Virus record (IMG/VR): IMGVR_UViG_3300045988_133913
Location: 1 to 64,000 of that record
DNA: 64,000 bases
Strand: one strand, 5' to 3'
DNA from: a virus
In this document: positions 1 to 64,000 of the stretch, in pieces
How the letters are laid out: every line of letters begins with the position of its first letter
Numbering within the stretch: the stretch's first letter is position 1
Translations under genes and position numbers: made by a program
Notes under the pieces: model-generated
What the model saw: the letters and a program-made list of their open reading frames with translations, nothing else
Database searches by the model: none
Told to the model about the DNA's origin: nothing

Positions 1-630
1 CCCGGCTATGAGTTTTCTATCTGGTCGGCAGAGCAGCTTTTGGGCTATTTCAACGAGGCGCTTTGTCTGATTGCAGCCAAGCGCCCGGATATGTTCACCG
101 TGCAGAAGATTGTCCCGGTCGATACTTGTAACCGCTACGTGGACGCCTGCGACTGCGTGAAGGTTCTGGATGTTCTGGGGCAATGCGACAAGAACGGCAA
201 GAACGTTCGCCCGGTGCAGCGGCGCAAGGAACGCGCGACGGTCTGGGCGCAGAACAAAAAGCACCAGAATTTCACTCGCGAGATTAGCTCCTACGAGTTG
301 TTGGAGAAGTCCAGCCTCATCAGGGTGTACCCGGCGAACCTCGACCCGACGGCAGAAATGTGGGTGCTGATTCGCTGCGCGGTAGAACCAAAGGCTTATT
401 CAATGACGGATGCAGCGCCCGATGAGCGCTGTGCGTTTTTGGCTGCGGCTTGCCAGTGGGTGCTACATCGCGCCAAAGCTATCGACGGCGAGTTTTCCCA
501 GACGATGAAAACGCAGAGCGATAGCCACGGAGATATGTTCGCCAAGATTCTGAACATGACCGAACAGAGCGATAACGACTACGATGAGAAGTACCGGGGC
601 TACCCCGCACCGGCGAACAAGCGGGGTTGA
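1..630 (+). CDS. hypothetical protein, 5' end outside window (reading frame is open from nt 1 to the stop at 630)
   Basis: Frame 1 has no stop from position 1. The ORF-track start at 40 is a TTG. It lies in a + strand run of virion genes. Confidence 0.4.
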   Translation, partial: PGYEFSIWSAEQLLGYFNEALCLIAAKRPDMFTVQKIVPVDTCNRYVDACDCVKVLDVLGQCDKNGKNVRPVQRRKERATVWAQNKKHQNFTREISSYELLEKSSLIRVYPANLDPTAEMWVLIRCAVEPKAYSMTDAAPDERCAFLAAACQWVLHRAKAIDGEFSQTMKTQSDSHGDMFAKILNMTEQSDNDYDEKYRGYPAPANKRG

Positions 631-730
631 TACCGATGCGCAGAAATGAGCATCGGAGTAAAATCAACAACTTATAAGCACTAAGAGGACACTCGGCTGA
701 AAAATCAGCTCAGTAGAAATTGGAGAAAAA

Positions 731-1144
731 ATGAGCGAAATCAAAATATTCGACGCCCCGCTTGGAATGGGGCGTTACTGCATCATAGACGAGGAAAAGG
801 AAGCCGAGGCGCTGTGCAAGCAGACCGGGATTGACCTGCGGTTACTGGGGCGACTGGACTACGCAGGGCAGGTGATGACGTTTGTCAAAGACGGGGAATG
901 GCTGGTCGTCGCCCGCATCGCTCACCACGGTGAGACGATGGGAGACGTCCTCTCAACTGTGTTGCACGAGTGTGTTCATGTGGTGCAGCACTTGATAGCA
1001 AACATCGATGATAAAGAGCCGTCTCGCGAGTTTCAGGCGCGACTTTCCGAGGAGGTGATGATGAACTTGGTTAAGGAATATTTCCGCCACAGAGAGGCGT
1101 TTACACAGTTTCTTGCAACCCCTAACGAAACGCCGGAGGAATGA
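731..1144 (+). CDS. small protein with HExxH motif (HECVH), possible zinc metallopeptidase fold (SprT/ImmA-like)
   Basis: ATG with GGAG 6 nt upstream. HECVHVVQH motif is present. Its stop overlaps the next start (ATGA). Confidence 0.45.
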   Translation: MSEIKIFDAPLGMGRYCIIDEEKEAEALCKQTGIDLRLLGRLDYAGQVMTFVKDGEWLVVARIAHHGETMGDVLSTVLHECVHVVQHLIANIDDKEPSREFQARLSEEVMMNLVKEYFRHREAFTQFLATPNETPEE

Positions 1145-1740
1145 TGCTATTCGGACAAGAAACCAGACCCATCGCCGACTTCCTGCCGCGCATCTTGGCG
1201 CACATAGACGGTGTGGACGAGGAGATGGTCGCTACCCTCGCGATGGATGCGGTCATTCAGTTCGCGCGCGATAGCCAGATACTCTCCGAAGTTGTCTGCG
1301 TAACCTTAGAGCCGTGCATCGAAAGCTACAAGTTGCACACCCGGCTGCGCCCCTACGAGGTGCTGGCGATTCGCGTGTTTTCGCATGGTCGGGAGCAACC
1401 ACTCCATACGTCTGCGATTGCGGTGGACAGGGATTTCAAAACGCTGTACGTGCAGCCTAACTACTGTACCGGCGATAACCAAGTGGAGGTCGAGTTCTCT
1501 GTCGTACCTGAACGGGACAGCGAGGAAGTGCCTGCGGTAATTTACGAGGACTGGGTAGAGCCTGTGGTCGCTTACACGCTGGCGCGTCTGCACAGCCAGC
1601 CGGATAACCAGTGGTACAACGTGGGCGAAGCAGACCGTCAGATGAGGCTGTATCAGGAGTTCGTGCGCAAGGCGCGGATAAACCGCATCAGCCGTGGGCG
1701 TCCGTTGCAGATGCGCCTTGCCGGACGGCGGGAGTTGTAG
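1141..1740 (+). CDS. hypothetical protein
   Basis: 199-aa ORF, translationally coupled to the upstream gene. Confidence 0.5.
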   Translation: MMLFGQETRPIADFLPRILAHIDGVDEEMVATLAMDAVIQFARDSQILSEVVCVTLEPCIESYKLHTRLRPYEVLAIRVFSHGREQPLHTSAIAVDRDFKTLYVQPNYCTGDNQVEVEFSVVPERDSEEVPAVIYEDWVEPVVAYTLARLHSQPDNQWYNVGEADRQMRLYQEFVRKARINRISRGRPLQMRLAGRREL

Positions 1741-1851
1741 TATATTAGTCAAATCCAGTGAAGCGGATGGTAATAAACAGTCGTTATGGCGGGGTGAGCG
1801 TTTTCCGAATAGCGCTGCTTCACCGCCCCGCCGCCATTATTCGGAGTTTCC

Positions 1852-2550
1852 ATGAATCTTATTTCTTTACAACAAGCCACCATGACTAGCTTGGATATAG
1901 CTAACTTGGTGGCTTCTCGGCACGATAATGTGCGCGTGTCTATCGAACGCCTTGCCGAACGCGGCGTTATTCAACTTCCGCCAATGCAGGAAGTTGAAAA
2001 CAAACAAGCCACTAGCCCAAACAGCAAAAGTAAGGTCTATGTATTTTCTGGCGAACAAGGTAAACGTGACAGCATTGTTGTGGTAGCTCAGCTTTCCCCA
2101 GAGTTCACGGCGCGCCTTGTGGACCGTTGGCAAGAACTAGAGAAAGCCACAGGTACATACCAAATCCCGCAGACCTACCCCGAAGCACTCCGCGCCTACG
2201 CTGATGAGCTGGAAGCTCACGAGAAGACCAAACAGGCACTCGAAGCTGCGAAACCAAAAGCCGAATATTTCGATAATCTTGTTTCCCGAAACCTGTTGGT
2301 AAACATCCGAGACACCGCGAAGGAGCTGCGGGTCAAGCAGAACGAGTTTGTGAATTTCTTACTAGGAAACGGTTATCTGTACCGCGACCAGAAAGGCAAG
2401 CTGCGACCATACGCACAGCACACACCAGCGCTGTTCGAGGTCAAGGAATTTACTCGCGGGGAGTATTCGGATGTGCAGACCTTGGTTACTCCAACAGGGC
2501 GTGAGACCTTCCGCTTGCTGCTACAAGTGCCAACGCTAGAAAATAAATGA
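1852..2550 (+). CDS. Rha-family phage regulatory protein / antirepressor (N-terminal Rha-like region, C-terminal KilA-C-like region)
   Basis: N-terminal ...DIANLVASRHDNVRVSIERL... matches the Rha signature. GGAG sits 6 nt upstream of the ATG. Confidence 0.6.
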   Translation: MNLISLQQATMTSLDIANLVASRHDNVRVSIERLAERGVIQLPPMQEVENKQATSPNSKSKVYVFSGEQGKRDSIVVVAQLSPEFTARLVDRWQELEKATGTYQIPQTYPEALRAYADELEAHEKTKQALEAAKPKAEYFDNLVSRNLLVNIRDTAKELRVKQNEFVNFLLGNGYLYRDQKGKLRPYAQHTPALFEVKEFTRGEYSDVQTLVTPTGRETFRLLLQVPTLENK

Positions 2551-2580
2551 TTACTGTTTATATTTTATAGGAAATTTGTC

Positions 2581-2829
2581 ATGAAAGAAGTAGTAAGCCT
2601 TGGTTCCCTGAAAACCGTAGAAGAAGCGTTCGATGTAACGCGCACGGATATGCACGACCTGCTAGAGGGCGGTTTGCTCTTGTTCGAGGAAGCAATGGTT
2701 GCCATGTCTATGGAACGTGGTTTGCCGTGCGCAAAAGTGTTTTCTTCTGAGCGTGGAGTGTATTGGGTGTTTGACAGCGAGCTTGTTCTTTCTGAACTAA
2801 ATGAACGGTTTGGGTTAAGCATAAGGTAA
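2581..2829 (+). CDS. hypothetical protein
   Basis: 82-aa ORF with GGAA upstream. It is co-oriented with its neighbours. The antisense 97-aa ORF is rejected. Confidence 0.35.
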   Translation: MKEVVSLGSLKTVEEAFDVTRTDMHDLLEGGLLLFEEAMVAMSMERGLPCAKVFSSERGVYWVFDSELVLSELNERFGLSIR

Positions 2830-2833
2830 ATTA

Positions 2834-3067
2834 GTGGCTGATTATTCTTTTGACACAACCGGGTTTAAGTCTTTACCAGCTTATACGGGAATACCGTTTG
2901 ATGCCAAACCGTATAATTACTGGCTTACTTGGGAATCCCGTGCCAAGCGATTATCCTCTGAGATGGGGTTTATCGCAATAAAAGTTTACCAGCCAAGCGG
3001 GTCAGATTTATTTAACTGCCATTTGTTCCACACGGACGTGCTTGCGGTGTTAAACATGAAAGACTAA
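2834..3067 (+). CDS. hypothetical protein
   Basis: 77-aa ORF immediately followed by a strong terminator. Confidence 0.4.
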   Translation: MADYSFDTTGFKSLPAYTGIPFDAKPYNYWLTWESRAKRLSSEMGFIAIKVYQPSGSDLFNCHLFHTDVLAVLNMKD

Positions 3068-3078
3068 CCTGCTACAAT

Positions 3079-3113
3079 AGCCCAACCCTTTAATTGGTTG
3101 GGCTTTTTGTTTG
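3079..3113 (+). terminator. rho-independent terminator
   Basis: AGCCCAACC-ctttaatt-GGTTGGGCT forms a 9-bp stem. It is followed by TTTTTGTTT. Confidence 0.65.
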
Positions 3114-3128
3114 CCCACGGAGAACCTC

Positions 3129-4313
3129 ATGAGCCTTGATTGCAAGAAACCGAAAGTCTGTACCCCGACCCCAGAGCCGCCTCCGCACCCGCCTACTCCG
3201 CCCTTCGAGGTGTGCATCGCGATGGATTACAAGCTCACGTGGGACGGGACACACGCGACCCTTGAGCGGGTAACTACTACGCCAGACGGGTCGTACACCA
3301 TGTTCAACGTGGTAAACGGCTGTATCGTCAATCCCGGCGTGGGCGACATCCCGACCTACACCCCACCTTACTGCAACCCGAACCCCGGCGACTGCCAGCA
3401 GGGCGGCGGTGCAGGTGGCACGGTGCGCATCTCCAACCAATCCGGCAACACCATTATCAACAACGGTGACGGGCTGTATGCCCGCTGCTACGTGCAGGCT
3501 GGACCGGGCATCGTGGTAGTGGGCGTCGGTACGGTGTACGACCCTTATGTGATTTCTGGCGGCACGAGTGGTGGCGGGATTGTAAACGTCGTCGGGCGCG
3601 ACGGTATCAACGCTACGGTGGACGAAAACAAGGTAGCCTACGTGGGGATGACGCCTACCGGGGTTACGCCCGGCACGTTCCGGGGTCTGACTATCGGTGT
3701 GGATGGGCGGGTGTACAGCTACGACCCCAATCTGGACGGCGCAGGCGTTCGTGCAGGTCGCGGACTAGAGAGCCACAACGAGCAGGACACGCTGGTTATC
3801 GAACACCCGTCACAGCAAGTTTCGGGCAGTATCGACGTCGGCGGCTGGCGGCTTTCCCACAACGATTCCGGGCATTTGCAGCAGGCACAACAGCTTGCTG
3901 CCCCCGTAGCAGACGGGTGCTACATGGTTGGCGGGACAGAGATTTGTTTTACCAACGGCATCGCGACCAGCGTCGGCGCAGGCAACGGCGGCGGGGGTGG
4001 TGGCGGCGGAAACAACGGCGTGCCTGCACCCGGTGCGCTACGCGATATGATTCGTGTGGACTTGGCTTCCACCGGGGCGACCGGAACGCGCATCGAATAT
4101 TTCGGGCAGCGGCTTCAGTTGACCTTCGATAACCCCGGTCAGCTACGGGTGCAGATTCCTAGCTATGTGACCGACATCAGTCAGGTTAGCGCCAATTCCA
4201 CGGCGGGAAATTGCACCGCATCCATCGACCCCGGTTCGGGCAATCTGGTGGTTCGCTACGGTGGGCAGGCTTCTGTGGATGCCCAAGTTATCACAATAGC
4301 GTTTAGGGGCTGA
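3129..4313 (+). CDS. Gly-rich beta-structure protein, tail fibre/spike-like
   Basis: Start moved to ATG 3129, which has GGAG 6 nt upstream. The ORF-track start at 3111 lies inside the terminator T-tract. It contains poly-Gly (GAGNGGGGGGGGNNG) and G/T/V-rich repeats. Confidence 0.5.
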   Translation: MSLDCKKPKVCTPTPEPPPHPPTPPFEVCIAMDYKLTWDGTHATLERVTTTPDGSYTMFNVVNGCIVNPGVGDIPTYTPPYCNPNPGDCQQGGGAGGTVRISNQSGNTIINNGDGLYARCYVQAGPGIVVVGVGTVYDPYVISGGTSGGGIVNVVGRDGINATVDENKVAYVGMTPTGVTPGTFRGLTIGVDGRVYSYDPNLDGAGVRAGRGLESHNEQDTLVIEHPSQQVSGSIDVGGWRLSHNDSGHLQQAQQLAAPVADGCYMVGGTEICFTNGIATSVGAGNGGGGGGGGNNGVPAPGALRDMIRVDLASTGATGTRIEYFGQRLQLTFDNPGQLRVQIPSYVTDISQVSANSTAGNCTASIDPGSGNLVVRYGGQASVDAQVITIAFRG

Positions 4314-4314
4314 T

Positions 4315-5952
4315 ATGCTGGCATGGGAGAGCTATGAGTTCGCGGGCATCGTCCCGCGCCTGCGCAAGAAGCAGTTGCCGAAGGGCTATGCTACCGTCGC
4401 TCACAACGTGGACTTAACCCACGGCAGCATCAAGGCGTTTCTGGAACAGCGACACATCAAGCAGGTGGACGCAAACATGGTGCGGCTGTACGTCTGGGGT
4501 TGCGATATTCTCGTCTGGGACAAGTGTGTCGATGTTGCCGAATGGTTACCCGACTGCCCGCGCCTGTTCGTGACCGGGAACGCCGATTATCCGCAGGTGC
4601 TAACCAGCGAGAACAAGCGTCTGGTTTATCGGCGTCTAGGTGTGCCAGCCCCGCAGGGCGCACCAGTCGCCCGCGCGAACAACGTGGACACCGACCGCTC
4701 GCGTGCGGTGGCGTACATCGTGACGTTCGTGAACAGCTTTGGCGAGGAGAGCGGACCATCCAATCCCAGTAACGACGTGGTTATCGAAGATGGGCAGCAG
4801 GTGCAGCTCACTTTTCGTTACAACCCGCCCATCGAGTACGACATCAAGAAACTGCGGATTTACCGCCGCGAGACGGGCTTCCGTACCGGGCTGGAGAAGG
4901 AGCAGGAGCTGGAGACCCATTGGTTCTTCCTGACCGAGCTGGATGCCAACGCGCGTGAATTTACCGATACCACGAGCATCATCAATCTGGGGTGGGCGTT
5001 CGAGGGACTGGACACACGCGAGCCACCTGTCAAACTCCAGAACATCACGGCAATTCCTTCCACGGCGATTCTTGCCGGAAGCGTGCAGAACAAACTGCTG
5101 TTCAGCCGCAACCTTCAGCCGCACAACTGGATGCTCTCGCAGGAGATGACGCTGGACGACAACATCATCGCGCTGGGTGCTATCGGCAACAGCCTGTATG
5201 TGGCGACAGACGGACACCCCTACCGGGTGCAGGCAGACGTCGGTTGCGATAGCCGCGACTGTCGAGCGGTGCATAAATACACCCAGTCATTCCCGATGAT
5301 TAACTGCCACGTCGGGCAGGGGGCGATAACCACGCCGTTCGGCTTTATCTACGCCAGCACCGACGGACTAGTCATGCTGAACGAAGCCGAACAGCCACGG
5401 GTGATTACCAGCGAGGTGTTGTCACAGGACGACTGGCGGCAGCTTGCGCCCCAGACTGCACGACTGGCTTACCATAAAGGCGCGTTGTTTGTAGTCACAG
5501 ACAACATCAGCTTCATGCTGTGGCTGGACGGAAACACTTACGCCGACACCAAATACAAGAAAATGGTGACGATTTCAGACGAACCCGTTGATATGTTTAC
5601 CACCAGGCAGGGCGAGCTGGTGATGCTGTTCCGCGACGGTACGGTTAGCCAATGGAACGCGGGCAACCGCCTGCGCCCATACAAGTGGCTGTCGGCAATT
5701 ATTGATACCGGGTTTTTGTTCGACCTGACCCGGTTGCGCGCGAGAGTGCAAGACCACGACACAGAGATTAGCATCATCTCTGACCGCGCCCAGATTTCAA
5801 GGAGGTTTCCCGTAGGTGATACCAATATCCCCTTCGGGCGGCATGGACGCCGACCTGAATTTACGATACTGGCGGAAGGAACGGGGGAGATAACCGAGAT
5901 TGTCGCCGGGGTTTGTGTGATTGATATGGGGACAAAGGAGACACCGAAATGA
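4315..5952 (+). CDS. hypothetical virion protein (545 aa)
   Basis: Long ORF tightly packed inside the structural gene run. AGGGG RBS. Confidence 0.5.
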   Translation: MLAWESYEFAGIVPRLRKKQLPKGYATVAHNVDLTHGSIKAFLEQRHIKQVDANMVRLYVWGCDILVWDKCVDVAEWLPDCPRLFVTGNADYPQVLTSENKRLVYRRLGVPAPQGAPVARANNVDTDRSRAVAYIVTFVNSFGEESGPSNPSNDVVIEDGQQVQLTFRYNPPIEYDIKKLRIYRRETGFRTGLEKEQELETHWFFLTELDANAREFTDTTSIINLGWAFEGLDTREPPVKLQNITAIPSTAILAGSVQNKLLFSRNLQPHNWMLSQEMTLDDNIIALGAIGNSLYVATDGHPYRVQADVGCDSRDCRAVHKYTQSFPMINCHVGQGAITTPFGFIYASTDGLVMLNEAEQPRVITSEVLSQDDWRQLAPQTARLAYHKGALFVVTDNISFMLWLDGNTYADTKYKKMVTISDEPVDMFTTRQGELVMLFRDGTVSQWNAGNRLRPYKWLSAIIDTGFLFDLTRLRARVQDHDTEISIISDRAQISRRFPVGDTNIPFGRHGRRPEFTILAEGTGEITEIVAGVCVIDMGTKETPK

Positions 5953-6386
5953 CCTACCAGATTGTGAGAATGCCGACAGACCAAGAAGAACTCTCGCAGA
6001 TGATGGAGGAGTATGTACCGTTCCTGAACGCGATGTACACACCTCATGAGCGGGCGATGTTTGGGGATATAGACTTCGCGATGAGCTACTGGTTTATGTT
6101 GTGGGATACCGGGGCGGGTTACTTCCTGACCCGGCGTAACCCCGCAGGCGAGCTGGTGTTTCTGGCGATGGTTACGAAATACCAAGACCTCTGGAATGGC
6201 AAGTGGCGCATGGAAGTCCACCGCACGGCGGTATCCAGTGCACCGGGGATTGATGGGCAGCACGAAGTGCAGGCAGCGCTGGATTACCTGAAGCAGAACA
6301 GTGGTCTGTTGCAGTTTGACCGCCTGTATTTCACGAACTACTACGAAGACGGCACGGAAGAAAAGCGATTAGTCTGGAAGGTGTGA
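5949..6386 (+). CDS. hypothetical protein
   Basis: 145-aa ORF with GGAG RBS and an ATGA overlap. Confidence 0.45.
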   Translation: MTYQIVRMPTDQEELSQMMEEYVPFLNAMYTPHERAMFGDIDFAMSYWFMLWDTGAGYFLTRRNPAGELVFLAMVTKYQDLWNGKWRMEVHRTAVSSAPGIDGQHEVQAALDYLKQNSGLLQFDRLYFTNYYEDGTEEKRLVWKV

Positions 6387-6387
6387 G

Positions 6388-7284
6388 ATGCCACGCTCTG
6401 ACAATGACGGGATGAACTTCGACGACCTGTTCGGCAAGTGGGGCGGGAAGCCTGACAAGAACGGGAAGAAGAAAGATACGACGCCGAAAGTTCCGGCGGA
6501 TAACCCTGCGTGCAAAAACACCGGGGTCACGGATGAAGGGATAGAGCAGTCTTCCCGCTGGAAGTCCATGCTGTCTGCCGCCATCATGGCGTACAACACA
6601 TGGAATAGCCTGCGCATGGCGAAGTTGCAGCGCGACCTCGCCAGAAAATATTTGCAGATGAGCAAAGACCATCGCAAGTATTACAACGACCGCTTCAAGC
6701 CGCTGGAGAAAGACCTCACCAAAGAAGCGCTGAAGCTGAAGAAGTATGAGCGCGACAAAGAGCCGCTTTATACCGGGCAGATGCTGGTAAGCGTGCGGGG
6801 GAAGAACGCGGGTCAGATTGACAAGGCGGTGTCCTGTACGGGGCGCTACTGCACCGGGCAGCGAGCAGCCATCATAACCGACCAGCTCCTCAAGCAGGCG
6901 ACCCAAGAGAGCCTCGCTGCGGGCATGGCGCATCGCTACACGGACAAGGAAGAAATCGTCCACAACAATCTGCGGTGGGACAAGCGCGAACAAGTGCTGA
7001 AAATCGGGCGCGACATCCCGGCGCAGGCGTCCAGCTTTGCTCAGCTCGCCGCTGGAATTTTCGGCGACCTCGGCACGCAGGCTGGCAAGGCAGCGGAAGG
7101 CGCGATGAGTTTTATCGCCTACGAGAGCAACCGTGCGCAGACACAGTACCCACCGCGACGGGGGGATATGCAGGTGAGCAGCTACCGCTACAATCCTACA
7201 CCGCTTGAGGAGTTCAAGCCGAAGCCGCCGGATGTGTACGTGAAGCCGGAAGAACCGACGCAGACCATAAAAGTGATGGGGTGA
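6388..7284 (+). CDS. hypothetical virion protein, paralog of 7288-8211
   Basis: C-terminal block AAGIFGDLGTQAGKAAEGAMSFIAYESNRAQTQY aligns with AAGLFGDYAKAMGNVASGAMAFSGYVNNRMQTEY in the next gene. Confidence 0.5.
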   Translation: MPRSDNDGMNFDDLFGKWGGKPDKNGKKKDTTPKVPADNPACKNTGVTDEGIEQSSRWKSMLSAAIMAYNTWNSLRMAKLQRDLARKYLQMSKDHRKYYNDRFKPLEKDLTKEALKLKKYERDKEPLYTGQMLVSVRGKNAGQIDKAVSCTGRYCTGQRAAIITDQLLKQATQESLAAGMAHRYTDKEEIVHNNLRWDKREQVLKIGRDIPAQASSFAQLAAGIFGDLGTQAGKAAEGAMSFIAYESNRAQTQYPPRRGDMQVSSYRYNPTPLEEFKPKPPDVYVKPEEPTQTIKVMG

Positions 7285-7287
7285 TAA

Positions 7288-8211
7288 ATGAGCGGATTAC
7301 CAGTCGTTGTAACCACCGGTAGGCTTGAGCGGGTAAATGACGTTTCCATCAAGGCGTTCCCTTGCCCGAAGGTAAACGACAAGGGGCTGACGGGAGCTTG
7401 GTGGTGGGCAGATAAAATCGCCATCGCGGTTGCGCTATGGGCTACCTACGAGACATGGAAGGCGGCGAAGGAAGAATACAAAATCGGCAAGGACTACTAC
7501 GACCTTGCGAAAGAACAATGGGATTTCTTCCTCGAAAACTACCGCCCGCTGGAAGACCAAGAGCTGTCAGAGATATGGGCAGAGCCTCCCTACGAGCCAG
7601 ATTACCCCAAATCCATCGCAGGGCATACCAACACCATAGACAAGGTTTTCGCCGCCGCAGAACGTCATAGGAGCGCCCTCACGGATAAATATTGCGTCTG
7701 CCCCGACGTGTCGATGTTCACCAAGACCGACATCATGAAATCAACCGTGCGCGGCGACTCTGATAACTTCGGTCGTCGCTACGCCGAGAAGCTGGCGCAG
7801 GAGAAGAACGACATCCGCTGGCAGCGACGCATATCGACCGCCAGTCGTGGACGCAACCTGCTATCCGAGAGCGCCTCCCTCGCCAGCAAGGCGGCAGGGC
7901 TGTTCGGGGACTATGCTAAGGCGATGGGCAACGTAGCATCAGGGGCAATGGCGTTTTCCGGCTACGTGAACAACCGGATGCAGACGGAATACAACCCGGT
8001 GCGCCAACGCATCAACGCCCGTGCTGATGTGCCGAATACTTACCGGGGATTCGACGCACAGGCTTACTGGGGCGACGGCAGCCGGATGCTGGAGAACACT
8101 CCGCGCGGGGGCATTTCGTGGCAGCAAGCGGAAGCCAACGCACCCTACGATGGCGCGGGTGGGGTTGCAGGTTACGACCCGACAGGATATGCTTCCGCTT
8201 CAATGAGATAA
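7288..8211 (+). CDS. hypothetical virion protein, paralog of 6388-7284
   Basis: Shares the same C-terminal block. GGGGTG RBS. Confidence 0.5.
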   Translation: MSGLPVVVTTGRLERVNDVSIKAFPCPKVNDKGLTGAWWWADKIAIAVALWATYETWKAAKEEYKIGKDYYDLAKEQWDFFLENYRPLEDQELSEIWAEPPYEPDYPKSIAGHTNTIDKVFAAAERHRSALTDKYCVCPDVSMFTKTDIMKSTVRGDSDNFGRRYAEKLAQEKNDIRWQRRISTASRGRNLLSESASLASKAAGLFGDYAKAMGNVASGAMAFSGYVNNRMQTEYNPVRQRINARADVPNTYRGFDAQAYWGDGSRMLENTPRGGISWQQAEANAPYDGAGGVAGYDPTGYASASMR

Positions 8212-8223
8212 GGGGACGAAATA

Positions 8224-9555
8224 ATGTACATACCAGATTTATTCGGCGCGTTCATGAAAGGCAAGGAATATGCTAACGACCGTAACTGGAATGACCTCAA
8301 GCAGTATGAAGCGGTAGAAGCCGCTCGCAACGCCAACGACCTTTCCTCGCTGGATATTCTGGGGCAGCGGGCGCAGTTCGGTGGCAAGATGAGTGTTTTC
8401 CAGAACAACGTGGATAACTCCGCACGGGCAAACGAGGTTGCCGAAGCCGCGCAGCCGGGGCTACTTGCCAACGCCAGCACAGGTAGCATGATTCAGATGG
8501 ACCAGCGCAGCGCGTTTATGAACAACCGCGACGATTACCAGACCATGCTGAACAACACAGCCCAAGCCAATATCGGTAAGGGCATCGACGCGGCGGCGGT
8601 GCAGATGGGCGCTAACGATTACCTGACGCCTGAACGTGCCGCGCAGATGGGTGGCTGGCGCGGGGAGGACATTTACAACACGGCGATGTCCAACAACATC
8701 ACCACAGGTCATGCGCCAACGGTTGCCGCGCAGGGCGTCGTAACGAATGACAAGCTGTACGATAATAATCTGCTAGGCTTGGACTACGACCGTGATGTGC
8801 TGGAAGGGAATATCAAACGCCAGCCCGTAATCGGTGCTATTAAAGACCGCAACGCCGCCAACCAGTACGCCGACGCGAACACCTACCTGACCGACAAGGC
8901 GAAGTTAGTGCAGCGAGAGAACCAGCGCCAGCGACAAGGGCTTCTGAACACGATTAGCAACCTCCAGCGCCAGCGTGCAGCATTTGCCGCCGACCCGATG
9001 ATGGCAGGGCAGGTGCAGGAACTCACGCAACAGATAGCCGAGTATCAGGCAGAGCTTCAGCGACTGACTGGGGGCGAAACAGCGGATGTGTACATCACCG
9101 CGCCGGGTCAGGCGATGGCGACGGTGCGCAGCCTCGTGCCGGGCGGGCAGGTGTACCAGCAGGGGGTTGGTCCGCGACCCCTGCAAGGACAGGTCATCAT
9201 GCCGCCCCCGCAGCCTGCGCAGCAGCCCGTGCAACAACCCCAATCCGCACCGCAAGCCGCTATTGACCCCAAAGTTCATTCGCAGAACGTGGAAGCCAAG
9301 ATGGCGTACGTTGCCGACAAGCAGGCGCAGGGTACGTATGACCCGAACGAAGTCATCATGATTGACGGTGTCCCTTACACCGCAGGGCAGCTTGTGTACC
9401 TCCAGAACGTTCAGCCTAGTATGACAAGCACCGTAGCAGAAGGGGTATCTATGGGGCTGCTAGGGCCGGTGGGTTACGCCAGCCAGTATTTGCTCGGGAC
9501 TAATCCTGCGTATGCCCGGCAAATCGCGGCGGCACGTGCAGCAGCGGGGCGGTAA
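8224..9555 (+). CDS. hypothetical virion protein (443 aa, Q/P-rich C-terminal region)
   Basis: Long ORF in the structural run with a GGGG RBS. Confidence 0.5.
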   Translation: MYIPDLFGAFMKGKEYANDRNWNDLKQYEAVEAARNANDLSSLDILGQRAQFGGKMSVFQNNVDNSARANEVAEAAQPGLLANASTGSMIQMDQRSAFMNNRDDYQTMLNNTAQANIGKGIDAAAVQMGANDYLTPERAAQMGGWRGEDIYNTAMSNNITTGHAPTVAAQGVVTNDKLYDNNLLGLDYDRDVLEGNIKRQPVIGAIKDRNAANQYADANTYLTDKAKLVQRENQRQRQGLLNTISNLQRQRAAFAADPMMAGQVQELTQQIAEYQAELQRLTGGETADVYITAPGQAMATVRSLVPGGQVYQQGVGPRPLQGQVIMPPPQPAQQPVQQPQSAPQAAIDPKVHSQNVEAKMAYVADKQAQGTYDPNEVIMIDGVPYTAGQLVYLQNVQPSMTSTVAEGVSMGLLGPVGYASQYLLGTNPAYARQIAAARAAAGR

Positions 9556-9558
9556 GTT

Positions 9559-10446
9559 ATGGCACGGAGGAAGGGGAATACCAACGAATCGCGCAACATG
9601 AGTATGGTGTTGCAAGCGTTTCAAAATGCCGGGTTGTCGCCAAACCAAGCGCGGATTCTCGCCGCCGAGGTGGGGCGGGAAAACGCATTCCAAGACCGCT
9701 ACCTGTGGGGGTATCACAAAGACCCCGGAAACGGCGCGGTCAATCTGGGGATTATCTCGTGGCAAGGCACACGCGGACGGAATCTGGAGAAACAGCTTGC
9801 GGCACAAGGGCTGATTAAGAACGGGGTGATGGAGCAGTCACAACGCGCGCTGGATGCACAAGCGCGCTTTTTGGTAAACGAGATAAAGAACGACCCTGCC
9901 TACGCCAAGACCAAAAAGCTGTTTCTGTCCAACCCGAACGTGGACTACAACACAGGCGTCCGGGTGCTGGGTAAGGACTTTATCCGCTGGCGCATCGACG
10001 ACCCGAAGTACGCTGCCAAAGGCGCGGCGTCCCGTGACGGTTTTTATCGGAAGCTAGGCGGGGTAGCCCCGCAAGATGGTGGCGTGGTGCAGACAGGAGC
10101 GTCTGCGCCCTCCGTAGCGCCGCTTATTCCGGCGTCTGGGGCGATAAACGCAGCAGCCAATACCGTGAATGACCTGATGGCACAGAACGCTCCCCAGAGC
10201 GACCTGATGGGCAAAAACGTGCTGGCTGGCAGCGTAGGCTTCGCCGTTCCAGAAACACCTTTGCAGAACAAACTGTACGGCGAGGTCGCAGAACAAGGCT
10301 TACCGCCGCAGAAAGAATCCATCGCGGCGGTGGCGGCTGATACCATCTCGAAAACTTACGACCAGATGTTTAACCAACCTTTGGTAAAATCCTCCAGTCC
10401 TAGCATCGACGCGCTGATGCAAATCTTTAACGCTCTGGAAGTCTGA
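9559..10446 (+). CDS. internal virion protein with lysozyme-like (phage-tail-lysozyme-type) N-terminal domain
   Basis: AEVGRENAFQDRYLWGYHKDPGNGAVNLGIISWQGTRGRNL resembles the conserved block of phage tail lysozyme / PG hydrolase domains. It sits directly before the giant gene. Confidence 0.35.
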   Translation: MARRKGNTNESRNMSMVLQAFQNAGLSPNQARILAAEVGRENAFQDRYLWGYHKDPGNGAVNLGIISWQGTRGRNLEKQLAAQGLIKNGVMEQSQRALDAQARFLVNEIKNDPAYAKTKKLFLSNPNVDYNTGVRVLGKDFIRWRIDDPKYAAKGAASRDGFYRKLGGVAPQDGGVVQTGASAPSVAPLIPASGAINAAANTVNDLMAQNAPQSDLMGKNVLAGSVGFAVPETPLQNKLYGEVAEQGLPPQKESIAAVAADTISKTYDQMFNQPLVKSSSPSIDALMQIFNALEV

Positions 10447-10448
10447 TA

Positions 10449-13400
10449 ATGGCGAAGAACAATTCTCTCGAAACTCCCCTCTCCATGCCTAAACTGCCTG
10501 ACCTCGACCAAGACCTGTTCGGCGCGGGCGCAGGGGCGATATTCAACCAGTCCGATGACCTGCTCAACCCGAAGGCGGTAGCGCCTCTGGGGGCGCAGCA
10601 AGGCAAACTTTCTCCGGCTGCACAGGCGCTGGCATCGGCACAGCGTGAGCAGAACGACCTGCTGAACTACGCGACTGAACAGCAGGCGAAAATCCAGCAG
10701 CAGGAAGCCCGCCAACAGGCAGCGTTTGACCGTCAGCAGGCGGCACAGCGCCGGGAAACCGACGCGGCTATCCGCCAGTATCAGCGGGACAAAAAGGAGC
10801 GCGAGAAGGCGCTGAAAGAGAAAGCGAAGGAACAGGGCGGTGTGCTAGGCGCTGGCGCGGATGGTTCGTTTGTCCTGAAGCCGATGGTTGAAACCATCCT
10901 AGCTGATAAGAATTGGAAGGACATCAAGTCCAGCTTCCAGCGCGAGGACGAGGCGCAAGGCTGGCTGAAAGAAAAAGCCGTTCAGTTGAAGGAGCAGGGC
11001 ATCCCCGAAGACCTCATCAACAACGAGCTGCGGGTGGCTGGCGCGCTGTTCAAGCAGGATACGGACGCCTACACCAAGCAGCGTTCGGAAGACCGTGCTG
11101 ACCCGCTCGATGCGGTTTCATGGCTAGGTAAGGCAGGGCGCAACCTATACAAAGGCACGGTGCTGTGGCTATCCCCGGTATGGAACAAAACCATCGGCAA
11201 AACGGGGCTTACTTTCGACACGGAGGAGTTTGTCCGCGAACAGAATGACGCGATAAATTCCATTGATTCAACGTTGTCCGACAAGATTCACTTTGCCCAA
11301 GAGAACAACGAATACCTGACCCAGAAACGCCGGGCGCAGGGTAAGGACGGACTTGTTGCAGGATTCACAGGCGGCATCGCCGATATGTGGAAAGCGGACA
11401 ATATGCTTTACACCATGCTGGACTCCGCCGCTTACATTCCTTACTCCGCCGCTGTAGGCGCGAGTGCGGGGGCGTTTGCTTCTCGCGTCGGCGCGGCTAC
11501 TCGTCTTACCCCGGCGATTGAAGGTATTACCGCGCGGGTAAACGCCGCTGCGGCTGCACCGGGTGCAAGTCTCGCGACGCGAATCGGCGCTAAAGCGGCT
11601 TCTCACCTGTTATCTTCCGAGGTAGCGGGTGGTATGGCGACTACCGGGTTCTTTGCCGCCACGGACGCCGCTGGTGGCGCATACGACGCCGTTTACAACC
11701 AAGACGAGGACACCTTCCGCCAGACCTACATCAAAGCAAACGGCGAGGAAAACTGGAACAACCTCGTGCAGTATTACGGCTCTGCGGGCAAAGCACGTGC
11801 AGCGCTCGCAGAACAGGCTGCGGTATCGGCAGGTAATTCCGCCTTCATAAACACCGCGCTGCTAGGCGCTGCCGGTTTGGAAACTACGCTGCTCAAGGCG
11901 AACAAGTTTGGGCTTCAGACGTTTGCGGGCAAGCGCTTGGCGACGGCTGGCGCTAACTCCGTGTCTGAACTCCTCGAAGAAGGCTTGACGCAATATTCAC
12001 AAAACGTCGGCGCGCAGCCTGCGACTGGCGTGGATTTGCTGGAAGGCGTGCCGGAAGCAGCCGCTATCGGTTTCGTCGCAGGCGGCTCGATGGCAGGCGG
12101 TACGCAGGTGCTTGGTGCGCTAGGCAAAGGCGTAAAAAACTACGTCGCTCCAGAGTTCGATGCAGCACGGCTTGACCCTACGCAGTACGTGCATCAGAAT
12201 CAGTTGGACTACGACAGCTATCGGCAGGTGGTCGGGCGCGAGATGGACAACATCGCACGCACCGGACGCCGGGCTAAGTGGCACGAAACTGACATCGGCT
12301 CTGCGCAGCAGATGGCGTATGACACGATAATCGACGACCCGTCCAAGTGGGAATCCTTTACGCCAGACCAGCGCGCGCAGATGCAGGAGTACCTGAAGCA
12401 AGCCTACAACATCAACACCAACCCGTATGCCCAAGTGGAGCGTCAAACGCTGACTGACATTTGGGAGAATGGCGACACGCACGTACTGAATGCTTGGCTG
12501 CAAAGCGAGGAAAAAGGCATCGGCGAGGACATACGCAACGCCTTCCGTGTCAAGCACGGTGTCGAGTTAGAGAACGTGCCGGATGGTGTGCGCGCCTACT
12601 CTGAAGCGCTGGCTAACGCTATCGACTACCAGATTGCCGCCCCGGTACTACGCGACACGAACGAGCAATGGAAGGCGATGCGGGATTACGTCAAGACCCA
12701 AGTCGAGACTAACCCGACGCTCACCCGCGAACAGCAGAAAGGCATCGACGCCATTCTCGCTAATTACCTCGATGCAGGTCGTCGTCGCTTGACCGATGAG
12801 CAAGTCGCGGCGGCACAATCACAACCGACAGGACAACCCAATGAGCCAGCAAATACCGGCGCAGGACAAGGCGCGCCTACTGAAAATACTCAACCAGTCG
12901 CAGGAGAAAGCGGTGCAGCTCCGGCAGCAGGAGCAGGAAGCACAGGCGGAGAAACCCAAAGCGTGGGGCAGCCTGACGCTGCACCGGCAGGAGGAGTTAA
13001 TCCTCAAGGCGCTGGAGTCGATAATGCACAGCAAGGAAATCAGCCCGGCGGTGGGACAGACGCTCCCGCCCAAACTGTTCAGCCTGCTGGAGGAGCAGCG
13101 CAAGCACCTGCATCTGGGGCGCAGCCGGGAGTTACAGCCCCGGTTGGAAATGCTGGTCAAACGGCTGCGGGACAAAGGGCTGCTGGACAGACCAGCGCAA
13201 CCGGACAACCCGCTCAACCGATTAACCCCGGCGCAGCGCCGCAGGCAGGAAGCAGCGGAGGCGTTGGAGCTGCGACGCCAGAACGCAATCCAAATGGTGG
13301 AAGCAACCAAGCTGCTACCCAAGCGGTCGGTGTAACGGGCGCTTATAGCCCGCAGGCTGATTTACGCGATGCTAGTCATGCGTGGGCACAGTTATCCAAA

Positions 13401-16400
13401 GCGCAAAAATCAGCTCTCGCGAAAATTGGCATCAGCACCCCGGCGCAGTTGCTGGATATTCTGAAAAACGACGACACAGTCGCCGAAGCCGGGCAACGTC
13501 TGGCGCGGACTGGTCGCGTGCGCAGCATGACGATGAAGTCGGTGCAGGACGCGCTGAAAGCCGCCCGTGACTACATCACGTCGCCAGAGTGGGTGTTTAA
13601 CAAGCTGACCCAAGACCAGCTCGGGCTTAGTGCCAACGAGGCAAGTATCCCCGCGGCGGTCGCAGCGCTTCAGGCAAGCGACGAAATTACCGCACGGAAA
13701 ATTAGCCAGCTCGCCAAAGGCGCGGCGGAAATCTACGGGCTGGAGGACGCCTCTAAGGAAGACAAAATCGCCTACGCAGCCAAGCTGCTGCTTGACATCG
13801 CACAGCTCGCCAAGACCTCACCACAGCTATTAGATGTGGCGATGCGGCTCAAGGGCGCGCCGGAATCGTGGTTTCAGGACGACGTTGACAAGCTGCTGAA
13901 GAACGACATCTGGGCGACGCTCCAGTCTGCACCGGGCATTTTTGAACAAGCCGGGGTGGACTTCAGCCAGTCCCGCCCGAACGTCACCCAGTCACAGCAG
14001 AATCTCTGGTCGGCGCGTGCGGTATTGTTCACGCTGAAGCAGAACATCAAGGCAGGCGATGCCAGAAGTAAAGCGGTTCAGGCAGGGCTGGATAAAGCCG
14101 CCAAGCGCATCACCGACATGGGCGGCGAAAAAGGACGCCTCTCGCTGCTGTTTTCGATGCTGGAAGCCGACAGCCGGGGCGAAGACCTGACAGGTTTTCT
14201 GGAAAACTACTACATCGGTTCGCGCGCTTCGGCAGATGCTATCGCGGGCGTTATCCGCGCGTATCAGGATGCGAAAACCTACATGGCATCCCCCGACTTC
14301 CAGAACAGCCTGCGGGCGGATAACTGGCTGCGGCAGGCGGACAAGTCGGTTTACGTGCAGGCTATCCGCGATTATGTGCGCAATAATTACGCAGCATTCA
14401 ACCAGATGCTGATTCAGGATGCCGAAGTGGCGTCTGGCAAGAGCGCCCGCACGCGCGTCGCTGGCACGAATTTTGAAACGCAGGCAGTAAACACCGACAT
14501 TCTTGCCGACGTACTGGCTGATGTGGTGCATAACACCGCACGCCTCGGACGGGAGTATGCAGGCGAGATTGCCCGCTCCTACGCCGGACGGGATGAAAAC
14601 GGCAACCGGGTTATCAAGCCGTCTGCGGTCAAGCGTTTTCTGGAACAAGCAGATACCATCGCAGCTAACCTTCGGCAGCAGTATCTGGACGGTAAGCTGG
14701 CGCAACAATCCACCCAGCCTGAAGACGAGTCCGAGCAGTTGGTACAACAGGGCGACGACCTTTCCCGCCTGATGGAGGAGTTCAACGCCGGGCAGCAACC
14801 GGATGCCGACGCGGTCATGGGCGACCTCGACGACGCCGTTCGCGGCATTCCGGCGCAGCCGCGCAATGGTGAGAAGCAGATTAAAAACGGTGGCTTCGAC
14901 AGCCCTGAAGCGGCAGAAGACGCGCTTTCCCCGGAGTTGTTCCAGCACCCGGAAACGGTGGAAGAACTCGATACGCTGTTGCGGTCCATCGCAGAAACAA
15001 CTGGGCTAGACCCGCTGCTGGTCGGCGAGTATATTGCTCGTGAGTGGTTGAGCCAGTCGGAAGAAGACTACGCAGATGCGTCAACAGACGAACTGCTGGA
15101 CATGGTGTACGACGCGGCTAACGATATTTGGATTTACGTTGGAGAACAGAATGCAACACAACAAATTGCAGATACAAAACGTCTCGAAGGACCTCGCTCG
15201 ATTACTGCCGACGGACGGCGCATCACGCGACAATCTCAAGACCCTACTGGGTCACTGGCAAGAGCGTTACAGCCGAACCTCTCCGGCGGCGCATACGCAC
15301 AGCTAGCCCGTCCTAGCCAGCCTGCCCCGGTGCGACTTGCGATAGCACCTGTCGAGGAGATTGTTGCCGAGTTCGGCGGGCAGGAGTTCTCCCTCGCTGA
15401 GATTATCGAGAATACCGAAAACCAGCGGGGAGACCGTTCACCCACGCTAGGCGAACTCGCACCGGAAGATAACAACGCCCCGCGCCCGGTTATCGAACTG
15501 ACGGTAAATGGCGTGAAGCACCGGGGCAGGCTATTCCGCTGGCGTGACCGCAAGAACGGTCGTAATCGTCGTCATGTGGTGTTTGTCCACGACGGCGACG
15601 CTTTCGGTATGCGTGGGTGGGACGATAAGTGGATAGACTTTGGTAATGCTGTTACCCGCAAGCGTGTGGACAGCATCAACCAAAACGACGGCATCCGCAT
15701 CGAGGTGCTGGCAGACCAATCTGAAAATCAGGAGCAAACAAATGATAAAACCGAGAAACGTACTCAGCGAACTGGGCGCAGCGAGACCGAGGATGAAAAC
15801 AATTCAGGAATCGTGGGGGACGTTCGAGATGCCGATGTCGCCGCGCGAGGAAGCGACAACACGGATGCGCGAGCTGATGAATCCGAGCAGGACGAAGGTT
15901 CTGGGCAGTCCGATGAAAGTGAACGCGGAAGTGGAGCGGCTGAAGGACGACTAGAAACCCCTGCGCCCGTAGATGTTCCGCAGGGGCTAGACTACACCCC
16001 CGAGCAGGTAGCAGAAATTGACCCGGCGTCGCTTACGGCGGATGAGCGTGCAGCACTTAACCGCCAAGACGATACGAGCGAGTTTATTGCTAACGCCCTC
16101 TACGACATCGAGGGCGCGCTGGAAGATTTCGGTGGGGAAGATTCTGCCGCCCTGCGCAGCGGGCTTGCCAAAATGGCAGCGCTGCTGGCAGACCCTGCTG
16201 CGCCAAGACGGGCTACGCCGACGACGGTTACCGAACAAGCCGCCGGGCGCAAAGAGGTTGCCGACATTATCACCGACGAGGAGCGCGACATTCTCGACGC
16301 CTACCTCGAAGACGTCGGTAACACCGAGCAGAGCGCGGAGGAGTTTGCCGAAGAAGCCATCGCCGACAACCAGTTCGAGGATAGCAGCCTGCCGAAGAAA

Positions 16401-19400
16401 GTCCGCGCTGTGCTGGAGCGTATCTGGAACGCGCTGCGCAACGGCATGGCGGCTGTCTCGATGGCGTTGGCGGTTCACCTCGGCTCAAGTATGGTCGTCA
16501 GCCAGCCTGCCGAAGCCGCGAACCTCACTCCGCAGGCAGGCGAGGTGGTTATGAGCAGCGCTGCCAAAGCGTCGCTAGACCACATCATCGACACCGCCGA
16601 CAACGGTGGACGCCCGTTTGTGATTGCCGACAAAAAGGCGGGCAAGCTGTACCTGATGAACGCCGAGGGCAAGGTGGTGGACACCACTCCGGCGCTGTTT
16701 GGCAAGACGCCTTCCGACGCCGCGAAGACGGCGGGTGCTACGGGTGCGGGCAAATACGACCTGACCTACAACCGCGACACCCGTCTGCCATCCGGTTACG
16801 CGGGCAGCGTGCAGTCGTTCGACACCGGAGCAAATGGCGAGCAGTTTGCCATCCACCGTGTTATTGACGTCAAGGGGCAGAACCGTCAGAGCCGACTGGA
16901 TAGCAAGACCGTCCGCGACAACCGCATCACGCTTGGTTGTATCAACGTTCCGGCGGAGTTCTACGACGCCCACCTAGACAACGAGCTAGGCGCGGTGCTG
17001 TACGTGTTGCCGGAAACCGCTAACTGGGGTGGCGACCTGTATGGCAAGACCCCCCGTCAGTCTGCACAGCCGACGCCACAGGCGGTTAAAATCGCAACCG
17101 AGGGTACTTCCCTTACCCCAGAGCAGTTACTGGCTGCAACGCGCTCTCAGGCGGATAATCTGATAGCGAACGTACGTGGCAACATGGACAACGCCAGCTA
17201 CCAGCCTGTGCAGGTAACACCCGAACAGTTACAGGCGGCGACGGAAGCCGGGCGGAAGGTAACGACCCAACCTGTGCAGGCGCAAGCGCCCATCCAGATT
17301 GCGGGCGTCCAGCCGTCCACGCAGACCGCCTATATCAGTCCGGTCATGGTAAACGGTGTATCCGCTAACACCCTTGTCGTGCCGTTCGAGGCGCATACCC
17401 CTGCCGAGATGCAAGCAAATGGCGTGTTCGACACACAGCCTGTAGGTAACAAGACCGAGAGTGGGGATAGCCTGTACACCATCGCGTCGTGGCTGGCTGC
17501 CGCGTTCGCTGCGGGCAAGGTGAATAGCCGTCGCAAGAAGCGTCTGGAGAGCCGCAAGAAAGCCAACGAGGAACGGTTGGCGCGGATTGAAGCGAAGAAC
17601 AATCCAGAGCTGAAGTCTGAACCGGAGGACACTTCCGTCGTTCCAGACGAAGCCGAGGTGGAAACCGCCGTCGCCGACAACCACGACGTGCAGGCAGCCT
17701 TTGCGAAACAAGCCGGTACACACAACCCGCAGACGCCGCTGTCGCAGGCGGTCGCGCAGGCTGTGCGCCAGCAGAACGTGCTGGAGAATAAAGCCGATTG
17801 GATTCATGCATTCGCGATGCGGTATTCCAGCGATGAGGCGCAGTACCAGCAACTGCTCGCCACGATGGGCAATTTCGAGTACAACCTCGGTGGTGTGCTG
17901 ACCGACCGCTCTTACACCCAGAGTGGTGACTTCCGTGACCGCAGGCGCTGGCGCGGCGACCAGACTGATGCAAGCCGTGTGGGGATGTTGCAGGCGTTCA
18001 TGCGCTTCGCAGGCGGGGCGACGGTTGCGTTCGATAATCTGTTGCACCGTGTCGGGTCTGCCGCGTTCGGACACGAAGCCGACAGCGCCATCGCCAGCAA
18101 GATGCTCTCGCAGGTACGCGCCAAGTCGTCCGGGGCGTATGCGCAGCTACACAAGACGCTCATCCACCCACTCGTCATGCAGACCGCCACGCTTGCCAGC
18201 CAGATGCGTCGGGGTCACGGCGAGATTGAAATCGACACCGGCAGAACCGCCACGCTGAACCACATCCTCAACGAAGGCGCGGAGCAGATGTGGAAAGGTG
18301 CAGAGCTGGAAATCGCCAAGATGAAGCTGGACTTGCAGGAGGTGGAAGCGCAAATCCGTTCTACCGCTGCCGGGTCGCAGATTCAGCAGACGTGGACGAG
18401 CAAGCAGTTGCAACTGCTGAAGGACATCGAAGCCGCCCAGACACTCCTAGACCGCCAGCGCGATATGTACTACGGGCGCGAGGAGTGGGACGGCACGACT
18501 GACCTGCCGGGTGGTTACACCGAGGCGCAGGCTAAGACCGAGCTGCAAGCGCTCAAGGATAAATACGGGGAAGACTTCGCCAAGATTGAAGCGCACAGCA
18601 AGGAGCTGGTGCAGACCATTCAGGGCATCCGCAACTTCGCCGCCGCTGCTGGGGTAGTAACCAACGACCAGCTAGCGATGTACAACGAGATGGGCTTCAA
18701 GGAGTACGTACCGCTGTATTCGCCGCAGGAAGATGTATCCAAGACTGACGAAAGCATCAGCATCATGCAGACCTCCCGCATGGACAGACTGCTGGAAGGT
18801 ATCCCGCTGGCACAGGCGAAGTCGATGGGGCTGACCCGCGACCTCTCCCGCTTTAAGCGTAAGGGCGCAACCAGCCCGGCGGAAGACGCTTATACCAACA
18901 TGAAGGTGTATGCGATGAACACCGCAGGACGTGTGGGGCAGCAGGGCTGGTTGCAGGCGGTGCAGCAGCTCTACGAAGGCACAATCGGCAAGCCGTACTC
19001 CGTGGCGGGTAACCTCGGCGAAGAAACGCTAAAAGAGCTGAACAGCCAGCCGGAAGGCAAGCTGCCGGGGCTGATTCGTGTGCGTCCGGGTATGGAGGAT
19101 TACCTGCCTGCCCACTTGCAGACCGCCATCGCAGCACCGGGTGGACGCATCCGCGCTATCCGCGCCAAGGGCTACAACAGCGCAGGCGAGCTGGTGGACT
19201 ACCACTACTACTTCACGGACAAGGCAATCCAGCAAGAGGTTTACTACACCTCGGACACCAGCGAGAGCTTCATGATGCGTATCGGGCGCAACGCCGGGAC
19301 AATTACCCGGTTCGCCGCGCGGATGATGACTACCTTCCGCCCCGTCTGGAACGTGTACAACTGGGTGCGGGACAGCATCGAGCGGATAAGCATTATGATT

Positions 19401-21143
19401 GCCCGCCCGGTCAAGGACAAAAACGGTGACCTCATCAACCGCTGGACGCTTGCCAAGACCTACGCATCGCACCTCGCGCGTCTCGCTTCCAGTCTGGAGG
19501 CGCAGAACGAAATTATGCGCTACCTCTCCACAGGCGAGCTGGTGACAGAACTTCAGCGCACGCTGGATGAAGCCGTCGGGGAAGGTGCAATAAACCTGAT
19601 GACGACCCAGACGGACAAGCACTCCGTGATGAGCGACCTGCGCAAGTCCGACCTTGACCGCCTGCTGGATACCACCTCAAGGATGCTTGGCACGACGGCA
19701 AACAAACTGGGTGTCGGTCAGGGCAAGGCATGGCTAGGGGATATTGCCGAATACTACGTGCAGCGCATGACGGAAGTGCCGCAGGTAACGACGGCGCTGG
19801 CGTCTTATCTGGCGTACCGCGAACTTGGCGTGAACAAGCACGAGCGCGCCAACCGGGTGCGCGACCAGTATGACCCGACCCGCACCCGCAGCGAGATTGT
19901 GCGCGGGCTATCTACCATGTACCCATTCGTGCGTTCCACCTTCTCCGGTCACTACAACCTGATGCGGACGCTGAGTGAATACTGGAATCCCGGCGAGCGT
20001 GGCTTCACCACCCTGTACCTCGCTGGCGGCACTGCTGCCATGATGGCAATCCTTGCCCTCGCCGCAGGCGCTATCGGCGACGACGATGACGGTGTGCCGC
20101 TGGTTGCCCGTATGCCCATCGGTACACTCATGAACGGCATCCCCATCCGCACGCCGGATGGTGGTGTCTGGAGTGCGCCTGTAGGCTTCGGGATGCCCAA
20201 GCTGATGTGGGGGACGGCGGTCAACCTTTACCGCCTCGCCTACGGCGAACAGAGTGCTTCTGACATGAGCCGCTCCATGCTAGGACTGGTGATGGACAAC
20301 ACCTCACCTGTGCAGGTGGCAAGCGGCGCGGCGTTCGACCGCGATGTGGGCGCGGGCGCGGCGCTTAGTTTCGCCCCGCTGCTGGCTGTGCCGTTTGTCG
20401 AGATGATGACAAACACGAAGGCATACACCGGGCAGAAAATTTACAACCGCGAAACGCCCAGAGGCGAACGTGATGCCGACCAAGGTGGGTTCAACATACC
20501 GGAAGCCTACAAGGACACCGCACAGACTCTCACCGGCATGGGTATCGACGTGCGCCCGGAAACGCTCAAGCACCTGCTGGAAACATTCAGCTATGGTCCG
20601 CTCAAAGCGATACCGACCTCCCTGCTGGCGGACAAGTCCGAGAAGTACCTCGGCAACCGCGAGACGAAAGGGGAAGCCGCAGGCGCGCTTGTTACCGCTA
20701 TCGGGATGGACATGGCGTGGTCGCCACACGCGCTGGACGACGAGGCGCGGGTGTACCAGATGCTCGACGATATTTACCCTATCTTGGGGAGATACGGCAT
20801 TACCGAAATCTCGCACGACAAGAGCGAATACAAGCGCTTCGGTATCGAGGGGCGGGAGAACCGCAAGGCACGTCTGCTATACGCCAAGATGGTCGCCGCT
20901 GGCGCACCAGAGTGGGAAGCGTCCTTTGTCCGCGACGCGGTTATGCACAAGACCTCGCGCCAGAAAGCCATCAAGGAGTTCCAAGCAGGGTCGGAAGCCT
21001 ACCTGAAAGCGAAGGCTAACGGGGAGGAAAACGAACAACTGCGTGCAGCCCTTGAAAACCAATGGAATGCCATCGAAAATAGCGACCAGAATTTCCTACG
21101 CCAATACAACGAAGACGCCTATGAGATGCAAGACGACTACTAG
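10449..21143 (+). CDS. giant virion-associated protein (3,564 aa), putative internal/ejection protein, with an embedded YkuD-like L,D-transpeptidase domain
   Basis: Uninterrupted 10.7-kb ORF. It has a G/A-rich N-terminus, a G/P/Q low-complexity linker and acidic tracts. The YkuD-like block spans nt 16557-17015 and includes a GC(I)N catalytic-like motif. Confidence 0.8.
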   Translation: MAKNNSLETPLSMPKLPDLDQDLFGAGAGAIFNQSDDLLNPKAVAPLGAQQGKLSPAAQALASAQREQNDLLNYATEQQAKIQQQEARQQAAFDRQQAAQRRETDAAIRQYQRDKKEREKALKEKAKEQGGVLGAGADGSFVLKPMVETILADKNWKDIKSSFQREDEAQGWLKEKAVQLKEQGIPEDLINNELRVAGALFKQDTDAYTKQRSEDRADPLDAVSWLGKAGRNLYKGTVLWLSPVWNKTIGKTGLTFDTEEFVREQNDAINSIDSTLSDKIHFAQENNEYLTQKRRAQGKDGLVAGFTGGIADMWKADNMLYTMLDSAAYIPYSAAVGASAGAFASRVGAATRLTPAIEGITARVNAAAAAPGASLATRIGAKAASHLLSSEVAGGMATTGFFAATDAAGGAYDAVYNQDEDTFRQTYIKANGEENWNNLVQYYGSAGKARAALAEQAAVSAGNSAFINTALLGAAGLETTLLKANKFGLQTFAGKRLATAGANSVSELLEEGLTQYSQNVGAQPATGVDLLEGVPEAAAIGFVAGGSMAGGTQVLGALGKGVKNYVAPEFDAARLDPTQYVHQNQLDYDSYRQVVGREMDNIARTGRRAKWHETDIGSAQQMAYDTIIDDPSKWESFTPDQRAQMQEYLKQAYNINTNPYAQVERQTLTDIWENGDTHVLNAWLQSEEKGIGEDIRNAFRVKHGVELENVPDGVRAYSEALANAIDYQIAAPVLRDTNEQWKAMRDYVKTQVETNPTLTREQQKGIDAILANYLDAGRRRLTDEQVAAAQSQPTGQPNEPANTGAGQGAPTENTQPVAGESGAAPAAGAGSTGGETQSVGQPDAAPAGGVNPQGAGVDNAQQGNQPGGGTDAPAQTVQPAGGAAQAPASGAQPGVTAPVGNAGQTAAGQRAAGQTSATGQPAQPINPGAAPQAGSSGGVGAATPERNPNGGSNQAATQAVGVTGAYSPQADLRDASHAWAQLSKAQKSALAKIGISTPAQLLDILKNDDTVAEAGQRLARTGRVRSMTMKSVQDALKAARDYITSPEWVFNKLTQDQLGLSANEASIPAAVAALQASDEITARKISQLAKGAAEIYGLEDASKEDKIAYAAKLLLDIAQLAKTSPQLLDVAMRLKGAPESWFQDDVDKLLKNDIWATLQSAPGIFEQAGVDFSQSRPNVTQSQQNLWSARAVLFTLKQNIKAGDARSKAVQAGLDKAAKRITDMGGEKGRLSLLFSMLEADSRGEDLTGFLENYYIGSRASADAIAGVIRAYQDAKTYMASPDFQNSLRADNWLRQADKSVYVQAIRDYVRNNYAAFNQMLIQDAEVASGKSARTRVAGTNFETQAVNTDILADVLADVVHNTARLGREYAGEIARSYAGRDENGNRVIKPSAVKRFLEQADTIAANLRQQYLDGKLAQQSTQPEDESEQLVQQGDDLSRLMEEFNAGQQPDADAVMGDLDDAVRGIPAQPRNGEKQIKNGGFDSPEAAEDALSPELFQHPETVEELDTLLRSIAETTGLDPLLVGEYIAREWLSQSEEDYADASTDELLDMVYDAANDIWIYVGEQNATQQIADTKRLEGPRSITADGRRITRQSQDPTGSLARALQPNLSGGAYAQLARPSQPAPVRLAIAPVEEIVAEFGGQEFSLAEIIENTENQRGDRSPTLGELAPEDNNAPRPVIELTVNGVKHRGRLFRWRDRKNGRNRRHVVFVHDGDAFGMRGWDDKWIDFGNAVTRKRVDSINQNDGIRIEVLADQSENQEQTNDKTEKRTQRTGRSETEDENNSGIVGDVRDADVAARGSDNTDARADESEQDEGSGQSDESERGSGAAEGRLETPAPVDVPQGLDYTPEQVAEIDPASLTADERAALNRQDDTSEFIANALYDIEGALEDFGGEDSAALRSGLAKMAALLADPAAPRRATPTTVTEQAAGRKEVADIITDEERDILDAYLEDVGNTEQSAEEFAEEAIADNQFEDSSLPKKVRAVLERIWNALRNGMAAVSMALAVHLGSSMVVSQPAEAANLTPQAGEVVMSSAAKASLDHIIDTADNGGRPFVIADKKAGKLYLMNAEGKVVDTTPALFGKTPSDAAKTAGATGAGKYDLTYNRDTRLPSGYAGSVQSFDTGANGEQFAIHRVIDVKGQNRQSRLDSKTVRDNRITLGCINVPAEFYDAHLDNELGAVLYVLPETANWGGDLYGKTPRQSAQPTPQAVKIATEGTSLTPEQLLAATRSQADNLIANVRGNMDNASYQPVQVTPEQLQAATEAGRKVTTQPVQAQAPIQIAGVQPSTQTAYISPVMVNGVSANTLVVPFEAHTPAEMQANGVFDTQPVGNKTESGDSLYTIASWLAAAFAAGKVNSRRKKRLESRKKANEERLARIEAKNNPELKSEPEDTSVVPDEAEVETAVADNHDVQAAFAKQAGTHNPQTPLSQAVAQAVRQQNVLENKADWIHAFAMRYSSDEAQYQQLLATMGNFEYNLGGVLTDRSYTQSGDFRDRRRWRGDQTDASRVGMLQAFMRFAGGATVAFDNLLHRVGSAAFGHEADSAIASKMLSQVRAKSSGAYAQLHKTLIHPLVMQTATLASQMRRGHGEIEIDTGRTATLNHILNEGAEQMWKGAELEIAKMKLDLQEVEAQIRSTAAGSQIQQTWTSKQLQLLKDIEAAQTLLDRQRDMYYGREEWDGTTDLPGGYTEAQAKTELQALKDKYGEDFAKIEAHSKELVQTIQGIRNFAAAAGVVTNDQLAMYNEMGFKEYVPLYSPQEDVSKTDESISIMQTSRMDRLLEGIPLAQAKSMGLTRDLSRFKRKGATSPAEDAYTNMKVYAMNTAGRVGQQGWLQAVQQLYEGTIGKPYSVAGNLGEETLKELNSQPEGKLPGLIRVRPGMEDYLPAHLQTAIAAPGGRIRAIRAKGYNSAGELVDYHYYFTDKAIQQEVYYTSDTSESFMMRIGRNAGTITRFAARMMTTFRPVWNVYNWVRDSIERISIMIARPVKDKNGDLINRWTLAKTYASHLARLASSLEAQNEIMRYLSTGELVTELQRTLDEAVGEGAINLMTTQTDKHSVMSDLRKSDLDRLLDTTSRMLGTTANKLGVGQGKAWLGDIAEYYVQRMTEVPQVTTALASYLAYRELGVNKHERANRVRDQYDPTRTRSEIVRGLSTMYPFVRSTFSGHYNLMRTLSEYWNPGERGFTTLYLAGGTAAMMAILALAAGAIGDDDDGVPLVARMPIGTLMNGIPIRTPDGGVWSAPVGFGMPKLMWGTAVNLYRLAYGEQSASDMSRSMLGLVMDNTSPVQVASGAAFDRDVGAGAALSFAPLLAVPFVEMMTNTKAYTGQKIYNRETPRGERDADQGGFNIPEAYKDTAQTLTGMGIDVRPETLKHLLETFSYGPLKAIPTSLLADKSEKYLGNRETKGEAAGALVTAIGMDMAWSPHALDDEARVYQMLDDIYPILGRYGITEISHDKSEYKRFGIEGRENRKARLLYAKMVAAGAPEWEASFVRDAVMHKTSRQKAIKEFQAGSEAYLKAKANGEENEQLRAALENQWNAIENSDQNFLRQYNEDAYEMQDDY

Positions 21144-21144
21144 A

Positions 21145-21630
21145 ATGAGCCGCTGCCGCCGACCGCTCATCGAAATCTGCCCGGCGACCAGCCAGATAAA
21201 ACTTGACCTCGCGTCCTGCGGCGTCTGTACGGCTGTCCCTGCGCTTCTTCTGCGCAGGGGAGGGTGTGTGGAGCGGGAGCTGGTTTGCGAGCCTGTAAAA
21301 CCCGCTGAGTGCGGTTGCTGTCCATCGCTTCCACCCCGTCCGCGATGGGTGGATAAACCGCAACCGTCGGTGATTTACCCGCTACACGACATCGACTGCG
21401 ACGGGATGTATGTGTTCGTGCTGGACGACATGATGAAAGAGCTAGGGCTTGGGCGGCTGGAAGCGGTCGTGCTGGTCGAAGATGACGGCACGTACCCCGC
21501 CGAGCGCCACCACACGAGTGAGAAGAACTACGTCGAGACGGCTATCCGCTTCGACGTGGACTACCTGCCCTACCAGATGCCGCTGCGTGGCATCGACACG
21601 TCCAACCTTGCCGCTACGAGGGGGTGCTGA
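21145..21630 (+). CDS. Cys-rich hypothetical protein
   Basis: Start moved to the ATG one nt after the giant gene stop. Multiple Cys pairs (CGVC, CGCC). Confidence 0.4.
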   Translation: MSRCRRPLIEICPATSQIKLDLASCGVCTAVPALLLRRGGCVERELVCEPVKPAECGCCPSLPPRPRWVDKPQPSVIYPLHDIDCDGMYVFVLDDMMKELGLGRLEAVVLVEDDGTYPAERHHTSEKNYVETAIRFDVDYLPYQMPLRGIDTSNLAATRGC

Positions 21631-21968
21631 TGTATATTCCGCTTTTTGGTTTCCAGACGCACCTGCGCGAAGGACTGCCCATCGACGGTCGCCACCTGCC
21701 GATACCGGAGACGGCGTACCAGCACCTGCTCTCGCGGCTAGACGACGGCGACTGGTCGTATCTGGAGCTGCGCGAGGGGCGTGTCAGCGAGATTGTGCGC
21801 GTGCATAACGTGTGCGGTAAACTGGTTATCGACCGGGGTGTGGAGTGTACCGCCCCGCGCTGCCAGCGCTGTGGCATCGGCGTGTTTTTCGTAATGACCG
21901 CACAGGGTGTCCGTGATGCCGTCTGCCAGATGACCGACAAAGATTGTGAAAAAGGAGACTGCCCGTGA
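21624..21968 (+). CDS. hypothetical protein, paralog of 21965-22288
   Basis: C-terminus VRDAVCQMTDKDCEKGDCP aligns with VRDIVCQMECCP. The DGDWSYLELREGRVSEIVRV block aligns with DGDYTYLVLFDGTQTEVVQL. Confidence 0.45.
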   Translation: MLMYIPLFGFQTHLREGLPIDGRHLPIPETAYQHLLSRLDDGDWSYLELREGRVSEIVRVHNVCGKLVIDRGVECTAPRCQRCGIGVFFVMTAQGVRDAVCQMTDKDCEKGDCP

Positions 21969-22288
21969 GATACGTCCAATTCGCCGGGTTTAACTCGAAT
22001 ACCACCGACAAGCTGCTCGATACCGACCTCGACTTGCCTGTGTACGAGCAGCACCTCGCCCTGCTGCGCAAGCGCCTCTCTGCCGACGGCGACTACACCT
22101 ACCTCGTGCTGTTTGATGGCACGCAGACAGAAGTAGTGCAGCTAACTAACCACGGCGGGGCGCTCAAACTCACCCGCGCGCTGGAAGATACCCCCGCGCA
22201 ATCGTTCCCTACCGGAACGTGCGTGCGGTGGGAACTTACCCCGGCAGCGGTACGCGATATTGTCTGCCAGATGGAGTGCTGCCCATGA
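21965..22288 (+). CDS. hypothetical protein, paralog of 21624-21968
   Basis: GTG start with GGAG 8 nt upstream. Tandem duplicate. Confidence 0.45.
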   Translation: MRYVQFAGFNSNTTDKLLDTDLDLPVYEQHLALLRKRLSADGDYTYLVLFDGTQTEVVQLTNHGGALKLTRALEDTPAQSFPTGTCVRWELTPAAVRDIVCQMECCP

Positions 22289-22713
22289 GCGCTGTATTAG
22301 TAAAATTCGTCAGTTGTGTGCTGCTTCTGGTGTTCGGCATCATGTTCGGGTTCGACCTCGTGCCGCCGTATTATCGTGTCGGCACGGCTGATGCTAATTC
22401 ATGGGCAGTCGCCCTGATGACGCTGTGCCTTGCGCAATCCGCTATGACGCTACTTGCCATGAGGGACTGCATCCGCTGCCGGGTGTGGAGCGATTTTCTC
22501 CTCCAAATTACCGGGCTGGTGTTTATAATCCTCGGCGGCGCGTTTGTAACCAAATATCCACCGTTCACATGGGCGATGTGGCTATTCCCCTTGCTAGGGT
22601 TACTGTGCCTGACGACCGGGCGGGAGTTCAGCAGATACTCCAGAAACAAATTGCAACCGCCCTCCATCCGGTCTGGAGGTGCTGACCGGATGGAACTGCA
22701 TGACCGAACTTAA
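22285..22713 (+). CDS. membrane protein with about 4 TM segments, holin/antiholin candidate
   Basis: Start moved to ATG 22285, which has GGAG upstream and an ATGA overlap. It has hydrophobic helices and sits in the lysis cluster. Confidence 0.45.
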   Translation: MSAVLVKFVSCVLLLVFGIMFGFDLVPPYYRVGTADANSWAVALMTLCLAQSAMTLLAMRDCIRCRVWSDFLLQITGLVFIILGGAFVTKYPPFTWAMWLFPLLGLLCLTTGREFSRYSRNKLQPPSIRSGGADRMELHDRT

Positions 22714-23062
22714 TGGAATCCACACGAACTTAGCGGCAGGCGTCGGTTTTGCTTTCTTCGCGGTGCTGGTCGGCACGCGCTGGAGTGAAATTGGTCTGCG
22801 GGACTATATAATCATCATGGTGCTGGCGCTTCTTTCCACGGCTTTTGCCATCGAGCGCTGGTTTTCTGACGGCACAGTCGTTACCTGTTCCCTCATTGGG
22901 TTCGGTATCGGCTATCTGGCAGACGACGTGTATATCAACATCAACGCGACGCTGCCGGATGTGATTAAAGGTATTATCGGGGACGGCACAGAATGGCTGC
23001 ACAACAAGGTGCGGCAGGTGTTGGGGCTTGCCCCGAAAGACGATGACGAGGAGGACGAATGA
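22700..23062 (+). CDS. membrane protein (2-3 TM, acidic C-terminus), holin candidate
   Basis: TM helices are followed by KDDDEEDE. It lies before the spanin and hydrolase genes. The start could equally be 22679. Confidence 0.45.
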   Translation: MTELNGIHTNLAAGVGFAFFAVLVGTRWSEIGLRDYIIIMVLALLSTAFAIERWFSDGTVVTCSLIGFGIGYLADDVYININATLPDVIKGIIGDGTEWLHNKVRQVLGLAPKDDDEEDE

Positions 23063-23406
23063 ACTACAAACCCTATATTTACGCCGCTGCCTGCCTGTTC
23101 ATGCTCTGGTGTGGCTATGATGCTGGCAAAACCGTGGGTCGGCAGGATATGCAGAAAGAAGTCCACGCGGCAAAGCTGGAAGTGGACAACATGAAGCGCC
23201 GGGCGCAGGAGATGGCAGACAACCACGCGAAGCAGATGAGTGCCGCCAGCAAGATGTATCAGGAAGTACGTGCAGAAGCCGAAGCTAAACAGAAAGAAAG
23301 GATTGTAAAAGTGCGGGAGATTGTGGAGAAGCCCGTGTACCGTAGCGACTGCATCGACAAATCAGGGTTGGATGAAATCAACAAGGTAATTGGAGGAAGC
23401 AAATGA
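23059..23406 (+). CDS. i-spanin-like protein (N-terminal TM anchor plus periplasmic coiled coil)
   Basis: The N-terminus YIYAAACLFMLWCGY is hydrophobic. The rest is charged and helical. Strong GAGGAGG RBS. Confidence 0.5.
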   Translation: MNYKPYIYAAACLFMLWCGYDAGKTVGRQDMQKEVHAAKLEVDNMKRRAQEMADNHAKQMSAASKMYQEVRAEAEAKQKERIVKVREIVEKPVYRSDCIDKSGLDEINKVIGGSK

Positions 23407-23927
23407 ACGAACTCGACTGGATTGCCGAAGGGCGCAAACTCATCGGCGTGGAAGAAAACGCCAACACCTCTAAGGTCGTCGCCATGTGGCGCGATGGCTT
23501 CGAGGCGTCGGGACAAGCCGGGCGGATGAAAGAGTCCGTGTGGAATACTGGCAGCACGCCGTGGTGCGGAGGCTTCGTCGCCGCCTGCCTCGCCCGTGCA
23601 GGTCTGGGCAAGCACGTGCCGAAAGACTTTCCGCTTGCGCGTGCATGGGCTAAGGTAGGCACACCGCTCTCTAAGCCCGCGTATGGCTGCGTGGTCGTCT
23701 TTACACGCGACGGTGGGGGTCACGTTGGCTTTGTCGTCGGTAAGGACACTAAGGGCAACCTGATGGTGCTAGGCGGCAATCAGGGCAACCACGTCTGCAT
23801 CAAACCGTTCAGCAAAGCGCGCGTGCTGGCGTATCGCTGGTGCGGGCAGACAGGCGCACCTGCACAGGGTCGGTACGACCTACCGCTACTGTCGTCGGAT
23901 GGCAAGGTGAGTACGAATGAAGCGTAG
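23403..23927 (+). CDS. TIGR02594-family peptidoglycan hydrolase (endolysin candidate)
   Basis: Motifs TPWCGGFVAACL and GGHVGFVVG match the TIGR02594 family. GGAGG RBS. Confidence 0.55.
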   Translation: MNELDWIAEGRKLIGVEENANTSKVVAMWRDGFEASGQAGRMKESVWNTGSTPWCGGFVAACLARAGLGKHVPKDFPLARAWAKVGTPLSKPAYGCVVVFTRDGGGHVGFVVGKDTKGNLMVLGGNQGNHVCIKPFSKARVLAYRWCGQTGAPAQGRYDLPLLSSDGKVSTNEA

Positions 23928-24019
23928 TGCTCAGTTATATAAATAATTTATTGTGCAGCAGGCCATAACCGGCCCTCCGTGTTCGTAAGTTATTGATTTG
24001 TGTAGATGGGTAAAATTCC

Positions 24020-24307
24020 ATGTTTACTAAACTATTGATTTATAAATATACTTTCATCAGGCCGCTGGCGGCCCTACTGCTAACTGCCTGCACCCGCGTT
24101 ACCGTCCCGTATCTCGCGCATGAACCGCCTGCTGACCTAACGCAGCCCTGCCCTGCACTGCAACCGCTGGCGGGCATGACGGGCAAAGACATGACGCTGT
24201 GGATAATCACCGCTGCCAACCAGTATCACGACTGTGCTGCCCGCCACGCCGGGCTGGTGCAGGCAACCCGCATCGAGGGGTCTGTCACGCGGTATGAGTG
24301 GCGCTGA
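24020..24307 (+). CDS. lipoprotein (lipobox LLTAC), o-spanin candidate
   Basis: Signal peptide with a lipobox cysteine. Last gene of the + strand cassette. Confidence 0.4.
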   Translation: MFTKLLIYKYTFIRPLAALLLTACTRVTVPYLAHEPPADLTQPCPALQPLAGMTGKDMTLWIITAANQYHDCAARHAGLVQATRIEGSVTRYEWR

Positions 24308-24329
24308 CCCATTTGTGACCCACAATCAA

Positions 24330-24368
24330 CAAAAAATGAGCCACAAACGAATTTGTGGCTCATTTAGT
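24330..24368. terminator. bidirectional rho-independent terminator between the convergent late and early operons
   Basis: An A-run precedes a 12-bp stem ATGAGCCACAAA-cgaa-TTTGTGGCTCAT. A T-run follows. Confidence 0.65.
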
Positions 24369-24382
24369 CTGCACAAGTGCGA

Positions 24383-24664
24383 TTAGAGGATGGAGACGTT
24401 CAGATTTTCTGACGGCTTGAAATGGATATAGGTCTTTGCAGGGATGGTAATCGGCTCACCATTCTGCGGGTTTTTGCCTTTGCGCTCGGCACGGGTTTTC
24501 TTCTGGAATGAACCCACATCGCGGATTTCTACACGCCCGCCTGCACGGAGGGTTTCTACGACGTGCGACCACATGGCGTCCAGAGCCTTGCGCGCGCTGT
24601 CTTGGGTGATGCCTGCGTCTTTAGCGACGGCTGCAATCAGTTTTACTTTGCTAAGATTACTCAT
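24383..24664 (-). CDS. HU/IHF-family histone-like DNA-binding protein
   Basis: Sequence matches HU family: ...IAAVAKDAGITQDSARKALDAM...GRVEIRDVGSFQKKTRAERKGKNPQNGEPITIPAK... GAGGA RBS. Confidence 0.75.
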   Translation of the reverse strand: MSNLSKVKLIAAVAKDAGITQDSARKALDAMWSHVVETLRAGGRVEIRDVGSFQKKTRAERKGKNPQNGEPITIPAKTYIHFKPSENLNVSIL

Positions 24665-27600
24665 GAGTTTTCCTCGGTTAAGTTTTCATAACCCTCGAGT
24701 GATATATCGAGGGGGATTTTTACGCAGATACATTCAGTCTTACCTGCGCCTCTGGAGACGGTAAAGCCTCCCAAGTCGATTTTCTGGGGTTTTATCACCT
24801 TGCCGTAGAGCGCCTCGAGGTTGCTGATAAACTCCGGCGCGCCGATGTTCTGGCGCTTGCACCACTGCTTAATAGCTGGCATCGAAATGAACGCGCGTTC
24901 TTCCTTCATCTCGTAGCGTATCTGGATACCACGACCCGGCACCGTCTGTTTCTTGACGTAGTTCACGTCGTTCATCACGCCCTTGCCGGGCTGGTCGGGC
25001 ATATCTGACGGGCGGACATGGGCGGCGACCACAATCCGCGCGCCCTCATGCTCGTTCATAAACTGCGCAATCATGCCTTCCGGTGACATCAGGCTCTGTC
25101 CGATAGTCTGCTTGCCTTCAGCGATAAGCCCCAGCAGGTATTCCAGCAGGTTGTCGAGGTCGTAGTTAATCAACCCCAAGTCACGAGCGATACGCATCCC
25201 AACCATCATGCGAGTAGTCATGTACGACCAGAAGCGGTAGTTGCTGCCGATGCTTGCACGCTTGCGGATGAGCTTCTCCATCTCGTACAGCTCGTCTTCG
25301 ATTTCTTCCTTGTGGGTCGTCACGTAGCGGATATAGACGTCGCCTGCCACGCCGTAGTTCTGCGGCAGCTTGCGGATAAGGCGTTCGTTTTCCTCGAACT
25401 CCTCCGGGGAGTAAACCTCTCCTAGCGGCTTGACCTTTATCTCCAGCACCCGGCTCATCTGGGCAGAAGCGTCATGGCTGTGGTTGGCAAGCGAGGCGAT
25501 GATACTGCTGTTTGCGCTCATCACGGGCAGGCACGACCAGAATGTAGTGTTGAGTTGCAGGTTCTCGCCACCTGACTGCATCCGGTCTTTGCCGCGCCCT
25601 TGCGTGAGCTGGTAGGCAATATCGGAAGCGTCTTTCGGCGAAATATCGGTCATCTCGTCAAAGCCAGCGGCTATGTTGTTCATGATGCCGAGCTTGGCGA
25701 ACCGGGCGATGTAGGTGTCTTCCTTGTTTATCATCAGCCCGGTACGCGGTGACGGGTCGCCGTAAACAGAAATGCCAAGTGAGAGCGCGGCTGACTTGCC
25801 CGCGCCTTTCTCGCCTGTGAGGAACAGAAGCGCGGCACTCTCCAGCGCGCCGATGGGCATCAGCGGAGAAGCGAAAGCCGCAGCGAGTGTCGTCTGCGCC
25901 CACTCCATGCCCTTGCGGTTGTAGGTTTCCGCAATCGCTTTCCATGTGTCGAGTGAGCCGCGCGGACGGGTCAGCCCGCTATAAATCGCGGCTTTTCCCT
26001 TCGGTGCAATTTCGATGACGCTGCCGTCTGCCTTGTACAGTTTGTCGCCTAGCAGGAAACTCTGTTGGTCTTTGTCCCATCCGAGCTGGTCTGTGACCGT
26101 GGTTTCGGCAAGGGTAGATTCGGTTTGCTTGAGAAGTTCGATTAGCATCTGTCCCATCAACTTTCTGTCTTTGTCGTGCAGCAGAAAACCGACAGAGCCG
26201 AGGTAAGCGTTTAGCCCCTGCCCCATCAGGGTCTCGCCCGGTATCTGCACATCATCATACCCTTTCAGGTGGTGTTTGCGAAAGACGTAGCTCATCTGAA
26301 CTTCGCCTGTTGCGGTGCGGGCTTTAATCCGCTGCACCGGATAAACGGGGTATGGGTAAATATTGCGCCAGTACCAGTCGCCTTCGGCGTCCTTGCAGCG
26401 CACGAAACATCCGCCTTCGTTTACCCTAACCGTCTGATATTCGTATTTGGGCAAGTTGGATTCGGGTTCAGCGGCTGGTGATAGGTCTTCCCCCTCCGCT
26501 GCCCACCCAGACGGCACAGGAAGCGTTATCGCGGGTCGTGGCGGCAGGTCAGTAGTCTGACTAGGGGTGGCGTCCTTTGGGGCGGCAGGCGTCACCTCCT
26601 GCGCGAGAAGCGGGGCATTCGGCACGCTGATGGGTGACTTGATTATGCCTGCAAACGGACAACCCTCGCACGCTTCCGGACGGTATTCGGCGAAGGTGCT
26701 ACAGTGCATGGGCTTGATGTCGTTGGCTTCCAGCCATGCGAACTTTTCGTCGATGCTGTATTCGCTGTGCCACTTGGGGTCAGTCGAGAGGCGCTCTGCC
26801 GTTTCGCGTCCGTCGGTGCAGAAACGCAGCACGGAAAGCGCCGCACGCCACGTCGGCTCTTTGCCATCGTTCATGGTGCGGATTTGCTTGCATCCGGCAA
26901 CGATGTCTGCGGCGTTGCGTTCTGGGAAGTCTGCTTTGGGAATCTGGAAAAAGCGCATGAGCGCAGCATCAGTCACCGCCTTCACGTAGTCCGGCACGTT
27001 TACCTGCGGAAGCGTAGGAACATGACTGGTCGCCTTCGGCACGTAAGCGTCGAGTTTTTCTTTGTAGAAGGCGTAGGGCATGGTCGCGCCCACGACGCGG
27101 ATTTCCACCAGCGCCGCACCCGTCATACCACCTTTCATATTCCACGTGCCGGGCAGTCGCAGGACGCTGGCAATATCGCGCGTCCGCATCGGGTCGGCGT
27201 GCAGCCCCAGAGCTTCGCAGGCGGCGCGCAGGCGGTCGGCAAGGTACTGCCATTCGTCGGGTGTTACTTCCGCCTCCAGTGCCCAGTAAACGTGCAATCC
27301 TGCTGCGCCAGACGCGACCACCCACGGGCAGGGCATACCGCTTGCGACACAGAAATCGCGCAGGGAAGTCAGCGCTTCGGCGCGGGTTTTGTAATCCTTT
27401 TTCTCGCCCACGTCGAGGTCAAGCCATAACGCTTTGACCGCACGGGCGTTGTTGCGCGTGCGAAGCTGGTTTTTCTCGCCCTTGTGGGTCTGCACGGTAT
27501 GCCAGCCTTGCTTGTACGCAGCCAGCGCGAACCACACGTCACGCGGCAGTTGATAAAAATAGCCTGCGGTCTGGACAAGTTCGTCTTGGCGCTCCAGCAC

Positions 27601-27711
27601 TTTCTGCCGCATCTTGCCGTCTTTCAGCCCGCCGTCATCTGAGTGGGCATACACATACACCCCGGAGGCGGGCAGGACGGCACGGAGAAAGTCTGTGAGG
27701 GAAGCGGTCAT
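24661..27711 (-). CDS. primase-polymerase (PrimPol/AEP) fused to a D5/SF3-type helicase
   Basis: N-terminal DxD (LWLDLDVG) and SGAAGLHVYWAL motifs. C-terminal Walker A (GEKGAGKS) and Walker B (GFDEMTD). Confidence 0.75.
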   Translation of the reverse strand: MTASLTDFLRAVLPASGVYVYAHSDDGGLKDGKMRQKVLERQDELVQTAGYFYQLPRDVWFALAAYKQGWHTVQTHKGEKNQLRTRNNARAVKALWLDLDVGEKKDYKTRAEALTSLRDFCVASGMPCPWVVASGAAGLHVYWALEAEVTPDEWQYLADRLRAACEALGLHADPMRTRDIASVLRLPGTWNMKGGMTGAALVEIRVVGATMPYAFYKEKLDAYVPKATSHVPTLPQVNVPDYVKAVTDAALMRFFQIPKADFPERNAADIVAGCKQIRTMNDGKEPTWRAALSVLRFCTDGRETAERLSTDPKWHSEYSIDEKFAWLEANDIKPMHCSTFAEYRPEACEGCPFAGIIKSPISVPNAPLLAQEVTPAAPKDATPSQTTDLPPRPAITLPVPSGWAAEGEDLSPAAEPESNLPKYEYQTVRVNEGGCFVRCKDAEGDWYWRNIYPYPVYPVQRIKARTATGEVQMSYVFRKHHLKGYDDVQIPGETLMGQGLNAYLGSVGFLLHDKDRKLMGQMLIELLKQTESTLAETTVTDQLGWDKDQQSFLLGDKLYKADGSVIEIAPKGKAAIYSGLTRPRGSLDTWKAIAETYNRKGMEWAQTTLAAAFASPLMPIGALESAALLFLTGEKGAGKSAALSLGISVYGDPSPRTGLMINKEDTYIARFAKLGIMNNIAAGFDEMTDISPKDASDIAYQLTQGRGKDRMQSGGENLQLNTTFWSCLPVMSANSSIIASLANHSHDASAQMSRVLEIKVKPLGEVYSPEEFEENERLIRKLPQNYGVAGDVYIRYVTTHKEEIEDELYEMEKLIRKRASIGSNYRFWSYMTTRMMVGMRIARDLGLINYDLDNLLEYLLGLIAEGKQTIGQSLMSPEGMIAQFMNEHEGARIVVAAHVRPSDMPDQPGKGVMNDVNYVKKQTVPGRGIQIRYEMKEERAFISMPAIKQWCKRQNIGAPEFISNLEALYGKVIKPQKIDLGGFTVSRGAGKTECICVKIPLDISLEGYENLTEENS

Positions 27712-27714
27712 GGG

Positions 27715-28020
27715 TTAGCCTCTATCGCGGGTCAGGTGTGAGCTAATAATTTCCATCGCTGTCGCAGAGCGCTGGTTGTAACTGATTTCTTCCGGTATGG
27801 GGAGTTGTCCATCCTTGACAAGCTGGGTAAGCACGTCGGTGATAACCACCAGCCTTTGGGCGATGGACGGTGTGCTGATGCTGCGTTCCTTGCGCAGGTA
27901 TTTGTCTAGGGTGATGTAGGGGATTCCGGCAAGCGTGGCGACTACCGGGCGCTTGACATCGCTATCGCGCATGGCGACTAGCAGGTCGTCGATTACTGTT
28001 TGATAGCGTTTCTTTTTCAT
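27715..28020 (-). CDS. small DNA-binding (HTH-like) protein
   Basis: 101 aa. The segment TLAGIPYITLDKYLRKERSISTPSIAQRL is HTH-like. Confidence 0.4.
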   Translation of the reverse strand: MKKKRYQTVIDDLLVAMRDSDVKRPVVATLAGIPYITLDKYLRKERSISTPSIAQRLVVITDVLTQLVKDGQLPIPEEISYNQRSATAMEIISSHLTRDRG

Positions 28021-28056
28021 GATTCGGTAAGCGGCACGTCCCTGTGCCTGTTTGGT

Positions 28057-29016
28057 TTAGAGTGTTGCCATGCCCGCAGGTGCGGTCTGTTCGTTTTGAG
28101 GTTGCATCTGCGCTTGTTGCTGCCATGCAGGCGGTTGCGGTTGCGGTTGCGCCTGTGCTTGTTGCTGCCACGCAGGAGGTTGTTGACCTTGAGGCTGCAT
28201 TTGAGGCGGCTGTACCTGACCTTGTGGCGGAACTTGCATTTGCGGCTGCTGCGGCGGGGCTGCGTTGACTGTGGCGTTTTCCGTCGTGTTGTCGAAATGG
28301 ATGTCCAGCAGGCGGTCAGTCGTACCGTTAGTCATCGCCTCAACCATCGCCTGAATGGCAGGTTCGGACGCGAAGCGAACTTCGTTGCTGCGGTTGCGCA
28401 GGTCGTACAGGCTGAACGCAACGACGGGTACAGACTGGCTGCCATCGAACGAAAGTTGCACGGTAAAGGTAAACGGCATGATGCCGTGCGATGCTTGGAA
28501 GTCGCCCATCGTTTTCAGCAGGGTAGCGAAACTGCACGTGCCGACGTTCGCGTTGCCAGACTGGCGCACGGACTTATAGCCGAAATCCACCACATACAGC
28601 TCGTGCTGCGGGTCGTTTGCCAGCATGACGATAGCGCGCTGGCGGTAGTTACGCTGCACGAAACCGGCTGGCAGCGGGCTGTCGAATTTCTCGTCCGGGA
28701 GCGGATAACGGGAAAGCGTCTTGGGCGCAACACCTGTCTTCTCGCTCTCGTCGTAGGTACGGTCGTAGAAGACGTAGTGGAACTGCGGATTGACCGCAAC
28801 GATATGCACATCGAGCGTCAGTTCAGAAAGCTGCACCGGTTCGCCGCCGCCTTTGGAGATGTTGAAGCGGTTGCTTTTGAAGGTGATGCGGTTCGGCGCG
28901 TTGGTCGCGAGAGCGGCTGCTTGCTGCCATTGCGCGGCGATTTTCGCGGCGAAGTCAGCGTTCATCTGCGGGACTGGCACATTGGCGTTGCCAAAGGGAA
29001 TGACTTGGTTTGTCAT
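28057..29016 (-). CDS. hypothetical protein with Q/P-rich C-terminal tail, possible ssDNA-binding/annealing protein
   Basis: 319 aa. The C-terminal 70 aa are PQ repeats. Its position between the primase gene and the helicase block suggests the role. The function is inferred only. Confidence 0.45.
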   Translation of the reverse strand: MTNQVIPFGNANVPVPQMNADFAAKIAAQWQQAAALATNAPNRITFKSNRFNISKGGGEPVQLSELTLDVHIVAVNPQFHYVFYDRTYDESEKTGVAPKTLSRYPLPDEKFDSPLPAGFVQRNYRQRAIVMLANDPQHELYVVDFGYKSVRQSGNANVGTCSFATLLKTMGDFQASHGIMPFTFTVQLSFDGSQSVPVVAFSLYDLRNRSNEVRFASEPAIQAMVEAMTNGTTDRLLDIHFDNTTENATVNAAPPQQPQMQVPPQGQVQPPQMQPQGQQPPAWQQQAQAQPQPQPPAWQQQAQMQPQNEQTAPAGMATL

Positions 29017-29047
29017 GGGGATTACTCCGGGTTGGTTAAGAAAAGGG

Positions 29048-29692
29048 TTAAGCGGATTTACGGGGGGCGGAAAGTTTGGTTTCCACGTAGTGTCCGAACG
29101 GGCTGGCGGCTAGCAGGTGAAGCTCTGGTTGTCCGGCAAGCGCGCGGTGAACATTCAGCTCCTGCACACGGGTCGCGAACGCCTGCTGCTGGTTGAGAAT
29201 CTGGTCGTAGGTGGTAACGCCATCGTCCAGTTGCTGCTGCTGCTTGTTCAGCTCGTCTGCGCTGATAAGGGCGGCGTTTAGCAACACCTTCCAGTTATGC
29301 TCGCAGGCAAGGCGCTCAACCGCCAGCACGCTGTCCGGTACAAGTCGCGCCTGCTGCGCGTACAACACGTGCTGCGTGGTGATGATGCCATCGGCAAGCA
29401 GTCTGTCCAGCCAAGCCCCGGCTGCCTCGCGTCCGCCCGCTTCTTCGGTCGGGAAGCTGCACTTGACGCTCTGGCGGCGAGCGAATGTGCCGACACCATC
29501 GAAGGCGAAGTGTTTTGCACCTTCTGCGTCCATACGACTGAGCAGATGCTCCTCGGCAGTTGCCTTAGCGGTTTTCAGCATCTTCTCCCAGTCCGATAGC
29601 TTGCCAAGCTGTTCGTTGATACGTACAATGAACTCCGCGCACGCTTTGTCGGATGAATAAATTTCCTGTGGGATTTCTATTTGTTTCGGCAT
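29048..29692 (-). CDS. hypothetical protein
   Basis: 214-aa ORF. Confidence 0.45.
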   Translation of the reverse strand: MPKQIEIPQEIYSSDKACAEFIVRINEQLGKLSDWEKMLKTAKATAEEHLLSRMDAEGAKHFAFDGVGTFARRQSVKCSFPTEEAGGREAAGAWLDRLLADGIITTQHVLYAQQARLVPDSVLAVERLACEHNWKVLLNAALISADELNKQQQQLDDGVTTYDQILNQQQAFATRVQELNVHRALAGQPELHLLAASPFGHYVETKLSAPRKSA

Positions 29693-29784
29693 AAATGCCT
29701 CCTGTATGATTGAATGGTTAGTCAGAATGTGCGTATAAGTTTACCCCTTGATAGCCTAGCTGTCAAGGGGTTCTTATTTGAAAT

Positions 29785-31410
29785 TTAGTGCTCAAAGCCG
29801 GAAATGTTTTTCGTAAATAAATTAACAATGTTCCGCTCAATGTTCACCCCGCGCTCCAGCGCCGAGAACGCCAGCTTGTCCTGCGCGCCTGCCGAGAGAT
29901 GCACCACGAACGTCTCCTTCGCCGTCTGCCGCGCCGACGACAAGCGCTCAAACATCTGCTGATACATGAACGCCCCGGTCAGCGGTACGCCGTAGCAGAT
30001 GATGTAATCCGCACTCGCCAGCTCCACCCCGAACGCCGTCGTGCGCGGGTGACACACGAGGACGTGCGGTTCTCGCTCGTCGAGAAAATCGCGCAGAATT
30101 TTAGAGCGCGCCAGTCCGGTCACGCTGCCGTCAATCTTCTCACAGCTAAACCCTTCGCTGCGGATGAACTCCACCAGCATATCGTTTACCGCCGTGAAGC
30201 TGGAAAACACTACCTTCTTGCGTGGTGTCGCGCGGAGCAGCTCTGCCAGACGGGTCAGCTTGGGCGTGGCGTCCACCTGGACAACGCTGGCTTCACCTTC
30301 CTTTTTCGCCCGCACCGCGCCACCAGACACCTGCAACAATTTTTGCGCCAGCGTGGACGCTGTCGTTGCTTCAACGGTGTTGGTGTCAATCATGTACTGC
30401 AACTGCTCCACCAGCTCCTTGCTCATCGCCCGCTGTTGCGGCGAGAGCGGTACGTCTTCCCGTAGCACCTGTGGCACAGGGATTTTCATGAGCTGTTCTT
30501 TGTCGAAGCGGATGCAGGGCGACATGGCGGCTTTAACGAGCGCTTCGTGTCCGTGCTTGGGAATCCACTTGAACTGCGTAATCTTCTGCATCGTCATGTA
30601 TTTCCAGCGGATGTACTGGTCTGGCACTTGCGTCGGGTTGATGAGCTTAACTTGCAGATAGATTTTATCCGGTGCGCCCGGTGTTCCGGTCAGCCCCCAT
30701 CGGTAGGGGCATTTGCTGGCGACCTTGTGCGCTGCCTGCCAGCGCTGCGTCGGTTTGCCGTTGCTGCCGCCGTACTCGGTCAGCTCATCGAACACGCAGA
30801 TGCCGATGCGTCCGGCTTCTACCTTTTGTCGCAGCTTGTCCGACACCTTGCCACGCTCTGCGCGGGACAATCCGTCCGGGTTGATGAGATAAATATCCGC
30901 AGGCTTGTCCACTTCCCCCATGCGGTCGTTGTGGATGAGCTGGACGCGCTTCTGCGGAAACCACTCCTCACAGGTTTTCTCCCACTCGCCGCCTGCCGCG
31001 ACGGTCAGCGGGGCAACAATAAGCGCCGCCTGCACGCCCATGTAGCGCTGGAGGTAGTCGATAGCTAGCAGCGTCGAGAGCGTCTTGCCTGTGCGCGGCG
31101 TGCTGGTGACGAAGGCGTAGGGGTTGCTGGCGAGGAAGGCGGCGGTCTCCATCTGCCACCACCACGGGGTATGCCCGTGCTTGGATGTGGGCGGGTCGTA
31201 GTAGGTGCTGAACGGGTCGCAGCCCTCGGTGTCGATGCCCATGTTGGACAGCATCTTCAGCACGTCGTTGTGGTGTGGCAGGGCGATGACGTCGCCGTCT
31301 GGCAGGTGTAGTGTCGGGAAAATAAATAGCTGGTTTAGCAGCTTGACGTGTTCGGGGTCGTGCGGCATCGGCACGACGATTTTTTTAAGATTGGGAAGAA
31401 CAACCGCCAT
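29785..31410 (-). CDS. SNF2/DEAD-like superfamily 2 helicase
   Basis: Motifs TPRTGKT (motif I), FDELTE (motif II) and LTGTPG (motif III). C-terminal helicase domain. Start moved to ATG 31410, which overlaps the VRR-NUC stop. Confidence 0.75.
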   Translation of the reverse strand: MAVVLPNLKKIVVPMPHDPEHVKLLNQLFIFPTLHLPDGDVIALPHHNDVLKMLSNMGIDTEGCDPFSTYYDPPTSKHGHTPWWWQMETAAFLASNPYAFVTSTPRTGKTLSTLLAIDYLQRYMGVQAALIVAPLTVAAGGEWEKTCEEWFPQKRVQLIHNDRMGEVDKPADIYLINPDGLSRAERGKVSDKLRQKVEAGRIGICVFDELTEYGGSNGKPTQRWQAAHKVASKCPYRWGLTGTPGAPDKIYLQVKLINPTQVPDQYIRWKYMTMQKITQFKWIPKHGHEALVKAAMSPCIRFDKEQLMKIPVPQVLREDVPLSPQQRAMSKELVEQLQYMIDTNTVEATTASTLAQKLLQVSGGAVRAKKEGEASVVQVDATPKLTRLAELLRATPRKKVVFSSFTAVNDMLVEFIRSEGFSCEKIDGSVTGLARSKILRDFLDEREPHVLVCHPRTTAFGVELASADYIICYGVPLTGAFMYQQMFERLSSARQTAKETFVVHLSAGAQDKLAFSALERGVNIERNIVNLFTKNISGFEH

Positions 31411-31802
31411 CACCACACCGCCAGCTTGTCCACGTATTCCTGCTTGTGCGCTGGGAGCGCCGGAGCGTTCTTCTTGAGCCACGTAACCAGCACCTCGAGG
31501 TTCTCACTATGAATGCACAGCCACTCGCCCCCTGCGGCTTCTATGGCGGCTTTCTGGCGCTGCTGCATGACCTCGTTTGGCTTGGCTTTTAATTCCGGTC
31601 GTGTATGGTGGTTGTTGCGGTCTTTCTTGACCTCGACACCGAGGAAGCGTCCGTTGGTTACGATGATGCGGTCAGGGTGTCCTGACGCGCCGTATCCGAA
31701 GGTCATCGGGCAGAAAGTGTAGATATGGCTGAAGGCGATGTAGGGGTCGAGGATTTGTTTGATGCGTTCTTTGACTGCCTTCTCGGTAAGTTTTGCGGGC
31801 AT
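31410..31802 (-). CDS. VRR-NUC domain nuclease
   Basis: GHPDRIIVTNGRFLGVEVKKD...QRQKAAIEAAGGEWLCIHS fits the VRR-NUC pattern. Start moved to ATG 31802, which has GGAGG upstream. Confidence 0.65.
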   Translation of the reverse strand: MPAKLTEKAVKERIKQILDPYIAFSHIYTFCPMTFGYGASGHPDRIIVTNGRFLGVEVKKDRNNHHTRPELKAKPNEVMQQRQKAAIEAAGGEWLCIHSENLEVLVTWLKKNAPALPAHKQEYVDKLAVW

Positions 31803-31835
31803 GGGTAAGCCTCCTGATGCAAGGATGTGAAAAGA

Positions 31836-31862
31836 AAAAAGGAAGCGGTTAGCTTCCCCTGT
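31836..31862 (-). terminator. weak terminator-like hairpin downstream of the HNH gene
   Basis: GGAAGC-ggtta-GCTTCC stem with an A-tract on one side and a T-tract on the other. Confidence 0.35.
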
Positions 31863-31990
31863 TTTTCGCTTTCCCACCTGAGAGGTCTACCCCCACGGAG
31901 AGTTACTAACCGCTTGGTGGACACCCCCGGCACGCTGACGGCGCAGTGCGAGAGGTAAATAAAGCACTGCCGAGGGCATCCACCAAGCGT

Positions 31991-32248
31991 TCAGGATGAA
32001 CGTTTGGACTTCAAATTTCGTGAGCGGTTGGCGTGGGTGGAGGTGATGCGGCGATTGCTCTTGGCATTGCTCCCGCCCTTCGACAACGGCTTGATGTGGT
32101 CTATGTCTTTACCTTCCAGCGCCGCCTTGCCATGCTGGGCGATAGCCTGCCGACGTGCGGTATTGCGCATCGCCCGCAGTTTTTTCTGCTCTGGTTTGGC
32201 GTGGAATTGCTCGTACTCCCGTTTGTAGTCACGTTTACGTGTTGCCAT
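31991..32248 (-). CDS. free-standing HNH endonuclease
   Basis: Motif DIDHIKPLSKGGSN...N...H. Start moved to ATG 32248, which has AGGA upstream. The gene is flanked by hairpin terminators on both sides. Confidence 0.6.
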   Translation of the reverse strand: MATRKRDYKREYEQFHAKPEQKKLRAMRNTARRQAIAQHGKAALEGKDIDHIKPLSKGGSNAKSNRRITSTHANRSRNLKSKRSS

Positions 32249-32263
32249 GTTAGTGTCCTGTAG

Positions 32264-32312
32264 AAAAAACACGACCAGAATACCAGAAAAACCACAACCC
32301 AGTATTCTGGTC
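32264..32312 (-). terminator. terminator/attenuator hairpin immediately upstream of the HNH gene
   Basis: Perfect 11-bp inverted repeat GACCAGAATAC...GTATTCTGGTC. On the minus strand it is followed by GTGTTTTTTC. Confidence 0.5.
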
Positions 32313-32573
32313 GCCAACAATCCCAAGGAGTCTTACGCCTGTGGCACGGGTAGCCCACAGGAAGGACGGCACGGGCAACAACAGACCGAAACCGGAGAGC
32401 TTCGAGAAACCATGCCGTCCTTCCTATGCGCTAGTTCCAGCGGGTGCTTTCTTGAGAGTACCTGACATGAGGAAAATCTCCACCCGCCGGATGTGTCGTA
32501 TATTACCGAGAAGCCCTGATGCTGTCAAGCCTTCCTGCCGTTAAACTCGCACGAGATGACGAAACACGCTCGA

Positions 32574-33275
32574 CTACGCCGTAGTCTCGCGCGCGTCGTT
32601 TTTACGTCCATTGAATTCGCACGAGATGACGTCGCACCAGTTCTTGCACAACCCAGACGGCTTCGGGGGAAACTGGTTGTGCAAGTGGGCATCAGACAGC
32701 AGTCCCATATTGACCTTCATCTGGGTCAGGTGATTACCCGGCTGGTACTCCTGCCTGTCGCTTTCGCCTGAAAACAGGTAAACGAAAATCGTCAGAATCT
32801 TCTTTACCTGCGGATAGTGCGCGGCAACGCAGTGCTTGATGAAGTCGTGCTGCATCGAGGCGTCGCGCTTCTTTCCCGTCTTCCAGTCCACGCAGATGAT
32901 GGTTTTCTGGTCGCGGCTGATTAGCATCGCGTCCACGATGCAGCGCTGGTAGGCGGTTTTAGCACTCCAGTCCACAGGCGCGCCATTAAAGTCCACCGCG
33001 AGTTTTACCTCCGCGCCGAGGAAGATGTTACGCATCCGCGCCAGCGTCCCCATTGCCGGAAGCAGGATGGACGGCAGGGGCTTCCCGTGCTTGAGGTAGT
33101 TTTCAATCGCCGCGTGCAGCAGCGTACCAAAGCGCGTGTGGTCGGTATCCTGAAACTTGACCTCACGGGTGATGTACTTCGCCTCGTACTGGCGCGGGCA
33201 GGTGAGAAACGTCTGAAGCGACGTTGGCGACTGCGGCATCATTTCTGATTCGCCCCATAGCTGCTGTACACCCAT
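32574..33275 (-). CDS. Cas4-like PD-(D/E)XK exonuclease with a Cys cluster
   Basis: N-terminal TCPRQY motif. The segment D...VDWK is (D/E)xK-like. The C-terminal CKNWCDVISC is characteristic of a Cas4/AddB-type Fe-S nuclease. Confidence 0.65.
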   Translation of the reverse strand: MGVQQLWGESEMMPQSPTSLQTFLTCPRQYEAKYITREVKFQDTDHTRFGTLLHAAIENYLKHGKPLPSILLPAMGTLARMRNIFLGAEVKLAVDFNGAPVDWSAKTAYQRCIVDAMLISRDQKTIICVDWKTGKKRDASMQHDFIKHCVAAHYPQVKKILTIFVYLFSGESDRQEYQPGNHLTQMKVNMGLLSDAHLHNQFPPKPSGLCKNWCDVISCEFNGRKNDARETTA

Positions 33276-33304
33276 ACAATGCTGTTTGTCATGATTTACT
33301 CCTT

Positions 33305-34084
33305 CTAGGCAAATTTAACTTCACGCAGGCTATCGCGCCATACCTTTTCGGCAGTCGACACGCTACGCCAACCTACACTACCCAGTTCGCCTACGTTAAA
33401 CATTGCCCACGCTCCCGTCCCATTACCATGCGCAATCGCTTCCGGTTTTACGTCGTATGCCCACACTCTGCCGTTACTATCCATAGCGATAAACTTCGCC
33501 CATTCTGGAAGGACAAGTTCAGCACCGTAGTAATCCCGCACAAGACGACTTCCGTCTCCAAGTCGCTCGCACTTCTCCGCCTCAACATAACGCATCGCCA
33601 CTTGACACATCTTTACACCCAACGCTGAAAGGAAGTTATCATCTGCCACACTCATTACGCCAGAATGTTTATAAAAAGCATTCCACTGCTGATTTAGTGC
33701 AACAGGTGTATATGGCTTGCCCAATATGGACGGCAAGGAGTTCATGATGTTACATAAGGCTGTCTCCCTTGAGATTACATCCTCATTCGCCAGCGTATAC
33801 TCAATGGCTATTTTGGTTTTGAGGTCAAGCATCCAGTCCTGCCCGTCGTCTTTGCAGCAGGTCAAGGTATCCTTCCAGCTTTCGCCGTCATTAAACCGGA
33901 CTACCGCATCCAAGCAGGTAAGCGCGGCTCCATGCCATATCTTTCTGGCGTCCAAACAGTATGGTTCGCCAAGGAACGCAAAAATCTCACCGTCGGCGTT
34001 GGCAGCGATATATGACGCATGGCGTTTAACCTGCAAGATGCGTCCATAAAACAGGACGTTTTTGAAGTGTTCATTGATTTCCAT
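33305..34084 (-). CDS. hypothetical protein, paralog of 38789-39523
   Basis: Shares FYG...DG.I.AF..EP, the (E)(N/S)WKDTLT(H/C)C block, and the C-terminal block YYGA(E/D)L(V/I)(L/V)P(E/T)WA(K/R)FIAM...VW(A/C)Y(D/E)VKP...WRDSL(R/Q)EV. Confidence 0.5.
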   Translation of the reverse strand: MEINEHFKNVLFYGRILQVKRHASYIAANADGEIFAFLGEPYCLDARKIWHGAALTCLDAVVRFNDGESWKDTLTCCKDDGQDWMLDLKTKIAIEYTLANEDVISRETALCNIMNSLPSILGKPYTPVALNQQWNAFYKHSGVMSVADDNFLSALGVKMCQVAMRYVEAEKCERLGDGSRLVRDYYGAELVLPEWAKFIAMDSNGRVWAYDVKPEAIAHGNGTGAWAMFNVGELGSVGWRSVSTAEKVWRDSLREVKFA

Positions 34085-34129
34085 AGTGTACCTCGGTTAG
34101 TTTGTGGTTAAGAGCCGCTTACGGCGGCA

Positions 34130-34390
34130 TCATAAGATTTCTTCCATAGCCTTCCGCAGACCGTGCAGCATCTTCATCGCTTTGAGACTACTACCGTCAT
34201 TTAGCTCCTGCATAATCGCACCCAATTCGTCGTAGGTAGTTCTCAGTATCACGATAAAATCTTCTGCAACCGTTGTCGCTAACTTATCCGCAAACTTGTA
34301 CACATACGGGTTCAGGTCATCTGGTTGTGGCTTCAGTTTGAAACCGGCTTCAAGGGCAAGTTGTTGCACCGTATCTTTTTTAAGGTTCAT
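34130..34390 (-). CDS. hypothetical protein
   Basis: 86-aa ORF. Confidence 0.4.
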   Translation of the reverse strand: MNLKKDTVQQLALEAGFKLKPQPDDLNPYVYKFADKLATTVAEDFIVILRTTYDELGAIMQELNDGSSLKAMKMLHGLRKAMEEIL

Positions 34391-34392
34391 GG

Positions 34393-34572
34393 TTAGTCTC
34401 CACTACTTGAGCTGCTTGAATCGTCTGAACTGCTACTATATGAGCTGCGCGATGAATGGCTTGATGAACTGTTGTCGTCAGACAAAACCGCAGATGCCAA
34501 AGCCCGCTCCATCGGGTCGCTACTTGTCAGGCTGCGTACCGGATTGCGAACTACTTTTGATAATTTACTCAT
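34393..34572 (-). CDS. small Ser/Asp-rich low-complexity protein
   Basis: Start moved to ATG 34572, which overlaps the thyX stop (ATGA). Sequence is ...SDDNSSSSHSSRSSYSSSSDDSSSSSSGD. Confidence 0.35.
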   Translation of the reverse strand: MSKLSKVVRNPVRSLTSSDPMERALASAVLSDDNSSSSHSSRSSYSSSSDDSSSSSSGD

Positions 34573-35210
34573 GCTTGTACTCCAGTTAGTGCCGCCCACG
34601 CTACAGGAAACAGCGGGGCGATAATGTCGCTCACCATGTGGGCAAGCTCTTGAATTTCTTTTTGTGCGTGGGCGTCGCTGCGCAGGCGGTAGAAGCGGAC
34701 AAACGCCAGCAGGCTGCCTGTCCACACCCACTCGGTCATCATGCCCTGCGGCAGCAGGAAACGCGCCTGCTCCGGGGCGACGCCCATATCGAGGAAGTTG
34801 TGATACATAACCTGCGCGCCCTGCATGAAGGCGACGTAGGTTTCCCGCAGCTTCTCCTGCTTCTCATCGTCCAGCAGCTCACCGCTACCCTGCTTGACAT
34901 TCTCCGCCTTAGCGCGGAACTCCGGCACGAAAAATCCCGGCGTGGATGATATGTATCTGCGCGAGATTTCACTTTCAACGAACCCCACCTTATGCTTGAA
35001 AGCCTGCGCACGAACGGCTACGGGCGCACGAACGCGCAGGGTGATGGCGGTATGGGCAAAGGGTATCTCATGCCCGTGCCGCGCCAGATAGGCGATGAGC
35101 CGAGCGTTTTCCTCATCGGTGTAAAGCTCCGGGGATTTGTCAAACGAAACCCGTGCAGCCCGGACAACGCTGTCGTCGTTGCCCATGTGGTCGATATATT
35201 CCACGCTCAT
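34569..35210 (-). CDS. thyX: flavin-dependent thymidylate synthase ThyX
   Basis: ThyX signature HKVGFVESEISRRY (RHR-x7-S type) and the LARHGHEIPFAH block. Confidence 0.75.
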   Translation of the reverse strand: MSVEYIDHMGNDDSVVRAARVSFDKSPELYTDEENARLIAYLARHGHEIPFAHTAITLRVRAPVAVRAQAFKHKVGFVESEISRRYISSTPGFFVPEFRAKAENVKQGSGELLDDEKQEKLRETYVAFMQGAQVMYHNFLDMGVAPEQARFLLPQGMMTEWVWTGSLLAFVRFYRLRSDAHAQKEIQELAHMVSDIIAPLFPVAWAALTGVQA

Positions 35211-35854
35211 GTGAAAGCCTCCAGCGACGGCGCGCGATAGTTTTTGCCCTTTTTGATTTTGCCCTGTTCATCAAACACCGGCTGCCCGTCCTCAAACTTG
35301 CTCCAGTTGGAAGCGTTTACCACCTCAAGTGCCGCGTGCAGGTCGTAGCCCATCATGTAGGCAAGCCCGGCGCAGGTCACGATGAGGTCGCACAGGGCAT
35401 CCAGCGTCGGAACAGGCGCGGGGTCGAACTTGGACACGCCCTGTTTCAGTTCGTCGGCGAGGTCGCCAATCTGCGGGCATCCTGCACCGATGGCTTCCGT
35501 CAGCTCGGCGGCTTCCTCGAACAAGCATCCAGCCTGCACCATCTGATTGCGCAGCGCAGGTGTCGGCACTGCACGGGAGAACCACTCGGCGATGCCGTTC
35601 AGCACGTCGTCTTCAGTCCACTCCGGCGTGGCAAAGTATTTCTGATACTCCCGGCGCAGCATCGTGTCCTGCGCGTAGAAGCGGGCGTCCTGTGGTGTAC
35701 CGAACCCTTTTTGGATTTCCGGGCGGGCAGACCCGCCGGAACACGTCGCCATGTAAGTACCGTCGGCGTCCTGCACAACCGCCAGTTGCAGCCCCATAAC
35801 ACTTGCACTCCAGACGCCGCAGTCGAACGTCCAGTCTAAGGGTTTCAAATTCAT
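35207..35854 (-). CDS. MazG-like nucleoside triphosphate pyrophosphohydrolase domain protein
   Basis: C-terminal EEAAELTEAI...IGDLADELKQ...AGLAYMMGYDLHAALEVVNASNWSKF matches the MazG/HisE fold pattern. Confidence 0.55.
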   Translation of the reverse strand: MNLKPLDWTFDCGVWSASVMGLQLAVVQDADGTYMATCSGGSARPEIQKGFGTPQDARFYAQDTMLRREYQKYFATPEWTEDDVLNGIAEWFSRAVPTPALRNQMVQAGCLFEEAAELTEAIGAGCPQIGDLADELKQGVSKFDPAPVPTLDALCDLIVTCAGLAYMMGYDLHAALEVVNASNWSKFEDGQPVFDEQGKIKKGKNYRAPSLEAFT

Positions 35855-36072
35855 CGTTTTTCTCCGTTTACATCGTCAAGGGCTTGCTGATAGCCTGCCC
35901 GAAATGCCATCCACGCCAAGTTCACCCGGTAGTCCCGGAACGTCACGCTCTTACTGGTAGCGTTGAGGTCGTAGTTAAACCTGAACCGGTAGGCGTTTTT
36001 GTAGGCATTCACCTGTTGCTGCCATGCTAGGAAGCGGTTGGCGTAGTGCAGATTGTTGATATTATTTCTCAC
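35851..36072 (-). CDS. small hypothetical protein (GTG start)
   Basis: In-frame GTG at 36072 overlaps the polymerase stop, with GGAG 10 nt upstream. Weak evidence. Confidence 0.25.
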   Translation of the reverse strand: MRNNINNLHYANRFLAWQQQVNAYKNAYRFRFNYDLNATSKSVTFRDYRVNLAWMAFRAGYQQALDDVNGEKR

Positions 36073-38087
36073 AGATATTTCTCCGGGTGTACCGTGAATA
36101 ACTTGCCGTAATTCCTGCCGACGTCCACCTCGCAGTCGAGGACGCCCTGCGGAAACCACGGCGGACTGGTTTTCATTGCGCGGCAATGGATAATCGCCGC
36201 TGCCGCTGCGTCCCGCTCCGGCACGACTGATACCCACTCGTCATGTACGTTCAGGTTTATCGGCACGCCTGCTTTGGCGATTTCCAGCGCTTGCCATTTG
36301 AGAATGTCAAATGATTGTTTCTGCACAAGATTTTCCGATAAGGCGCTTCCCCAGATGCGCTTACTCAGCATCCCTCTGCCTTTCATCTGGTCGTACACAT
36401 AGTTTGTTTTACCTTCCTCATCGGCTTCTCGGCGCAGGTTCTGATACCAGATGCGTGTGCCGTTCGGGAACAGGATAGAGGGAATAACTACCCCGTGGAA
36501 GGTGCTTGTGCCGTCGGCGAAAAACATCCGGTCATCTGCACCGCCGAACCACATCTGCTGCCCACCGTACATCACATCCAGCGCGCGCTGGCAGGTCTTC
36601 CAGAACTGGACAATCTTGTGGTTCTTGGTACGGAAAGCCGCGATAAGTTCATCTGCCATATCTGCCGCTTCTTGGTTTTTCTCCAGTATCATCCGGTACT
36701 TAAACGTAGCAGCCGACATACCGTAACCCGCCGCGAGGCAGACGAGCTTGCCCATCTGGCGCATGGCTTTACCTTCTTTGGACTTCTCCACCTTCGCCGC
36801 GTGCAGGATTTCATCGTAGGTCTTGTGGTAAATCGCTGCCGCCATATCCACGTAGGGGTCGAGGTCGTCCTGAAAGACTTTTACCAAGTCCTGCTGGTCG
36901 GACGCCACAGCGTTTACCCGCAGCTCAATCTGGCTACTGTCCGTCGGCAATACGATATGCCCTTGCTTTGCCCGCATACTTTGGCGTAAGATTGGTTCTT
37001 TAGAACGCTTCGATAGGTTCTGCCAATTACAGGCTTCACCTCCGCCGAAGCGCCCTGTATGGGCAGCGGCGTAGGAAAGGTAAATCGGCGCAAGCCCCCG
37101 ACTCGCAATATCCAGAAACGTCTGGGTGCGGGTCGCTTCCATACTGGACTGTGCGCCTAGTTTGGTTTCAACCAGCAACTGCACCGTTTCATCGTCATGG
37201 TCTTTGAGAGCCAAAAATTCTTGGTCAGTCTTGCTTACCGCAGGAATTAGCTGTTTCTTTTTCTCGCTCCACTTCATCGGGCAATCCACACCCAGATTTT
37301 CCAGCAGCTTGACGAATTTCGAGCTGCTACGCAGGTTCTTGTGCAAGTCATCGAGGTCGGTAAAGCCTAGCACCGCTGCCAGCTCGGACAACTTTTCCTG
37401 CCGCTCTGCTTCCAGCCGCACGGCGTAGTCTTGTAGCAGCGGCACGTCGAGGTCGAATGCGGGCTTTGTCCACATTTTGGTCGTCAGGTCGCTCATCAGC
37501 AGCTCGCTCACCTGACACATGGGCAGCATATAGCTGTAAAGCTCGTAGCCCAAGTCGCTGTCGAGTATGCAGTAGTCGCCGTAGGCTTGCCACTGCGCCT
37601 CGGTCATGTCGTCGGCGTGAACGCCTAACATATCGTGGACAGTCCCGCGTTTCTGCTCCGCTACAAGCCCCTGCGCCTGCATCCAGCCGGACAGTTTAGC
37701 AAGGCTCTTACCGCCTGCTACGCGGTCTAGCGCGGACAATTTCGCCATGATAACGGTGTCCACGGTGAACAGCGGGTGGACGTTGTAACGCAGTCCAAGA
37801 ATGCCTTGGTCGAAGGTGCAGTTGTGGGAAATAAACGGTGAAGTTTCATAGGCTTGGACTAATTCTTTGATATAAGGTAACCCTTCTTCCCTACGGTAAA
37901 ACTCGGCAGGGTTGCTACCGACCTTTATCGAAACTCCAATCATTTCAAACTGGTTGCAGCGGATATACTTCTCCGTAGTGATTTTTGACAGAGAATAATC
38001 CTTGTCGTAGTAGGTTTCAAAGTCTATGACGATGGGCAATCCCCAGTTGATTTTGGACGGGTCGCGGTAAAGGTCAGTCGGGGTCAT
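36069..38087 (-). CDS. family A DNA polymerase with 3'-5' exonuclease domain (T7-like)
   Basis: Exo motifs VIDFETY and HNCTFD. Pol motifs SQIELR (A), RQMGKLVCLAAGYG (B) and VHDE (C). Start moved to ATG 38087, which has GAGGAG upstream. Confidence 0.85.
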   Translation of the reverse strand: MTPTDLYRDPSKINWGLPIVIDFETYYDKDYSLSKITTEKYIRCNQFEMIGVSIKVGSNPAEFYRREEGLPYIKELVQAYETSPFISHNCTFDQGILGLRYNVHPLFTVDTVIMAKLSALDRVAGGKSLAKLSGWMQAQGLVAEQKRGTVHDMLGVHADDMTEAQWQAYGDYCILDSDLGYELYSYMLPMCQVSELLMSDLTTKMWTKPAFDLDVPLLQDYAVRLEAERQEKLSELAAVLGFTDLDDLHKNLRSSSKFVKLLENLGVDCPMKWSEKKKQLIPAVSKTDQEFLALKDHDDETVQLLVETKLGAQSSMEATRTQTFLDIASRGLAPIYLSYAAAHTGRFGGGEACNWQNLSKRSKEPILRQSMRAKQGHIVLPTDSSQIELRVNAVASDQQDLVKVFQDDLDPYVDMAAAIYHKTYDEILHAAKVEKSKEGKAMRQMGKLVCLAAGYGMSAATFKYRMILEKNQEAADMADELIAAFRTKNHKIVQFWKTCQRALDVMYGGQQMWFGGADDRMFFADGTSTFHGVVIPSILFPNGTRIWYQNLRREADEEGKTNYVYDQMKGRGMLSKRIWGSALSENLVQKQSFDILKWQALEIAKAGVPINLNVHDEWVSVVPERDAAAAAIIHCRAMKTSPPWFPQGVLDCEVDVGRNYGKLFTVHPEKYL

Positions 38088-38098
38088 TTGTTTTCTCC

Positions 38099-38380
38099 TC
38101 ACGGTCTTCTCGCCAATAAATTAACTCCCCATGACAAATCTTCTGCCACGACTATCTCCATGCCTAGCACCATACTAAGCTCTGCGTCAGCCGCAACGGG
38201 AGGGTCTATCTCCATGCACAGCGCTTGGTAAGTAGCTACGTCTAGCACTATATGGGTAGGTTCTTTACCGATGCGGCGCATATAGTCATTACGTGCAGAA
38301 TCAAATTTCTTCAATAAACTTTGTAATGTGCCTTTGCTAAGGTCTATATGTTGGTTCATGACTGTTTCTCCGTTATTCAT
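38099..38380 (-). CDS. hypothetical protein
   Basis: 93-aa ORF. Confidence 0.4.
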   Translation of the reverse strand: MNNGETVMNQHIDLSKGTLQSLLKKFDSARNDYMRRIGKEPTHIVLDVATYQALCMEIDPPVAADAELSMVLGMEIVVAEDLSWGVNLLARRP

Positions 38381-38792
38381 CTTCTATCGGGTAATGACGA
38401 AGGGTGTTGATAACATCGTTGTCAACGCCCGGCTCAAACGTACCGATACGCACGGCATCTATTTCATAGCGCTGCGGGACTACCCATACCCCGTGCTGTT
38501 CTTCTGGCTCTATCGGGTAGCTGAACACGCTCCCGTCGTCATCGGTTGCCACCCACTCATGGTCTGAGGGAATGCTGATTTTCACGCCGTAGTAATTGAC
38601 TACCCGCGTAGAGCGGTGACTAAAGTGTCTGTGTTTCATTGTTCTCTCCTTCGCCCCATGCAATGGGCAATCACGAGTAATCCACCAGTAACTTCCATCT
38701 GCTCCCTGCCCATGATTGTTGTCGAGTACGGGGCAGGTGCAGCCTTGTTCGATTGCTTCATCGCTGCCGGGATTTGGTATTGTTGTGTTCAT
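38373..38792 (-). CDS. hypothetical protein with N-terminal Cys/His cluster
   Basis: 139 aa. Residues CTCP...C.LHG suggest a possible zinc-binding site. Confidence 0.4.
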   Translation of the reverse strand: MNTTIPNPGSDEAIEQGCTCPVLDNNHGQGADGSYWWITRDCPLHGAKERTMKHRHFSHRSTRVVNYYGVKISIPSDHEWVATDDDGSVFSYPIEPEEQHGVWVVPQRYEIDAVRIGTFEPGVDNDVINTLRHYPIEDE

Positions 38793-39523
38793 ACCCGCAC
38801 CTCCTGAAGGCTATCTCGCCAGTTTGCTATACTTGTTGACTCATCCCGCCAAGCGACCTGCGCCACGCGACCTCTACCCATTGACGACCAAGTTTGGGTA
38901 GATTTATCAGTAACGATATTGTCTGGCTTAACTTCGTAACACCATACGGCGCCGCTTATCTGCATAGCAATAAACCGCGCCCATGTCGGAACGATAAGGT
39001 CAGCACCGTAATAGTCTTTGACTATGCGAGATTCTGGTTCTTTATGTCTAGCAAATAATCGGTTATACAATTCTTTAGTAAAATCCTCATCCTGTAGAAA
39101 CTTCGATACTGCGTGTTTCATCCAACTGTCCCATGTAGCTTGCAAAGTATTACCTTCAGCCCGATAAGATAGGGCGTCCGCAAGGCTGTTAAGTTCGAGT
39201 TCTTTCGCCTCGCTTTGGAGTAGCCCAATCACGTGCAAATTCCACGCCTGCTCCAGTTTGGCAGCCTCCTCAATCATCCATTTCTGGTCGTGCGGGCAGT
39301 GGGTAAGGGTGTCTTTCCAGTTCTCGTCTTCGAGTTTTGCGCGGGCGTCAATATTCCAAATCTCCCCGCCCGTCACATCCCATACGCTACCGATAACGCA
39401 TGGTTCATCCGTGAATGCCGTAATTGTTCCGTCTTTATCAACAGCTAGCCAGTTAGCATTAACATTGATACGTAGGGCATTACCGTAAAACATCACGGTC
39501 TTATAAGGTGTTTTAAGTTTCAT
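38789..39523 (-). CDS. hypothetical protein, paralog of 33305-34084
   Basis: Start moved to ATG 39523, which has GGAG 7 nt upstream and an ATGA overlap. Blocks align with the 33305 gene. Confidence 0.5.
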   Translation of the reverse strand: MKLKTPYKTVMFYGNALRINVNANWLAVDKDGTITAFTDEPCVIGSVWDVTGGEIWNIDARAKLEDENWKDTLTHCPHDQKWMIEEAAKLEQAWNLHVIGLLQSEAKELELNSLADALSYRAEGNTLQATWDSWMKHAVSKFLQDEDFTKELYNRLFARHKEPESRIVKDYYGADLIVPTWARFIAMQISGAVWCYEVKPDNIVTDKSTQTWSSMGRGRVAQVAWRDESTSIANWRDSLQEVRV

Positions 39524-39807
39524 TTCTCCATCTCCCGTATAACAGCCGCACTGACAGAAAGCACAAACTGTAATAAAGCAACCGCAATCCACACCTCCGG
39601 CACAGTCACTATGCCGATAGTGTTTATTAACAATACGCCGATAACCGAAATAACACCGCCAATCATCCGCGTACTTGGATACGGTCGCTCCGTAAACACA
39701 ATCGCCTCCACTTCTTTGTGAAACGTCCAAAGCAAACAGCCTACGGCGGCTACCAGTATCGCCACATCAAACGCTTGCACCCATAAAATGGTATATGATT
39801 CGTTCAT
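39520..39807 (-). CDS. small membrane protein (3 TM)
   Basis: Highly hydrophobic 95-aa ORF. Confidence 0.4.
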   Translation of the reverse strand: MNESYTILWVQAFDVAILVAAVGCLLWTFHKEVEAIVFTERPYPSTRMIGGVISVIGVLLINTIGIVTVPEVWIAVALLQFVLSVSAAVIREMEK

Positions 39808-39944
39808 TTCTGCACCTCCCGTTCTTTTTCTTTTCTACTTGCGGCTACTTCTTTTTGAATCGCCACTACTTCCACTACTGCATTCATAAGCGCTGCTACT
39901 TTTTGTTTGAAACCTATTTTCATAATAAGCTCCTTGTTAAAATT

Positions 39945-40592
39945 TCAAGCCATTCTCTGTGCAAAAGCTATTGCAGCTTCCTTACTAGAAAAGCACAAGC
40001 CTCTGCTAAGCCGGTATTTATCGTCATCAATATCTAGCCATTGCGTTTCATAATAACCGTCGTCTGCCGTAATATCAGCGTAATAATAGCGTTCTCTCAT
40101 ACGGACGCCCGGAAGAAAGTTTACTATACGCATCCAACGGTCAAGCAATACTTTCTCTATACCCTTAGTCCGTATGCTACGCAATGCTTCTCTGCATTGC
40201 TCCTCAATATCATCCGAATATACACCTTTTCGTATCGACTCCCACAAGAATGTGTCTTGATATTGACACAACTCATCTAGCACAGCGCTAGGGATTTTGT
40301 ATCCTTTATTGTGGTGCTTGTATAGGGCGACATAAACACTAGCGAAGTAATTAAAAGTGCCTTTGTTATCACTATCGGTTACTAGCTCGATGAGTTTAGC
40401 GTAACCCGCAGCGCTTTTTCTTTGCCGCTCTGCCGCTTCTTTTTTAGCCGACGCTAGTTCTTTTTTAAGTGCTGATATTTCTCTTGTAAGAGTTGCTACT
40501 TCTTCTCTAAGACTCTCAATTTCTCTCATAGTCTGTTCGTGTGGGTCAAATGCGCTTCTATAAAGTCTTTCGTCGTCTTCCCAAGTATTCAT
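39945..40592 (-). CDS. hypothetical protein, member of a C-terminal-motif family (..YRLSRGLCFSSKEAAIAFAQRM)
   Basis: N-terminal coiled coil. C-terminal module aligns with the 40743, 42099 and 46077 genes. Confidence 0.45.
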   Translation of the reverse strand: MNTWEDDERLYRSAFDPHEQTMREIESLREEVATLTREISALKKELASAKKEAAERQRKSAAGYAKLIELVTDSDNKGTFNYFASVYVALYKHHNKGYKIPSAVLDELCQYQDTFLWESIRKGVYSDDIEEQCREALRSIRTKGIEKVLLDRWMRIVNFLPGVRMRERYYYADITADDGYYETQWLDIDDDKYRLSRGLCFSSKEAAIAFAQRMA

Positions 40593-40742
40593 AAGTTCCT
40601 CGGCTAAATTAATTATTTACGTTTCCAGAACATCGCGTCGGTCAGTAGGGCGATGCCCGCGAAAGCTATCGCGAACACCGCACATACCAGACTAAAGCAC
40701 AGGCTGCCGATGAACCAGTCCCATGCGTGGGAAAGGATGAAG

Positions 40743-41390
40743 TCAATCATCGTGAAGCATCCTCTTGGCGCGGGCTACCGCCTCATCCTGTGAGAGATAC
40801 ACCAGCCCACGGCGGAACAGGCGAACATCGTCAGCATCGCCTTCCCACTTGAACTCACGGTAATACCACGTCTCACATGGTATGGGGACGTAGTATGCCT
40901 GCCCGATACGCAGCGCATCTTTTAGGTGGGTTTCTTGTTCAGGCTTTGCTGCTGCGGTAGCGTCTACTTTCGTCAGGAAGCACTTGTTGCGCTTCAGGTG
41001 GGTAACGTTCACCGGGTTGCCTGTCCACTCCCACTTGGCGTACCGCTCCGGCTTATCCGGTTCAGGCGTGTAGTAGGTCGGATACATAGCGAATATGCAC
41101 AGAAGCCCTTGCACGCGCGCCAGATGCTCATATAAGCTCTCGTAATAGCGCGTCGTACCATCCGGGGATTCCTCCAGCATAGCGGTAATGACCGGGTGCA
41201 TCACGCCCATCGAGACGGACGTCGTGAAGAACCGGGGAAGCCCGCGTTCTACGCACATACGGATAATGAGTTGCTGTTTGTCTGCGTTGGTGCGAATATC
41301 GTCTTTCAGTTTATCCCACAGGGATAATAATTCCTTCGGGGTATATTTGTTAATACCTAGAAAAAGGCTGTAAATATGTTCTTCAGTCAT
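40743..41390 (-). CDS. hypothetical protein, member of the same C-terminal-motif family (..RLFRRGLVYLSQDEAVARAKRM)
   Basis: Start moved to ATG 41390, which has GGAG 7 nt upstream. Confidence 0.45.
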   Translation of the reverse strand: MTEEHIYSLFLGINKYTPKELLSLWDKLKDDIRTNADKQQLIIRMCVERGLPRFFTTSVSMGVMHPVITAMLEESPDGTTRYYESLYEHLARVQGLLCIFAMYPTYYTPEPDKPERYAKWEWTGNPVNVTHLKRNKCFLTKVDATAAAKPEQETHLKDALRIGQAYYVPIPCETWYYREFKWEGDADDVRLFRRGLVYLSQDEAVARAKRMLHDD

Positions 41391-42102
41391 GATTAACTCC
41401 GTTGTATTTGTGGATTGCGCCGAACCAATTATGTGCTCCCAAAGAAAGCACAATGGAAGGGATTAGTTTGTTGTTAATGAGATAGCCCCAGACGTATTCG
41501 TCGTCGTAAATAATGCCGTCTTTCTCAGCAAGGGTTTTTGCCCCGTAAACAAAAAGGTGCAGGAATTCGTTGGCTAGACGTGTCGGCACAACCCACGTGC
41601 TGCCAGAAAGCCGCCCGCCAGACTCGAAAAAGGTCGCGACGTAGTCGGCGAACTCGTACTCCCACGCGCGCGGAACAGTAGGGGTTTGTTCTACCTTGCC
41701 ATACCAGCGAAGCGCTGCAAAATCAACCCATGCTGTATGGGTGGCTTGGGGATAATTATCTGCGGCGTTGGTGACAAATAGCGCCTTCAACCACATCATC
41801 GCGATGTATGGCATAGTCAGCGGCTCTTGTACCGTTTTATCTGCGTACTTCTCGGCGATTACTTCCGCCACTCTCTGCACCTCGCCTTCCAGCGAAGTGT
41901 CGATGTACGCGGGTGTCTCCCTGCCTTCCAGCAGTTTTTCGATTTCTGGCTTCAACGCCTCGCTGGTGTAAACCGTCATCGGGTTGTCCAGCTCGGCTAG
42001 CGGTTTGAACCGCTCCAGATACCACGGCACGGAACGCTCGTCCGTACCGGGCAAACCCTTCCAGCCAATATCGAAAAAGGCTGTGACAATATGCGGTTTC
42101 AT
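41383..42102 (-). CDS. hypothetical protein
   Basis: In-frame ATG at 42102. The ORF-track start was a TTG. Confidence 0.45.
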   Translation of the reverse strand: MKPHIVTAFFDIGWKGLPGTDERSVPWYLERFKPLAELDNPMTVYTSEALKPEIEKLLEGRETPAYIDTSLEGEVQRVAEVIAEKYADKTVQEPLTMPYIAMMWLKALFVTNAADNYPQATHTAWVDFAALRWYGKVEQTPTVPRAWEYEFADYVATFFESGGRLSGSTWVVPTRLANEFLHLFVYGAKTLAEKDGIIYDDEYVWGYLINNKLIPSIVLSLGAHNWFGAIHKYNGVNHD

Positions 42103-42995
42103 ATCATGCCCTTTGCCCAACGCACAGCAGTTTCGCTATGGAAAAAGCACAAGCCTTTTGTGAATCGGTGCTGGTCGATTGTGTCGCCTTTCCAAGTAGT
42201 ACAAATTGGTCGGTCATCTTCGGTAATTGCGGCGAAGTAATACAAATCGCCGGGCTTAATCTGCGCAGCAAAGCAAACCATGTTGTACCACTTCTTAGCC
42301 AGTCGTTCGTTGTAGTCCACAAGTTTGTCCACAAGCTGCTTGCATTGGTCATACACCGCTTGTGGGTAACAGTTATTCAAGATGGCGGTGCGGACAAACT
42401 CCGCCTGCTTGCGCTTAAACAACTCTGCGGCAGCGTTGCGGTCAGCCTCCGGCAGGCGGTTATCATGTAGATAGCAAAACCAATATGCCAAACTGGAAAG
42501 TTCGGGTTGGTCGTTGGTACGCAATCCACAGTACAGTTTTTGGAATATTCTTTCCTCCGGCTTCTGGCTGTTAAACGCTTTCAGGAATTTCTTAAATGGT
42601 TCAATCCTAGCAAAAATAATTGCTCCCCGATTAGGAATGTCCTGAACAACCTCCCATACCGTGTAGCGGCACTTCAACCCGGCAAGGCTGTGCAATTCCT
42701 CGTGCATCTTTTGGACTTCATCGACAAGCCGGGTGCGTTGCAACTCATACTGGGCGCGGGTTTTCAAATCTTCAGCACAACCCGGATGGTAATAACCCTC
42801 GTGAAGCAGTTTGTGCAGCACGGCAGGAAACTTAAAATGCACCAGCGCGGCTTTCAATTCATTAGCTGCGCTGTGTTCTCCGGTCGCTTTCAGCTCTACT
42901 GCTACCTGTGTCAAAGCCCACCAGAAATTCAGCGGGATTATCTGGGCTTCTTCTACCGCTCTATCTAAGCGTGATTTCAGTTCTTTAACGTTCAT
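42099..42995 (-). CDS. hypothetical protein, member of the C-terminal-motif family (..HRFTKGLCFFHSETAVRWAKGM)
   Basis: Start moved to ATG 42995, which has GGAG 9 nt upstream. Confidence 0.45.
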   Translation of the reverse strand: MNVKELKSRLDRAVEEAQIIPLNFWWALTQVAVELKATGEHSAANELKAALVHFKFPAVLHKLLHEGYYHPGCAEDLKTRAQYELQRTRLVDEVQKMHEELHSLAGLKCRYTVWEVVQDIPNRGAIIFARIEPFKKFLKAFNSQKPEERIFQKLYCGLRTNDQPELSSLAYWFCYLHDNRLPEADRNAAAELFKRKQAEFVRTAILNNCYPQAVYDQCKQLVDKLVDYNERLAKKWYNMVCFAAQIKPGDLYYFAAITEDDRPICTTWKGDTIDQHRFTKGLCFFHSETAVRWAKGMI

Positions 42996-43395
42996 TACCT
43001 TTCTCCAAATCAATTAACCACTCCAGATATTGCTTTGCTTTCTCCAAGTCACGCACGCCACCTTTTTCTTTGTAGCGGGCGAGGTATTTAATTATGTTCC
43101 CCCGCAGGAAGCCCGCGTATTCGGCGGGCGTTAGCCAGCTTCGCAGTAGGTCAATAGGCTGCGGGTTCATCTTGATATAGTGGTCGCCGCCAACCTGATG
43201 GCGCGGTGATTTTTCCGCGAGGCGCTTCATTTTCTCTTGTTCAATAATAACCTCTACGGCTTTAGTAAAACCTTCCTCGCGTTCATCCAGATATTCTTCA
43301 GTCAAGTCTTCGTGCGATGTCTCGGCAAGGAAATTCCTGTATGTTCTGGCTAGCGCCCTCACCCCTTCGCGGGCGAGCTCATCGTAGTCTTTCAT
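42985..43395 (-). CDS. DUF3310-like phage protein
   Basis: GGDHY...NIIKYLARYKEKGG...KAKQYLEWLI matches what I recall of the DUF3310 pattern. Confidence 0.4.
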   Translation of the reverse strand: MKDYDELAREGVRALARTYRNFLAETSHEDLTEEYLDEREEGFTKAVEVIIEQEKMKRLAEKSPRHQVGGDHYIKMNPQPIDLLRSWLTPAEYAGFLRGNIIKYLARYKEKGGVRDLEKAKQYLEWLIDLEKGNER

Positions 43396-44068
43396 TTCCC
43401 CACCATCTGTTACAAGGAAACGTGTACACCTCCTTCATGTGTTGCAATAATGTATCCGGCGATGCCCACATATAGGGCGGCACAGGCGGCGCTTCATGGC
43501 GATAGCGCTCGCGCAGTTCATCGTACCCCCACAGGCAGGCGTAAGCTGACCTAAGCACGGTAACGTGCAGCTTGCCGGGCGGTATCGGGTTGCTGATGGC
43601 GTTACGCCATGCGCAGGCGAACAGCCCCAGAAAACCAACCTTAGCAACCGCTGCGGGCAGTTCGTCCAGCGCTATACTGGGGATAACCACCCAGAGGTTC
43701 AGCTCCGTGCCGACCTCCGGGTAAATCGCCATGCCGTCCATCAGACACGGCTCTCGCGCTATGCCGGATAGTCCACACAAGGACTCACACAGAATGTCGC
43801 CGTGAGTCTGTGATGGGTAGTCGTCATCCGGCACGTGGTTTATGAACATCTGGGCGGCGGCGACGTCGGCTTCGGTGTTGTAGTCCTTCATCGCCACCAG
43901 CGGCTGTTCCATCGGTATCGAGAACTGCACATACCTCGTTTTCGCGTCCTTTAGCAGATGCAGCCATGTGAACCCCCACCCCGCAGCCCTGCGGGGCTTA
44001 CGGGGCGGTTTATGTGCGCCCATGTCAGCCTCCCATCGCGGCGGCGATTTCGGTTTCCAGTTGCGCAA
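43379..44068 (-). CDS. hypothetical protein (start uncertain)
   Basis: 229-aa ORF. An internal Met is a possible start. Confidence 0.4.
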   Translation of the reverse strand: MRNWKPKSPPRWEADMGAHKPPRKPRRAAGWGFTWLHLLKDAKTRYVQFSIPMEQPLVAMKDYNTEADVAAAQMFINHVPDDDYPSQTHGDILCESLCGLSGIAREPCLMDGMAIYPEVGTELNLWVVIPSIALDELPAAVAKVGFLGLFACAWRNAISNPIPPGKLHVTVLRSAYACLWGYDELRERYRHEAPPVPPYMWASPDTLLQHMKEVYTFPCNRWWGNERLR

Positions 44069-44684
44069 GCGATTTAGGGTTCACGTCGCCCGCGCCGATA
44101 GCCGCTGCGGTCAGACTGATAGCTTCCTCGTCGGCGTGGGTCTGTAATTGGGGCGGTACTTGTGCCTGAACAGTTCCAGCGGACTGCCCGGCGGCGTAAG
44201 ACTGTGGGGATTGCGGCTGTGGGGCAGGCGCACCGAGGTCAGCCATAACAGGCGTTTCCGGGGCGGGTGGCGTGATAGGACTCGCCGCCGGGGCCGCAGC
44301 TTCTTCCGCCGGTTTTTCTTCTTTCGGCTTGCGGGTGCGCTTGGGCTTCTCAGCAGGCGCAGCGGTTTCCAGCGCTTCTACGCGAGCCAGCAGGGCGGCG
44401 ACGTCCGCGCGCAGCGTGTCGGCGTGCTTCTCGGCAGCTTCGGCGCGAGCGATGGCTTGAGCGGCGATGTCGTTAGCAACGGCTGCGCGGTGGATAGCCG
44501 TGTCCAGTGCAGCGAAGGCTTGCGATAGCGCCCCCGGCATCGGGAATTGTGAATCTTTGCCATGGATAACCCAGTCAACAATCTTGGTGAAGTTGTTGTA
44601 CATCAGGTCAAGGGTGTCGCTGTTTACTTTCGAGGAAAGTTGGGTGGTAGGTACAGAGTTTGTCATGGTATCTCCAGTTGTCAT
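44025..44684 (-). CDS. hypothetical protein with coiled coil and A/P-rich linker
   Basis: 219-aa ORF. Confidence 0.4.
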   Translation of the reverse strand: MTTGDTMTNSVPTTQLSSKVNSDTLDLMYNNFTKIVDWVIHGKDSQFPMPGALSQAFAALDTAIHRAAVANDIAAQAIARAEAAEKHADTLRADVAALLARVEALETAAPAEKPKRTRKPKEEKPAEEAAAPAASPITPPAPETPVMADLGAPAPQPQSPQSYAAGQSAGTVQAQVPPQLQTHADEEAISLTAAAIGAGDVNPKSLAQLETEIAAAMGG

Positions 44685-44705
44685 GAGGGTTTTCGGGGGT
44701 TAAAT

Positions 44706-45263
44706 CTATACGGTTTCTTCCGGTTCGTCAAGTGCGGATTCGTTGGTATCCGGCTTGGCGTCTGATGTTTCAAGGGAAAGCCATGTGTCGTGTCGCTTCT
44801 CGGCGAGGTAATCCAGAATGACTTTCACCTCTTGCTGTGAGCCAGCGTACTGCTCCAGCAGGTCGGGGTCGTAGATGCCGTCGCGCAGAATGTCACTCAC
44901 ACCATGCACAAGGCAGTAGTCCACGGCGTACTGGGTAGACCATGAGGTCAGCCCCTGCACTTTGGACTGCGAGAGGATGCCGTTGTTGTACATGATGTAG
45001 GCGGCGACGTCGCGCACCAGAATGAAGTGCAGGGCAAGCGCGATGCGCTTCGGGTCGTCGCGGATAACGCGCGCCTTCTGGTTCAGGGCGATGCGACGGC
45101 GTGCTTGGGCAAGCTCGCCTGCATTGTGTGGCAGCTCCAGCGCGCGGTCGTAGTCGATAAGCCGCTGTTCCGTAGCCGCAAGACGTTGCTCCAGATGTTC
45201 GATGCGGCGCATGGCTGTGTTGATGTGGTGCAGTAGCGAAGCGTTGATTTCTTTCTGTTCCAT
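44706..45263 (-). CDS. hypothetical protein
   Basis: 185-aa ORF. Confidence 0.4.
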   Translation of the reverse strand: MEQKEINASLLHHINTAMRRIEHLEQRLAATEQRLIDYDRALELPHNAGELAQARRRIALNQKARVIRDDPKRIALALHFILVRDVAAYIMYNNGILSQSKVQGLTSWSTQYAVDYCLVHGVSDILRDGIYDPDLLEQYAGSQQEVKVILDYLAEKRHDTWLSLETSDAKPDTNESALDEPEETV

Positions 45264-45556
45264 TTAGTTCTCCCATGATATTTGGATGTAGTGTTTAGCG
45301 TAGTCAAGGCGGAAGCCGATGCGGCGCAGATGGTTGTAAAATCCGCTGTGCAGCCTTCTCGGAAGCGTTACAACCACCGCCTTGTCTAAGTGTCGGGTCG
45401 TGACCAGCGCGGGCTTGTAGCAGCCGTCAACCTGCTTCCAGAGGTCGAAACCCAAGTCCTTACGGCAGTAGAGGCGCAGACGCTTTAGCTGATGGTTGCG
45501 CGCCAGCACCTGCGCCAGCATAACCGCACGCAAAGCTTTGGTTTGCTGTCTCGTCA
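45264..45556 (-). CDS. hypothetical basic protein
   Basis: Start moved to ATG 45556 to avoid an overlap with the upstream gene. Confidence 0.35.
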
Positions 45557-45615
45557 TAATCCTAGCAGGTCGAGGATGTGTAGCCAGACGCCTGCGATGA
45601 GAAACAGCAGTACCG

Positions 45616-46080
45616 TCATGCGCCCTCCCCGGTGCTGTCGCCGTCTCCTGCGTCGCCGCCTCCACCTCCGGTGTCGCCGTCGATTACATCGAGGAAGTCT
45701 TTAAGTCGTTCTGCAAACGCTCGCAGCCAATACTCACCCCATTCTTTCGGGATGTTCTCCAGAAACGCTTTGGTTTCCTTCGCGATGAACGCGCTAATAT
45801 CGTCGGTGCGCTTAAAAACGCCTGCGATGGCTATCGGCACATAAGTCGGGCTGTCCAGCTTCTTAGCTTTCTCCATGAAAATAGCTAAGGCGTGCAGCTC
45901 CAGCCCGTCGCCGCAGCTCTCGATGAACTTCTCGGTGTCGAAATTCGCGGGCAGATTTTCTTGGGCGTGGATTGCGTCGCGTGCGGAAGCCTCCGCCTTC
46001 GGGCGGTACAGCTCCACCAACGCCTGAACGAGCGTAAGCGCACCCATAAGTTCAAAGCCATTGTTTGCAGGTTTGCTCAT
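45616..46080 (-). CDS. hypothetical protein with Gly/Asp-rich C-terminal tail
   Basis: Start moved to ATG 46080, which has GGAG 8 nt upstream. Confidence 0.4.
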   Translation of the reverse strand: MSKPANNGFELMGALTLVQALVELYRPKAEASARDAIHAQENLPANFDTEKFIESCGDGLELHALAIFMEKAKKLDSPTYVPIAIAGVFKRTDDISAFIAKETKAFLENIPKEWGEYWLRAFAERLKDFLDVIDGDTGGGGGDAGDGDSTGEGA

Positions 46081-46919
46081 TTTGTGTCTCCTATTTTGGA
46101 TTCTAAAAGGGATTGATATTTGTGTAGGACATCCTGCACGTAGGGCTTGAGTTGCTGGATAATGCCGCTCTCGCCTGCGTAAGCCGCGCTGTGGCGCTTC
46201 TTCCGCAAAAGGTCTACAAGTGATTGCGCCTCTTTCTTGGAAAGGCAAACACCAGCGGCGAGGTCAGGGTAGTACACCACGCCCTGCACGTCTTGCGCTA
46301 CCGTGTACAGAATATACTTGGCGGCGACGGGCATCTTGGCAGCCGTCAATGCGTGTTCCGTAGCTGTAGAGTTTAAGCCAAAGAACCGTTCTACGTCGTT
46401 TCGCTTGAAGAAGGCACGAATACTCGCCTCCAGCTTGTCGGCAGTGGTGGCGTTTCCATCCAGCCTTGCCACCTTATTGCACTCGTACTGGATGCGGTCG
46501 CGTACCACGTCATAGTCGCTCTGCGCGTTGGTCGTAGTAACGTACCAGATTTCCCTGTCGATACCGCTAAACTCCGCACTCGCTTCGTACCGGGGAATAT
46601 TCACCTCTCGCATAGCAGCTCTCGCCTGCCGCTGGTGTTTGTCGGAAAGGGTCTTGCCGCTGGTATAAACACGTGTAGCGCGGTGCAGCAGGTCGCCCTG
46701 CACGTGATACAGCCAGCCTGTCTCATCCAGCAGGTAGCGCCTACGCCGGGGGAAGTGGCTCTCGTCCAGCCGGTAAACCTCCATCGCCTCCCAGATAGAA
46801 GTGAAGTAGGCAACTTCGGGCGCGCGCTTGCCGGTGAAGAAAACCACAACAAAGGGCTTACGTGTGGGGAAGTTCAGCTTGGCGCTGCGCCCGTTATGGT
46901 TAAAGGTAAAGGCTGTCAT
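46077..46919 (-). CDS. hypothetical protein with an internal copy of the family motif (..GVCLSKKEAQSLVDLL)
   Basis: 280-aa ORF. Motif YYPDLAAGVCLSKKEAQSLV. Confidence 0.45.
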   Translation of the reverse strand: MTAFTFNHNGRSAKLNFPTRKPFVVVFFTGKRAPEVAYFTSIWEAMEVYRLDESHFPRRRRYLLDETGWLYHVQGDLLHRATRVYTSGKTLSDKHQRQARAAMREVNIPRYEASAEFSGIDREIWYVTTTNAQSDYDVVRDRIQYECNKVARLDGNATTADKLEASIRAFFKRNDVERFFGLNSTATEHALTAAKMPVAAKYILYTVAQDVQGVVYYPDLAAGVCLSKKEAQSLVDLLRKKRHSAAYAGESGIIQQLKPYVQDVLHKYQSLLESKIGDTK

Positions 46920-46922
46920 GAT

Positions 46923-47243
46923 TTAGTCCTCCAGAACATAAACGCGCAAGTGCGCGAGGTCGCCGTAAGTCACCTTATGTTTTTCCTTGCACGAAGCATC
47001 CAAACTCGCTAGAGTTCGGGCGTCCTCCGCCGGATAAATCCGCACGCGGTTAGCTATAGCTTGTGGGTGTATGCGGATAACGTCCGCGCCCCTATATGAC
47101 TCATGGTAAAGATTGACAAGCTCTTGGAAGAAGCCAAAGGGGAAGTCATAGCCCCAGACTTTGAAAACCTCCTGAAGCCGCATAGCGGCAACAGTCAGGC
47201 TCTTGTTGGTGTTTATTTCCTCGGGGAAAGGGTAGATAATCAT
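46923..47243 (-). CDS. hypothetical protein
   Basis: 106-aa ORF. Confidence 0.4.
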   Translation of the reverse strand: MIIYPFPEEINTNKSLTVAAMRLQEVFKVWGYDFPFGFFQELVNLYHESYRGADVIRIHPQAIANRVRIYPAEDARTLASLDASCKEKHKVTYGDLAHLRVYVLED

Positions 47244-47458
47244 TTGCCAAGCTCCGGGTTAAAGGTTGTTACGGCGAGTTCCATAGCGCCGAAAAAGTCC
47301 ATCAGGATTTCCGCTAAATCGTTGTGGGTGTACATCTCGTGGACCTTCCATAGGCGTCGTCCACCCCCTCTTTGAGGTGTAAGTAGTGGTAAAGCATTAC
47401 CCACTCGCAGGCGAGGCGTTTCAGGCGGTTTCTGGTTTCGATGTTCATAAAGTTTCAC
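47240..47458 (-). CDS. small hypothetical protein (alternative: 45-aa ORF from ATG 47447)
   Basis: The ORF-track start is a GTG with poor SD spacing. An out-of-frame ATG at 47447 has GGAG 9 nt upstream. Confidence 0.3.
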   Translation of the reverse strand: MKLYEHRNQKPPETPRLRVGNALPLLTPQRGGGRRLWKVHEMYTHNDLAEILMDFFGAMELAVTTFNPELGK

Positions 47459-47493
47459 TCCGGTTATTTGTGAGTGGGGGGGGGGGGTGCAGG

Positions 47494-48210
47494 TTAAACC
47501 CGCAGCCCCATGATGACGACGCGAATATTCTTCGCCCAGTTATCCTCCCCGACAAGGTGGGCGTGCAGTTGAGTGCCGGTGCATTTAATCTTCGCGCCGG
47601 TAAAGTTCTTCTTCGATGATGGCAGGATGGTGTCCAGCGTAGCGAGGTAGGCGGTATTTAATCCTGTGACCGGCACGAATGTAGATGCGCAGTCGCCCTC
47701 GCCGTCGCGCTGAGGCTCGGTGGCGAACATGATACTATCGAAATCCCCCGGTACCACGCGGGGCATATCCGGGAAAACCCCGCCTATGGTGTACAGGTTC
47801 ATTGTCGATAGCAGGGTGTTGCGGGCGTCGTAGCACTCCAGCCGCCATACCGGGTCGCCGCCGGTGGAAATTTTCCCGTCGCTAGATACTGAGGCTTTCT
47901 CGTCGGTAGGGAATGCGCGGGTGGTGTATGTGCCTGCGGGAAGTTTGGGCGGGTAGAAAGTAACGCCGTCGGCAGGAAACCACGACGGCACGGGTTTGTC
48001 CGCAAAGGCATGGGGCAGGTCGATGGTGATGCCGATATGCCCGTTGGTCGCCCATACCTGCCCACAAGGGGCGAAGTGGATGCCTTGAAGGTATTGGCAC
48101 ACATCTTTGACTGCGAGAAAGGCTTTCGGCGCTTTCCACAGGGCGACGGGGATTTCGATGCCGTCTGGCAGCCAGTTGAAATCGGCACGGGGGGATGTGT
48201 TTTTGCTCAT
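47494..48210 (-). CDS. hypothetical protein
   Basis: 238-aa ORF preceded by the conserved C/A-rich leader and GGAG. Confidence 0.45.
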   Translation of the reverse strand: MSKNTSPRADFNWLPDGIEIPVALWKAPKAFLAVKDVCQYLQGIHFAPCGQVWATNGHIGITIDLPHAFADKPVPSWFPADGVTFYPPKLPAGTYTTRAFPTDEKASVSSDGKISTGGDPVWRLECYDARNTLLSTMNLYTIGGVFPDMPRVVPGDFDSIMFATEPQRDGEGDCASTFVPVTGLNTAYLATLDTILPSSKKNFTGAKIKCTGTQLHAHLVGEDNWAKNIRVVIMGLRV

Positions 48211-48285
48211 GGTTAGACTCCAGATTGTTTGTAGGGGTTAGGTTGTGTGGGGCGGTGCAATCCGCACCGCCGGGGGTGGGGTGGG

Positions 48286-48627
48286 TCAGATATAGTACAC
48301 TACGGGCTTGCCCTCATACTCGCCTGACCATAGTAGATAGCCTTCGTCGCTGGCTTGTTCGGTAAGCGCGTCAATGATGGTTTCATCATCGTTGTCTGCG
48401 TCGTCGGGGTCATAATATTCGTCTCTGACGTCGTCGGCGGTTAGCTCCTTAATGTCGCAACATAGCCCGATGACGTCCAGCTCGTATGGCTCGTCGTCGC
48501 CGTATGTTTCTTCAAACATTTCTATGAGCCTCTCGTAAACCCCGTAAGGGTAGTAATCGCGGTCATACTCTTTGAACTGTTGTTGCAGTTGGCGTGCAGA
48601 TGTGATGGGTATAATTATGGATGCCAT
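48286..48627 (-). CDS. strongly acidic small protein (DNA-mimic / anti-restriction candidate)
   Basis: About 31 Asp/Glu against 7 Lys/Arg in 113 aa. DDADNDDE tract. Sits in the early operon. Confidence 0.45.
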   Translation of the reverse strand: MASIIIPITSARQLQQQFKEYDRDYYPYGVYERLIEMFEETYGDDEPYELDVIGLCCDIKELTADDVRDEYYDPDDADNDDETIIDALTEQASDEGYLLWSGEYEGKPVVYYI

Positions 48628-48654
48628 GATTTTTTCTCCGGTTTGTGTTAGGGG

Positions 48655-49080
48655 TTAGGGTTGTTTACAGGTGACGGGCAGGAATGCGTGGCTATACAGC
48701 CGCGTTGAGTTATTCAGCGCAGTGGTGTAGCGGCGCATCCGCCGCAGCATGATTGCCCGCAGTCTGTCGTAGCGGTCATTGTCGCGGGCACTTAGGTAGT
48801 AGCTGGTCAGAAAGCCCGGCGGGCTCATGTGGTAGCCGTTAAGGGTTTTGTCCGCCGCCGTCTGCGCGCGGATGAAGATGTCGTCGTAGTGGTCGTAGCG
48901 GTACTTCAGCAACGCCTCGCACAGGTCAGGGCTGGCTTGCTTGTTGTAAAAGACGCCCACATGGTAGCACCTACCGCTGAAATCGGTTGTACGGGTAGCG
49001 TAGGGAAAGCGCTTGCGCACATGGCGGTTAAGGCTGGCGCGGATGGTGATGGGGGTTTTATAGTCGGTGTGGTCGCGCAT
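48655..49080 (-). CDS. hypothetical basic protein
   Basis: 141-aa ORF with the conserved leader. Confidence 0.4.
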   Translation of the reverse strand: MRDHTDYKTPITIRASLNRHVRKRFPYATRTTDFSGRCYHVGVFYNKQASPDLCEALLKYRYDHYDDIFIRAQTAADKTLNGYHMSPPGFLTSYYLSARDNDRYDRLRAIMLRRMRRYTTALNNSTRLYSHAFLPVTCKQP

Positions 49081-49083
49081 GGC

Positions 49084-49231
49084 TTACTCCGGTTTGTTGG
49101 GTTGCTGTTTGGGCTGTCTCTTGAGCCGCGTGTTGCGCGTCGGATGCCGATTGGTTGAGTGTGGTCGGCGTGTCTGCGGGCGTGGGTGTGTCGGCTGGTA
49201 AAAGGTCGGGATGGGGGTGTGTAACAGCATG
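49084..49231 (-). CDS. candidate small Pro-rich basic ORF (48 aa)
   Basis: The ATG is preceded by the same CTAACCCACAC...CCGGAG leader used by neighbouring genes. Its stop overlaps the RBS of the next gene. Confidence 0.25.
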
Positions 49232-49259
49232 GGGTTTCTCCGGTTGTGGGGGGTGTGGG

Positions 49260-49763
49260 TTAGCCTTGCGCGGCAATAGCGCTGGCTACTTTGGCGGCGT
49301 AACGGGCAAGGCTCTCGCCTACCCCGCCGAACATATCGCCGCTGTCCTCGTGCAGTTGACAAACTAGCCTGCGGTTGCTATGGCCGGGTCTAGCAAGGCA
49401 GTAATTCAGGCAGCGCTGGTAGTATTCCTCGCCTTCAGGAGAGCGCGCGGCTACCATTTCCGCCGCGTGTTGTGCGTCGTAGTACGCCGCCGCGCGCTCC
49501 AGTAATTCCTCAAACAGTATCCGCGCGCGGTTACGCTTGCGTATTGCCCGTTCGTATTCCTTGCGATATTTCGTACGGTCAAGGAAGGCCACGCCGTAAT
49601 TGTAGTGGTTTGCAATCTCTCGCAGCAGGTCAGCACGGCGCGCTTCTTGCGGGCGCGCGTCCGTACTCCATTTCCGGTGTAGTTGGTATGCCTGTTCGGC
49701 GTAGGCAAGGGCGTCGGCAAAGGTTGTTTTTATGCCGTAGACGCTAGTGGTGAGGATGTGCAT
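49260..49763 (-). CDS. hypothetical protein
   Basis: Start moved to ATG 49763, which has AGGAG 6 nt upstream. Confidence 0.45.
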   Translation of the reverse strand: MHILTTSVYGIKTTFADALAYAEQAYQLHRKWSTDARPQEARRADLLREIANHYNYGVAFLDRTKYRKEYERAIRKRNRARILFEELLERAAAYYDAQHAAEMVAARSPEGEEYYQRCLNYCLARPGHSNRRLVCQLHEDSGDMFGGVGESLARYAAKVASAIAAQG

Positions 49764-49792
49764 TTTTATACTCCTATTTTTGTATGGGTGGG

Positions 49793-50293
49793 TTATTCCT
49801 GTCCGGTTTGGGCAAGGATTTCCTCGCACTTGGCGAGGGCTTGGGCAAACACTTCGCCACGTGTCATGCCCTTCAAAATGGGGTCATGGGCGGCAGGTGC
49901 GTAGGCGTTGAAGGCGACGGCGTCATCGCGCAGGGCGTCGCGCAGGTATTCCACGTCTTCTAGCTGGTCGGTGCGGTAGTCATCTTCCAGCAGCCGTATG
50001 GCAAGTTCTGGCAAAATCCCTTCCTGTCCATAGTACGGGCTGAAGTACCACTTGCACAGCCCATGCTCGTCGTCTAAGACAAGCGTGTCGTATCCATTGG
50101 TAAGAAAGACGCTCCCGCTTTGTTGATTAAAGTCAATATAGACGCCTACGTCGTCAAACGATTCAGGTAGGGCGTTGCTGATGCCCTCCCCCGCGTCTGC
50201 GTAAGCGCGTAGCAGATTGGCTGCTAGGTCAAGCTCATATGCGCCGAACCTGTCCAAGGTTGTCATGGGGTATAGGGTGTTTTGTTTTTTCAT
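49793..50293 (-). CDS. acidic hypothetical protein
   Basis: 166 aa, D/E-rich, early position. Confidence 0.45.
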   Translation of the reverse strand: MKKQNTLYPMTTLDRFGAYELDLAANLLRAYADAGEGISNALPESFDDVGVYIDFNQQSGSVFLTNGYDTLVLDDEHGLCKWYFSPYYGQEGILPELAIRLLEDDYRTDQLEDVEYLRDALRDDAVAFNAYAPAAHDPILKGMTRGEVFAQALAKCEEILAQTGQE

Positions 50294-50368
50294 GTTTTAT
50301 CCTTGTGTTGTGGATTAGGGTTGTGGCGGTGCGTAGCACCGCCGGGGGTTTATTGTGTGGGTGGGTTA

Positions 50369-51130
50369 TCATTCATATTCGAGTATTTCACCAACGTTTT
50401 CTTCCAGCCACTCTCTGGCTAATTCAGCCAGTTTTTTGCGGTCGGTTTCTGAATACGGCAGGAGTTTTTCGTCTTTGACAATATCTGCGCAGATTTTATT
50501 GATGACTTCTTCTTTAACGTCTTTATCCCAGTAAATATAGCAGTCGTCCATGTATTCATCTACATATACTCCCCATTCATCTACGCCACCAATGGTAATC
50601 GTGAACTTACCAGAAATGGGAGAATCATAGAAAATGTTCGTTATATAGGCGCGGTCTATATATTCGTGTGCCTGTTTAGCGACGTCATTATAAAAATAAA
50701 CGTCGATACAATAGCCTTGTGAATAACCGAATGCCCTAAATCCGTCTAACTCGTTTAATGCGTCTGCATTTTCTAACATTTTGACATAATCTTTCGCTGT
50801 TACGTCTGAAAGGTCGGCTAGCATATCTGAAAGCTCATCCCCCGCAACAAAGCCAGCTTCGTAGGGGTCATAACGCATCCATTCTTCGGTAAGGGCGCGC
50901 GGGTTTTCCTCAAATTCAGCAATCTGTTCGGCGCTGTAATGTTTTTTTGTTTTCGCACCTTCACTAGCGAAAACGATTATAGCTGATAAGTCGTGCCGGG
51001 TATTATAAACCCCTACCATAGGGGTATCGTTCATAAAGTCGTCGAAGTAATCGCTAGCCAAGTTGATGTCATAGCGAAAACTATGGCTGAATTCTGCGTC
51101 AATAATGGTTTTGAAGGGTAAGTTTTTCAT
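50369..51130 (-). CDS. acidic hypothetical protein
   Basis: 253 aa, D/E/Y-rich. Confidence 0.45.
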   Translation of the reverse strand: MKNLPFKTIIDAEFSHSFRYDINLASDYFDDFMNDTPMVGVYNTRHDLSAIIVFASEGAKTKKHYSAEQIAEFEENPRALTEEWMRYDPYEAGFVAGDELSDMLADLSDVTAKDYVKMLENADALNELDGFRAFGYSQGYCIDVYFYNDVAKQAHEYIDRAYITNIFYDSPISGKFTITIGGVDEWGVYVDEYMDDCYIYWDKDVKEEVINKICADIVKDEKLLPYSETDRKKLAELAREWLEENVGEILEYE

Positions 51131-51183
51131 GGTTTTTATCCTTGTTTGTGGGTAGCGTGTTAGTCTTGTATCGGTTGCCCGTG

Positions 51184-51711
51184 CTACGCCATCATGTCGC
51201 AGCGGTCGGCAAGTCTGCCGCTTGTGGCGGCATCCACCATCGCGCTCACCGCGTGGCGCACCGCGTAGTCAGCGTCGTCGCGGATGTCGCAATAGTCGCG
51301 GCGACGGTGTGGGTACTTGGCGAGCTTGTCGCGCAAGGCGCACGTCGCGGCAACCGCGCAATCGCGTAGGACGCGGCGCGCGCCGGGGTAGCTACCGGCA
51401 CTATACGCGCACGCCAGCGCAAGCGTCTCAAGCGGCAGACGGCACAGCTCCAGCCATGCCGCGTCATAGGCGCGGGTTGCCAACAAGGAAGCGTCTGGCG
51501 CGTCTGCGGCGGTAAGGTCTGCGACGCGCCACAGGTTCGCCTGTGCGTCGAGGTCGTCGGCGAGGTCGCCAATTTCGCTGGCGAGGTTGTCGGCGACGTC
51601 AGCCGCCAGCAGGTTATGCGGGCGCGGCAGACGGTCGAGGTGCGCCGGGTTAAGGCTCTTTTGCAGAGCATCAAGGTCTGCGATGGTTTTGGGTTGGGTT
51701 TGATTGCTCAT
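51184..51711 (-). CDS. hypothetical protein, first gene of the leftward early operon
   Basis: AAGGAG RBS. Ala/Asp/Leu-rich. Confidence 0.45.
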   Translation of the reverse strand: MSNQTQPKTIADLDALQKSLNPAHLDRLPRPHNLLAADVADNLASEIGDLADDLDAQANLWRVADLTAADAPDASLLATRAYDAAWLELCRLPLETLALACAYSAGSYPGARRVLRDCAVAATCALRDKLAKYPHRRRDYCDIRDDADYAVRHAVSAMVDAATSGRLADRCDMMA

Positions 51712-51752
51712 TTTTGACTCCTTTTATACTTTTGTTAGGGGTTGATGCGTTT

Positions 51753-51794
51753 GTATCGGATAGCACCCGGAATAGTATGGATGCTATCCGATAC
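51753..51794. repeat. perfect 13-bp inverted repeat GTATCGGATAGCA-N16-TGCTATCCGATAC
   Basis: Read directly. A second 9-bp inverted repeat (AAGCTAGCC-N19-GGCTAGCTT) follows at 51795-51831. Confidence 0.7.
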
Positions 51795-51872
51795 AAGCTA
51801 GCCGTGGTTTGTGGTTTAGGGTGGCTAGCTTGCATCGCGTTGTGTCGTCTGATACTTATATAAGTACAGGCT

Positions 51873-51887
51873 GGCGACGTTGTCGCC
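51873..51887. promoter_or_regulatory. GC-stem hairpin with GTT loop (GGCGAC-GTT-GTCGCC)
   Basis: 6-bp stem with a 3-nt loop. It has the same architecture as the hairpin at 52736-52750 (TGCCGC-GTT-GCGGCA). Confidence 0.4.
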
Positions 51888-52735
51888 GTTAGTGTTTTAT
51901 GCGTCGTCTTTGTTGGCGCATTTCAGACATTTACAATGGCTTCCGCAGTCTTTTTCAGCAGTTACATTCACCATTTTCAGTCTATTCCGCGTGCCGGTAC
52001 GTTTCGTTTTGTGTCCTTGCCAGCATCCGCGTCATGTAGTGGTTCGCGCGCTATCGTATGCACGCGGCTACATTCTTTACCGTTTCCCGCTTGCTACTTT
52101 GCTAAGGTAGCGCGCTTGTTACGTTTTCCCCTATTGTTAAAGATTGCGCCTTGCACCCGGATGAGGCTAGCGCGAGGTTAATTCCTCAATGTATCCGATT
52201 TTTCGTGCAGCGGATAGTAGCTGCCGTGCATATTGTTTAGGTGTTAGCACTTGCCTTTGCAAGGTATGGCACGTTGTGTTGTTGTGCATTGCCTTGCTTG
52301 ATGCCAGCGGCTCGCCGTAAGGCTCGCTCGCTGTATGGGGCGCATTATAGCGGTTTGTGGGTGGCTTGTCAATAGGCAATCTTGTTTTTTGTTGATTGCT
52401 TATTGCGTGATGATAGGTTGTTGGCAACCATATCAGCATCGCGCCGCCGTCATATTGTTACCGCTATAACGTCGTCCTGTTTGATTACGGTAATGCCTTT
52501 GTCGTGCCAACGTTGAAAACTATTTAGATAACATACAGATATTGGAAAACGTTGAAAGAGTAGAAAAGGATTGGCGACGGATTAGCAGCGCAAAATTGTC
52601 GGCGAGCGGGAAATTTTTGGCGGATTGTTGTCCTTATATATTGTGCGCAGACGGCACCAACTTTTGCACGCGGTTTTGTTGTCGCCGTTTTTGTACGCTA
52701 ACTTTTTCGAGCCGTCGTTGTGTTTTTGCTTTTGT

Positions 52736-52750
52736 TGCCGCGTTGCGGCA
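52736..52750. promoter_or_regulatory. GC-stem hairpin with GTT loop (TGCCGC-GTT-GCGGCA)
   Basis: Second member of the 6-bp-stem, GTT-loop pair. Confidence 0.4.
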
Positions 52751-53029
52751 GTTTGCGACGGATTTTGTCAAGATTAAGATTTTGAAATGTTAAATGCTGA
52801 ATTTTGTTAGGTAGTAGGATTCATGCGTAGTTAAGATGGATTTTGAAAAAAAATTGAATTCAATACACAAAATCTTGAATATCTTAAATCGGAAAATTAA
52901 GGTATTGATTTTGTTCACATTTAATAGCCGAATCTTGAAAAGGGGGGTTTTTTGTTGAATCAATATTTTATTTGTTGATTATATATAATCCCGAAAAAAA
53001 CCTGTTTGTTTTGACTATATTAAGATTGG

Positions 53030-53047
53030 CGATGTTAATTAACATCG
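53030..53047. repeat. 18-bp perfect palindrome CGATGTTAATTAACATCG
   Basis: Read directly. Its 12-bp core TGTTAATTAACA recurs at 53521-53532. Confidence 0.7.
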
Positions 53048-53363
53048 GGATTTTGGGGGTTCGGCGAAAGAGAGAGGGGTTTTGTGATTGTGGGATTATT
53101 TGCACGGGCGAAAAATGATGGCGGGGTTTTTGGGATTGCACGGCGCGCAAAAAGATATTACCAAAACATGGACAACTCATTAAAACCAAAAAGGTCGAAA
53201 AAAGGAAAAAAGGGGGTATATATATATATATTCAATATATTATTTTTTTTTTTTTTTTTAGCCGATTTTTTCCTCTCCCTCCTGCTGCTGTTGAATGCCG
53301 CCGCCGCCCGCAACCCCCTGTTTTTTCTAGGGTTTTTTATTTCCAGTCAATATAAATCCACAT

Positions 53364-53626
53364 AACATTATTATTGTACAATGTTGTAAACATTATTTGT
53401 TCAACATTTAAATCTTAACAAAAAAACCATCAACATTTTCAACACGTCTCGAAATTTATTTGCAATCCTCGAAATTCCGCTTCACGTCTACGCTTCGCGC
53501 CCCTCAAAACATTTCTGACGTGTTAATTAACATTTCCCGATTTTTTATTGACAACATTAACCTCAAATTATGTTGGTAACATTATTCGTTATTCCAGATA
53601 ATCCAATAATTCAGCGCCGCAAATGT
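53364..53626. repeat. array of about 10 AACATT / AATGTT hexamers (iteron-like)
   Basis: Copies at roughly 53364, 53381 (rc), 53389, 53403, 53432, 53507, 53528, 53553, 53577 and 53621 (rc), all within 263 bp. Confidence 0.6.
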
Positions 53627-53678
53627 TATTTTTCGCCGCGCTTTTCCTCGCCATTTCCGCCTGCCGTTTTACGTCATG

Positions 53679-53707
53679 TTCAATACTTATTAACACCCTA
53701 GTATAAT
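53679..53707 (+). promoter_or_regulatory. sigma70-like promoter candidate (TTCAAT-17-TATAAT)
   Basis: Perfect -10 TATAAT with a 17-nt spacer to TTCAAT. Confidence 0.3.
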
Positions 53708-54152
53708 TTAACGCTAATCAATCTTTGCATCTTGATAACCACGCCGCCACCTATCATCCCAAACCGAGATGATAACGTACCGTGAATTTCGTGGGGCGAG
53801 GGCGTCGAAGGGGCGGAGTTGACGGGGGGACCCCGGGACTTGGACACGTGGAGTCGAGGGGGGCTGGGTGAATATATACCCACCCCCGCAGACCACCTGC
53901 CCCTCCCAGAAATCTAAGGGAAACAATAATCATTCCCACCAAGCCGCCAATGCCCCCGGGAAGCCTACGTCCATTACGCTTCTTGTGGCTTTCTAATATG
54001 CTCGGGTGCAGTCTACGTAGCCCATGTCGCCACCAAGCGTCCTGTCCGCTCTCTACAGCCCGGTGCAGCCCACACCCTACCACCCACCCCTCCCCCTGCA
54101 ATCCGCCCAAGAAAAAGCCCCCCATCGCTGGAGGGCTGCCAAAAAATTTTCC

Positions 54153-54628
54153 TCACGAGCCGGGTGCAGTCTCCGCCGCTTCCTCCCCGGCTTCCTCACC
54201 AGCGTTACCCTTACGACCCTTCATCGCCTTCAGGAGGTCAATAGACTTCGCCATCACTCCCACCTGCTGTTCCAACCGTCCCTGCCCTTCTTTCAGCGCA
54301 GCAACGTCTGCAATCAATGCGTCGAGGTCGATGTTCTCTCCATCCACCATAGCTTCCGCGTAGCTGTCAGCGAAAGCCTGTGCAGTCAGAACCACACCCA
54401 TCCCCGTGCCGTCAAAGACCACGTAGTGTCCAAGCGGCAACGTCACTTCCTTCCAGTCGTATTTGACAACGACGACAGGACCTCCAGCACGCTCGGAACG
54501 CTCGCACGTGCCGCCTGCCGCTTCAACATCCGCTGAAAGCTCCGCAAAGTTATCGCCACCAGACTCATCGCCCAGCGCCACAAACTTGAAGGCTACAATC
54601 GGTTTTTCTTTCTTGTATGCGTACATAA
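54153..54628 (-). CDS. hypothetical protein, lone minus-strand gene inside the control region
   Basis: ATG (MYAYKKEK) with GGAG 7 nt upstream. 158 aa, Gly/Ala/Glu-rich. Confidence 0.45.
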
Positions 54629-54846
54629 TACACTCCACTTACGCCCGCCAGCCCGTGCAGCCCCATGCCGCCAGTCGCAAGCGTAGCGTGTAAGGCATTC
54701 TAAGGGTTATACATTTTTACCTCAACCCTTCCATCAGCCCAAACCGTCCTTTACAATCCCCCACGCCAGCCGCAGCCTGCGATAGCACAAGCCATTGCGG
54801 AACCCCCATACCCTGCGGCTGGCGTCCCCACACTATCTCCGTTACA

Positions 54847-54885
54847 ATCTCCCATAAACCGTTAAGTGTATGGGAGATTTTTTCT
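54847..54885 (+). terminator. strong intrinsic terminator directly upstream of the terminase genes
   Basis: 10-bp perfect stem ATCTCCCATA-N12-TATGGGAGAT. It is followed by TTTTT. Confidence 0.6.
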
Positions 54886-55614
54886 GTGTCCTCACAAACC
54901 ACCCCCACCAGTTCGCTAAACCTCAACGAGCAGGCAGCAAGCGCGTTGCGGTCTGCCACCACCCCTGCCTCAACTCCTCCCGCCGCCAAAACCACCCTCG
55001 CACCAGTCGTTCCAGACGACGCCCCGCCTCCGGTGGAGTTCACCCTGTGGGAAGTGCTGGCATCCGACCTCGCTATCGGTATGACACCTACCCCCGCCAT
55101 ACTGAAAGCCTACGATATTAGCAAGGAACAACTTGACCTCCTGCAAGCCAACCCCTTCTTCCAGAAGCTGCTGCAAGCCAAGCAGGACGAAATCGCCGAG
55201 AGTTCCCGCAACCCGTCGGAAGCCGCCTTCGTGCAGAAAATGCGCTTTATCGCGGACAAGGCAACCCCCCGCCTGCTCGCGCGCCTGACCGACAACGAGA
55301 CGACCAACAAGGACTTCGCCACACTCCTCCAGATGGTTGTGCGGCTTGCCCGGCGTGAACCCCCGCCGCCTCGGGACGACGCCCCGCTAGCCCCCGCGCT
55401 CACAGGCCCTACCGTTACGTTTAACATCGTCGGTGTGCCGGGGTTAGACCATCTGGCGGCAGCTCAGGTAGTGCAGGCCCCACCCATCCCGCATACCCCC
55501 TCCCCTCCGCTCTCTCACCCGACGTCCACGCCGCCAACCCCCGACACGACCCTGCCCTCACCCGTCGGCCCTGAACCTTCCGCTGACGACCTGTTGCAGA
55601 TGGGGGTGCTGTGA
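54886..55614 (+). CDS. putative small terminase subunit (start uncertain)
   Basis: ORF translationally coupled to TerL (TGATG overlap). The start is a GTG right after the terminator with no SD. An internal Met is possible. The N-terminus is low-complexity. Confidence 0.3.
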   Translation: MSSQTTPTSSLNLNEQAASALRSATTPASTPPAAKTTLAPVVPDDAPPPVEFTLWEVLASDLAIGMTPTPAILKAYDISKEQLDLLQANPFFQKLLQAKQDEIAESSRNPSEAAFVQKMRFIADKATPRLLARLTDNETTNKDFATLLQMVVRLARREPPPPRDDAPLAPALTGPTVTFNIVGVPGLDHLAAAQVVQAPPIPHTPSPPLSHPTSTPPTPDTTLPSPVGPEPSADDLLQMGVL

Positions 55615-57095
55615 TGGCGACCACCTACCGCGCATACCCTACGATGGAGCGATTCCACGCGGACTACGGCAAATATTTCAACCGCTTCGTCGCGGGACCC
55701 CCGGGAAGCGGCAAGTCGGTCGGAAGCGCTTTGGAGCTAATCGGTATCGGGCTGCGGCAAGAGCCCACGGCAGAAGGAATACGCCCGACGAAATTCGCCA
55801 TCATCCGCTCTACCTACGGCGAGCTGGAGCGTACCACGCTGGAAACGCTTCGCCAGTGGCTGCCGCCCCAGTACACCAAAATCAACAGGAGCAAGCCGAT
55901 AACGGTTCACTGCCGCCTGCCGCTGCCAGACCATACCATCGCCGATATGCGATTCGAGTTGATAGCCATCGAGTCCTACTTCGACCTCGGCAAGCTCGAC
56001 TCGTATGAGGCGACCGCTATCTGGTTAAACGAGATGACCGGGCTGCCGAAAGAGCTGGTGGGTAAGGCGGGCGAACGGGTCGGGCGTTATCCGCCTGCGA
56101 ATATGTGGGACGATGGCAAGAACCATTGCACGCTCTACTGTGTCATCGGCGACTACAACTACCCGCCCAAGGACCACTGGCTGGTCGAGTACCTCCACTC
56201 CGGCACGCTGCCACCTAACACCATGCTCTACGAGCAGCCGCCTGCGCTTATCGAGACGGTCAATCCCGACACAGGCGAGACAACCTACGCGGTAAACCCC
56301 CACGCCGAGAACCTGACTAACCTCGACGGTGGGCAGAAATATCTGAACGACCTTGCGACCTACGAGCGCATGGGGCTGACCGATATGATTCAGACCCGCC
56401 TCTTGTGCCGCTATGGTCGTGCAGGCGGCGACGGCAAGAAGGTCTTTACCAACTTCGACAAGGACTTCCACGTGGCGGACAACCCGCTTGAACCCGCCAA
56501 GCTCACCGACTGCCTCATCAGCATCGACACGTCAGGTATCCACCCCTGCGCGCTCATCTGGCAGCACGTGCGGTCAAAGTGGCAGATAGCCGATGGGATT
56601 TACGGCGAGGAGATGGGACTGGAGGAGTTCATCGACGACGTGCTGACACCGCTTCTTACTCTGCGCTACGCCGGATGCAACACGCTCTGTGTCTGCGACC
56701 CGGCAAACGCCCGCGACGCGCGCACCGCCATCACGCCTATCGACCTGCTGCGGGAAAAAGGCTACGACGCTATACCTGCGCCCACTAACCGCTTCAAGGA
56801 GCGCCTGCAAGCCAGCGAGATAATGCTGAACCGTCGCGAGAAGGGAAGCCTCGTGATTAGCCCCTCGCTTGGCGAACTGGTGGATGCGATGGACGGCGGG
56901 TATCAGTACCGCAAGCTCAAAGTCGGGGGGCTGAACACGGTCTTCTCCGCGCAGCCCGAGAAGAACAAATACAGCCACTGGGCAGATGCCTTCCAGTACG
57001 GCGCGCTGCATATCACCTCAAGTGTGCTGTCAGATGATGCGCTGGACAAAGCCAGACGGCTCGCGGCGGCGAGCTTCGCCCGCGCGCGGGCATGA
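55614..57095 (+). CDS. terL: terminase large subunit
   Basis: Walker A GPPGSGKS near the N-terminus. The size (about 493 aa) and its position before the portal fit TerL. Confidence 0.75.
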   Translation: MATTYRAYPTMERFHADYGKYFNRFVAGPPGSGKSVGSALELIGIGLRQEPTAEGIRPTKFAIIRSTYGELERTTLETLRQWLPPQYTKINRSKPITVHCRLPLPDHTIADMRFELIAIESYFDLGKLDSYEATAIWLNEMTGLPKELVGKAGERVGRYPPANMWDDGKNHCTLYCVIGDYNYPPKDHWLVEYLHSGTLPPNTMLYEQPPALIETVNPDTGETTYAVNPHAENLTNLDGGQKYLNDLATYERMGLTDMIQTRLLCRYGRAGGDGKKVFTNFDKDFHVADNPLEPAKLTDCLISIDTSGIHPCALIWQHVRSKWQIADGIYGEEMGLEEFIDDVLTPLLTLRYAGCNTLCVCDPANARDARTAITPIDLLREKGYDAIPAPTNRFKERLQASEIMLNRREKGSLVISPSLGELVDAMDGGYQYRKLKVGGLNTVFSAQPEKNKYSHWADAFQYGALHITSSVLSDDALDKARRLAAASFARARA

Positions 57096-57182
57096 CGCGC
57101 CTTCGCCTACCGCTTTCCCTGCACCTACACTACCCTGCTATAATCCCTCAACTTTTTCACGAACCAGCAAGGACCACCACTC

Positions 57183-59291
57183 ATGGCAGTCATCCAGCAC
57201 ATCGACGATAACCAAGACCTCAAGGCGTCTCGCATTGAGAAGACCATCACCCCGCATGAGGAGCTAGGGCTTGAGGTCATGCGCCAGTTCCGCCATGCCC
57301 GCACAGTCCGCGCCAGCAAACAGGTCGGCGAGTACACGCTCGACAAGCTGCTGCATGAGTGCTACAAGGCGCGGGACGACCAGTTGCTTTGCGACGAGGC
57401 GGAGCTGCGCGAGAAGTTCCCGCCGTGGGCAGCGATGCCTGTTAGCATCGTGGCGTTTAAGGTCAATATTCTGGTGAGCCTTATCCGTGAGACGCTGGTC
57501 GATATTAGCCGTGCGCCGTTTATCGTTGATCCTACCCCAGAGCCTGAGATTCCACAGGATGAAATCCGCGCCCGGATGCAGGCAATTTACGACGAGATTA
57601 CGTCCATCAGCGCGCAGGTGGTGCAGGAGCAGCAGGCGTTCGTAGCCGGCGCAGTTGAGGGCGGCGCTGCGCCCTCCGACGCGGTAGCTTCATCCGAACT
57701 ACCAGGGTTGCCTCCAGAAGCCGTCATGGAGCTTCTCAAGCAGGCTAAGGTGGAGATGCGCCAGCAGGTAATCGACCACGCCAAGCAGCAGGCGCGGTTA
57801 CTGGAACAGGAGCTGTACGACAAGACGACCGAGGGCGGCTATCGCCGTGCGGTGATGGAGTTCGCGGATGACTTCGCGACTTACCCTTATGCCTGTATGC
57901 ACGGACCGTTTCCGACGGTGCGCACCGAGAGTGTGTGGAAGGATAACAAGTTCACCGAGGAGACCCGGGTGTCGTGGGTATTCGAGCGGGTGTCGCCGTT
58001 TGATTTTTACTGGACGGAAGACAGTACCAATACCCAAGACGGGACGGCGGTGTTTATCCGTAAGATGGTCGGTTATGACTACCTCTACGACTGCCGGGAA
58101 CTCGCCAAGTCCGACGATAAGAGCGGCTACCGCTTCGACGTCATCGACGAGCTTATCGAGGATGCGCAGGAAGGTCATGTGCCGCGGGAGTGGCTGCTGT
58201 GGTTCGACCAGAGCCCAGAGACCCGCCAGACGTCGCTGGAGTGGTCGCGCGGGCAGAGTGCGGAAATCCTTATCCGCTATGGGCGGTTCAGCGGGTATGA
58301 GCTGAAAGAAATGGGTTTTTTGGATTTGGAGGAAAAGAAGCTCTACGAGACGAAAATCATCATGTGCGGCGGGCAGGTTATCTACTGCCAGATTAACAAC
58401 AACCCTAGTCAGTACAAGCGCCCGGTGTTTACCGCCAGCTTCGAGAGCCGCAACAATTCCATCGTCGGCTGCGGGCTGGCACAGAAACTCCTCTCGCTGG
58501 ACAAGGCATACCGCGCCACGATGAACCTCGCGCTGTACAACCTGTCGCTGGCGAGCGAACCTGTGACCGAGGTGGAGGTTAATCGCATCTTGCAGTACGT
58601 GCCGGATGACTGGATTGAAGACCCGAAAATCGCGCCCGGTATGGTGGTGGTTGCCGACGGCGACCGCATGGGCAACGGCTCACGGGCTATCAAGTTCACC
58701 CAGATTCCGACAACCACCGAGGCGGCGCTGCGTCTTGCCAACTACATCTTCGAGCAGGCGCACGTTATCAGTAACATCCCCGCCGCCTTGCATGGGCAGC
58801 CTGTGGGTAGCGGGGCTAACCGCACGGTGCGTGGGCTGCTGACGCTTCAGGGCAATACGCTGAAACCCATTCAGTCAGCGCTCATGAATCTGGACTTGGG
58901 CGTTATCGAGCCGATGGTGACGCTGCTGTATATGCTGCTGGTTATGTACGACGAGGACTTCGAGTACACAGGAGACGCGAAGATTGTTGCTAAGGGCGCG
59001 GCGAGTATGGTCGAGCGCGAGATGGACAAGCAGACGGCGATGGAGAATATGCAGATTCTGGGGCAGCTTGGCGAGCTGATACCAGAACATATCCGCCTGC
59101 CCGTCATCGAGAACCTGCTGCGCACTGCCGACATCCTGAAGCCGGGTCAGACGCTTTCGCCGCCTGTGATGCAGCAGATAGCCTCGCAGTTAGGGCAGAT
59201 GCAACAAGGCGCACCAGACGGCATACCGGGACAAGCCCCGCAGCCGCAAGGTGCGCCTGTACCACAGGAGCAAACGCTCCCGCAGACGTGA
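57183..59291 (+). CDS. portal (head-to-tail connector) protein
   Basis: 702-aa ORF immediately downstream of TerL. AGGA RBS. Q/P-rich C-terminal tail. Confidence 0.55.
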   Translation: MAVIQHIDDNQDLKASRIEKTITPHEELGLEVMRQFRHARTVRASKQVGEYTLDKLLHECYKARDDQLLCDEAELREKFPPWAAMPVSIVAFKVNILVSLIRETLVDISRAPFIVDPTPEPEIPQDEIRARMQAIYDEITSISAQVVQEQQAFVAGAVEGGAAPSDAVASSELPGLPPEAVMELLKQAKVEMRQQVIDHAKQQARLLEQELYDKTTEGGYRRAVMEFADDFATYPYACMHGPFPTVRTESVWKDNKFTEETRVSWVFERVSPFDFYWTEDSTNTQDGTAVFIRKMVGYDYLYDCRELAKSDDKSGYRFDVIDELIEDAQEGHVPREWLLWFDQSPETRQTSLEWSRGQSAEILIRYGRFSGYELKEMGFLDLEEKKLYETKIIMCGGQVIYCQINNNPSQYKRPVFTASFESRNNSIVGCGLAQKLLSLDKAYRATMNLALYNLSLASEPVTEVEVNRILQYVPDDWIEDPKIAPGMVVVADGDRMGNGSRAIKFTQIPTTTEAALRLANYIFEQAHVISNIPAALHGQPVGSGANRTVRGLLTLQGNTLKPIQSALMNLDLGVIEPMVTLLYMLLVMYDEDFEYTGDAKIVAKGAASMVEREMDKQTAMENMQILGQLGELIPEHIRLPVIENLLRTADILKPGQTLSPPVMQQIASQLGQMQQGAPDGIPGQAPQPQGAPVPQEQTLPQT

Positions 59292-59564
59292 TTAGAGTTT
59301 GAGGTGGGCGGCGACGGCCGCCAGGACGCTCTGGAGTGTCTCCCACCCGCGATTGTCTCGGGGTGGCGGTATGACTACCGGGTTGTGCCAGTAAAGGCGT
59401 CTGACGCCGCCCAGTGAGCCATCAGACTCATATTTGACCGCCCGGTTGTCACCAAAGCGAACTTGGATTGAACCGAACATGGTGCTGGTTACAATGCCGT
59501 AGCCCCAGATGATGTCGTACACTTTGTCATCGACGGTGACGGTTTGGTTGTCTAGGAGTGCCAT
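59292..59564 (-). CDS. hypothetical protein (single minus-strand gene in the late region)
   Basis: ATG with AGAGGG RBS. 90 aa. Confidence 0.4.
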   Translation of the reverse strand: MALLDNQTVTVDDKVYDIIWGYGIVTSTMFGSIQVRFGDNRAVKYESDGSLGGVRRLYWHNPVVIPPPRDNRGWETLQSVLAAVAAHLKL

Positions 59565-59578
59565 GTTAATATACCCTC

Positions 59579-59797
59579 TTGAAGTTATTGGAGAAGGTCA
59601 TGAGATTACCACCCCCGCTCAGAAAAATCCACGACAGGTTTGTTGCGTGGGCTGCCAGCCAGCGATGGCTGAATGACTACCTCATCGCGTGGGTCACGGA
59701 GGACGACGGTCAGGAGGTCGCGTGTATCTATTGCACAATCGTCCGCGTTGCACTAATATTTGGTTTTATTGGATTTATCGTAGGACTGCTGGTGTGA
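59579..59797 (+). CDS. small protein with C-terminal TM helix
   Basis: GGAG 7 nt upstream. C-terminal LIFGFIGFIVGLLV. Confidence 0.4.
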   Translation: MKLLEKVMRLPPPLRKIHDRFVAWAASQRWLNDYLIAWVTEDDGQEVACIYCTIVRVALIFGFIGFIVGLLV

Positions 59798-59798
59798 T

Positions 59799-60299
59799 AT
59801 GCCACCGAATCTGAAAACAGGAAAGAGCCAAGTTTCCTCCGCGTCCAGCGAGGGGCTAGGGCTTCCGGGTGATTTCCGGGGGCGTGTCCATGAGTACAAC
59901 GATACGAATCCGGTTGAGAATGTCGTTTACCCTTACGCGAAACAGAAGCAAGCGCTGCTGGTTGTCCAGCCGGGGCAGCAGATGGTGCTTACCTGCTATG
60001 CCGAGTACGACACGACTAAGGTCGAGATTTACAAGGTGATGCCCAGTCAGGGCGTACCTGTGCAGGGTTCAGGCGGATGTTGCCCGGTGGTTACTATCGG
60101 GCGGAGCATCATCCTGCGCCGCGCCAAGCTGGAATGTTGGCGGTTGGATAAGTGCAATCCGGTGTTTGTGATTAAGACGCCGGGGTACTACGAGGTCGAG
60201 GTGAGTGGGGACACGTCGGAAACAACGGTGACTGCGGTGGTAACACCACTTCAGGAAGTAAATGTGTTTGCCCAAACAGCGCCTTGCGCGTGCGGGTGA
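59799..60299 (+). CDS. hypothetical virion protein, paralog of 60310-60840
   Basis: Blocks ..LTCYAEYDTTKVEIYKV.. and ..KTPGYYEVEVSGDTSE.. align with ..LSLYGAPEVLKGKI..YKV.. and ..NIPGFYMFEVSDPELF.. in the next gene. Confidence 0.45.
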   Translation: MPPNLKTGKSQVSSASSEGLGLPGDFRGRVHEYNDTNPVENVVYPYAKQKQALLVVQPGQQMVLTCYAEYDTTKVEIYKVMPSQGVPVQGSGGCCPVVTIGRSIILRRAKLECWRLDKCNPVFVIKTPGYYEVEVSGDTSETTVTAVVTPLQEVNVFAQTAPCACG

Positions 60300-60309
60300 G
60301 GAGGGAAAG

Positions 60310-60840
60310 GTGAAGGCAAGGGCTGAATCTGAATACACGCCCCGCGTACTGTTCGACCGGAAGACGCGCGCTATTGACGATTCCGGCAAGAAGGCGTATT
60401 CGGATATTTTTTATATCGCGCCCGGTGAGTCGGCGTTATTGTCGCTGTATGGCGCGCCGGAAGTGCTGAAGGGCAAGATTACGAACGAGGATGATGGCAT
60501 CCTGCAAATAGAATCCGATAGCTGTTTCGTGCTGTACAAAGTGTCGTTTGGTCCGGTGGCATCGCTTCACGTCGAGCGTCAATGCGGCGAGCGGGTGAAC
60601 ATTCAGGATGAGTACGACAAGCTGGTGGCAAACCGCCAAGTGTTCTTCGAGCCTGTGCGCCGCTGCGGCGACTTGTGGACGATGAGCGGCTGCGATAACT
60701 ACGCGATGCTGAACATTCCGGGGTTCTATATGTTTGAAGTATCTGACCCGGAATTGTTTAATATTACACGTTTGGAAATGGTTAAACAAAATGTGTTTGA
60801 AACAAACGCTGTACCGGATAATTTTAAGTTTGGGAGTTGA
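60310..60840 (+). CDS. hypothetical virion protein, paralog of 59799-60299
   Basis: GTG start at 60310 with GAGGG upstream. The alternative start is ATG 60262, which overlaps the previous gene. Confidence 0.4.
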   Translation: MKARAESEYTPRVLFDRKTRAIDDSGKKAYSDIFYIAPGESALLSLYGAPEVLKGKITNEDDGILQIESDSCFVLYKVSFGPVASLHVERQCGERVNIQDEYDKLVANRQVFFEPVRRCGDLWTMSGCDNYAMLNIPGFYMFEVSDPELFNITRLEMVKQNVFETNAVPDNFKFGS

Positions 60841-60843
60841 GAA

Positions 60844-62910
60844 ATGTCTTGCAAGATGACCCTTGATGTCAAGGATTTACAGAAACACCTTAAAGACGAT
60901 TTTGTCAGTAAAGGCGAAATTGTTAATGGCAATACCCTGAAATTAACTCGTGAACAGGGCGGTACAGTTGAAGTCGTTTTACCGGAAGGACAAAAGATTA
61001 CGTCTTTCGATTTGGCAAATCGTGGCGGTAAGAATGTTTTAGAATTAAAAACATCTGACGGTAAAACGTTTACTGCGCATCTCCCAGAGGCACGGCAGAC
61101 AGAAGACAAACACGTTACAGCCTTTGAAATAAATACCGTAGGCAATGACACGAGCCTGACACTTCGTCGTAGTGATGGTGAGAAGTTTGTGGTGCATCTG
61201 CCGCCGCAACAGCAAGGCGGTGGAGGCGGTACAGACCTTCATATCACAGGGTTTGAGTATGAGCCGAGAATAAAACCCGGCAAAACTGTGATTAGCCATA
61301 CGTTGGTTATTACTCGCAGCGACAATAAGACCTTTGAGGTTGAGATACCGATTCCCAACGTTGGTGGCAATCCTGGCAACCCCGGGGGCACAGATATTTA
61401 TCTGACCGATTTGGTTACTGGTGTTCCGCCAGTCGAAAAGTTAGAAGATGTAGGTGATGGATATTATTTTACCAAGAATATTCCCCTGCAAGGTGTACTC
61501 AATAACGGTAATCTCGTAGAAACTAAACAACCGCATAACCGTTTGTATTTCTCCGCCCAGAAGTCAGATGACCCTAGAGAAGCCGTTGAGCGTCGTCCGG
61601 TTATGGATATTACGTTAGGCGCAAACGGTACGGAGTTGCGTGTTGTCCGTGATGATACCTCCATTACGACACTTAGCCTTCCCGCTGGCGGTGGCGGCGG
61701 TGGCGGTGGCGGTGGCGGCGCAGACAAGTTTGTGTCGGGTCTGAACAGTACGATTGAGTACGGCGACACCCGAACCGTAGGCGGAGTTTCGTACAGTAAG
61801 GCGACCATTACTGCGCGCTTCAACGACGGGACTTCTGTATCGACTAAGCTGCCGTTTGAGGTAGCTTTTGACGAGCGCACTGGAGAGCAGCTTTTCCCCG
61901 GCGCTGGCGGCGGTGCAGCAGGCACTACCGTAGTTAAAGATGTCGCGCCTAGCACTTCCAAAAACCGCACGATTGTTATTACGGATTCTAAGGGTGTTAC
62001 CAAAGAACTTACCTTGCCGGATAACTGGTTTAACGGTAAAGACGGCAAAGACGGTAAAGACGCGGATTCCGTTAAAGGGCAATTTATCACGCAGGATATG
62101 TTCAGGAAATTCCACGAAGCGAATATTATTGCCGAGCAATTAGCCGCGCCGATTCAGATTGGAGCTTATATTGGTAATGAATTGCCGTTGCCGGGTAATA
62201 TTCAGGCTGGTGAGGCTAAGTTTGTGGTTGCCCCATATCTTCCGAAGTTGGCGTCAGAGTTTGTTATAAACAAGCCACAGGGGGCGCAAGTCCATGAGGG
62301 TACTGTTTATAATTCCCCGTTATCAGTACGTCCAGTTAAGGGTTTGGCTACTTCGTGGGTAAATCTGATTCCGGGCTTCGACAAAATTGCACCTGCTGAC
62401 GCATGGTCATATCTGGAGGCTAAATACTATGGCGAAGAAGGAAGAACCCCAGGGTTCCTGAGCGGCGCGGCGAGTAACACTTGGCATCCGGGTCATGCGT
62501 ACCGTACTATTCCGCTCGCTAAACCGTTACTTAGCGCAGATAATATGTTCTTGCCAGTGCCGATGCGATTCCATGCGTTTAACTACCATATTCACGGTGC
62601 TACTTTCGCTATGGACGTATTTGAGCTGGTGGATATTGCGGACAACGGTGGGCTGATACAGACCGATAAGATGTTCTACCGTGGTACTATGTACACCCAA
62701 ACCTTCCCGCACGGGGATGGTTACTTCCCTGCGTTTATATCTGTTGAAGGTATGGCTCACGCGGAATACTTGAAGTTGGCATCCCGTTTGTCTAACTTTG
62801 TTATTTTCCGTATCCGCGAAATACGCGAGCAGGAAGAAAAGAACTTCGCAGCGGATAAGTTATTCGATGCGTATGAAACTTACGGTGTCGGGCGACCGAA
62901 CCACGGATAA
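60844..62910 (+). CDS. tail fibre / receptor-binding protein built of about 6 tandem 40-aa modules with poly-Gly hinges
   Basis: Repeated modules ..L.L.RSDG..F.V.LP.. (NTLKLTREQGGTVEVVLPE, KNVLELKTSDGKTFTAHLPE, TSLTLRRSDGEKFVVHLPP...). G5 and G11 tracts. GGGAG RBS. Confidence 0.55.
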   Translation: MSCKMTLDVKDLQKHLKDDFVSKGEIVNGNTLKLTREQGGTVEVVLPEGQKITSFDLANRGGKNVLELKTSDGKTFTAHLPEARQTEDKHVTAFEINTVGNDTSLTLRRSDGEKFVVHLPPQQQGGGGGTDLHITGFEYEPRIKPGKTVISHTLVITRSDNKTFEVEIPIPNVGGNPGNPGGTDIYLTDLVTGVPPVEKLEDVGDGYYFTKNIPLQGVLNNGNLVETKQPHNRLYFSAQKSDDPREAVERRPVMDITLGANGTELRVVRDDTSITTLSLPAGGGGGGGGGGGADKFVSGLNSTIEYGDTRTVGGVSYSKATITARFNDGTSVSTKLPFEVAFDERTGEQLFPGAGGGAAGTTVVKDVAPSTSKNRTIVITDSKGVTKELTLPDNWFNGKDGKDGKDADSVKGQFITQDMFRKFHEANIIAEQLAAPIQIGAYIGNELPLPGNIQAGEAKFVVAPYLPKLASEFVINKPQGAQVHEGTVYNSPLSVRPVKGLATSWVNLIPGFDKIAPADAWSYLEAKYYGEEGRTPGFLSGAASNTWHPGHAYRTIPLAKPLLSADNMFLPVPMRFHAFNYHIHGATFAMDVFELVDIADNGGLIQTDKMFYRGTMYTQTFPHGDGYFPAFISVEGMAHAEYLKLASRLSNFVIFRIREIREQEEKNFAADKLFDAYETYGVGRPNHG

Positions 62911-62921
62911 GGAGAAACTAA

Positions 62922-63062
62922 ATGTCTTGCTCATCATGCAAACAAGGTAATACGGGTGGTCGGATTATTCCGGTCATCCCGCGTCAGCAGCCGCAAGAGC
63001 CGAAGCAAAGCCACGCACTTCCCAAAGACGTGCGTAACAAACTACGGTATAACGGCAAATGA
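62922..63062 (+). CDS. small Cys-containing basic protein (46 aa)
   Basis: Strong AAGGAG RBS 7 nt upstream. Its stop overlaps the next start (ATGA). Confidence 0.4.
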   Translation: MSCSSCKQGNTGGRIIPVIPRQQPQEPKQSHALPKDVRNKLRYNGK

Positions 63063-63298
63063 AAAAGGACGTCTTCATTGCGCTGCCGGATGATTCCTGC
63101 AAAGAATTTATTGCTTTCCTCGAAGGCAAAATTGAGCAATGTCGCCGCGACAGCCAGCAGGCTGCGGCGGCGTTCACCCTGAAAATGGACGAGAGTCAGC
63201 GCGGGGTGGCGCTCTTGGCTGCGGGTAGTCAGGCAGCGTATGAGGACGTGTTACAAGCATTCAAACAAGGTATGGGATTGAAATATGGCAAAAATTGA
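63059..63298 (+). CDS. hypothetical protein
   Basis: 79-aa ORF. Confidence 0.4.
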   Translation: MKKDVFIALPDDSCKEFIAFLEGKIEQCRRDSQQAAAAFTLKMDESQRGVALLAAGSQAAYEDVLQAFKQGMGLKYGKN

Positions 63299-64000
63299 CT
63301 TTAGCGCGCCGTCTATCGACGAGCGCCGGGCAAACGCTGCTGCGGCAGCGCAGGCGGTTGCACAAGCTGCGGTAAACACGGATATTCCTGAAGATGACCC
63401 GTTGCTGTACGGTACAGGGGCTGAACCGGCTGATGAGGACGGAGACCAAGACGACGATAGCTGGTTAGACCAGTTGACGCCTTTCCAGTCAGAAACCGGG
63501 GAAACGAATCCATACGCGCGTGTAGCCGCGCCAGCGGCACCACAAGCGCCGGAAGCACCGAAGGAAGGGTTTACCCCGCAGCAACAGCAGGAGAACCTTG
63601 ACAAGCTGTATGAGGGGCTGGAGCATTTGGACGAGGATTCAGCTCGTGAGCTGAAGACGAAAATCCTAGACCCGGTGTTGACCAAGCAGGAAGAACGTTT
63701 AGCCCGTCTGGAGAAGGAGCGCCAGCAGGAAGCAGCGCAGCAAGCGAAGACACGATTGGACGTAGCAACTAAAAAGATTTTGTCAAAACATCCAAAAGCT
63801 GCTAGTATTCTCCAAAGCACTCAGTTTATTGAGTTTATTAACTCCGGTGTATCGAAATACGCCACCGAGAAACCAAGTGATTTATTAGCCGCCGCATATT
63901 ATCAGCACGGGGACGCTGAGTATGTGATTGGCGAACTCGACAAATTTGTCGAGTCGCGGAAGAAGCCGAAACCACCCGTGGGTGCTGAACCGCAACAAGG
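63285..64000 (+). CDS. scaffold-like acidic coiled-coil protein, 3' end outside window
   Basis: The frame from ATG 63285 stays open to the end of the window. The protein is acidic, A/Q/E-rich and helical. Its position after the portal and fibre genes fits a scaffold. Confidence 0.4.
   Translation, partial: MAKIDFSAPSIDERRANAAAAAQAVAQAAVNTDIPEDDPLLYGTGAEPADEDGDQDDDSWLDQLTPFQSETGETNPYARVAAPAAPQAPEAPKEGFTPQQQQENLDKLYEGLEHLDEDSARELKTKILDPVLTKQEERLARLEKERQQEAAQQAKTRLDVATKKILSKHPKAASILQSTQFIEFINSGVSKYATEKPSDLLAAAYYQHGDAEYVIGELDKFVESRKKPKPPVGAEPQQ

Follow-up and report, generated by a model that had tools for sequence, protein, structure and literature searches.

The stretch of DNA analysed here (the window: 64,000 nt of an IMG/VR virus record) carries a giant open reading frame (ORF) that is the last large gene of a podovirus-type, plus-strand late operon comprising terminase, portal and virion genes, in agreement with a preliminary description that placed it at the end of the structural operon; small ORFs and a lysozyme gene lie downstream. 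The genes that define this setting are as follows.

55611-57095, + strand: terminase, late operon
57183-59291, + strand: portal, late operon
4315..5952, + strand: internal-virion-protein homologue, 545 aa (phrog_511, E 4.9e-83)
9559..10446, + strand: 295-aa gene preceding the giant ORF, with which it is translationally coupled
10449..21143, + strand: giant ORF, ATG start, 3,564 aa, free of internal stops
23403-23927: lysozyme, downstream of the giant ORF

The giant ORF accounts for 16.7% of the window, encodes a protein of 386 kDa (pI 5.0) and is coupled at its start (ATG 10449) to the stop of the preceding gene (TGA 10444-10446). The product of that preceding gene matches phrog_6922 (E 7e-32), is weakly lysozyme-like at its N-terminus (PF18013, Phage_lysozyme2, E 2.4e-4, below the cut-off) and aligns to positions 727-834 of the 4,846 positions of phrog_19273 (E 5e-17), a family in which the counterpart of this N-terminus lies inside the giant protein itself. 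The product of 4315..5952 shows 31% identity (E 2e-43) to BcepIL02 gp63, an 'internal virion protein' of the BcepIL02 gp63/933W type, and by this similarity its gene is a synteny anchor to the Bcep22-like podoviruses. A 688-aa neighbour found no match among cultured phages by tblastn.

The uninterrupted frame of 10.7 kb and 3,564 aa that had been read from the DNA has exact coordinates and is conserved down to relatives with 49% identity. From the base composition of the giant ORF itself, the probability of 3,564 stop-free codons arising by chance is ~1e-53, and codon-position GC is coding-like from end to end. The frame is unbroken in four IMG/VR contigs with ~99% identity (L002, L004, L005, and L008), open over 3,736 codons in a contig with 64% identity (L009) and over 4,056-4,090 codons in others with 49% identity (L010-L013), and its start is conserved among these relatives. 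GenBank already contains an identical protein (accession DAU94243.1, labelled "Large polyvalent protein associated domain 38"). It leads a cluster of 129 members at 90% identity, which come from many assemblies and lie on contigs of ~65-69 kb. A frameshift or assembly artefact splitting the ORF is ruled out by the single frame in independent contigs, in relatives and across this cluster. The term "new" is only partly apt: the exact protein is already deposited under LPD38, and polyvalent proteins as a class were described in 2017 (PMC5512222).

A word-index homology search returned five proteins with C-terminal alignments and one with an N-terminal alignment; among cultured phages, megablast found no DNA match to the gene, tblastn with the N-terminal half of the protein found no match and tblastn with the C-terminal half matched only Pasteurella phage Pmp11. 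None of the modules matched NCBIfam. The GTDB genome contigs scanned hold no relative and thus lend no support to a prophage. The host is hinted at only by a fragment with 98% identity that was assigned to a MAG of Cardiobacterium. Two candidates for a stand-alone C-terminal gene (P0001, P0002) were rejected, as their frames are open to the contig end.

The protein can be divided into the following segments.

10449..10838, + strand: N-terminal segment, aa 1-130 (consensus of 14 family members)
11307..12152, + strand: aa ~287-568, core of an N-terminal module spanning aa 130-800; homologue of the N-terminal domain of N4 gp50
12846..13328, + strand: G/P/Q/A/T low-complexity linker, aa ~800-960, main frame of the giant gene
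12796..13335, + strand, +1 frame: nested ORF inside the linker, 179 aa, ATG start
13326..16418, + strand: middle region, lineage-specific, aa ~960-1990, amounting to 29% of the protein length
16443..16526, + strand: signal-anchor-like hydrophobic helix at aa 1999-2017, then an AxA-type motif (..SQPAEAAN)
16536..17003, + strand: YkuD (L,D-transpeptidase)-like domain, aa 2030-2185 (PF03734 below cut-off, plus motifs)
17472..17522, + strand: second, weaker hydrophobic segment, aa 2342-2358, LYTIASWLAAAFAAGKV, read from the sequence
17736..21140, + strand: all-alpha C-terminal module of ~1,135 aa, aa 2430-3564 (AF2, BFVD, hhalign)
20157..20612, + strand: LPD38 (PF18857), aa ~3237-3388 (49.6 bits, cut-off 27 bits, E 6.6e-13)

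Composition counts agree with the G/A-rich segments, G/P/Q linker and acidic tracts noted at first sight: G/A/P/Q/S/T make up 82% of aa 801-900, and the net charge is -14 over aa 1401-1600 and -23 over aa 1801-1900.

The first 130 residues contain a family-conserved leader peptide (MAxK..PLxMPxL..LPD..DLFGG) and then a helical stretch rich in Q, A, K, and E; one may guess that this segment targets the protein to the capsid or acts in docking. Profile alignment shows that the module that follows is a homologue of the N4 gp50 N-terminal domain, which inserts into membranes: the core of the module (aa ~287-568) aligns to gp50 residues 188-455 (hhalign probability 97.1%, E 6.5e-11) and includes the region that matches the membrane-spanning helices predicted at gp50 residues 224-278. 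BLASTP gives 26% identity (E 0.002) for the same pair, and positions 235-621 of the 3,406-position phrog_2206 ('virion RNA polymerase') match the giant protein with E 1.8e-10. The gp50 domain goes into nanodiscs and has been proposed to form an inner-membrane complex (PMC13434306). The N-terminal module is also weakly related to residues 422-601 of BcepIL02 gp70 (hhalign probability 66%, E 5.8e-5).

This homology bears on the alternative raised in the preliminary description, that of an N4-type virion RNA polymerase. A highly divergent enzyme of this kind, with its core hidden in aa 960-1990 or in the C-terminal region, would fit the size (3,500 aa for gp50), the position as last gene of the late operon, the genuine homology of the N-terminal module and the layout of N-terminal domain, linker of ~100-150 aa, middle of ~1,000 aa and large C-terminal region; gp50 itself has a low-complexity linker of ~100 aa after its N-terminal domain, comparable with that of the giant protein (~100-160 aa; PMC13434306), and the region covered by structure prediction is aa 2430-3564. 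Against this, the gp50 homology ends with the N-terminal domain: beyond it, aligning the giant family with full gp50 by hhalign yields probabilities of at most 2%, with the gp50 polymerase and C1/C2 C-terminal domain unmatched, and the virion polymerase PHROG profile is matched at its positions 235-621 only. No RNA polymerase family appears in Pfam scans of the full-length protein or any tile at E<=1, the full-length family profile matches no polymerase in the PDB and the confidently modelled C-terminal 1,135 aa show no polymerase fold. The domain-by-domain search recovered the gp50 N-terminal domain, a YkuD-like domain and LPD38, and no polymerase. A tblastn comparison of all window ORFs with the whole N4 genome yielded a gp36 homologue only, with neither N4 RNAPII nor the other N4 core and structural genes, so that an N4-like identity of the phage is ruled out. 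No LPD38 was found in the N4 C-terminal domain.

The middle region, one of the places proposed for a hidden polymerase core, is the least conserved part of the protein (dN/dS ~0.2-0.5). It is composed of helical and acidic tracts with a small conserved domain at aa ~1690-1800, belongs to no family recognised by Pfam tiles or NCBIfam and has insertion hot spots after aa 959 and aa 1461; elsewhere in the family the same slot is taken by unrelated domains, MuF_C or DdrB-ParB. Such indels and domain replacement argue further against a hidden polymerase, a reading that is left with a very small probability.

The C-terminal module connects the protein to a different group of phages. An AF2 model built on a 30-sequence alignment reached pLDDT 80.5 and pTM 0.78 (a 5-sequence alignment gave pLDDT 38.5 only) for the module, which contains hydrophobic helices at aa 3191-3209 and 3302-3320, and retrieved 57 BFVD matches at E<=1e-3 (TM 0.4-0.57 over ~1,000-1,100 columns), which are C-terminal pieces of proteins annotated LPD/LPD38. 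Many giant proteins of phages thus end in this module as one conserved block; a fold search of the PDB gave no match, and with no related structure solved, any role given to the module is guesswork. Residues 3108-3451 align to BcepIL02 gp70 residues 4248-4585 (hhalign probability 98.9%, E 1.3e-17), and LPD38, which was recovered in the giant protein by the tiled Pfam scan and missed by the full-length one, lies near the C-terminus of gp70 as well (E 9e-37). LPD38 is confined to polyvalent proteins of the phage type (PMC5512222). With PF18857 above its gathering score in a very large multidomain protein encoded beside late and packaging genes, the giant protein falls in this class, although the enzymatic domains recognisable in it number one (YkuD-like).

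Among the closest parallels are the giants of the Lessievirus (Bcep22-like) group (Bcep22 gp75, BcepIL02 gp70, and JC1 gp69; 4,500-4,670 aa). Their genes likewise come last in the virion module and are its largest, with a gene for a homologous 'internal virion protein' upstream; the proteins carry the homologous LPD38 module equally far from the C-terminus and a weakly homologous A/G-rich N-terminal module, and are associated with a cell-wall enzyme. They differ in showing no overall BLAST-level similarity to the giant protein, which lacks their SLT lytic transglycosylase, LPD3 and DarB-type helicase/methylase region, contains instead an internal signal-anchor and YkuD-like module and has the lysozyme-like piece encoded by the separate upstream gene. 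The JC1 homologue gp69 was found in virions by mass spectrometry (PMC9144972), and packaging of the present protein would follow by transfer from these distant homologues, which have the C-terminal (and weakly the N-terminal) module in common with it.

As gp70 is annotated 'DarB-like antirestriction', the main task of the giant protein might be to protect incoming DNA rather than to build a conduit. Its position and C-terminal module are those of gp70, the DdrB-ParB and MuF_C domains of family members are typical of anti-defence polyvalent proteins (PMC5512222) and the acidic middle could be an effector. This is nevertheless an unlikely explanation: Pfam, PHROG and NCBIfam searches of the whole protein and its tiles found no helicase, methyltransferase or other DarB-type domain, BLAST detects no similarity to gp70 and the recognisable, best-conserved parts are related to membrane and cell wall. 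Protection of DNA would be compatible with ejection as an extra function of the middle region. The Bcep22-like synteny, the LPD38 module found also in gp70 and the homology to the gp50 N-terminal domain support the first suggestion of a giant ejection or internal virion protein, and the giant ORF is considered, with good though not full confidence, to encode a virion-packaged giant ejection protein of the polyvalent class, made by an uncultured short-tailed phage, and not a polymerase.

The single recognisable enzymatic domain lies between the middle and C-terminal regions. Residues 2030-2185 score 18.1-21.7 bits against PF03734 (best E 3.2e-4), below the cut-off of 23.4 bits; stand-alone homologues pass it (P0050, 35.2 bits; P0053, 30.7 bits) and in turn match the domain of the giant protein (E 3e-20 and 3e-17, respectively). 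The assignment to YkuD is based on this transitive homology and on motif conservation. The catalytic His and Cys of the H...(S/T)-x-G-C motif are both present, as His2136 within 'AIHRV' and Cys2164 within DNRITLGCINVP (codon 16938-16940), and Cys2164 is the only cysteine of the entire protein, as is the corresponding residue in most family giants. In 24 aligned YkuD-like domains of the family the H, G-C-x-N and D-K motifs are invariant; Leu replaces the canonical His of S-H-G-C in the giant protein (AIHRV...ITLGCINVP), whereas relatives have ITHGCINVP with the canonical T-H-G-C. The domain has the lowest dN/dS and the strongest purifying selection of the gene. A PDB profile search gave weak matches to YkuD-fold enzymes (4xzz, E 0.003; 3zg4, 1zat, and 6fj1, E 0.2-0.8). 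The family resembles the L,D-transpeptidases 1zat and 3zg4 and the L,D-carboxypeptidase Csd6 (4xzz) in the His ... (S/T)-x-G-C-(I/V)-N motif and in the secreted or periplasmic context with a signal-like helix upstream; it differs as a divergent subfamily with G-C-I-N rather than G-C-I-R, a variable residue before Gly (L, H, Y, or N) and additional A-D-K and D-N-R motifs that do not vary, and it sits in mid-protein within phage polypeptides of 2,200-4,466 aa. Such modules occur in ~70 metagenomic clusters of giants of this length; tblastn with the domain found no match among cultured phages, and a literature search found nothing relevant on YkuD or L,D-transpeptidase domains in ejection or virion proteins. 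On these grounds aa 2030-2185 are probably a cell-wall-remodelling domain.

A location for this domain is suggested by its flanks. The signal-anchor-like helix is kept just upstream of it in 59 of 69 family giants, and 49 of the 72 stand-alone homologues have such a helix at their N-terminus. Downstream, aa 2342-2358 end a Q/P/T-rich linker (aa 2185-2340) and are followed by a basic run, NSRRKKRLESRKK. Flanked by these two hydrophobic segments, the YkuD-like domain would form a loop in the periplasm, a topology to be read as inference because the second segment falls under the hydrophobicity threshold of 1.4 and the basis is crude hydropathy.

The linker between the N-terminal and middle modules was correctly described as low-complexity in the main frame, and it conceals a second conserved ORF in another frame. 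The nested +1-frame ORF is open over 180-187 codons in all six sequences of the lineage, with its ATG and stop position kept, and over the same bases its protein is 74% and 62-63% identical between relatives, as against 57% and 47-52% for the main frame. In windows along the giant gene the alternative frame surpasses the main frame here only (0.75 vs 0.58; 0.63 vs 0.48). Main-frame synonymous divergence in the linker is 4-6 times below that of the rest of the gene (pS 0.11-0.18 vs 0.54-0.78 elsewhere), main-frame codon usage is atypical and shifted to otherwise rare codons, and the nested protein has an ordinary composition, the main-frame peptide being the low-complexity one. A main-frame island in distant family members (GGxGAxxTERNxxGGSxQA) is accounted for as the shadow of an alternative-frame motif (EALELRRQNAIQxVEA).

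Long alternative-frame ORFs are common in GC-rich genes, and ten others of at least 90 codons occur in the giant gene, so that openness and conservation could be a side effect of biased G/A/P/Q codon composition in a frame that is not a gene. The ATG of the nested ORF has no evident Shine-Dalgarno sequence upstream, no homologue was found in cultured phages (tblastn) or the PDB and the exact sequence was never called as a gene in a collection of 15 billion proteins. This explanation is nonetheless improbable: five control alternative-frame ORFs are each broken by 2-6 stops in relatives and reach about half the conservation of the main frame, whereas the nested ORF combines conserved start and stop, conservation at or above that of the main frame and collapsed synonymous divergence. 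From these patterns, 12796..13335 very likely encodes a protein of its own, as a gene overprinted on that of the giant protein, and the linker, as far as comparison of the two frames can tell, is the out-of-frame shadow of this conserved ORF. Programmed frameshifting into it is judged unlikely because a +1-frame stop precedes the conserved ATG by one codon. Neither N4 gp50, which has no alternative-frame ORF of at least 90 codons, nor BcepIL02 gp70 yielded a homologue of the nested ORF.

Taken as an ejection protein, the giant protein would be packed in the head in a few loosely folded copies, with domains strung out like beads, and after adsorption would leave through portal and tail, before or with the DNA; like gp50, it is likely to be a beads-on-a-string ejection protein that becomes anchored in the inner membrane. 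Its N-terminal module may then insert in the inner membrane and help to build or anchor a trans-envelope conduit, the role of T7 gp16 and of the N4 gp50 N-terminal domain, with the hydrophobic helices of the C-terminal module probably inserting as well. The two internal hydrophobic segments would leave the YkuD-like domain in the periplasm, where its single cysteine could act on peptidoglycan stem peptides and open or stabilise the passage (candidate actions are L,D-endopeptidase/carboxypeptidase-type cleavage, detachment or attachment of tethers, and local re-crosslinking), in place of the lytic transglycosylase of T7 gp16 and BcepIL02 gp70; the lysozyme-like product of 9559..10446 may add a glycan-cutting activity. 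The middle region would serve as a slot for exchangeable cargo, probably an early effector delivered to the cytoplasm, and the conserved 179-aa protein co-encoded by the linker may, as a guess, be an assembly, ejection or regulatory partner. T7 gp16 (1,318 aa, with an N-terminal lytic transglycosylase), of which N4 gp50 has been described as an analogue (PMC13434306), is comparable by function only, each of the two being the largest ejection protein and joining insertion into the membrane to a domain that acts on peptidoglycan: PDB searches reveal no sequence or fold similarity, the giant protein has no SLT domain and carries a Cys-based YkuD-like domain in mid-protein, and it is 2.7 times longer, within the two- to threefold range estimated at the outset.

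Giant ejection proteins are among the least understood components of phages, and the present one ties the N4 virion RNA polymerase, through its N-terminal membrane domain, to the 'DarB-like' proteins of the Bcep22 type, through the LPD38 module of ~1,100 aa. This two-way tie suggests a common delivery chassis with a swappable middle. Tentatively, and with somewhat more doubt than confidence, the protein may represent a large, hitherto uncharacterised family of at least ~70 clusters (2,200-4,466 aa), almost only from uncultured phages, whose chassis is common to the N4 polymerase (N-terminal) and the Bcep22-type giants (C-terminal), in which a periplasm-exposed single-cysteine YkuD-like enzyme would be a new kind of virion-borne cell-wall remodelling and an essential nested gene would stand behind the low complexity of the linker. 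A chassis in common with the N4 polymerase would imply that the latter arose by insertion of a polymerase into it, a route by which N4 could have gained its packaged enzyme. The helix-bracketed YkuD-like domain, if true, would provide a way of crossing the cell wall unlike that of the known virion lysozymes and transglycosylases, and the nested gene indicates that a 'low-complexity linker' in a giant phage protein can arise as the shadow of another coding frame, which bears on annotation and on the interpretation of disorder.

The 3,564-aa reading frame at 10449..21143 (+) is a real gene. It opens with an ATG and contains zero internal stops, a stop-free run with a probability of ~1e-53 given the ORF's own base composition, and GC by codon position is coding-like over its full length. 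The frame is intact in relatives at ~99% identity (IMG/VR contigs L002, L004, L005, and L008), at 64% (L009, 3,736 open codons) and at 49% (L010-L013, 4,056–4,090 open codons), the N-terminus being conserved in the latter two groups. The exact protein, already in GenBank as DAU94243.1, falls within a 90%-identity cluster of 129 members derived from many independent assemblies, on contigs mostly of 65–69 kb. The uninterrupted frame reported in the preliminary description is thus confirmed; no frameshift or assembly error that would split it was found, the same frame being open in independent assemblies, and an assembly artefact is rejected as its source on the basis of the intact relatives and the 129-member cluster. 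Some cluster members occur on contigs of 131–136 kb, about twice the ~66-kb genome, which may be concatemeric or duplicated assemblies. The protein has a mass of 386 kDa and a pI of 5.0, and the G/P/Q low-complexity and acidic tracts described previously are present (82% G/A/P/Q/S/T at aa 801–900; net charge down to -23 per 100 aa).

The window represents most of a ~66-kb phage genome. The late operon (+), which wraps around the window ends, leads from terminase and portal to the giant ORF, with a lysozyme gene afterwards, and a minus-strand block encodes a primase/helicase, a helicase and a PolA-type polymerase. The genes relevant to the giant ORF are as follows.

55611-57095 (+), terminase, late operon
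57183-59291 (+), portal, late operon
4315-5952, 545-aa protein homologous to the 'internal virion protein' found in 933W-like and Bcep22-like podoviruses, 31% identical to BcepIL02 gp63
9559-10446 (+), upstream gene coupled to the giant ORF, matching a giant-protein PHROG of 4,846 positions at positions 727-834
23403-23927, lysozyme, downstream of the giant ORF

In the Bcep22-like podovirus BcepIL02, the virion module ends with the gene for the 4,667-aa gp70, a few genes downstream of gp63, and the giant ORF occupies the same position as gp70. It is translationally coupled to the upstream gene (TGA 10444-10446, ATG 10449), whose product also shows a weak match to Phage_lysozyme2; since this gene matches a segment of the giant-protein PHROG, what other phages have as a fused part of the giant is a separate gene here.

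Elsewhere in this genome, two adjacent virion-module genes (6388-7284, 298 aa, and 7288-8211, 307 aa, both +) match phrog_37635 and are apparently tandem paralogues, the second product being also weakly similar to BcepIL02 gp66. An Ant-type anti-repressor gene (1852-2550, +; phrog_63, E 1.7e-55) lies inside the late plus-strand block. Between the divergent early (−) and late (+) operons, the AT-rich segment 51700-53750 (GC ~0.43) comprises ~2 kb devoid of ORFs ≥100 aa, contains AT-rich direct repeats and palindromes, and is a candidate origin or early-promoter region. No tRNAs were found in the window, and neither relatives nor a prophage copy were found in GTDB representative genomes; the sole pointer to a host comes from a fragment, 98% identical, that was binned with a Cardiobacterium MAG.

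Within the giant protein the following segments can be distinguished.

aa 130-800, N-terminal module, with a core (aa ~287-568) homologous to residues 188-455 of gp50, the virion RNA polymerase of coliphage N4
aa ~800-960, main-frame G/P/Q linker
aa ~960-1990, middle region, under purifying selection (dN/dS ~0.2-0.5)
aa 1999-2017, internal segment like a signal anchor, consisting of a hydrophobic helix with an AxA-type motif after it
aa 2030-2185, YkuD-like domain, resembling an L,D-transpeptidase catalytic domain
Q/P/T-rich second linker, ending in a weaker hydrophobic segment (aa 2342-2358) and then a basic run
aa 2430-3564, C-terminal module, mostly alpha-helical, containing LPD38 (PF18857)

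The preliminary description had noted the size of the N4 virion RNA polymerase and offered either this identity or a giant ejection protein. Similarity to gp50 is confined to the N-terminal module, whose core aligns at an hhalign probability of 97.1% (E 6.5e-11; 14-sequence profile) and which gives 26% identity in BLASTP (E 0.002). Within the matched part of gp50 lie helices predicted to span the membrane (residues 224-278). When isolated, the N-terminal domain of gp50 enters nanodiscs, and it has been proposed to make up the ejectosome's inner-membrane complex in N4; a low-complexity linker of ~100 aa comes after it (PMC13434306). The N-terminal module is also weakly similar to BcepIL02 gp70 residues 422-601 (probability 66%). 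Distant family members keep a leader peptide (aa 1-27, 10449-10530; MAxK..PLxMPxL..LPD..DLFGG) which may be a capsid-targeting or docking signal and has no counterpart in N4 gp50.

Outside this domain, neither the giant-protein alignment nor the module profiles exceeded an hhalign probability of 2% when compared with full-length gp50. In the PHROG of N4-like virion RNA polymerases (3,406 positions) only positions 235-621 match (aa ~374-762, E 1.8e-10), and the polymerase core, the best-conserved part of that PHROG, is unmatched anywhere in the giant protein. Pfam polymerase families are absent from all ten overlapping tiles of the protein at E≤1, and a profile built from 14 family members (3,357 positions) found no polymerase among PDB sequences. 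None of the window ORFs resembles N4 RNAPII or N4 structural proteins; outside the giant protein, the sole ORF with BLAST similarity to N4 (35210-35875, −) is 41% identical to gp36. A polymerase could still be located in aa 960-1990, the remaining candidate site, where no family was recognised in Pfam, PHROG or NCBIfam. However, this is the least conserved part of the protein (22-46% identity to contig L011 over most of it, vs 49% overall), with insertions concentrated after aa 959 and aa 1461, and is common to only the three or four closest relatives. A small residual probability attaches to that location. The sequence comparisons thus indicate that the giant protein is not an RNA polymerase, and the ejection-protein reading, the better half of the first interpretation, is favored by the late-operon position and the homologies. 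Also in the middle region, a small, basic, strand-rich domain (aa ~1690-1800, 15516-15848; ..VIELTVNGVKHRGRLFRWRDRKNGRNRRHVVFVHDGDAFGMRGWDDKWIDFG..) shows 65-76% identity among relatives and recurs in the distant giant P0025.

The C-terminal module places the protein in a described class, the polyvalent proteins with LPD38 (49.6 bits vs a cut-off of 27). Its distal part aligns with gp70 residues 4248-4585 (hhalign probability 98.9%, E 1.3e-17), and LPD38 occupies the corresponding relative position in gp70. Across its full ~1,100 aa the unit gave 57 BFVD hits at E≤1e-3 (TM 0.4-0.57 at 12-16% identity), Ralstonia phage Alix and Escherichia phage PTXU04 among them; various proteins in this set are annotated as LPD, LT_GEWL, RelA/SpoT or methylase and one as 'L,D-TPase catalytic domain-containing protein'. 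Dozens of giant viral proteins conserve the structure of this unit in their C-terminal pieces; no solved structural relative was found. The distal module is also shared (24.7% identity) by a ~2,300-codon unannotated feature of Pasteurella phage Pmp11 (OR544128, 6238-13209; 'similar to hypothetical protein') that lies directly after the portal gene and reaches the end of a record that looks incomplete.

The YkuD-like domain scores 21.7 bits in Pfam, slightly below the 23.4-bit cut-off, and an exhaustive HMMER search retrieved 428 relatives; two stand-alone homologues (228-283 aa; E 3e-20 and 3e-17 against the domain) exceed the cut-off. All 24 aligned domains keep the catalytic His and the G-C-x-N motif unchanged, and the canonical T-H-G-C is present in the 49%-identity relatives. 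Cys2164 is the sole cysteine of the 3,564-aa chain, exactly one is likewise present in nearly all giants of the family, and the module shows the lowest dN/dS in the gene (0.07-0.18). Cultured phages (INPHARED) contain no BLAST-detectable copy. Within the top 150 matches of the HMMER search, ~70 clusters (50%-identity representatives) correspond to giants of 2,200-4,466 aa in which the YkuD-like module lies mid-protein, ~45 of them with the distal C-terminal module, ~30 with the proximal and ~17 with the N-terminal module. A hydrophobic helix immediately precedes the domain in 59/69 giants, and a signal-like segment is found at the N-terminus of 49/72 small stand-alone homologues; the domain is accordingly predicted to be a secreted or periplasmic enzyme unit. 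The variable slot between the N-terminal and YkuD-like modules is filled in other members by MuF_C (E 1.9e-12) or DdrB-ParB (E 1.6e-28), both hallmark domains of phage polyvalent proteins.

The linker very probably conceals an unannotated nested gene.

12796..13335 (+), nested ORF of 179 aa in the +1 frame over exactly the linker stretch

Segment-wise dN/dS analysis gave a pS for the main-frame linker of 0.11 (vs L009) and 0.18 (vs L011), against 0.54-0.78 elsewhere, and codon usage shifts to codons that the remainder of the gene seldom employs (Gly GGA 59% vs 8%, Gln CAA 65% vs 24%). The nested frame is open for 185-187 codons in L009 and L010-L013, with the stop at the matching place and a conserved ATG one codon past an upstream stop, and encodes a protein of ordinary composition. 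From identical nucleotides, the +1-frame protein is better conserved than the main-frame peptide (74% vs 57% in L009; 62-63% vs 47-52% in L010-L013), the only place where a whole-gene scan found this. Five further long ORFs in the window's alternative frames have 2-6 stops in relatives and about half the main-frame conservation. Distant members retain an island at the linker end, GGxGAxxTERNxxGGSxQA, accounted for as the shadow of +1-frame EALELRRQNAIQxVEA, which makes the nested gene probably family-wide. No homologue was found in cultured phages or the PDB, the ORF was never a called gene in the protein collection, and no Shine-Dalgarno sequence is evident.

As a member of a described class with a public sequence, the giant protein is not categorically new. 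It differs from characterised giants in joining an N-terminal domain of N4 type to a C-terminal module of Bcep22 type without a polymerase, in its embedded single-cysteine YkuD-like unit, and in the very probable nested gene. The gp70-type giant JC1 gp69 is virion-associated by MS (PMC9144972), and by homology the same would hold here; membrane insertion of the N-terminal module is likewise suggested by the N4 gp50 N-terminal domain (PMC13434306). The protein would be packed in the phage head and expelled at infection, when the N-terminal module and probably C-terminal hydrophobic helices would enter the inner membrane and the two internal hydrophobic segments would place the YkuD-like domain in the periplasm. 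There its cysteine could remodel peptidoglycan stem peptides, opening or stabilising a conduit, to which the weakly lysozyme-like upstream gene may contribute glycan cleavage, and the middle region would be lineage-specific cargo delivered into the cell.

Follow-up and report, generated by a model that had tools for sequence, protein, structure and literature searches.

We find that the window, by which we mean the whole 64,000-nucleotide stretch of viral DNA that was analysed, encodes a divergent copy of the YkuD (L,D-transpeptidase) fold that lies between two hydrophobic, putatively membrane-spanning segments of a 3,564-residue phage protein. The giant ORF runs from 10449 to 21143 on the plus strand, and the module occupies 16557..17015 (+), an open frame of 153 aa in frame with that ORF, which corresponds to residues 2037-2189 and comprises an N-terminal helix followed by a catalytic beta-domain (core ~16617-17012). 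A preliminary description, made from the DNA alone, had placed the module at about aa 2030-2190, in agreement with these limits, and the strings which it quoted (FVIADKKAGKLYLMNAEGKVVDTTPALFGKTPSD, FAIHRVIDV and SKTVRDNRITLGCINV) are all present in the translation of 16557-17015. As a whole, our observations are best explained by an ejected polyvalent protein with a periplasmic YkuD module that would act on peptidoglycan, a reading that we regard as evenly poised between right and wrong.

That residues ~2037-2189 have a YkuD fold is, in our view, close to certain. The Pfam YkuD profile (PF03734; 146 positions), the one named for checking in the preliminary description, matches the segment over its positions 3-128 with E=1.2e-4; at 23.1 bits for the segment alone the match falls just under the gathering threshold of 23.4, and searched as a whole the protein scores 18.1 bits (E 0.0043). 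The same profile is matched by 62 of the 126 family members (E<=0.01, best 3.5e-9), and the YkuD homology of the window sequence, whose own score is marginally under the threshold, is supported through its relatives. The AF2 model of the module (pLDDT 77, pTM 0.79, with pLDDT <50 in parts between the TGAG strand and the His) has the YkuD beta-sandwich, and when it was compared by Foldseek with the PDB the best 50 matches were almost exclusively Ldts, with probability 1.0; the transpeptidases Ldtfm and LdtMt2 and the hydrolases Csd6, Pgp2, DpaA and Tlde1a matched about equally well. The Pfam match, the model and the Foldseek matches together bear out the earlier proposal that a YkuD-fold module is embedded in a giant phage protein. 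Among PDB sequences no Ldt was found by phmmer with the module or by hmmsearch with the 126-sequence profile, which gave IgA protease/NHL repeat noise only. Similarly, hhalign of the 126-sequence alignment (A2) against E. coli LdtA or DpaA singly, and in local mode against a three-sequence Ldt profile, gave short, non-significant N-terminal matches, and the module had no match in NCBIfam. A forced global profile alignment with E. coli LdtA puts the motifs in register and is without statistical weight.

Is the active site preserved? The predicted general base, His2136 (codon cac, 16854..16856, +), lies within an (F/Y)AIH strand as in LdtA, here FAIH, in register with LdtA YAIH in the forced global alignment, and it is invariant in our 11-, 126- and 10-sequence alignments. 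So is the G-C of the active-site motif T-L-G-C2164-I-N-V (16929..16949, +; Cys codon tgt, 16938-16940), which has the form of the G-C-h-(N/R) loop. The His/Cys dyad is conserved in every homologue examined, and neither of the two findings on which the preliminary description was to be given up, absence of a significant peptidase match and absence of a conserved dyad in homologues, was made. The module belongs to a divergent YkuD subfamily in which the Cys/His dyad is intact and a conserved, Arg-rich insertion separates the two residues. This His-Cys spacer (residues 2137-2160; 16857..16928, +) is family-specific, with columns that are invariant in A2 and in divergent phage modules: R2146 and R2149 are invariant and D2157-N2158-R2159 near-invariant. 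In the model it forms two short helices, and in the forced global alignment it contains a 12-residue insertion relative to LdtA.

The module differs in several respects from the YkuD/ErfK Ldts (PF03734; B. subtilis YkuD, E. faecium Ldtfm, M. tuberculosis LdtMt2, E. coli LdtA-E), which are periplasmic housekeeping enzymes whereas the phage module sits mid-way in a 3,564-aa protein. The published Ldt motif is HxX14-17[S/T]HGChN (PMC5445500). Relative to it, the phage spacer is X23, some 6-9 residues longer than in canonical Ldts, with the two invariant Arg in its helical insertion; the residue following His2136 is Arg rather than a small residue; and Leu2162 stands ahead of G-C in this clade where the motif has His, so that the second His of [S/T]HGC is lacking. 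The X23 spacer, the Arg after the His and the Leu before Gly-Cys are the true departures from the Ldt motif and had escaped the preliminary description, which had instead singled out the Asn after GCI as unusual; that Asn is canonical, being part of the published motif. The residue before G-C is variable in the family: it is His in the close relatives L006-L009 (THGCINV) and in L024 (SHGCINV), which fit [S/T]HGChN, and Y, F, S, A, N, W or Q in other members. E. coli LdtA has SQGC and LdtE SSGC at this point, and the residue preceding G-C is therefore not essential. The counterpart of the substrate-binding TPxG strand, which is TPxG(x)F in its full form, is ATGAGKY (2097-2103), in which the Thr and second Gly are kept and Pro is replaced by Gly in the clade. 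The earlier assignment of TPxG to TTPALFG was misplaced, since that string aligns with the preceding P-x-x-x-G strand (LdtA PIGIGQ) and ATGAGKY with TPxG itself. Seven of eight more distant giant modules keep the strand as TPAG or TPSG, L033 having TEAG, and the bacterial family has TPAG. We think that the module is probably catalytically competent.

Cys2164 is the sole cysteine of the 3,564-aa protein, while cysteine makes up 1.43% of residues in the 29 other ORFs (binomial P ~3e-21). Relatives of 3,564-4,081 aa on 11 IMG/VR contigs likewise have one Cys, and a single Cys at the GC motif is found in every full-length giant ORF of the clade. Of nine distant giants, 6-7 share this feature; the giant ORFs present on other contigs of viral origin are 2,100-5,500 aa long, and the majority are single-Cys. 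The protein shares its cysteine depletion with its two upstream neighbours, which are Cys-free, unlike the remaining proteome. Because the catalytic Cys is the only Cys of the protein, the module most likely acts on the host cell wall during infection. The module is also the best conserved stretch of the giant protein: it is 80-89% identical to its relatives, whereas most of the protein is 30-70% identical, and its dN/dS is 0.05-0.15 as against 0.15-0.42 elsewhere in the gene. In seven of nine distant giants it is the only region that BLAST can align, L024 and L025 aligning elsewhere too. The linker that follows it (residues 2190-2341; 17016..17471, +) is rich in Ala/Thr/Gln/Val/Pro and weakly conserved (34-51% identity to relatives, dN/dS 0.34-0.40). 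We also considered recent horizontal acquisition of the module on grounds of composition and rejected it, as the GC (61%) and GC3 (77%) of the module are inside the range of the other segments of the gene (GC 59-67%, GC3 63-80%).

The subfamily consists mostly of bacterial proteins of ~250 aa with a signal peptide; clustered at 50% identity, this unannotated set of secreted YkuD-like proteins comprises over 2,100 groups. The standalone bacterial homologues have no conserved gene neighbours, which makes their genomic context uninformative. On viral contigs the domain occurs in two settings, as a unit with a hydrophobic segment in the middle of giant, almost Cys-free ORFs, which is seen on many contigs, and as small signal-peptide versions encoded by separate genes. 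Among 50,697 deposited phage records we found no match to the module or the gene by tblastn or megablast, and the family consensus gave only three weak matches in deposited phage records, all to Stenotrophomonas siphophages. The C-terminal third of the giant protein has one match among deposited phages, a Pasteurella phage hypothetical protein (25% coverage, 24.7% identity), and the C-terminal 964 aa have 4 matches in a 5.8-billion protein set. The phage sequences come from human-associated samples in IMG/VR, and a hint of the host is given by a 99% identical fragment labelled as a Cardiobacterium sp. MAG; the GTDB genome representatives contain no close relative, and the phage is therefore without a prophage or host assignment.

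The first of the two hydrophobic segments, TM1 (residues 2001-2017, AAVSMALAVHLGSSMVV; 16449..16499, +; Kyte-Doolittle 1.73), resembles a signal peptide, with basic residues ahead of it and SQPAEAA behind (net charge +2 before, -2 after). It is kept in relatives, and in the alignment it falls on the signal peptides with which the standalone homologues begin. A comparable hydrophobic segment precedes the module in most distant giant ORFs, with none above threshold upstream of the module in L033 and L034. The second, TM2 (residues 2342-2358, LYTIASWLAAAFAAGKV; 17472..17522, +), was recognised from hydropathy and charge and is followed by NSRRKKRLESRKK, with a net charge of +7. The clade retains this basic cluster, and a counterpart of TM2 is present in L024; in the more distant giant ORFs no TM2 equivalent was found. 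TM1 and TM2 with their flanking charges predict a periplasmic loop in this clade, the prediction being made because the second hydrophobic segment is trailed by the +7 charge cluster. An internal start at Met2000, which would yield a separately secreted product, was considered and rejected because relatives have CTG or GTC at that codon.

What kind of protein carries the module? Ahead of a strand switch, the giant ORF comes last among the large genes and closes the structural block, where distantly related podophages have the last of their structural genes. It lies near internal virion protein genes, the upstream ORF 4315-5952 matching PHROG 511 'internal virion protein' (E 4.9e-83). An LPD38 domain (residues 3237-3388; 20157..20612, +; Pfam PF18857, 48.3 bits against a cutoff of 27, E 1.6e-12), present in homologues P0275-P0277 too, marks the giant ORF as a polyvalent protein of the phage type, and structural neighbours in BFVD are annotated 'Large polyvalent protein associated domain-containing protein'. 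From gene position, LPD38 and Cys depletion we infer that the giant protein is a virion/ejection protein, for which the hydrophobic segments are a further, indirect sign. Immediately upstream is a 295-aa Cys-free ORF (9559..10446, +) that is a possible glycosidase partner, matching Phage_lysozyme2 with E 2.4e-4 and 21.7 bits (cutoff 28.2) as well as PHROG 6922 and 19273, both of unknown function; its comparison with PDB sequences gave noise only, and its identity as a glycosidase is tentative. Downstream, a CHAP-domain protein (23403..23927, +; PF05257, 33.5 bits against a cutoff of 26, E 5.9e-8) is the likely endolysin, and the YkuD module would therefore not be needed for lysis.

We consider it somewhat more probable than its opposite that at entry the target of the module is periplasmic peptidoglycan. 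Entry is preferred to lysis because of the position in the structural block, LPD38, the separate CHAP candidate and the adjacent, weakly lysozyme-like ORF, and the periplasm is preferred because of the signal peptides of the standalone homologues, the charges about TM1 and TM2, and the Cys depletion. If we assume that the giant protein is packaged and ejected as a polyvalent protein, then TM1, with positive charges ahead of it, and TM2, with +7 behind it, would enter the inner membrane after ejection, and residues ~2018-2341 would be exposed in the periplasm. There the Cys2164 thiolate, activated by His2136, would attack the L,D bond after meso-DAP of the peptidoglycan stem to form an acyl-enzyme; to our knowledge attack on the L,D peptide bond after meso-DAP is shared by all YkuD-fold enzymes. 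Water is the agent that we consider most likely to resolve this intermediate, and the resulting activity could be that of an L,D-carboxypeptidase, an endopeptidase, or a DpaA-like amidase that frees protein from peptidoglycan. The sacculus or the outer-membrane tethers might in this way be loosened locally around the DNA-delivery conduit, and the module would complement the glycosidase that may be encoded directly upstream. That the module is a net hydrolase and not a transpeptidase is a tentative proposal, to which we give a little less than an even chance.

Alternatively, the module could be a true transpeptidase, in which an acyl-enzyme formed from a tetrapeptide stem is resolved by an amine. 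The ejected protein or the conduit might be covalently stapled to the peptidoglycan, much as LdtA-C attach Lpp, or extra 3-3 cross-links might reseal the wall, or make it stiffer, where the phage enters, much as the Ldts of Bdellovibrio reinforce invaded prey. We hold this to be unlikely: the scores of YkuD-fold hydrolases (Csd6 11.0, Pgp2 10.8) come close to those of the transpeptidases, wall strengthening has no obvious benefit to DNA delivery, and we identified no candidate acceptor Lys or DAP-like motif in the phage proteins. Less likely again is that the module is active but not for entry, serving late in infection, in release, envelope remodelling or superinfection exclusion, or that it is a non-peptidoglycan effector domain of a polyvalent protein. 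The small signal-peptide versions exist as separate genes on viral contigs, and therefore the domain can function without a virion context; also, polyvalent proteins join functionally disparate domains (PMC5512222). We give the same low weight to a covalent docking step in place of wall cutting, in which the thioester between Cys2164 and the host stem persists or passes to a phage amine and so staples an inner-membrane part of the conduit to the sacculus, or to cleavage of the conserved TM1 at AEA|A by host signal peptidase, which would leave an N-fragment facing the cytoplasm and a C-fragment that bears the enzyme and is anchored in the periplasm. Were either true, phage genome delivery would gain a step that is new, and infection would be sensitive to carbapenems or copper, both of which inhibit L,D-transpeptidases.

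Slightly less probable still is that the module is inactive in this phage and has a peptidoglycan-binding or purely structural role, setting the position of the giant protein within the envelope. Leu in place of the second His, TGAG in place of TPxG, the long spacer and a score under the Pfam gathering score would all be in keeping with this; but the nucleophile is the lone Cys of 3,564 aa, as it is in most distant giants, the His, G-C and Arg residues are invariant, dN/dS is the lowest in the gene, and LdtA and LdtE of E. coli, which also have no second His, are active. The weak whole-protein Pfam match (E 0.0043) might have raised the suspicion that in so long a protein the motifs match by chance, or that separate genes were fused by faulty assembly, but both ideas are effectively refuted by the single-Cys relatives in the clade, the distant giant ORFs and the fold search, and we regard them as negligible.

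How does the preferred reading, entry by an ejected polyvalent protein with a wall-directed YkuD module, compare with known systems? T7 gp16, with its N-terminal lytic transglycosylase, and polyvalent proteins with lysozyme, SpoIID or DD-peptidase domains likewise have a wall-directed enzyme domain in a large protein at the end of the structural module (PMC5512222, PMC13434306). Ejection proteins of the T7 gp16 type also share membrane-interacting segments and the proposed logic of breaching peptidoglycan at entry, but here the catalytic fold is YkuD and the domain is internal with hydrophobic flanks rather than terminal. The giant protein has no PHROG or Pfam match to T7 gp16, N4 gp50 or other characterised ejection protein families; the N4 ejection proteins appear, according to the authors of that study, to be without any peptidoglycan hydrolase (PMC13434306). 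It resembles the polyvalent proteins (Iyer, Burroughs, Anand, de Souza and Aravind, 2017) as a giant multi-domain phage protein with LPD38 near its C-terminus and differs in that its 3,564 residues yielded no catalogued domain besides LPD38 and the YkuD-like module, and no zincin-like processing peptidase. The main text of that 2017 survey does not name YkuD (PMC5512222), the PhaLP lytic-protein database has only 10 YkuD entries, and we found no description in the literature of a YkuD domain within a giant phage protein. Among YkuD-fold hydrolases are the L,D-carboxypeptidases H. pylori Csd6 and C. jejuni Pgp2, the Lpp-peptidoglycan amidase DpaA/YafK of E. coli, and Tae5/Tlde1 of the Salmonella T6SS, a YkuD-related L,D-carboxypeptidase that is a precedent for a delivered weapon. 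The phage module has no sequence-level match to Csd6, Pgp2, DpaA or Tlde1, its spacer is longer, not shorter, and no immunity gene would be expected.

How short-tailed phages cross the peptidoglycan is only partly understood. Our study describes a class of giant, nearly Cys-free phage proteins (2,100-5,500 aa) with one conserved core, a hydrophobic anchor joined to a divergent YkuD-fold Cys/His domain, and a large bacterial subfamily of secreted, unannotated YkuD-like proteins is defined along with it. The lone Cys can be mutated, alkylated or acylated by a carbapenem in a protein of 3,564 residues, which makes it an unusually clean experimental handle. If the module is active, L,D-specific chemistry at meso-DAP would join the repertoire of phage entry enzymes, and the finding may help to explain why ejected proteins avoid cysteine.

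The segment at 16557-17015 (+) lies in frame within a single 3,564-codon ORF at 10449-21143 (+), and its translation gives 153 residues, 2037-2189 of the giant protein, with His2136 encoded by the cac codon at 16854-16856 (+) and Cys2164 by the tgt codon at 16938-16940 (+). All the strings quoted in the preliminary description of a YkuD-like catalytic module are found in this translation, so the observation is real. From this phage's sequence by itself, the evidence for a YkuD domain is borderline: Pfam PF03734 scored 23.1 bits against the segment alone (E 1.2e-4; gathering score 23.4; match to profile positions 3-128 of 146) and 18.1 bits against the whole giant protein. The only PHROGs match was to the unannotated family phrog_38499 (E 1.6e-8), NCBIfam gave no match and PDB sequence searches returned only noise.

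It is the relatives and the structure that make the case strong. A search of 5.8 billion proteins yielded 10 homologues of the module (27-40% identity, all 143-289 aa), a profile from these found more than 5,900 proteins, and representatives of 50%-identity clusters, searched exhaustively, gave 2,136 family members. Among the matches listed, most are "hypothetical proteins" of ~200-300 aa with N-terminal signal peptides, and the few with an organism label are from Burkholderiales (Piscinibacter, Polaromonas); the bacterial side of the family is a large unannotated subfamily. The top match to the family profile, P0011 (287 aa), aligned in two separate stretches and may hold two tandem copies of the module. 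Individual Pfam YkuD matches were obtained for 62 of 126 aligned members (best 3.5e-9), and when residues 2030-2199 were modeled with AlphaFold2 from the 126-member alignment (pLDDT 77, pTM 0.79), the model's best 50 Foldseek matches in the PDB were almost only L,D-transpeptidases (Ldts), with probability 1.0. Judged on relatives, model and Foldseek together, the YkuD fold first proposed from the sequence was the right call, and we regard the assignment as settled.

Three alignments, of 11, 126 and 10 sequences, agree without exception on the His in (F/Y)AIH, on the Gly-Cys in [S/T]-x-G-C-[IV]-N-V and on two intervening Arg residues, and almost without exception on the D-N-R directly ahead of the Gly-Cys motif. 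Compared with the published Ldt motif, HxX14-17[S/T]HGChN (PMC5445500), of which the Asn after GCI that had been thought unusual is a canonical part, the window's version, H-R-X23-T-L-G-C-I-N, has an Arg after the His, a His-Cys spacer 6-9 residues longer and a Leu in place of the second His that precedes Gly-Cys in many Ldts. In the AlphaFold2 model the invariant Arg residues sit on two short helices formed by the longer spacer; His-Cys spacing varies across the superfamily, being shorter in DUF2778/Tlde1 and eight residues in DpaA. The Leu is not disqualifying, because close relatives L006-L009 (ITHGCINV) and the IMG/VR locus L024 (ISHGCINV) have His here, and the active E. coli enzymes LdtA and LdtE have Gln and Ser, respectively. 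The TPxG region had been misplaced: "TTPALFGK" matches a P-x-x-x-G strand, and the true TPxG strand is "ATGAGKY", whose Pro is lost in the window's clade and kept by the bacterial family and by most of the distant phage relatives.

Cys2164 is the one cysteine in all 3,564 residues of the giant protein, while cysteine averages 1.43% in the phage's 29 other larger ORFs (probability of at most one, about 3e-21). Among the clade's giant ORFs on 11 related IMG/VR contigs, every full-length one (3,564-4,081 aa, counted from the aligned start) also has just one Cys, located at the GC motif; at two of the 11 loci only part of the ORF is present. When the protein is compared with two of these loci in 100-residue blocks, residues 2001-2200 rank near the top with L005 (84-89% identity) and first with L007 (80-81%), most of the protein being 30-70% identical. 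The module's dN/dS values, 0.05 and 0.15, are the lowest of all segments (0.15-0.42 elsewhere), the ratios being approximate as dS is near saturation. By these comparisons the Cys/His pair is conserved and evidently under strong selection.

An IMG/VR pattern search that used the family alignment located the module in nine more, far more divergent giant ORFs of 2,105-5,524 aa (L024-L027, L031, L033, L034, L038 and L040), in all nine mid-protein and usually after a hydrophobic segment that has basic residues N-terminal to it. By BLASTP, seven of the nine align to the window's giant protein only at residues about 1981-2198, the hydrophobic segment plus module; L025 has an extra weak C-terminal match and L024 aligns along most of its length. 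The catalytic Cys is the sole cysteine in six of the nine, and a seventh has one additional Cys at position 3, which probably precedes the real start. The 5,524-aa ORF, at 602-17173 of L027 (IMGVR_UViG_3300048582_000144), has three extra cysteines upstream of the module, two in a CxxC at residues 2792 and 2795 and one at 2821, a cluster that suggests a small metal-binding site. From the alignments, the hydrophobic anchor and YkuD unit, usually with the sole cysteine, is the conserved core of a whole class of giant phage proteins. Structural neighbors of the module in BFVD are also chunks of giant phage proteins, with names such as "Gene product 88 domain", "Large polyvalent protein associated domain" and "Podoviridae sp. 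ctlpi2" (68% identity); one is called "L,D-TPase catalytic domain-containing protein", so at least one relative has already had the domain recognized by automatic annotation. Standalone versions of 178-287 aa with signal peptides are separate genes on contigs classed as viral (L042 2524-3060; L028-L030, L032, L035-L037), and the domain therefore circulates in phages outside giant proteins too.

Two hydrophobic segments flank the module. TM1 (residues 2001-2017, hydropathy 1.73) has K/R residues before it and SQPAEAA after, and in the alignment it falls where the standalone homologues have their signal peptides. TM2 (residues 2342-2358) precedes NSRRKKRLESRKK, a stretch with net charge +7. The positive-inside rule would make residues 2018-2341, comprising the module and an A/T/Q/V/P-rich, poorly conserved linker after it, a periplasmic loop. 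TM2 was found in the window's clade and L024 and was not found in the more distant giants, which limits this topology to the one lineage. An internal start at Met2000 was rejected, as the Met is not conserved.

Toward the C-terminus, LPD38 (PF18857, residues 3237-3388, 48.3 bits) has a hydrophobic segment just ahead of it (20013-20063, residues 3189-3205, hydropathy 1.85) and another within it (20346-20396, residues 3300-3316, hydropathy 1.74), and so may be a membrane-inserting domain. Within the N-terminal half, the block at about 14949-15548 (residues 1501-1700; 65-75% identity to L007, surroundings 22-56%) ranks second in conservation and is possibly another functional domain; a basic, beta-rich motif, RPVIELTVNGVKHRGRLFRWRDRKNGRNRRHVVFVHDG, at residues 1679-1715 (15483 onward) starts near its end and runs just beyond, and neither block nor motif had a Pfam or PHROG match. 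A ~180-residue low-complexity stretch rich in Ala/Gly/Gln/Pro (12807-13343, residues about 787-965) gives rise to spurious long ORFs at 12796-13335 (+, other frame) and 12819-13322 (-).

The giant gene is the last of a + strand structural block, to which a portal-like ORF (57183-59291) and a PHROG "internal virion protein" (4315-5952) belong. It ends a run of three consecutive + ORFs of 443 (8224-9555), 295 (9559-10446) and 3,564 aa with zero, zero and one Cys (average for the rest of the proteome, 1.43%), as would fit a trio of proteins crossing an oxidizing periplasm and ordered in the manner of T7 gp14/15/16 or N4 gp52/51/50. The 295-aa ORF has a weak, below-threshold match to Phage_lysozyme2 (E 2.4e-4). 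Some 2.3 kb downstream of the giant gene a 174-aa CHAP-domain ORF (23403-23927, +; Pfam E 5.9e-8, above threshold) is probably the endolysin, and small unannotated ORFs in between could include holin or spanin genes. Also within the block, adjacent ORFs of 298 and 307 aa (6388-7284 and 7288-8211, +) both match unannotated PHROG 37635 (E 1.4e-25 and 4.5e-18) and look like a tandem duplication, and an ORF at 1852-2550 (+) that encodes Rha (Pfam E 1.4e-7) and KilAC (E 1.1e-23) antirepressor domains hints at a regulatory or temperate-phage ancestry.

Distant relatives of the portal occur in 55-68-kb phages from several hosts, including Vibrio phage CHOED, Aeromonas phage MQM1 and Roseobacter, Rhizobium and Sinorhizobium phages; complete relatives among the clade's IMG/VR loci (L001-L011) are about 66 kb. 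Where the window phage has its one giant gene, MQM1 has several mid-size genes, and neither giant gene nor module matched deposited phage genomes. GTDB representative genomes carried no close relative. The protein search matched P0278, an entry named "MAG: hypothetical protein, partial [Cardiobacterium sp.]" that corresponds to a piece of the giant protein's C-terminus at 99% identity.

What would such a module do? From established Ldt chemistry (PMC5445500) and the Tae5 paper, the His would deprotonate the Cys, which would then attack the carbonyl of meso-DAP3 in the tetrapeptide stem, releasing D-Ala4, or the cross-linked or attached partner, as a thioester forms; the context would have this take place once the protein has been ejected into the host, on the periplasmic side, while the domain is anchored in the inner membrane. 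If water resolved the intermediate the module would be a carboxypeptidase, endopeptidase or amidase, and if an amine did, a transpeptidase. We tentatively favor net hydrolysis, at somewhat short of an even chance, because cleavage would ease the conduit's passage through the wall and would complement a glycosidase; hydrolases and transpeptidases are structurally equally close to the module. The proposal of an L,D-endopeptidase or carboxypeptidase acting on 3-3 cross-links or Lpp attachments during genome delivery seems reasonable. Its first rival is transpeptidation, stapling or resealing the wall; others are an inactive binding domain, which would have to be squared with the invariant His and Cys, and a non-entry role. 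A chance resemblance to YkuD is hard to reconcile with the relatives and the Foldseek matches.

In function, the module's nearest analogue is Tae5/Tlde1, a T6SS effector that is injected into rival cells and acts as an L,D-carboxypeptidase related to YkuD. The 2017 polyvalent-protein survey names lysozyme, SpoIID-like and DD-peptidase domains, its main text having no mention of YkuD, ErfK or transpeptidase; PhaLP has YkuD-type domains in 10 phage lytic proteins only, and no relevant paper came up in our literature search for L,D-transpeptidase/YkuD together with ejection proteins, virion-associated proteins or giant phage proteins. Both the YkuD fold and virion-borne wall enzymes are already known, and the module is a variant of both rather than a new category. 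Nevertheless, the finding is larger than the preliminary description reported, as it takes in a whole class of giant phage proteins and a bacterial subfamily.

Follow-up and report, generated by a model that had tools for sequence, protein, structure and literature searches.

To judge from the sequences compared here, the 2.4-kb gene-free control region at positions 51712 to 54152 of the window (the whole stretch of 64,000 nt analyzed, positions 1 to 64,000 of IMG/VR record IMGVR_UViG_3300045988_133913) is real, and its layout is conserved in podophage-like metagenome contigs of 60 to 67 kb. The chief finding is a candidate for a new structured RNA: the left quarter appears to be a 625-base folded RNA leader, a candidate with no earlier description, predicted to be made from a textbook bacterial promoter. 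The region consists of several separate elements, with this leader on the left, an AT-rich center, and a quarter with G and C tracts on the right, and on balance we lean towards reading it as a composite control region in which an early promoter and its leader RNA, a putative replication origin, and a G/C-tract array stand side by side. A preliminary description, made from the window alone, had also proposed a non-coding control region, and this is confirmed here, early control being present as a consensus promoter for the leftward early operon. However, that description had named non-coding RNAs as a finding that would speak against its reading, and about a quarter of the region (51712 to 52336) is predicted to be not a DNA signal but a transcribed, structured leader RNA supported by covariation.

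The phages of this family are uncultured, virulent-type podophages with no cultured member, and some of them come from human microbiome samples. Searches in near and distant modes found no DNA similarity to isolated phages. A conserved 20-mer had no matches among 185,579 species genomes, and the same or an overlapping conserved 20/21-mer was found in only four contigs in IMG/VR and four in metagenomes. The portal and TerL proteins share only 23 to 34% identity with those of any isolate, and a search for DNA-uptake sequences as a clue to the host found none.

We found no plausible CDS between 51712 and approximately 54104, in agreement with the preliminary description; the longest open frames code for 70 to 123 amino acids and none is credible. 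That gene callers overlooked small proteins here is hardly believable: such open frames are indeed present and a few short ones are still open in the closest relatives, but none has a Pfam or PHROGs hit at E ≤ 0.05, and each frame is interrupted in at least one of the four relatives compared. Over the longest frame that is shared, amino acid identity is 48% at a DNA identity of ~82%. Within the leader, a 55-nt indel and the loss of a start codon disrupt frames; elsewhere, frames are disrupted by changes in the length of a T-run and, in the right arm, by an indel of ~98 columns.

The early promoter is located on the minus strand at 52344 to 52372, with the −35 hexamer TTGACA at 52372 to 52367 and the −10 hexamer TATAAT at 52349 to 52344, separated by 17 nt (a 12/12 match to sigma-70) and preceded by an A-rich stretch; transcription likely starts at the A at 52336. 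Both hexamers are conserved in L005, L025, L027, L021, L011, and L024, the promoter of L035 is TTGACA-16-TATACT, and L011 and L042 carry tandem promoters. Upstream of the promoter there is a nearly invariant block of ~85 nt (52578 to 52660; alignment A7) that might possibly be a second, weak leftward promoter or an operator, and no consensus promoter was found within it. The downstream target of the leader is the first early gene (51184 to 51711, minus strand), an ORF of 175 amino acids with the ribosome-binding site AAAGGAG, and its start at 51711 is where the preliminary description had put the beginning of the early operon. Homologs of this gene are found behind the same leader in L025, L027, L011, and L024, and unrelated first genes occupy that place in L005, L021, and L035; with three unrelated first genes, the leader seems to be kept independently of the gene behind it. 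The first early gene is mosaic, and a search with its protein as probe accordingly retrieved a single, weak locus.

The predicted untranslated 5' leader fills the ~625 nt between the consensus promoter and the start codon (51712 to 52336, minus strand) and is strongly folded, with a minimum free energy (MFE) of −200 kcal/mol and a z score of −6.6. The comparison covered eight leaders, those of the window and of L005, L011, L021, L024, L025, L027, and L035. The RNAalifold consensus has 131 pairs, 39 of them compensatory, and pair counting gave 102 pairs with 93.5% of the cells paired. Double compensatory changes affect 39 of these 102 pairs, against 18.8 ± 2.5 in shuffled alignments (0/500) and 6 to 10 when the partners were slid, in a set of only eight, mutually related sequences. 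Among the strand-neutral pairs there are 20 G·U against 6 A·C, which favors an RNA from the minus strand; the alifold energy is equal on both strands (−124.4 versus −124.9), and hence the strand call rests on the promoter and this modest G·U excess. The leader RNA would be 35% A, 26% C, and 16% U.

The most conserved part of the leader is a core at 51956 to 52128 (minus strand), with a mean column identity of 87% (alignment A5). It has three hairpins that covary, together with a 10-bp stem whose 22-nt loop, CAAGGACACAAAACGAAACGUA, is almost invariant. Other invariant unpaired blocks of the leader, besides this loop, are CGGGAAACGGUAAA, GACUGCGGAAGC, and GCCAACAAAGACGAC. Between the window and L011 the core has ~80% nucleotide identity versus 75% in TerL. 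The covariance model R1 scored 203 bits at the core of the window and 158 to 196 bits in L029, L031, and L035, and it found no homologs in the distant relatives (L036 and L040-43; TerL identity ≤73%). The window had no matches in Rfam 15 at gathering scores, positions 51500 to 54900 giving only chance-level hits to eukaryotic snoRNAs or miRNAs (E values of 0.07 to 4.5), and no tRNA or tmRNA was found.

A boxA-like element, AAUCUUUAACAA (52134 to 52145, minus strand), is located directly 3' of a hairpin, ~190 nt past the predicted transcription start, unpaired in both the consensus and the MFE folds and with covarying hairpins on both sides. The E. coli rrn boxA consensus is UGCUCUUUAACAA. The phage element matches it at 10 of 13 positions, the ten bases at its 3' end being exact, this consensus being that of E. 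coli and maybe not that of the host. A 13-mer boxA with up to three mismatches is no rarer than chance in the window (14 hits versus 13.5 expected). The exact UCUUUAACAA is present in four of the eight leaders (the window, L021, L011, and L035) and also in the non-alignable 1.08-kb leader of L042, and the variants UCUAUAAC, UCUAUAAAAAC, and UCUCUAAC are found in the other four (L005, L025, L027, and L024). The alleles of the hairpin after the element do not track those of the first early gene, and neither an N-like protein nor a boxB consensus was identified.

We propose that the host sigma-70 RNA polymerase would start at the 52372 to 52344 promoter and transcribe the ~625-nt leader (52336 to 51712) on its way to the first early gene, and that the leader would act in cis on the transcribing polymerase. 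The unpaired UCUUUAACAA just 3' of a hairpin may recruit the host NusB/NusE complex, and the dense folding may hide the A/C-rich leader RNA from Rho. Together, both features would allow the polymerase to cross the untranslated stretch and then to escape premature termination along the ~27 kb of the leftward early/replication operon, in a way that could be likened to that of rRNA leaders, lambda nut sites, and boxA-protected CRISPR arrays. The protection of long non-coding transcripts from Rho by boxA has been documented (PMC7665894).

Other functions can be considered for the same folded sequence. Tentatively, it could represent a new class of large structured phage RNA, the first one made on infection, either as a big boxA-containing antiterminator, larger than put or EAR and with a tertiary fold of its own, or as a decoy or stable ribonucleoprotein by which a host factor would be commandeered. 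We are rather doubtful that the leader, instead of acting in cis, is processed out of the early transcript into stable RNA (one species or several) that acts in trans, for example by titrating a host factor or defense system as a decoy or sponge, or as a scaffold for an early phage protein. Its size, dense structure, and invariant unpaired blocks do resemble those of large functional RNAs more than those of a simple leader, the strong promoter would put it ahead of all other phage RNAs in time and abundance, it appears to be retained whatever gene lies behind it, and no known family matches it. However, neither a terminator nor an obvious processing site was found between the leader and the first gene, and the RNA has no U-runs. 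Moreover, a boxA-like element is found again in leaders of the family that are unrelated, a recurrence that speaks for a transcriptional role. It is very unlikely that the covarying hairpins act as DNA, either as single-strand hairpin promoters for an N4-type virion RNA polymerase (vRNAP) or as priming signals on single-stranded DNA. The covariation is mostly strand-symmetric, as is the alifold energy, and the phage encodes a virion-type protein of 3,564 amino acids, the size of the N4 vRNAP. Nevertheless, an N4-like virion polymerase is unsupported, this giant ORF having no match to any RNA polymerase family, its matches being limited to YkuD (weak) and a PHROG of unknown function. Besides, the conserved sigma-70 promoter stands exactly upstream, G·U pairs outnumber A·C pairs on the transcribed strand, and the leader helices, of 4 to 16 pairs with loops of 4 to 22 nt, are unlike the N4 stems of 5 to 7 bp with 3-nt loops. 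Cis-acting antitermination remains our preferred reading of the leader.

The AT-rich center (~52760 to 53630) is a candidate replication origin, a role suggested by its anatomy. Its GC content falls to 26% at 52800 to 52999 and 33% at 53200 to 53599, versus ~57% for the window, which corroborates the AT-rich island of the preliminary description. The (TA)7 reported there is present at 53217 to 53230, but the T20 is in fact a T17 (53243 to 53259) preceded by TTA. Both elements close an almost invariant A-rich block of 112 nt (53148 to 53259), the proposed unwinding core, which is nearly 100% identical among five relatives that otherwise differ by 13 to 18% (alignment A7). The combination of (TA)n and poly-T is kept in L005 (T18), L035 (T13), L011 (T18), and L036 (T11). 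Cumulative GC skew had been suggested as a check of the origin, and a flip was found at (TA)7-T17 (+0.38, then −0.17, then −0.43), but its sign, from plus to minus, is the opposite of that of a bacterial-type origin.

The repeat that is commoner than expected by chance, which is missing from the motifs listed in the preliminary description, is AACATT/AATGTT, with 11 copies in the region versus 2.7 expected and 10 copies in the 441 nt from 53260 to 53700 versus 0.83 expected (0/500 shuffles). The enrichment was equaled in 0/500 shuffles in the window and L035 and in 1/500 in L005. An array of sites lies at 53364 to 53627 (plus strand), with eight in plus orientation, four of which are spaced 21 to 25 nt apart (53508 to 53578). 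On the left side of the T-run, in the window as well as in L005, L035, and L011, most sites face the other way, so that the arrays mirror each other. AAGATT and AATGTT motifs also occur in a weak inverted repeat of 24 nt (left copy at 52763 to 52786, partner at 53400 to 53423). This repeat has 19 of 24 matches in the window and is not significant (28 versus 23 ± 2.5); the corresponding 85-nt inverted repeat of L011 is significant (46 versus 21 ± 2.1). The comparison of the left arm with the reversed right arm as a large palindrome was significant only in L011. G-tract/T-tract repeats, GGGATTTTGGGGG, GGGGTTTTG, and GGGGTTTTTGGG, are found at 53048 to 53140 (plus strand), with the G-runs kept in close relatives and a G-tract cluster at the matching position in L011, and every distant relative carries a motif array of its own that does not extend beyond its gap (AAATCTGAAAT in L042, AACTAAAAG in L036). 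All the short motifs quoted in the preliminary description are present where it placed them, but most of the duplicates are no commoner than in shuffled sequences: for the two copies of TTGTCGCCGTT, AATCTTGAA, GATTTTGAAA, and the G-rich repeats, the maximum 8-mer count of 3 to 4 equals the shuffled null. ATATACCC and GGTGCAG were discarded as phage-specific signals, other copies lying inside genes or the enrichment being marginal.

The anatomy of the center fits the earlier origin claim (AT-rich core, (TA)n/poly-T, skew flip, mirrored arrays, and the 85-nt repeat of L011), but the sign of the skew does not fit and DnaA boxes are not enriched. The phage primase consists of prim-pol and DUF927 domains, a P4-alpha-like primase-helicase. 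The easily melted (TA)7-T17 core, inside its invariant block and flanked by opposed AACATT arrays, may be where replication begins, and opposed arrays would suit a head-to-head loading of the prim-pol/DUF927 primase-helicase.

The right quarter (53700 to 54104) appears to be a DNA-level G/C-tract array beside the packaging genes, possibly a terminase recognition site. G-tract and then C-tract modules occupy 53793 to 54123, where 4 of the 11 G4-type motifs of the window lie; the copy number of the C-rich module varies between strains, and relatives carry ~98 extra alignment columns in this arm. Structured RNA was also considered here and rejected, with 0 to 1 compensatory pairs on either strand. 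The right edge of the non-coding region is an intrinsic terminator on the minus strand (54116 to 54137), with a 9-pair stem that includes 6 G-C pairs, followed by a U-run. Next to it there is a conserved gene of 159 amino acids (54153 to 54632, minus strand), absent from the preliminary description and transcribed towards the region. L011 has a homologous ORF, followed by an equivalent hairpin, and genes were called at the same place in L035, L036, and L040-43; an exact look-up of the 159-aa protein of the window showed that it is not on record. The terminase genes do start at 54886, as previously stated, with TerS at 54886 and TerL at 55611, but the early and late operons had been described as diverging directly from the region. 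Since the minus-strand gene (54153 to 54632) and its terminator (54137 to 54116) intervene, the late operon does not diverge directly from it; the point of divergence for the terminase operon lies at 54640 to 54885.

Two other explanations have to be weighed for the center and the right arm, and they concern the repeats and the ends of the genome. The AACATT arrays and other repeats of the center could conceivably be operators, rather than parts of an origin, bound by a regulator of the phage or the host that sets the timing of early transcription, although we give this the lesser chance. The arrays are 400 to 1,250 nt upstream of the early promoter, a density of 10 sites in 441 nt would suit the cooperative binding of a repressor, clade-specific arrays fit coevolution with any DNA-binding protein, and a classical origin would show a skew flip of the opposite sign. 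However, most AACATT sites are far from any supported promoter, and a melting core of (TA)n/poly-T between oppositely oriented arrays is typical of origins. A rightward promoter at 53679 to 53707 (TTCAAT-17-TATAAT) was rejected: its −10 hexamer (53702 to 53707), the only rightward candidate, is TCTAAT in five of five relatives.

The physical ends of the genome may lie in or beside the center. That the center, the right arm, or both are these ends, as a direct terminal repeat or a pac/cleavage site, with the DNA entering the cell early-promoter end first, is a possibility that we hold only tentatively, and it would be compatible with the leader RNA. The early and late operons point away from the region and converge at ~24 kb, as in the linear N4/T7-type layout, TerS and TerL adjoin the region, the 53148 to 53259 block is invariant, and the tandem modules of the right arm vary in number. 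Moreover, at least six independent contigs stop within ~20 nt of the T-run, from both sides, and one contig of 66,282 nt lacks the whole region. As evidence for the terminus or pac site of the preliminary description, the contig ends are nonetheless ambiguous. Apart from the cluster at the T-run there are at least four other places of breakage (near 51.4, 51.85, 52.3 to 52.4, and 53.87 to 54.08 kb), and eight contigs read through the region, namely L005 (38 kb) and seven of 62 to 67 kb (L011, L035, L036, and L040-43). For the nearest isolates, the CHOED group, the genome ends had not been determined (PMC4110762). The T-run is all that contigs arriving from either side share, as in the collapse of k-mers at a homopolymer of variable length (T13 to T19), and strain mosaicism together with this homopolymer explains the breaks at least as well as a terminus. 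Since metagenomic assemblies of the family break within the region, "complete" contigs of 66 kb can lack up to 2.4 kb.

Large conserved structured RNAs are rare, and the leader RNA is without a described family and has unusually clear covariation from only eight sequences. Its position is also privileged, as the predicted first RNA made, from a perfect host promoter. Rho is an anti-phage barrier, and if the leader is an antitermination device, it would explain how 0.6 to 1.1 kb of untranslated RNA is tolerated despite Rho; it would also extend the hijacking of boxA and Nus factors from lambdoid prophages to an uncultured family of virulent-type podophages. Should the new RNA class be true, long boxA leaders would be a family-wide strategy in these metagenome-derived phages. 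The center, for its part, offers a concrete origin candidate, with AACATT arrays around a (TA)n/poly-T core and a putative prim-pol/DUF927 initiator.

Among known systems, the left-end regions of T7 and N4 resemble the general plan, with a non-coding start of the early operon, strong host-type promoters, short repeat arrays, and converging early and late blocks. However, the phage region measures 2.4 kb versus <1 kb in T7 and N4, a phage RNA polymerase was not detected, and a terminal repeat, one of the features of those left ends, is only a possibility here. A long covarying leader RNA structure is not known to have been described for T7 or N4. The put RNAs of HK022 and the EAR of Bacillus are cis-acting antiterminator RNAs of ~70 to 120 nt with two or three helices. 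Like them, the leader is a structured RNA just past a phage or operon promoter that could act on its own polymerase, but it is ~5 to 8 times longer and has no sequence or family match to them, and we claim no homology.

A parallel to the proposed mechanism may be found in the rrn leaders and lambda nut sites, which share with the phage region a strong promoter, an untranslated leader behind it in which UCUUUAACAA is unpaired and stands beside a hairpin, a very long transcription unit downstream, and resistance to Rho as the expected effect. In contrast to these systems, the phage element is not in the first ~50 nt, but from ~190 nt (window) to ~430 nt (L042) into the leader, inside a structure of ~600 nt with many other conserved parts. 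It keeps only 10 of 13 boxA positions, and four relatives have variants. In lambda, boxA is partnered by a boxB hairpin to which an N-type protein binds, and in rrn by boxB/boxC; no N-like protein and no boxB consensus were identified here. The boxA-protected CRISPR arrays (PMC7665894) are likewise long untranslated non-coding transcripts, ideal substrates for Rho, with a boxA near the 5' end, while the phage RNA is a structured leader placed before protein genes, in a virulent-type phage, and its activity is only predicted.

For the center, the comparison is with iteron origins, such as lambda ori and the P4 ori/crr used by the alpha primase-helicase. AACATT is unrelated to known iterons, DnaA boxes do not stand out, the binding of the initiator is only inferred, and the arrays are in a gene-free region of 2.4 kb, not inside the initiator gene. 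Nevertheless, as in those origins, arrays of short sites flank an AT-rich core that could be easily melted, and the phage has in its prim-pol/DUF927 primase-helicase a P4-alpha-like protein.

Judged by sequence, the window does belong to a member of a large uncultured family. It holds most of a podophage-like genome (64 kb), with TerL (55611-57095), portal (57183-59291), an internal virion protein and a 3,564-aa ORF on the plus strand, and DNA polymerase, helicase and a 1,016-aa prim-pol/DUF927 primase-helicase on the minus strand. A DNA similarity search against 50,697 isolated phages gave no match to the window, and its TerL and portal share 23-34% identity with any isolate, while TerL relatives at 61-90% identity were found on 60-67-kb contigs, some of which come from human microbiome samples. 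The 3,564-aa ORF occupies one frame (10449-21143) inside the structural block. Family searches gave it no polymerase match; its only hits are a weak one to YkuD (L,D-transpeptidase), at residues 2057-2169, and one to a PHROG of unknown function. The putative TerS protein (54886-55614) has long, low-complexity ends rich in Pro, Thr and Ala, which account for the strongly negative GC skew at 54-56 kb.

The preliminary description saw no plausible CDS ahead of the early genes, and this holds from 51712 to ~54104. The longest open frames there are 70-123 aa, without matches in Pfam or PHROGs, and none is open in every one of the four relatives compared; the longest frame in common has 48% protein identity where the DNA is ~82% identical, and frames are broken by a 55-nt indel, a ~98-column indel, lost start codons and a T-run of variable length. 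At the left, the minus strand carries a perfect sigma-70 promoter (TTGACA 52372-52367, a 17-nt spacer, TATAAT 52349-52344). Both hexamers are kept in every relative covering the site, and two metagenomic relatives, L011 and L042, carry a tandem pair. Transcription is likely to start at 52336, the position predicted from the promoter sequence, ~625 nt ahead of the start codon of the first early gene (51711).

The resulting untranslated leader (52336-51712) varies less between clades than the terminase gene does (~80% versus 75% nucleotide identity to L011), and its alignment shows both arms of hairpins visibly exchanged between relatives. Folded as RNA it reaches -200 kcal/mol (z -6.6). RNAalifold with seven sequences gave 131 pairs, 39 of them with compensatory changes; with L035 added as the eighth, the consensus structure has 102 pairs, in which 93.5% of cells are paired. 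Double-sided changes occur in 39 pairs, against 18.8±2.5 in shuffles (0/500), whose significance is overstated because the eight leaders are related, and against 6-10 when partners were slid; kinship does not affect these slid controls, nor the swaps of whole arms in helices 6, 7, 9, 12, 15 and 17. Folding energy leaves the strand undecided (-124.4 versus -124.9). Among the 73 pairs predicted on both strands, there are 20 G.U versus 6 A.C for a minus-strand RNA, and the promoter orientation agrees. We regard the minus-strand RNA as well, if not fully, established. Rfam, tRNA and tmRNA searches gave no matches for this candidate new structured RNA, which, together with a testable origin, is the real gain of the analysis. 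The 5' part (52180-52300) contains GCAAGG, CCUUGC and GCAAG, which could form two alternative pairings that exclude each other. L011, L024 and L035 lack this part, as well as a 45-nt hairpin right after the start site.

Three unrelated first genes follow the same leader, which therefore does not act as a translational control specific to one gene. These first genes are mosaic (49253-51711 in the window, with equivalents in L005, L021 and L035): a family marked by the motif LDRLPRPH occurs in the window, L025, L027, L011 and L024, and unrelated genes take its place in L005, L021 and L035. The leader RNA is 35% A, 26% C and 16% U, and the minus strand showed no terminator-like site between promoter and first gene when the region was scanned. 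Long untranslated RNA rich in A and C is a natural Rho substrate unless folded or protected. Directly 3' of a hairpin, the leader has an unpaired AAUCUUUAACAA (52145-52134). The boxA of the E. coli rrn operons is UGCUCUUUAACAA, and the 3' ten bases of the two are identical, although this consensus may not be that of the host. No uptake sequences that could give a clue to the host were found in the window. Four of the eight leaders carry the exact element and the other four carry variants, and an exact GAUCUUUAACAA lies inside the 1.08-kb leader of L042 (TerL 66% identity), which the covariance model does not pick up; taken alone, the 13-mer match is not significant. In L042 (1490-2610), two tandem TTGACA-17-TATAAT promoters are followed by this GC-rich leader.

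In rRNA and CRISPR arrays, boxA shields long non-coding transcripts from Rho (PMC7665894). From this documented protection, the gene-independence of the leader, its A/C-rich, terminator-free RNA and the boxA-like element with its distribution, we propose that the leader would turn the early transcription complex termination-resistant via Nus factors, its dense structure possibly supplying extra protection. The invariant unpaired blocks (a 22-nt loop, CGGGAAACGGUAAA, GACUGCGGAAGC and GCCAACAAAGACGAC) suggest more partners outside the Nus model, and a trans-acting or processed RNA is a serious rival.

The observations of the preliminary description were partly confirmed and its interpretation, an origin or genome terminus with divergent control, is partly supported. 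The centre contains the AT-rich island (26-33% GC) and (TA)7 (53217-53230) described there, its T20 being T17 (53243-53259); the short duplicates exist, but are no more frequent than in shuffles. A 112-nt block that ends with (TA)7 and T17 is near-invariant in five relatives differing by 13-18% elsewhere, and the (TA)n and poly-T pair is found again in L005, L035, L011 and even L036. AACATT/AATGTT occurs 11 times in the region (2.7 expected), ten of them in 441 nt (0.83 expected; 0/500 shuffles), mostly as AACATT right of the T-run and as AATGTT left of it in the four genomes examined, with four AACATT copies spaced 21-25 nt. Symmetry around the T-run is motif-level only in the window, whereas in L011 the run is flanked by an 85-nt inverted repeat with two AACATT-type sites (score 46 versus 21±2.1). 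Distant relatives have other motif arrays, each restricted to its own gene-free gap; AAATCTGAAAT has seven copies in L042, solely within that gap. The GC skew also flips here (+0.38 to -0.43 across 53200-53400). Given these features and the encoded P4-alpha-like primase-helicase, the centre has the anatomy of a candidate iteron-type origin. Three points speak against an origin: DnaA boxes are not enriched, the sign of the flip is opposite to that of a bacterial origin, and the arrays could equally be operators.

Physical genome ends in the centre would agree with at least six contigs that stop no more than ~20 nt from the T-run, approaching it from either side and overlapping by just the run, and with one contig of 66,282 nt that lacks the region entirely. 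However, the run varies from T13 to T19 between strains and is the commonest assembly break, further contigs end near 51.4, 51.85, 52.3-52.4 and 53.87-54.08 kb, and eight contigs read through the region; strain mosaicism and a variable-length homopolymer account for the whole pattern as well as true ends. The seemingly complete 66.3-kb IMG/VR contigs 3300045988_141189 (L002/L020/L030) and 3300007091_000006 (L006/L032) miss all or ~470 nt of the non-coding region, so family genome sizes are underestimated by up to 2.4 kb.

From ~53700 the sequence is G-rich and later C-rich, with four of the window's 11 G4-type motifs within 53793-54123 and, in relatives, an extra C-rich module of ~98 columns. 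This module (CCCCGCAGACCAC ... AACAAGAATCATTCCCA ... CCCGGTGCAG, 53879-54013) has one copy in the window and two in L003, L005, L006, L008 and L025, and GGTGCAG recurs five times in one orientation (54003-54660). No compensatory base-pair change was found in this right quarter on either strand, and the single rightward -10 candidate was rejected as not conserved. It may be a DNA-level array, and its position makes a terminase recognition site a possibility. Early and late operons do not diverge from inside the region as had been described, since a conserved gene for a 159-aa protein of unknown function (54153-54632, minus strand), transcribed towards the non-coding region, and its intrinsic terminator (54137-54116, minus strand) intervene before the terminase genes. 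This gene has a promoter region of its own, and in more distant relatives its slot is occupied by additional minus-strand genes, among them those for a DNA methylase (L042) and a dNMP kinase (L043). Ahead of TerS lie TACAAT (54843-54848) and a hairpin (10 bp, 54847-54878) with a T6 run, which ends 3 nt before the start codon (GTG, 54886) and also covers the ribosome-binding site GGGAGA. This promoter-then-terminator order, present in L011 and L038 and not in L035, L036 or L040-43, calls to mind a late-operon attenuator or a target of antitermination.

In overall position the region recalls the control regions at the left ends of T7 and N4, and its centre resembles iteron origins of the P4 ori type. 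The promoter-leader unit, a candidate member of the boxA class, would be closest in working to rrn leaders, lambda nut sites and boxA-protected CRISPR arrays, while put/EAR RNAs are 5-8 times smaller than the present leader, which has no family match. Each kind of element is known already; what is new is the variant, this specific RNA and the family-wide habit of placing leaders of 0.6-1.1 kb downstream of consensus promoters.
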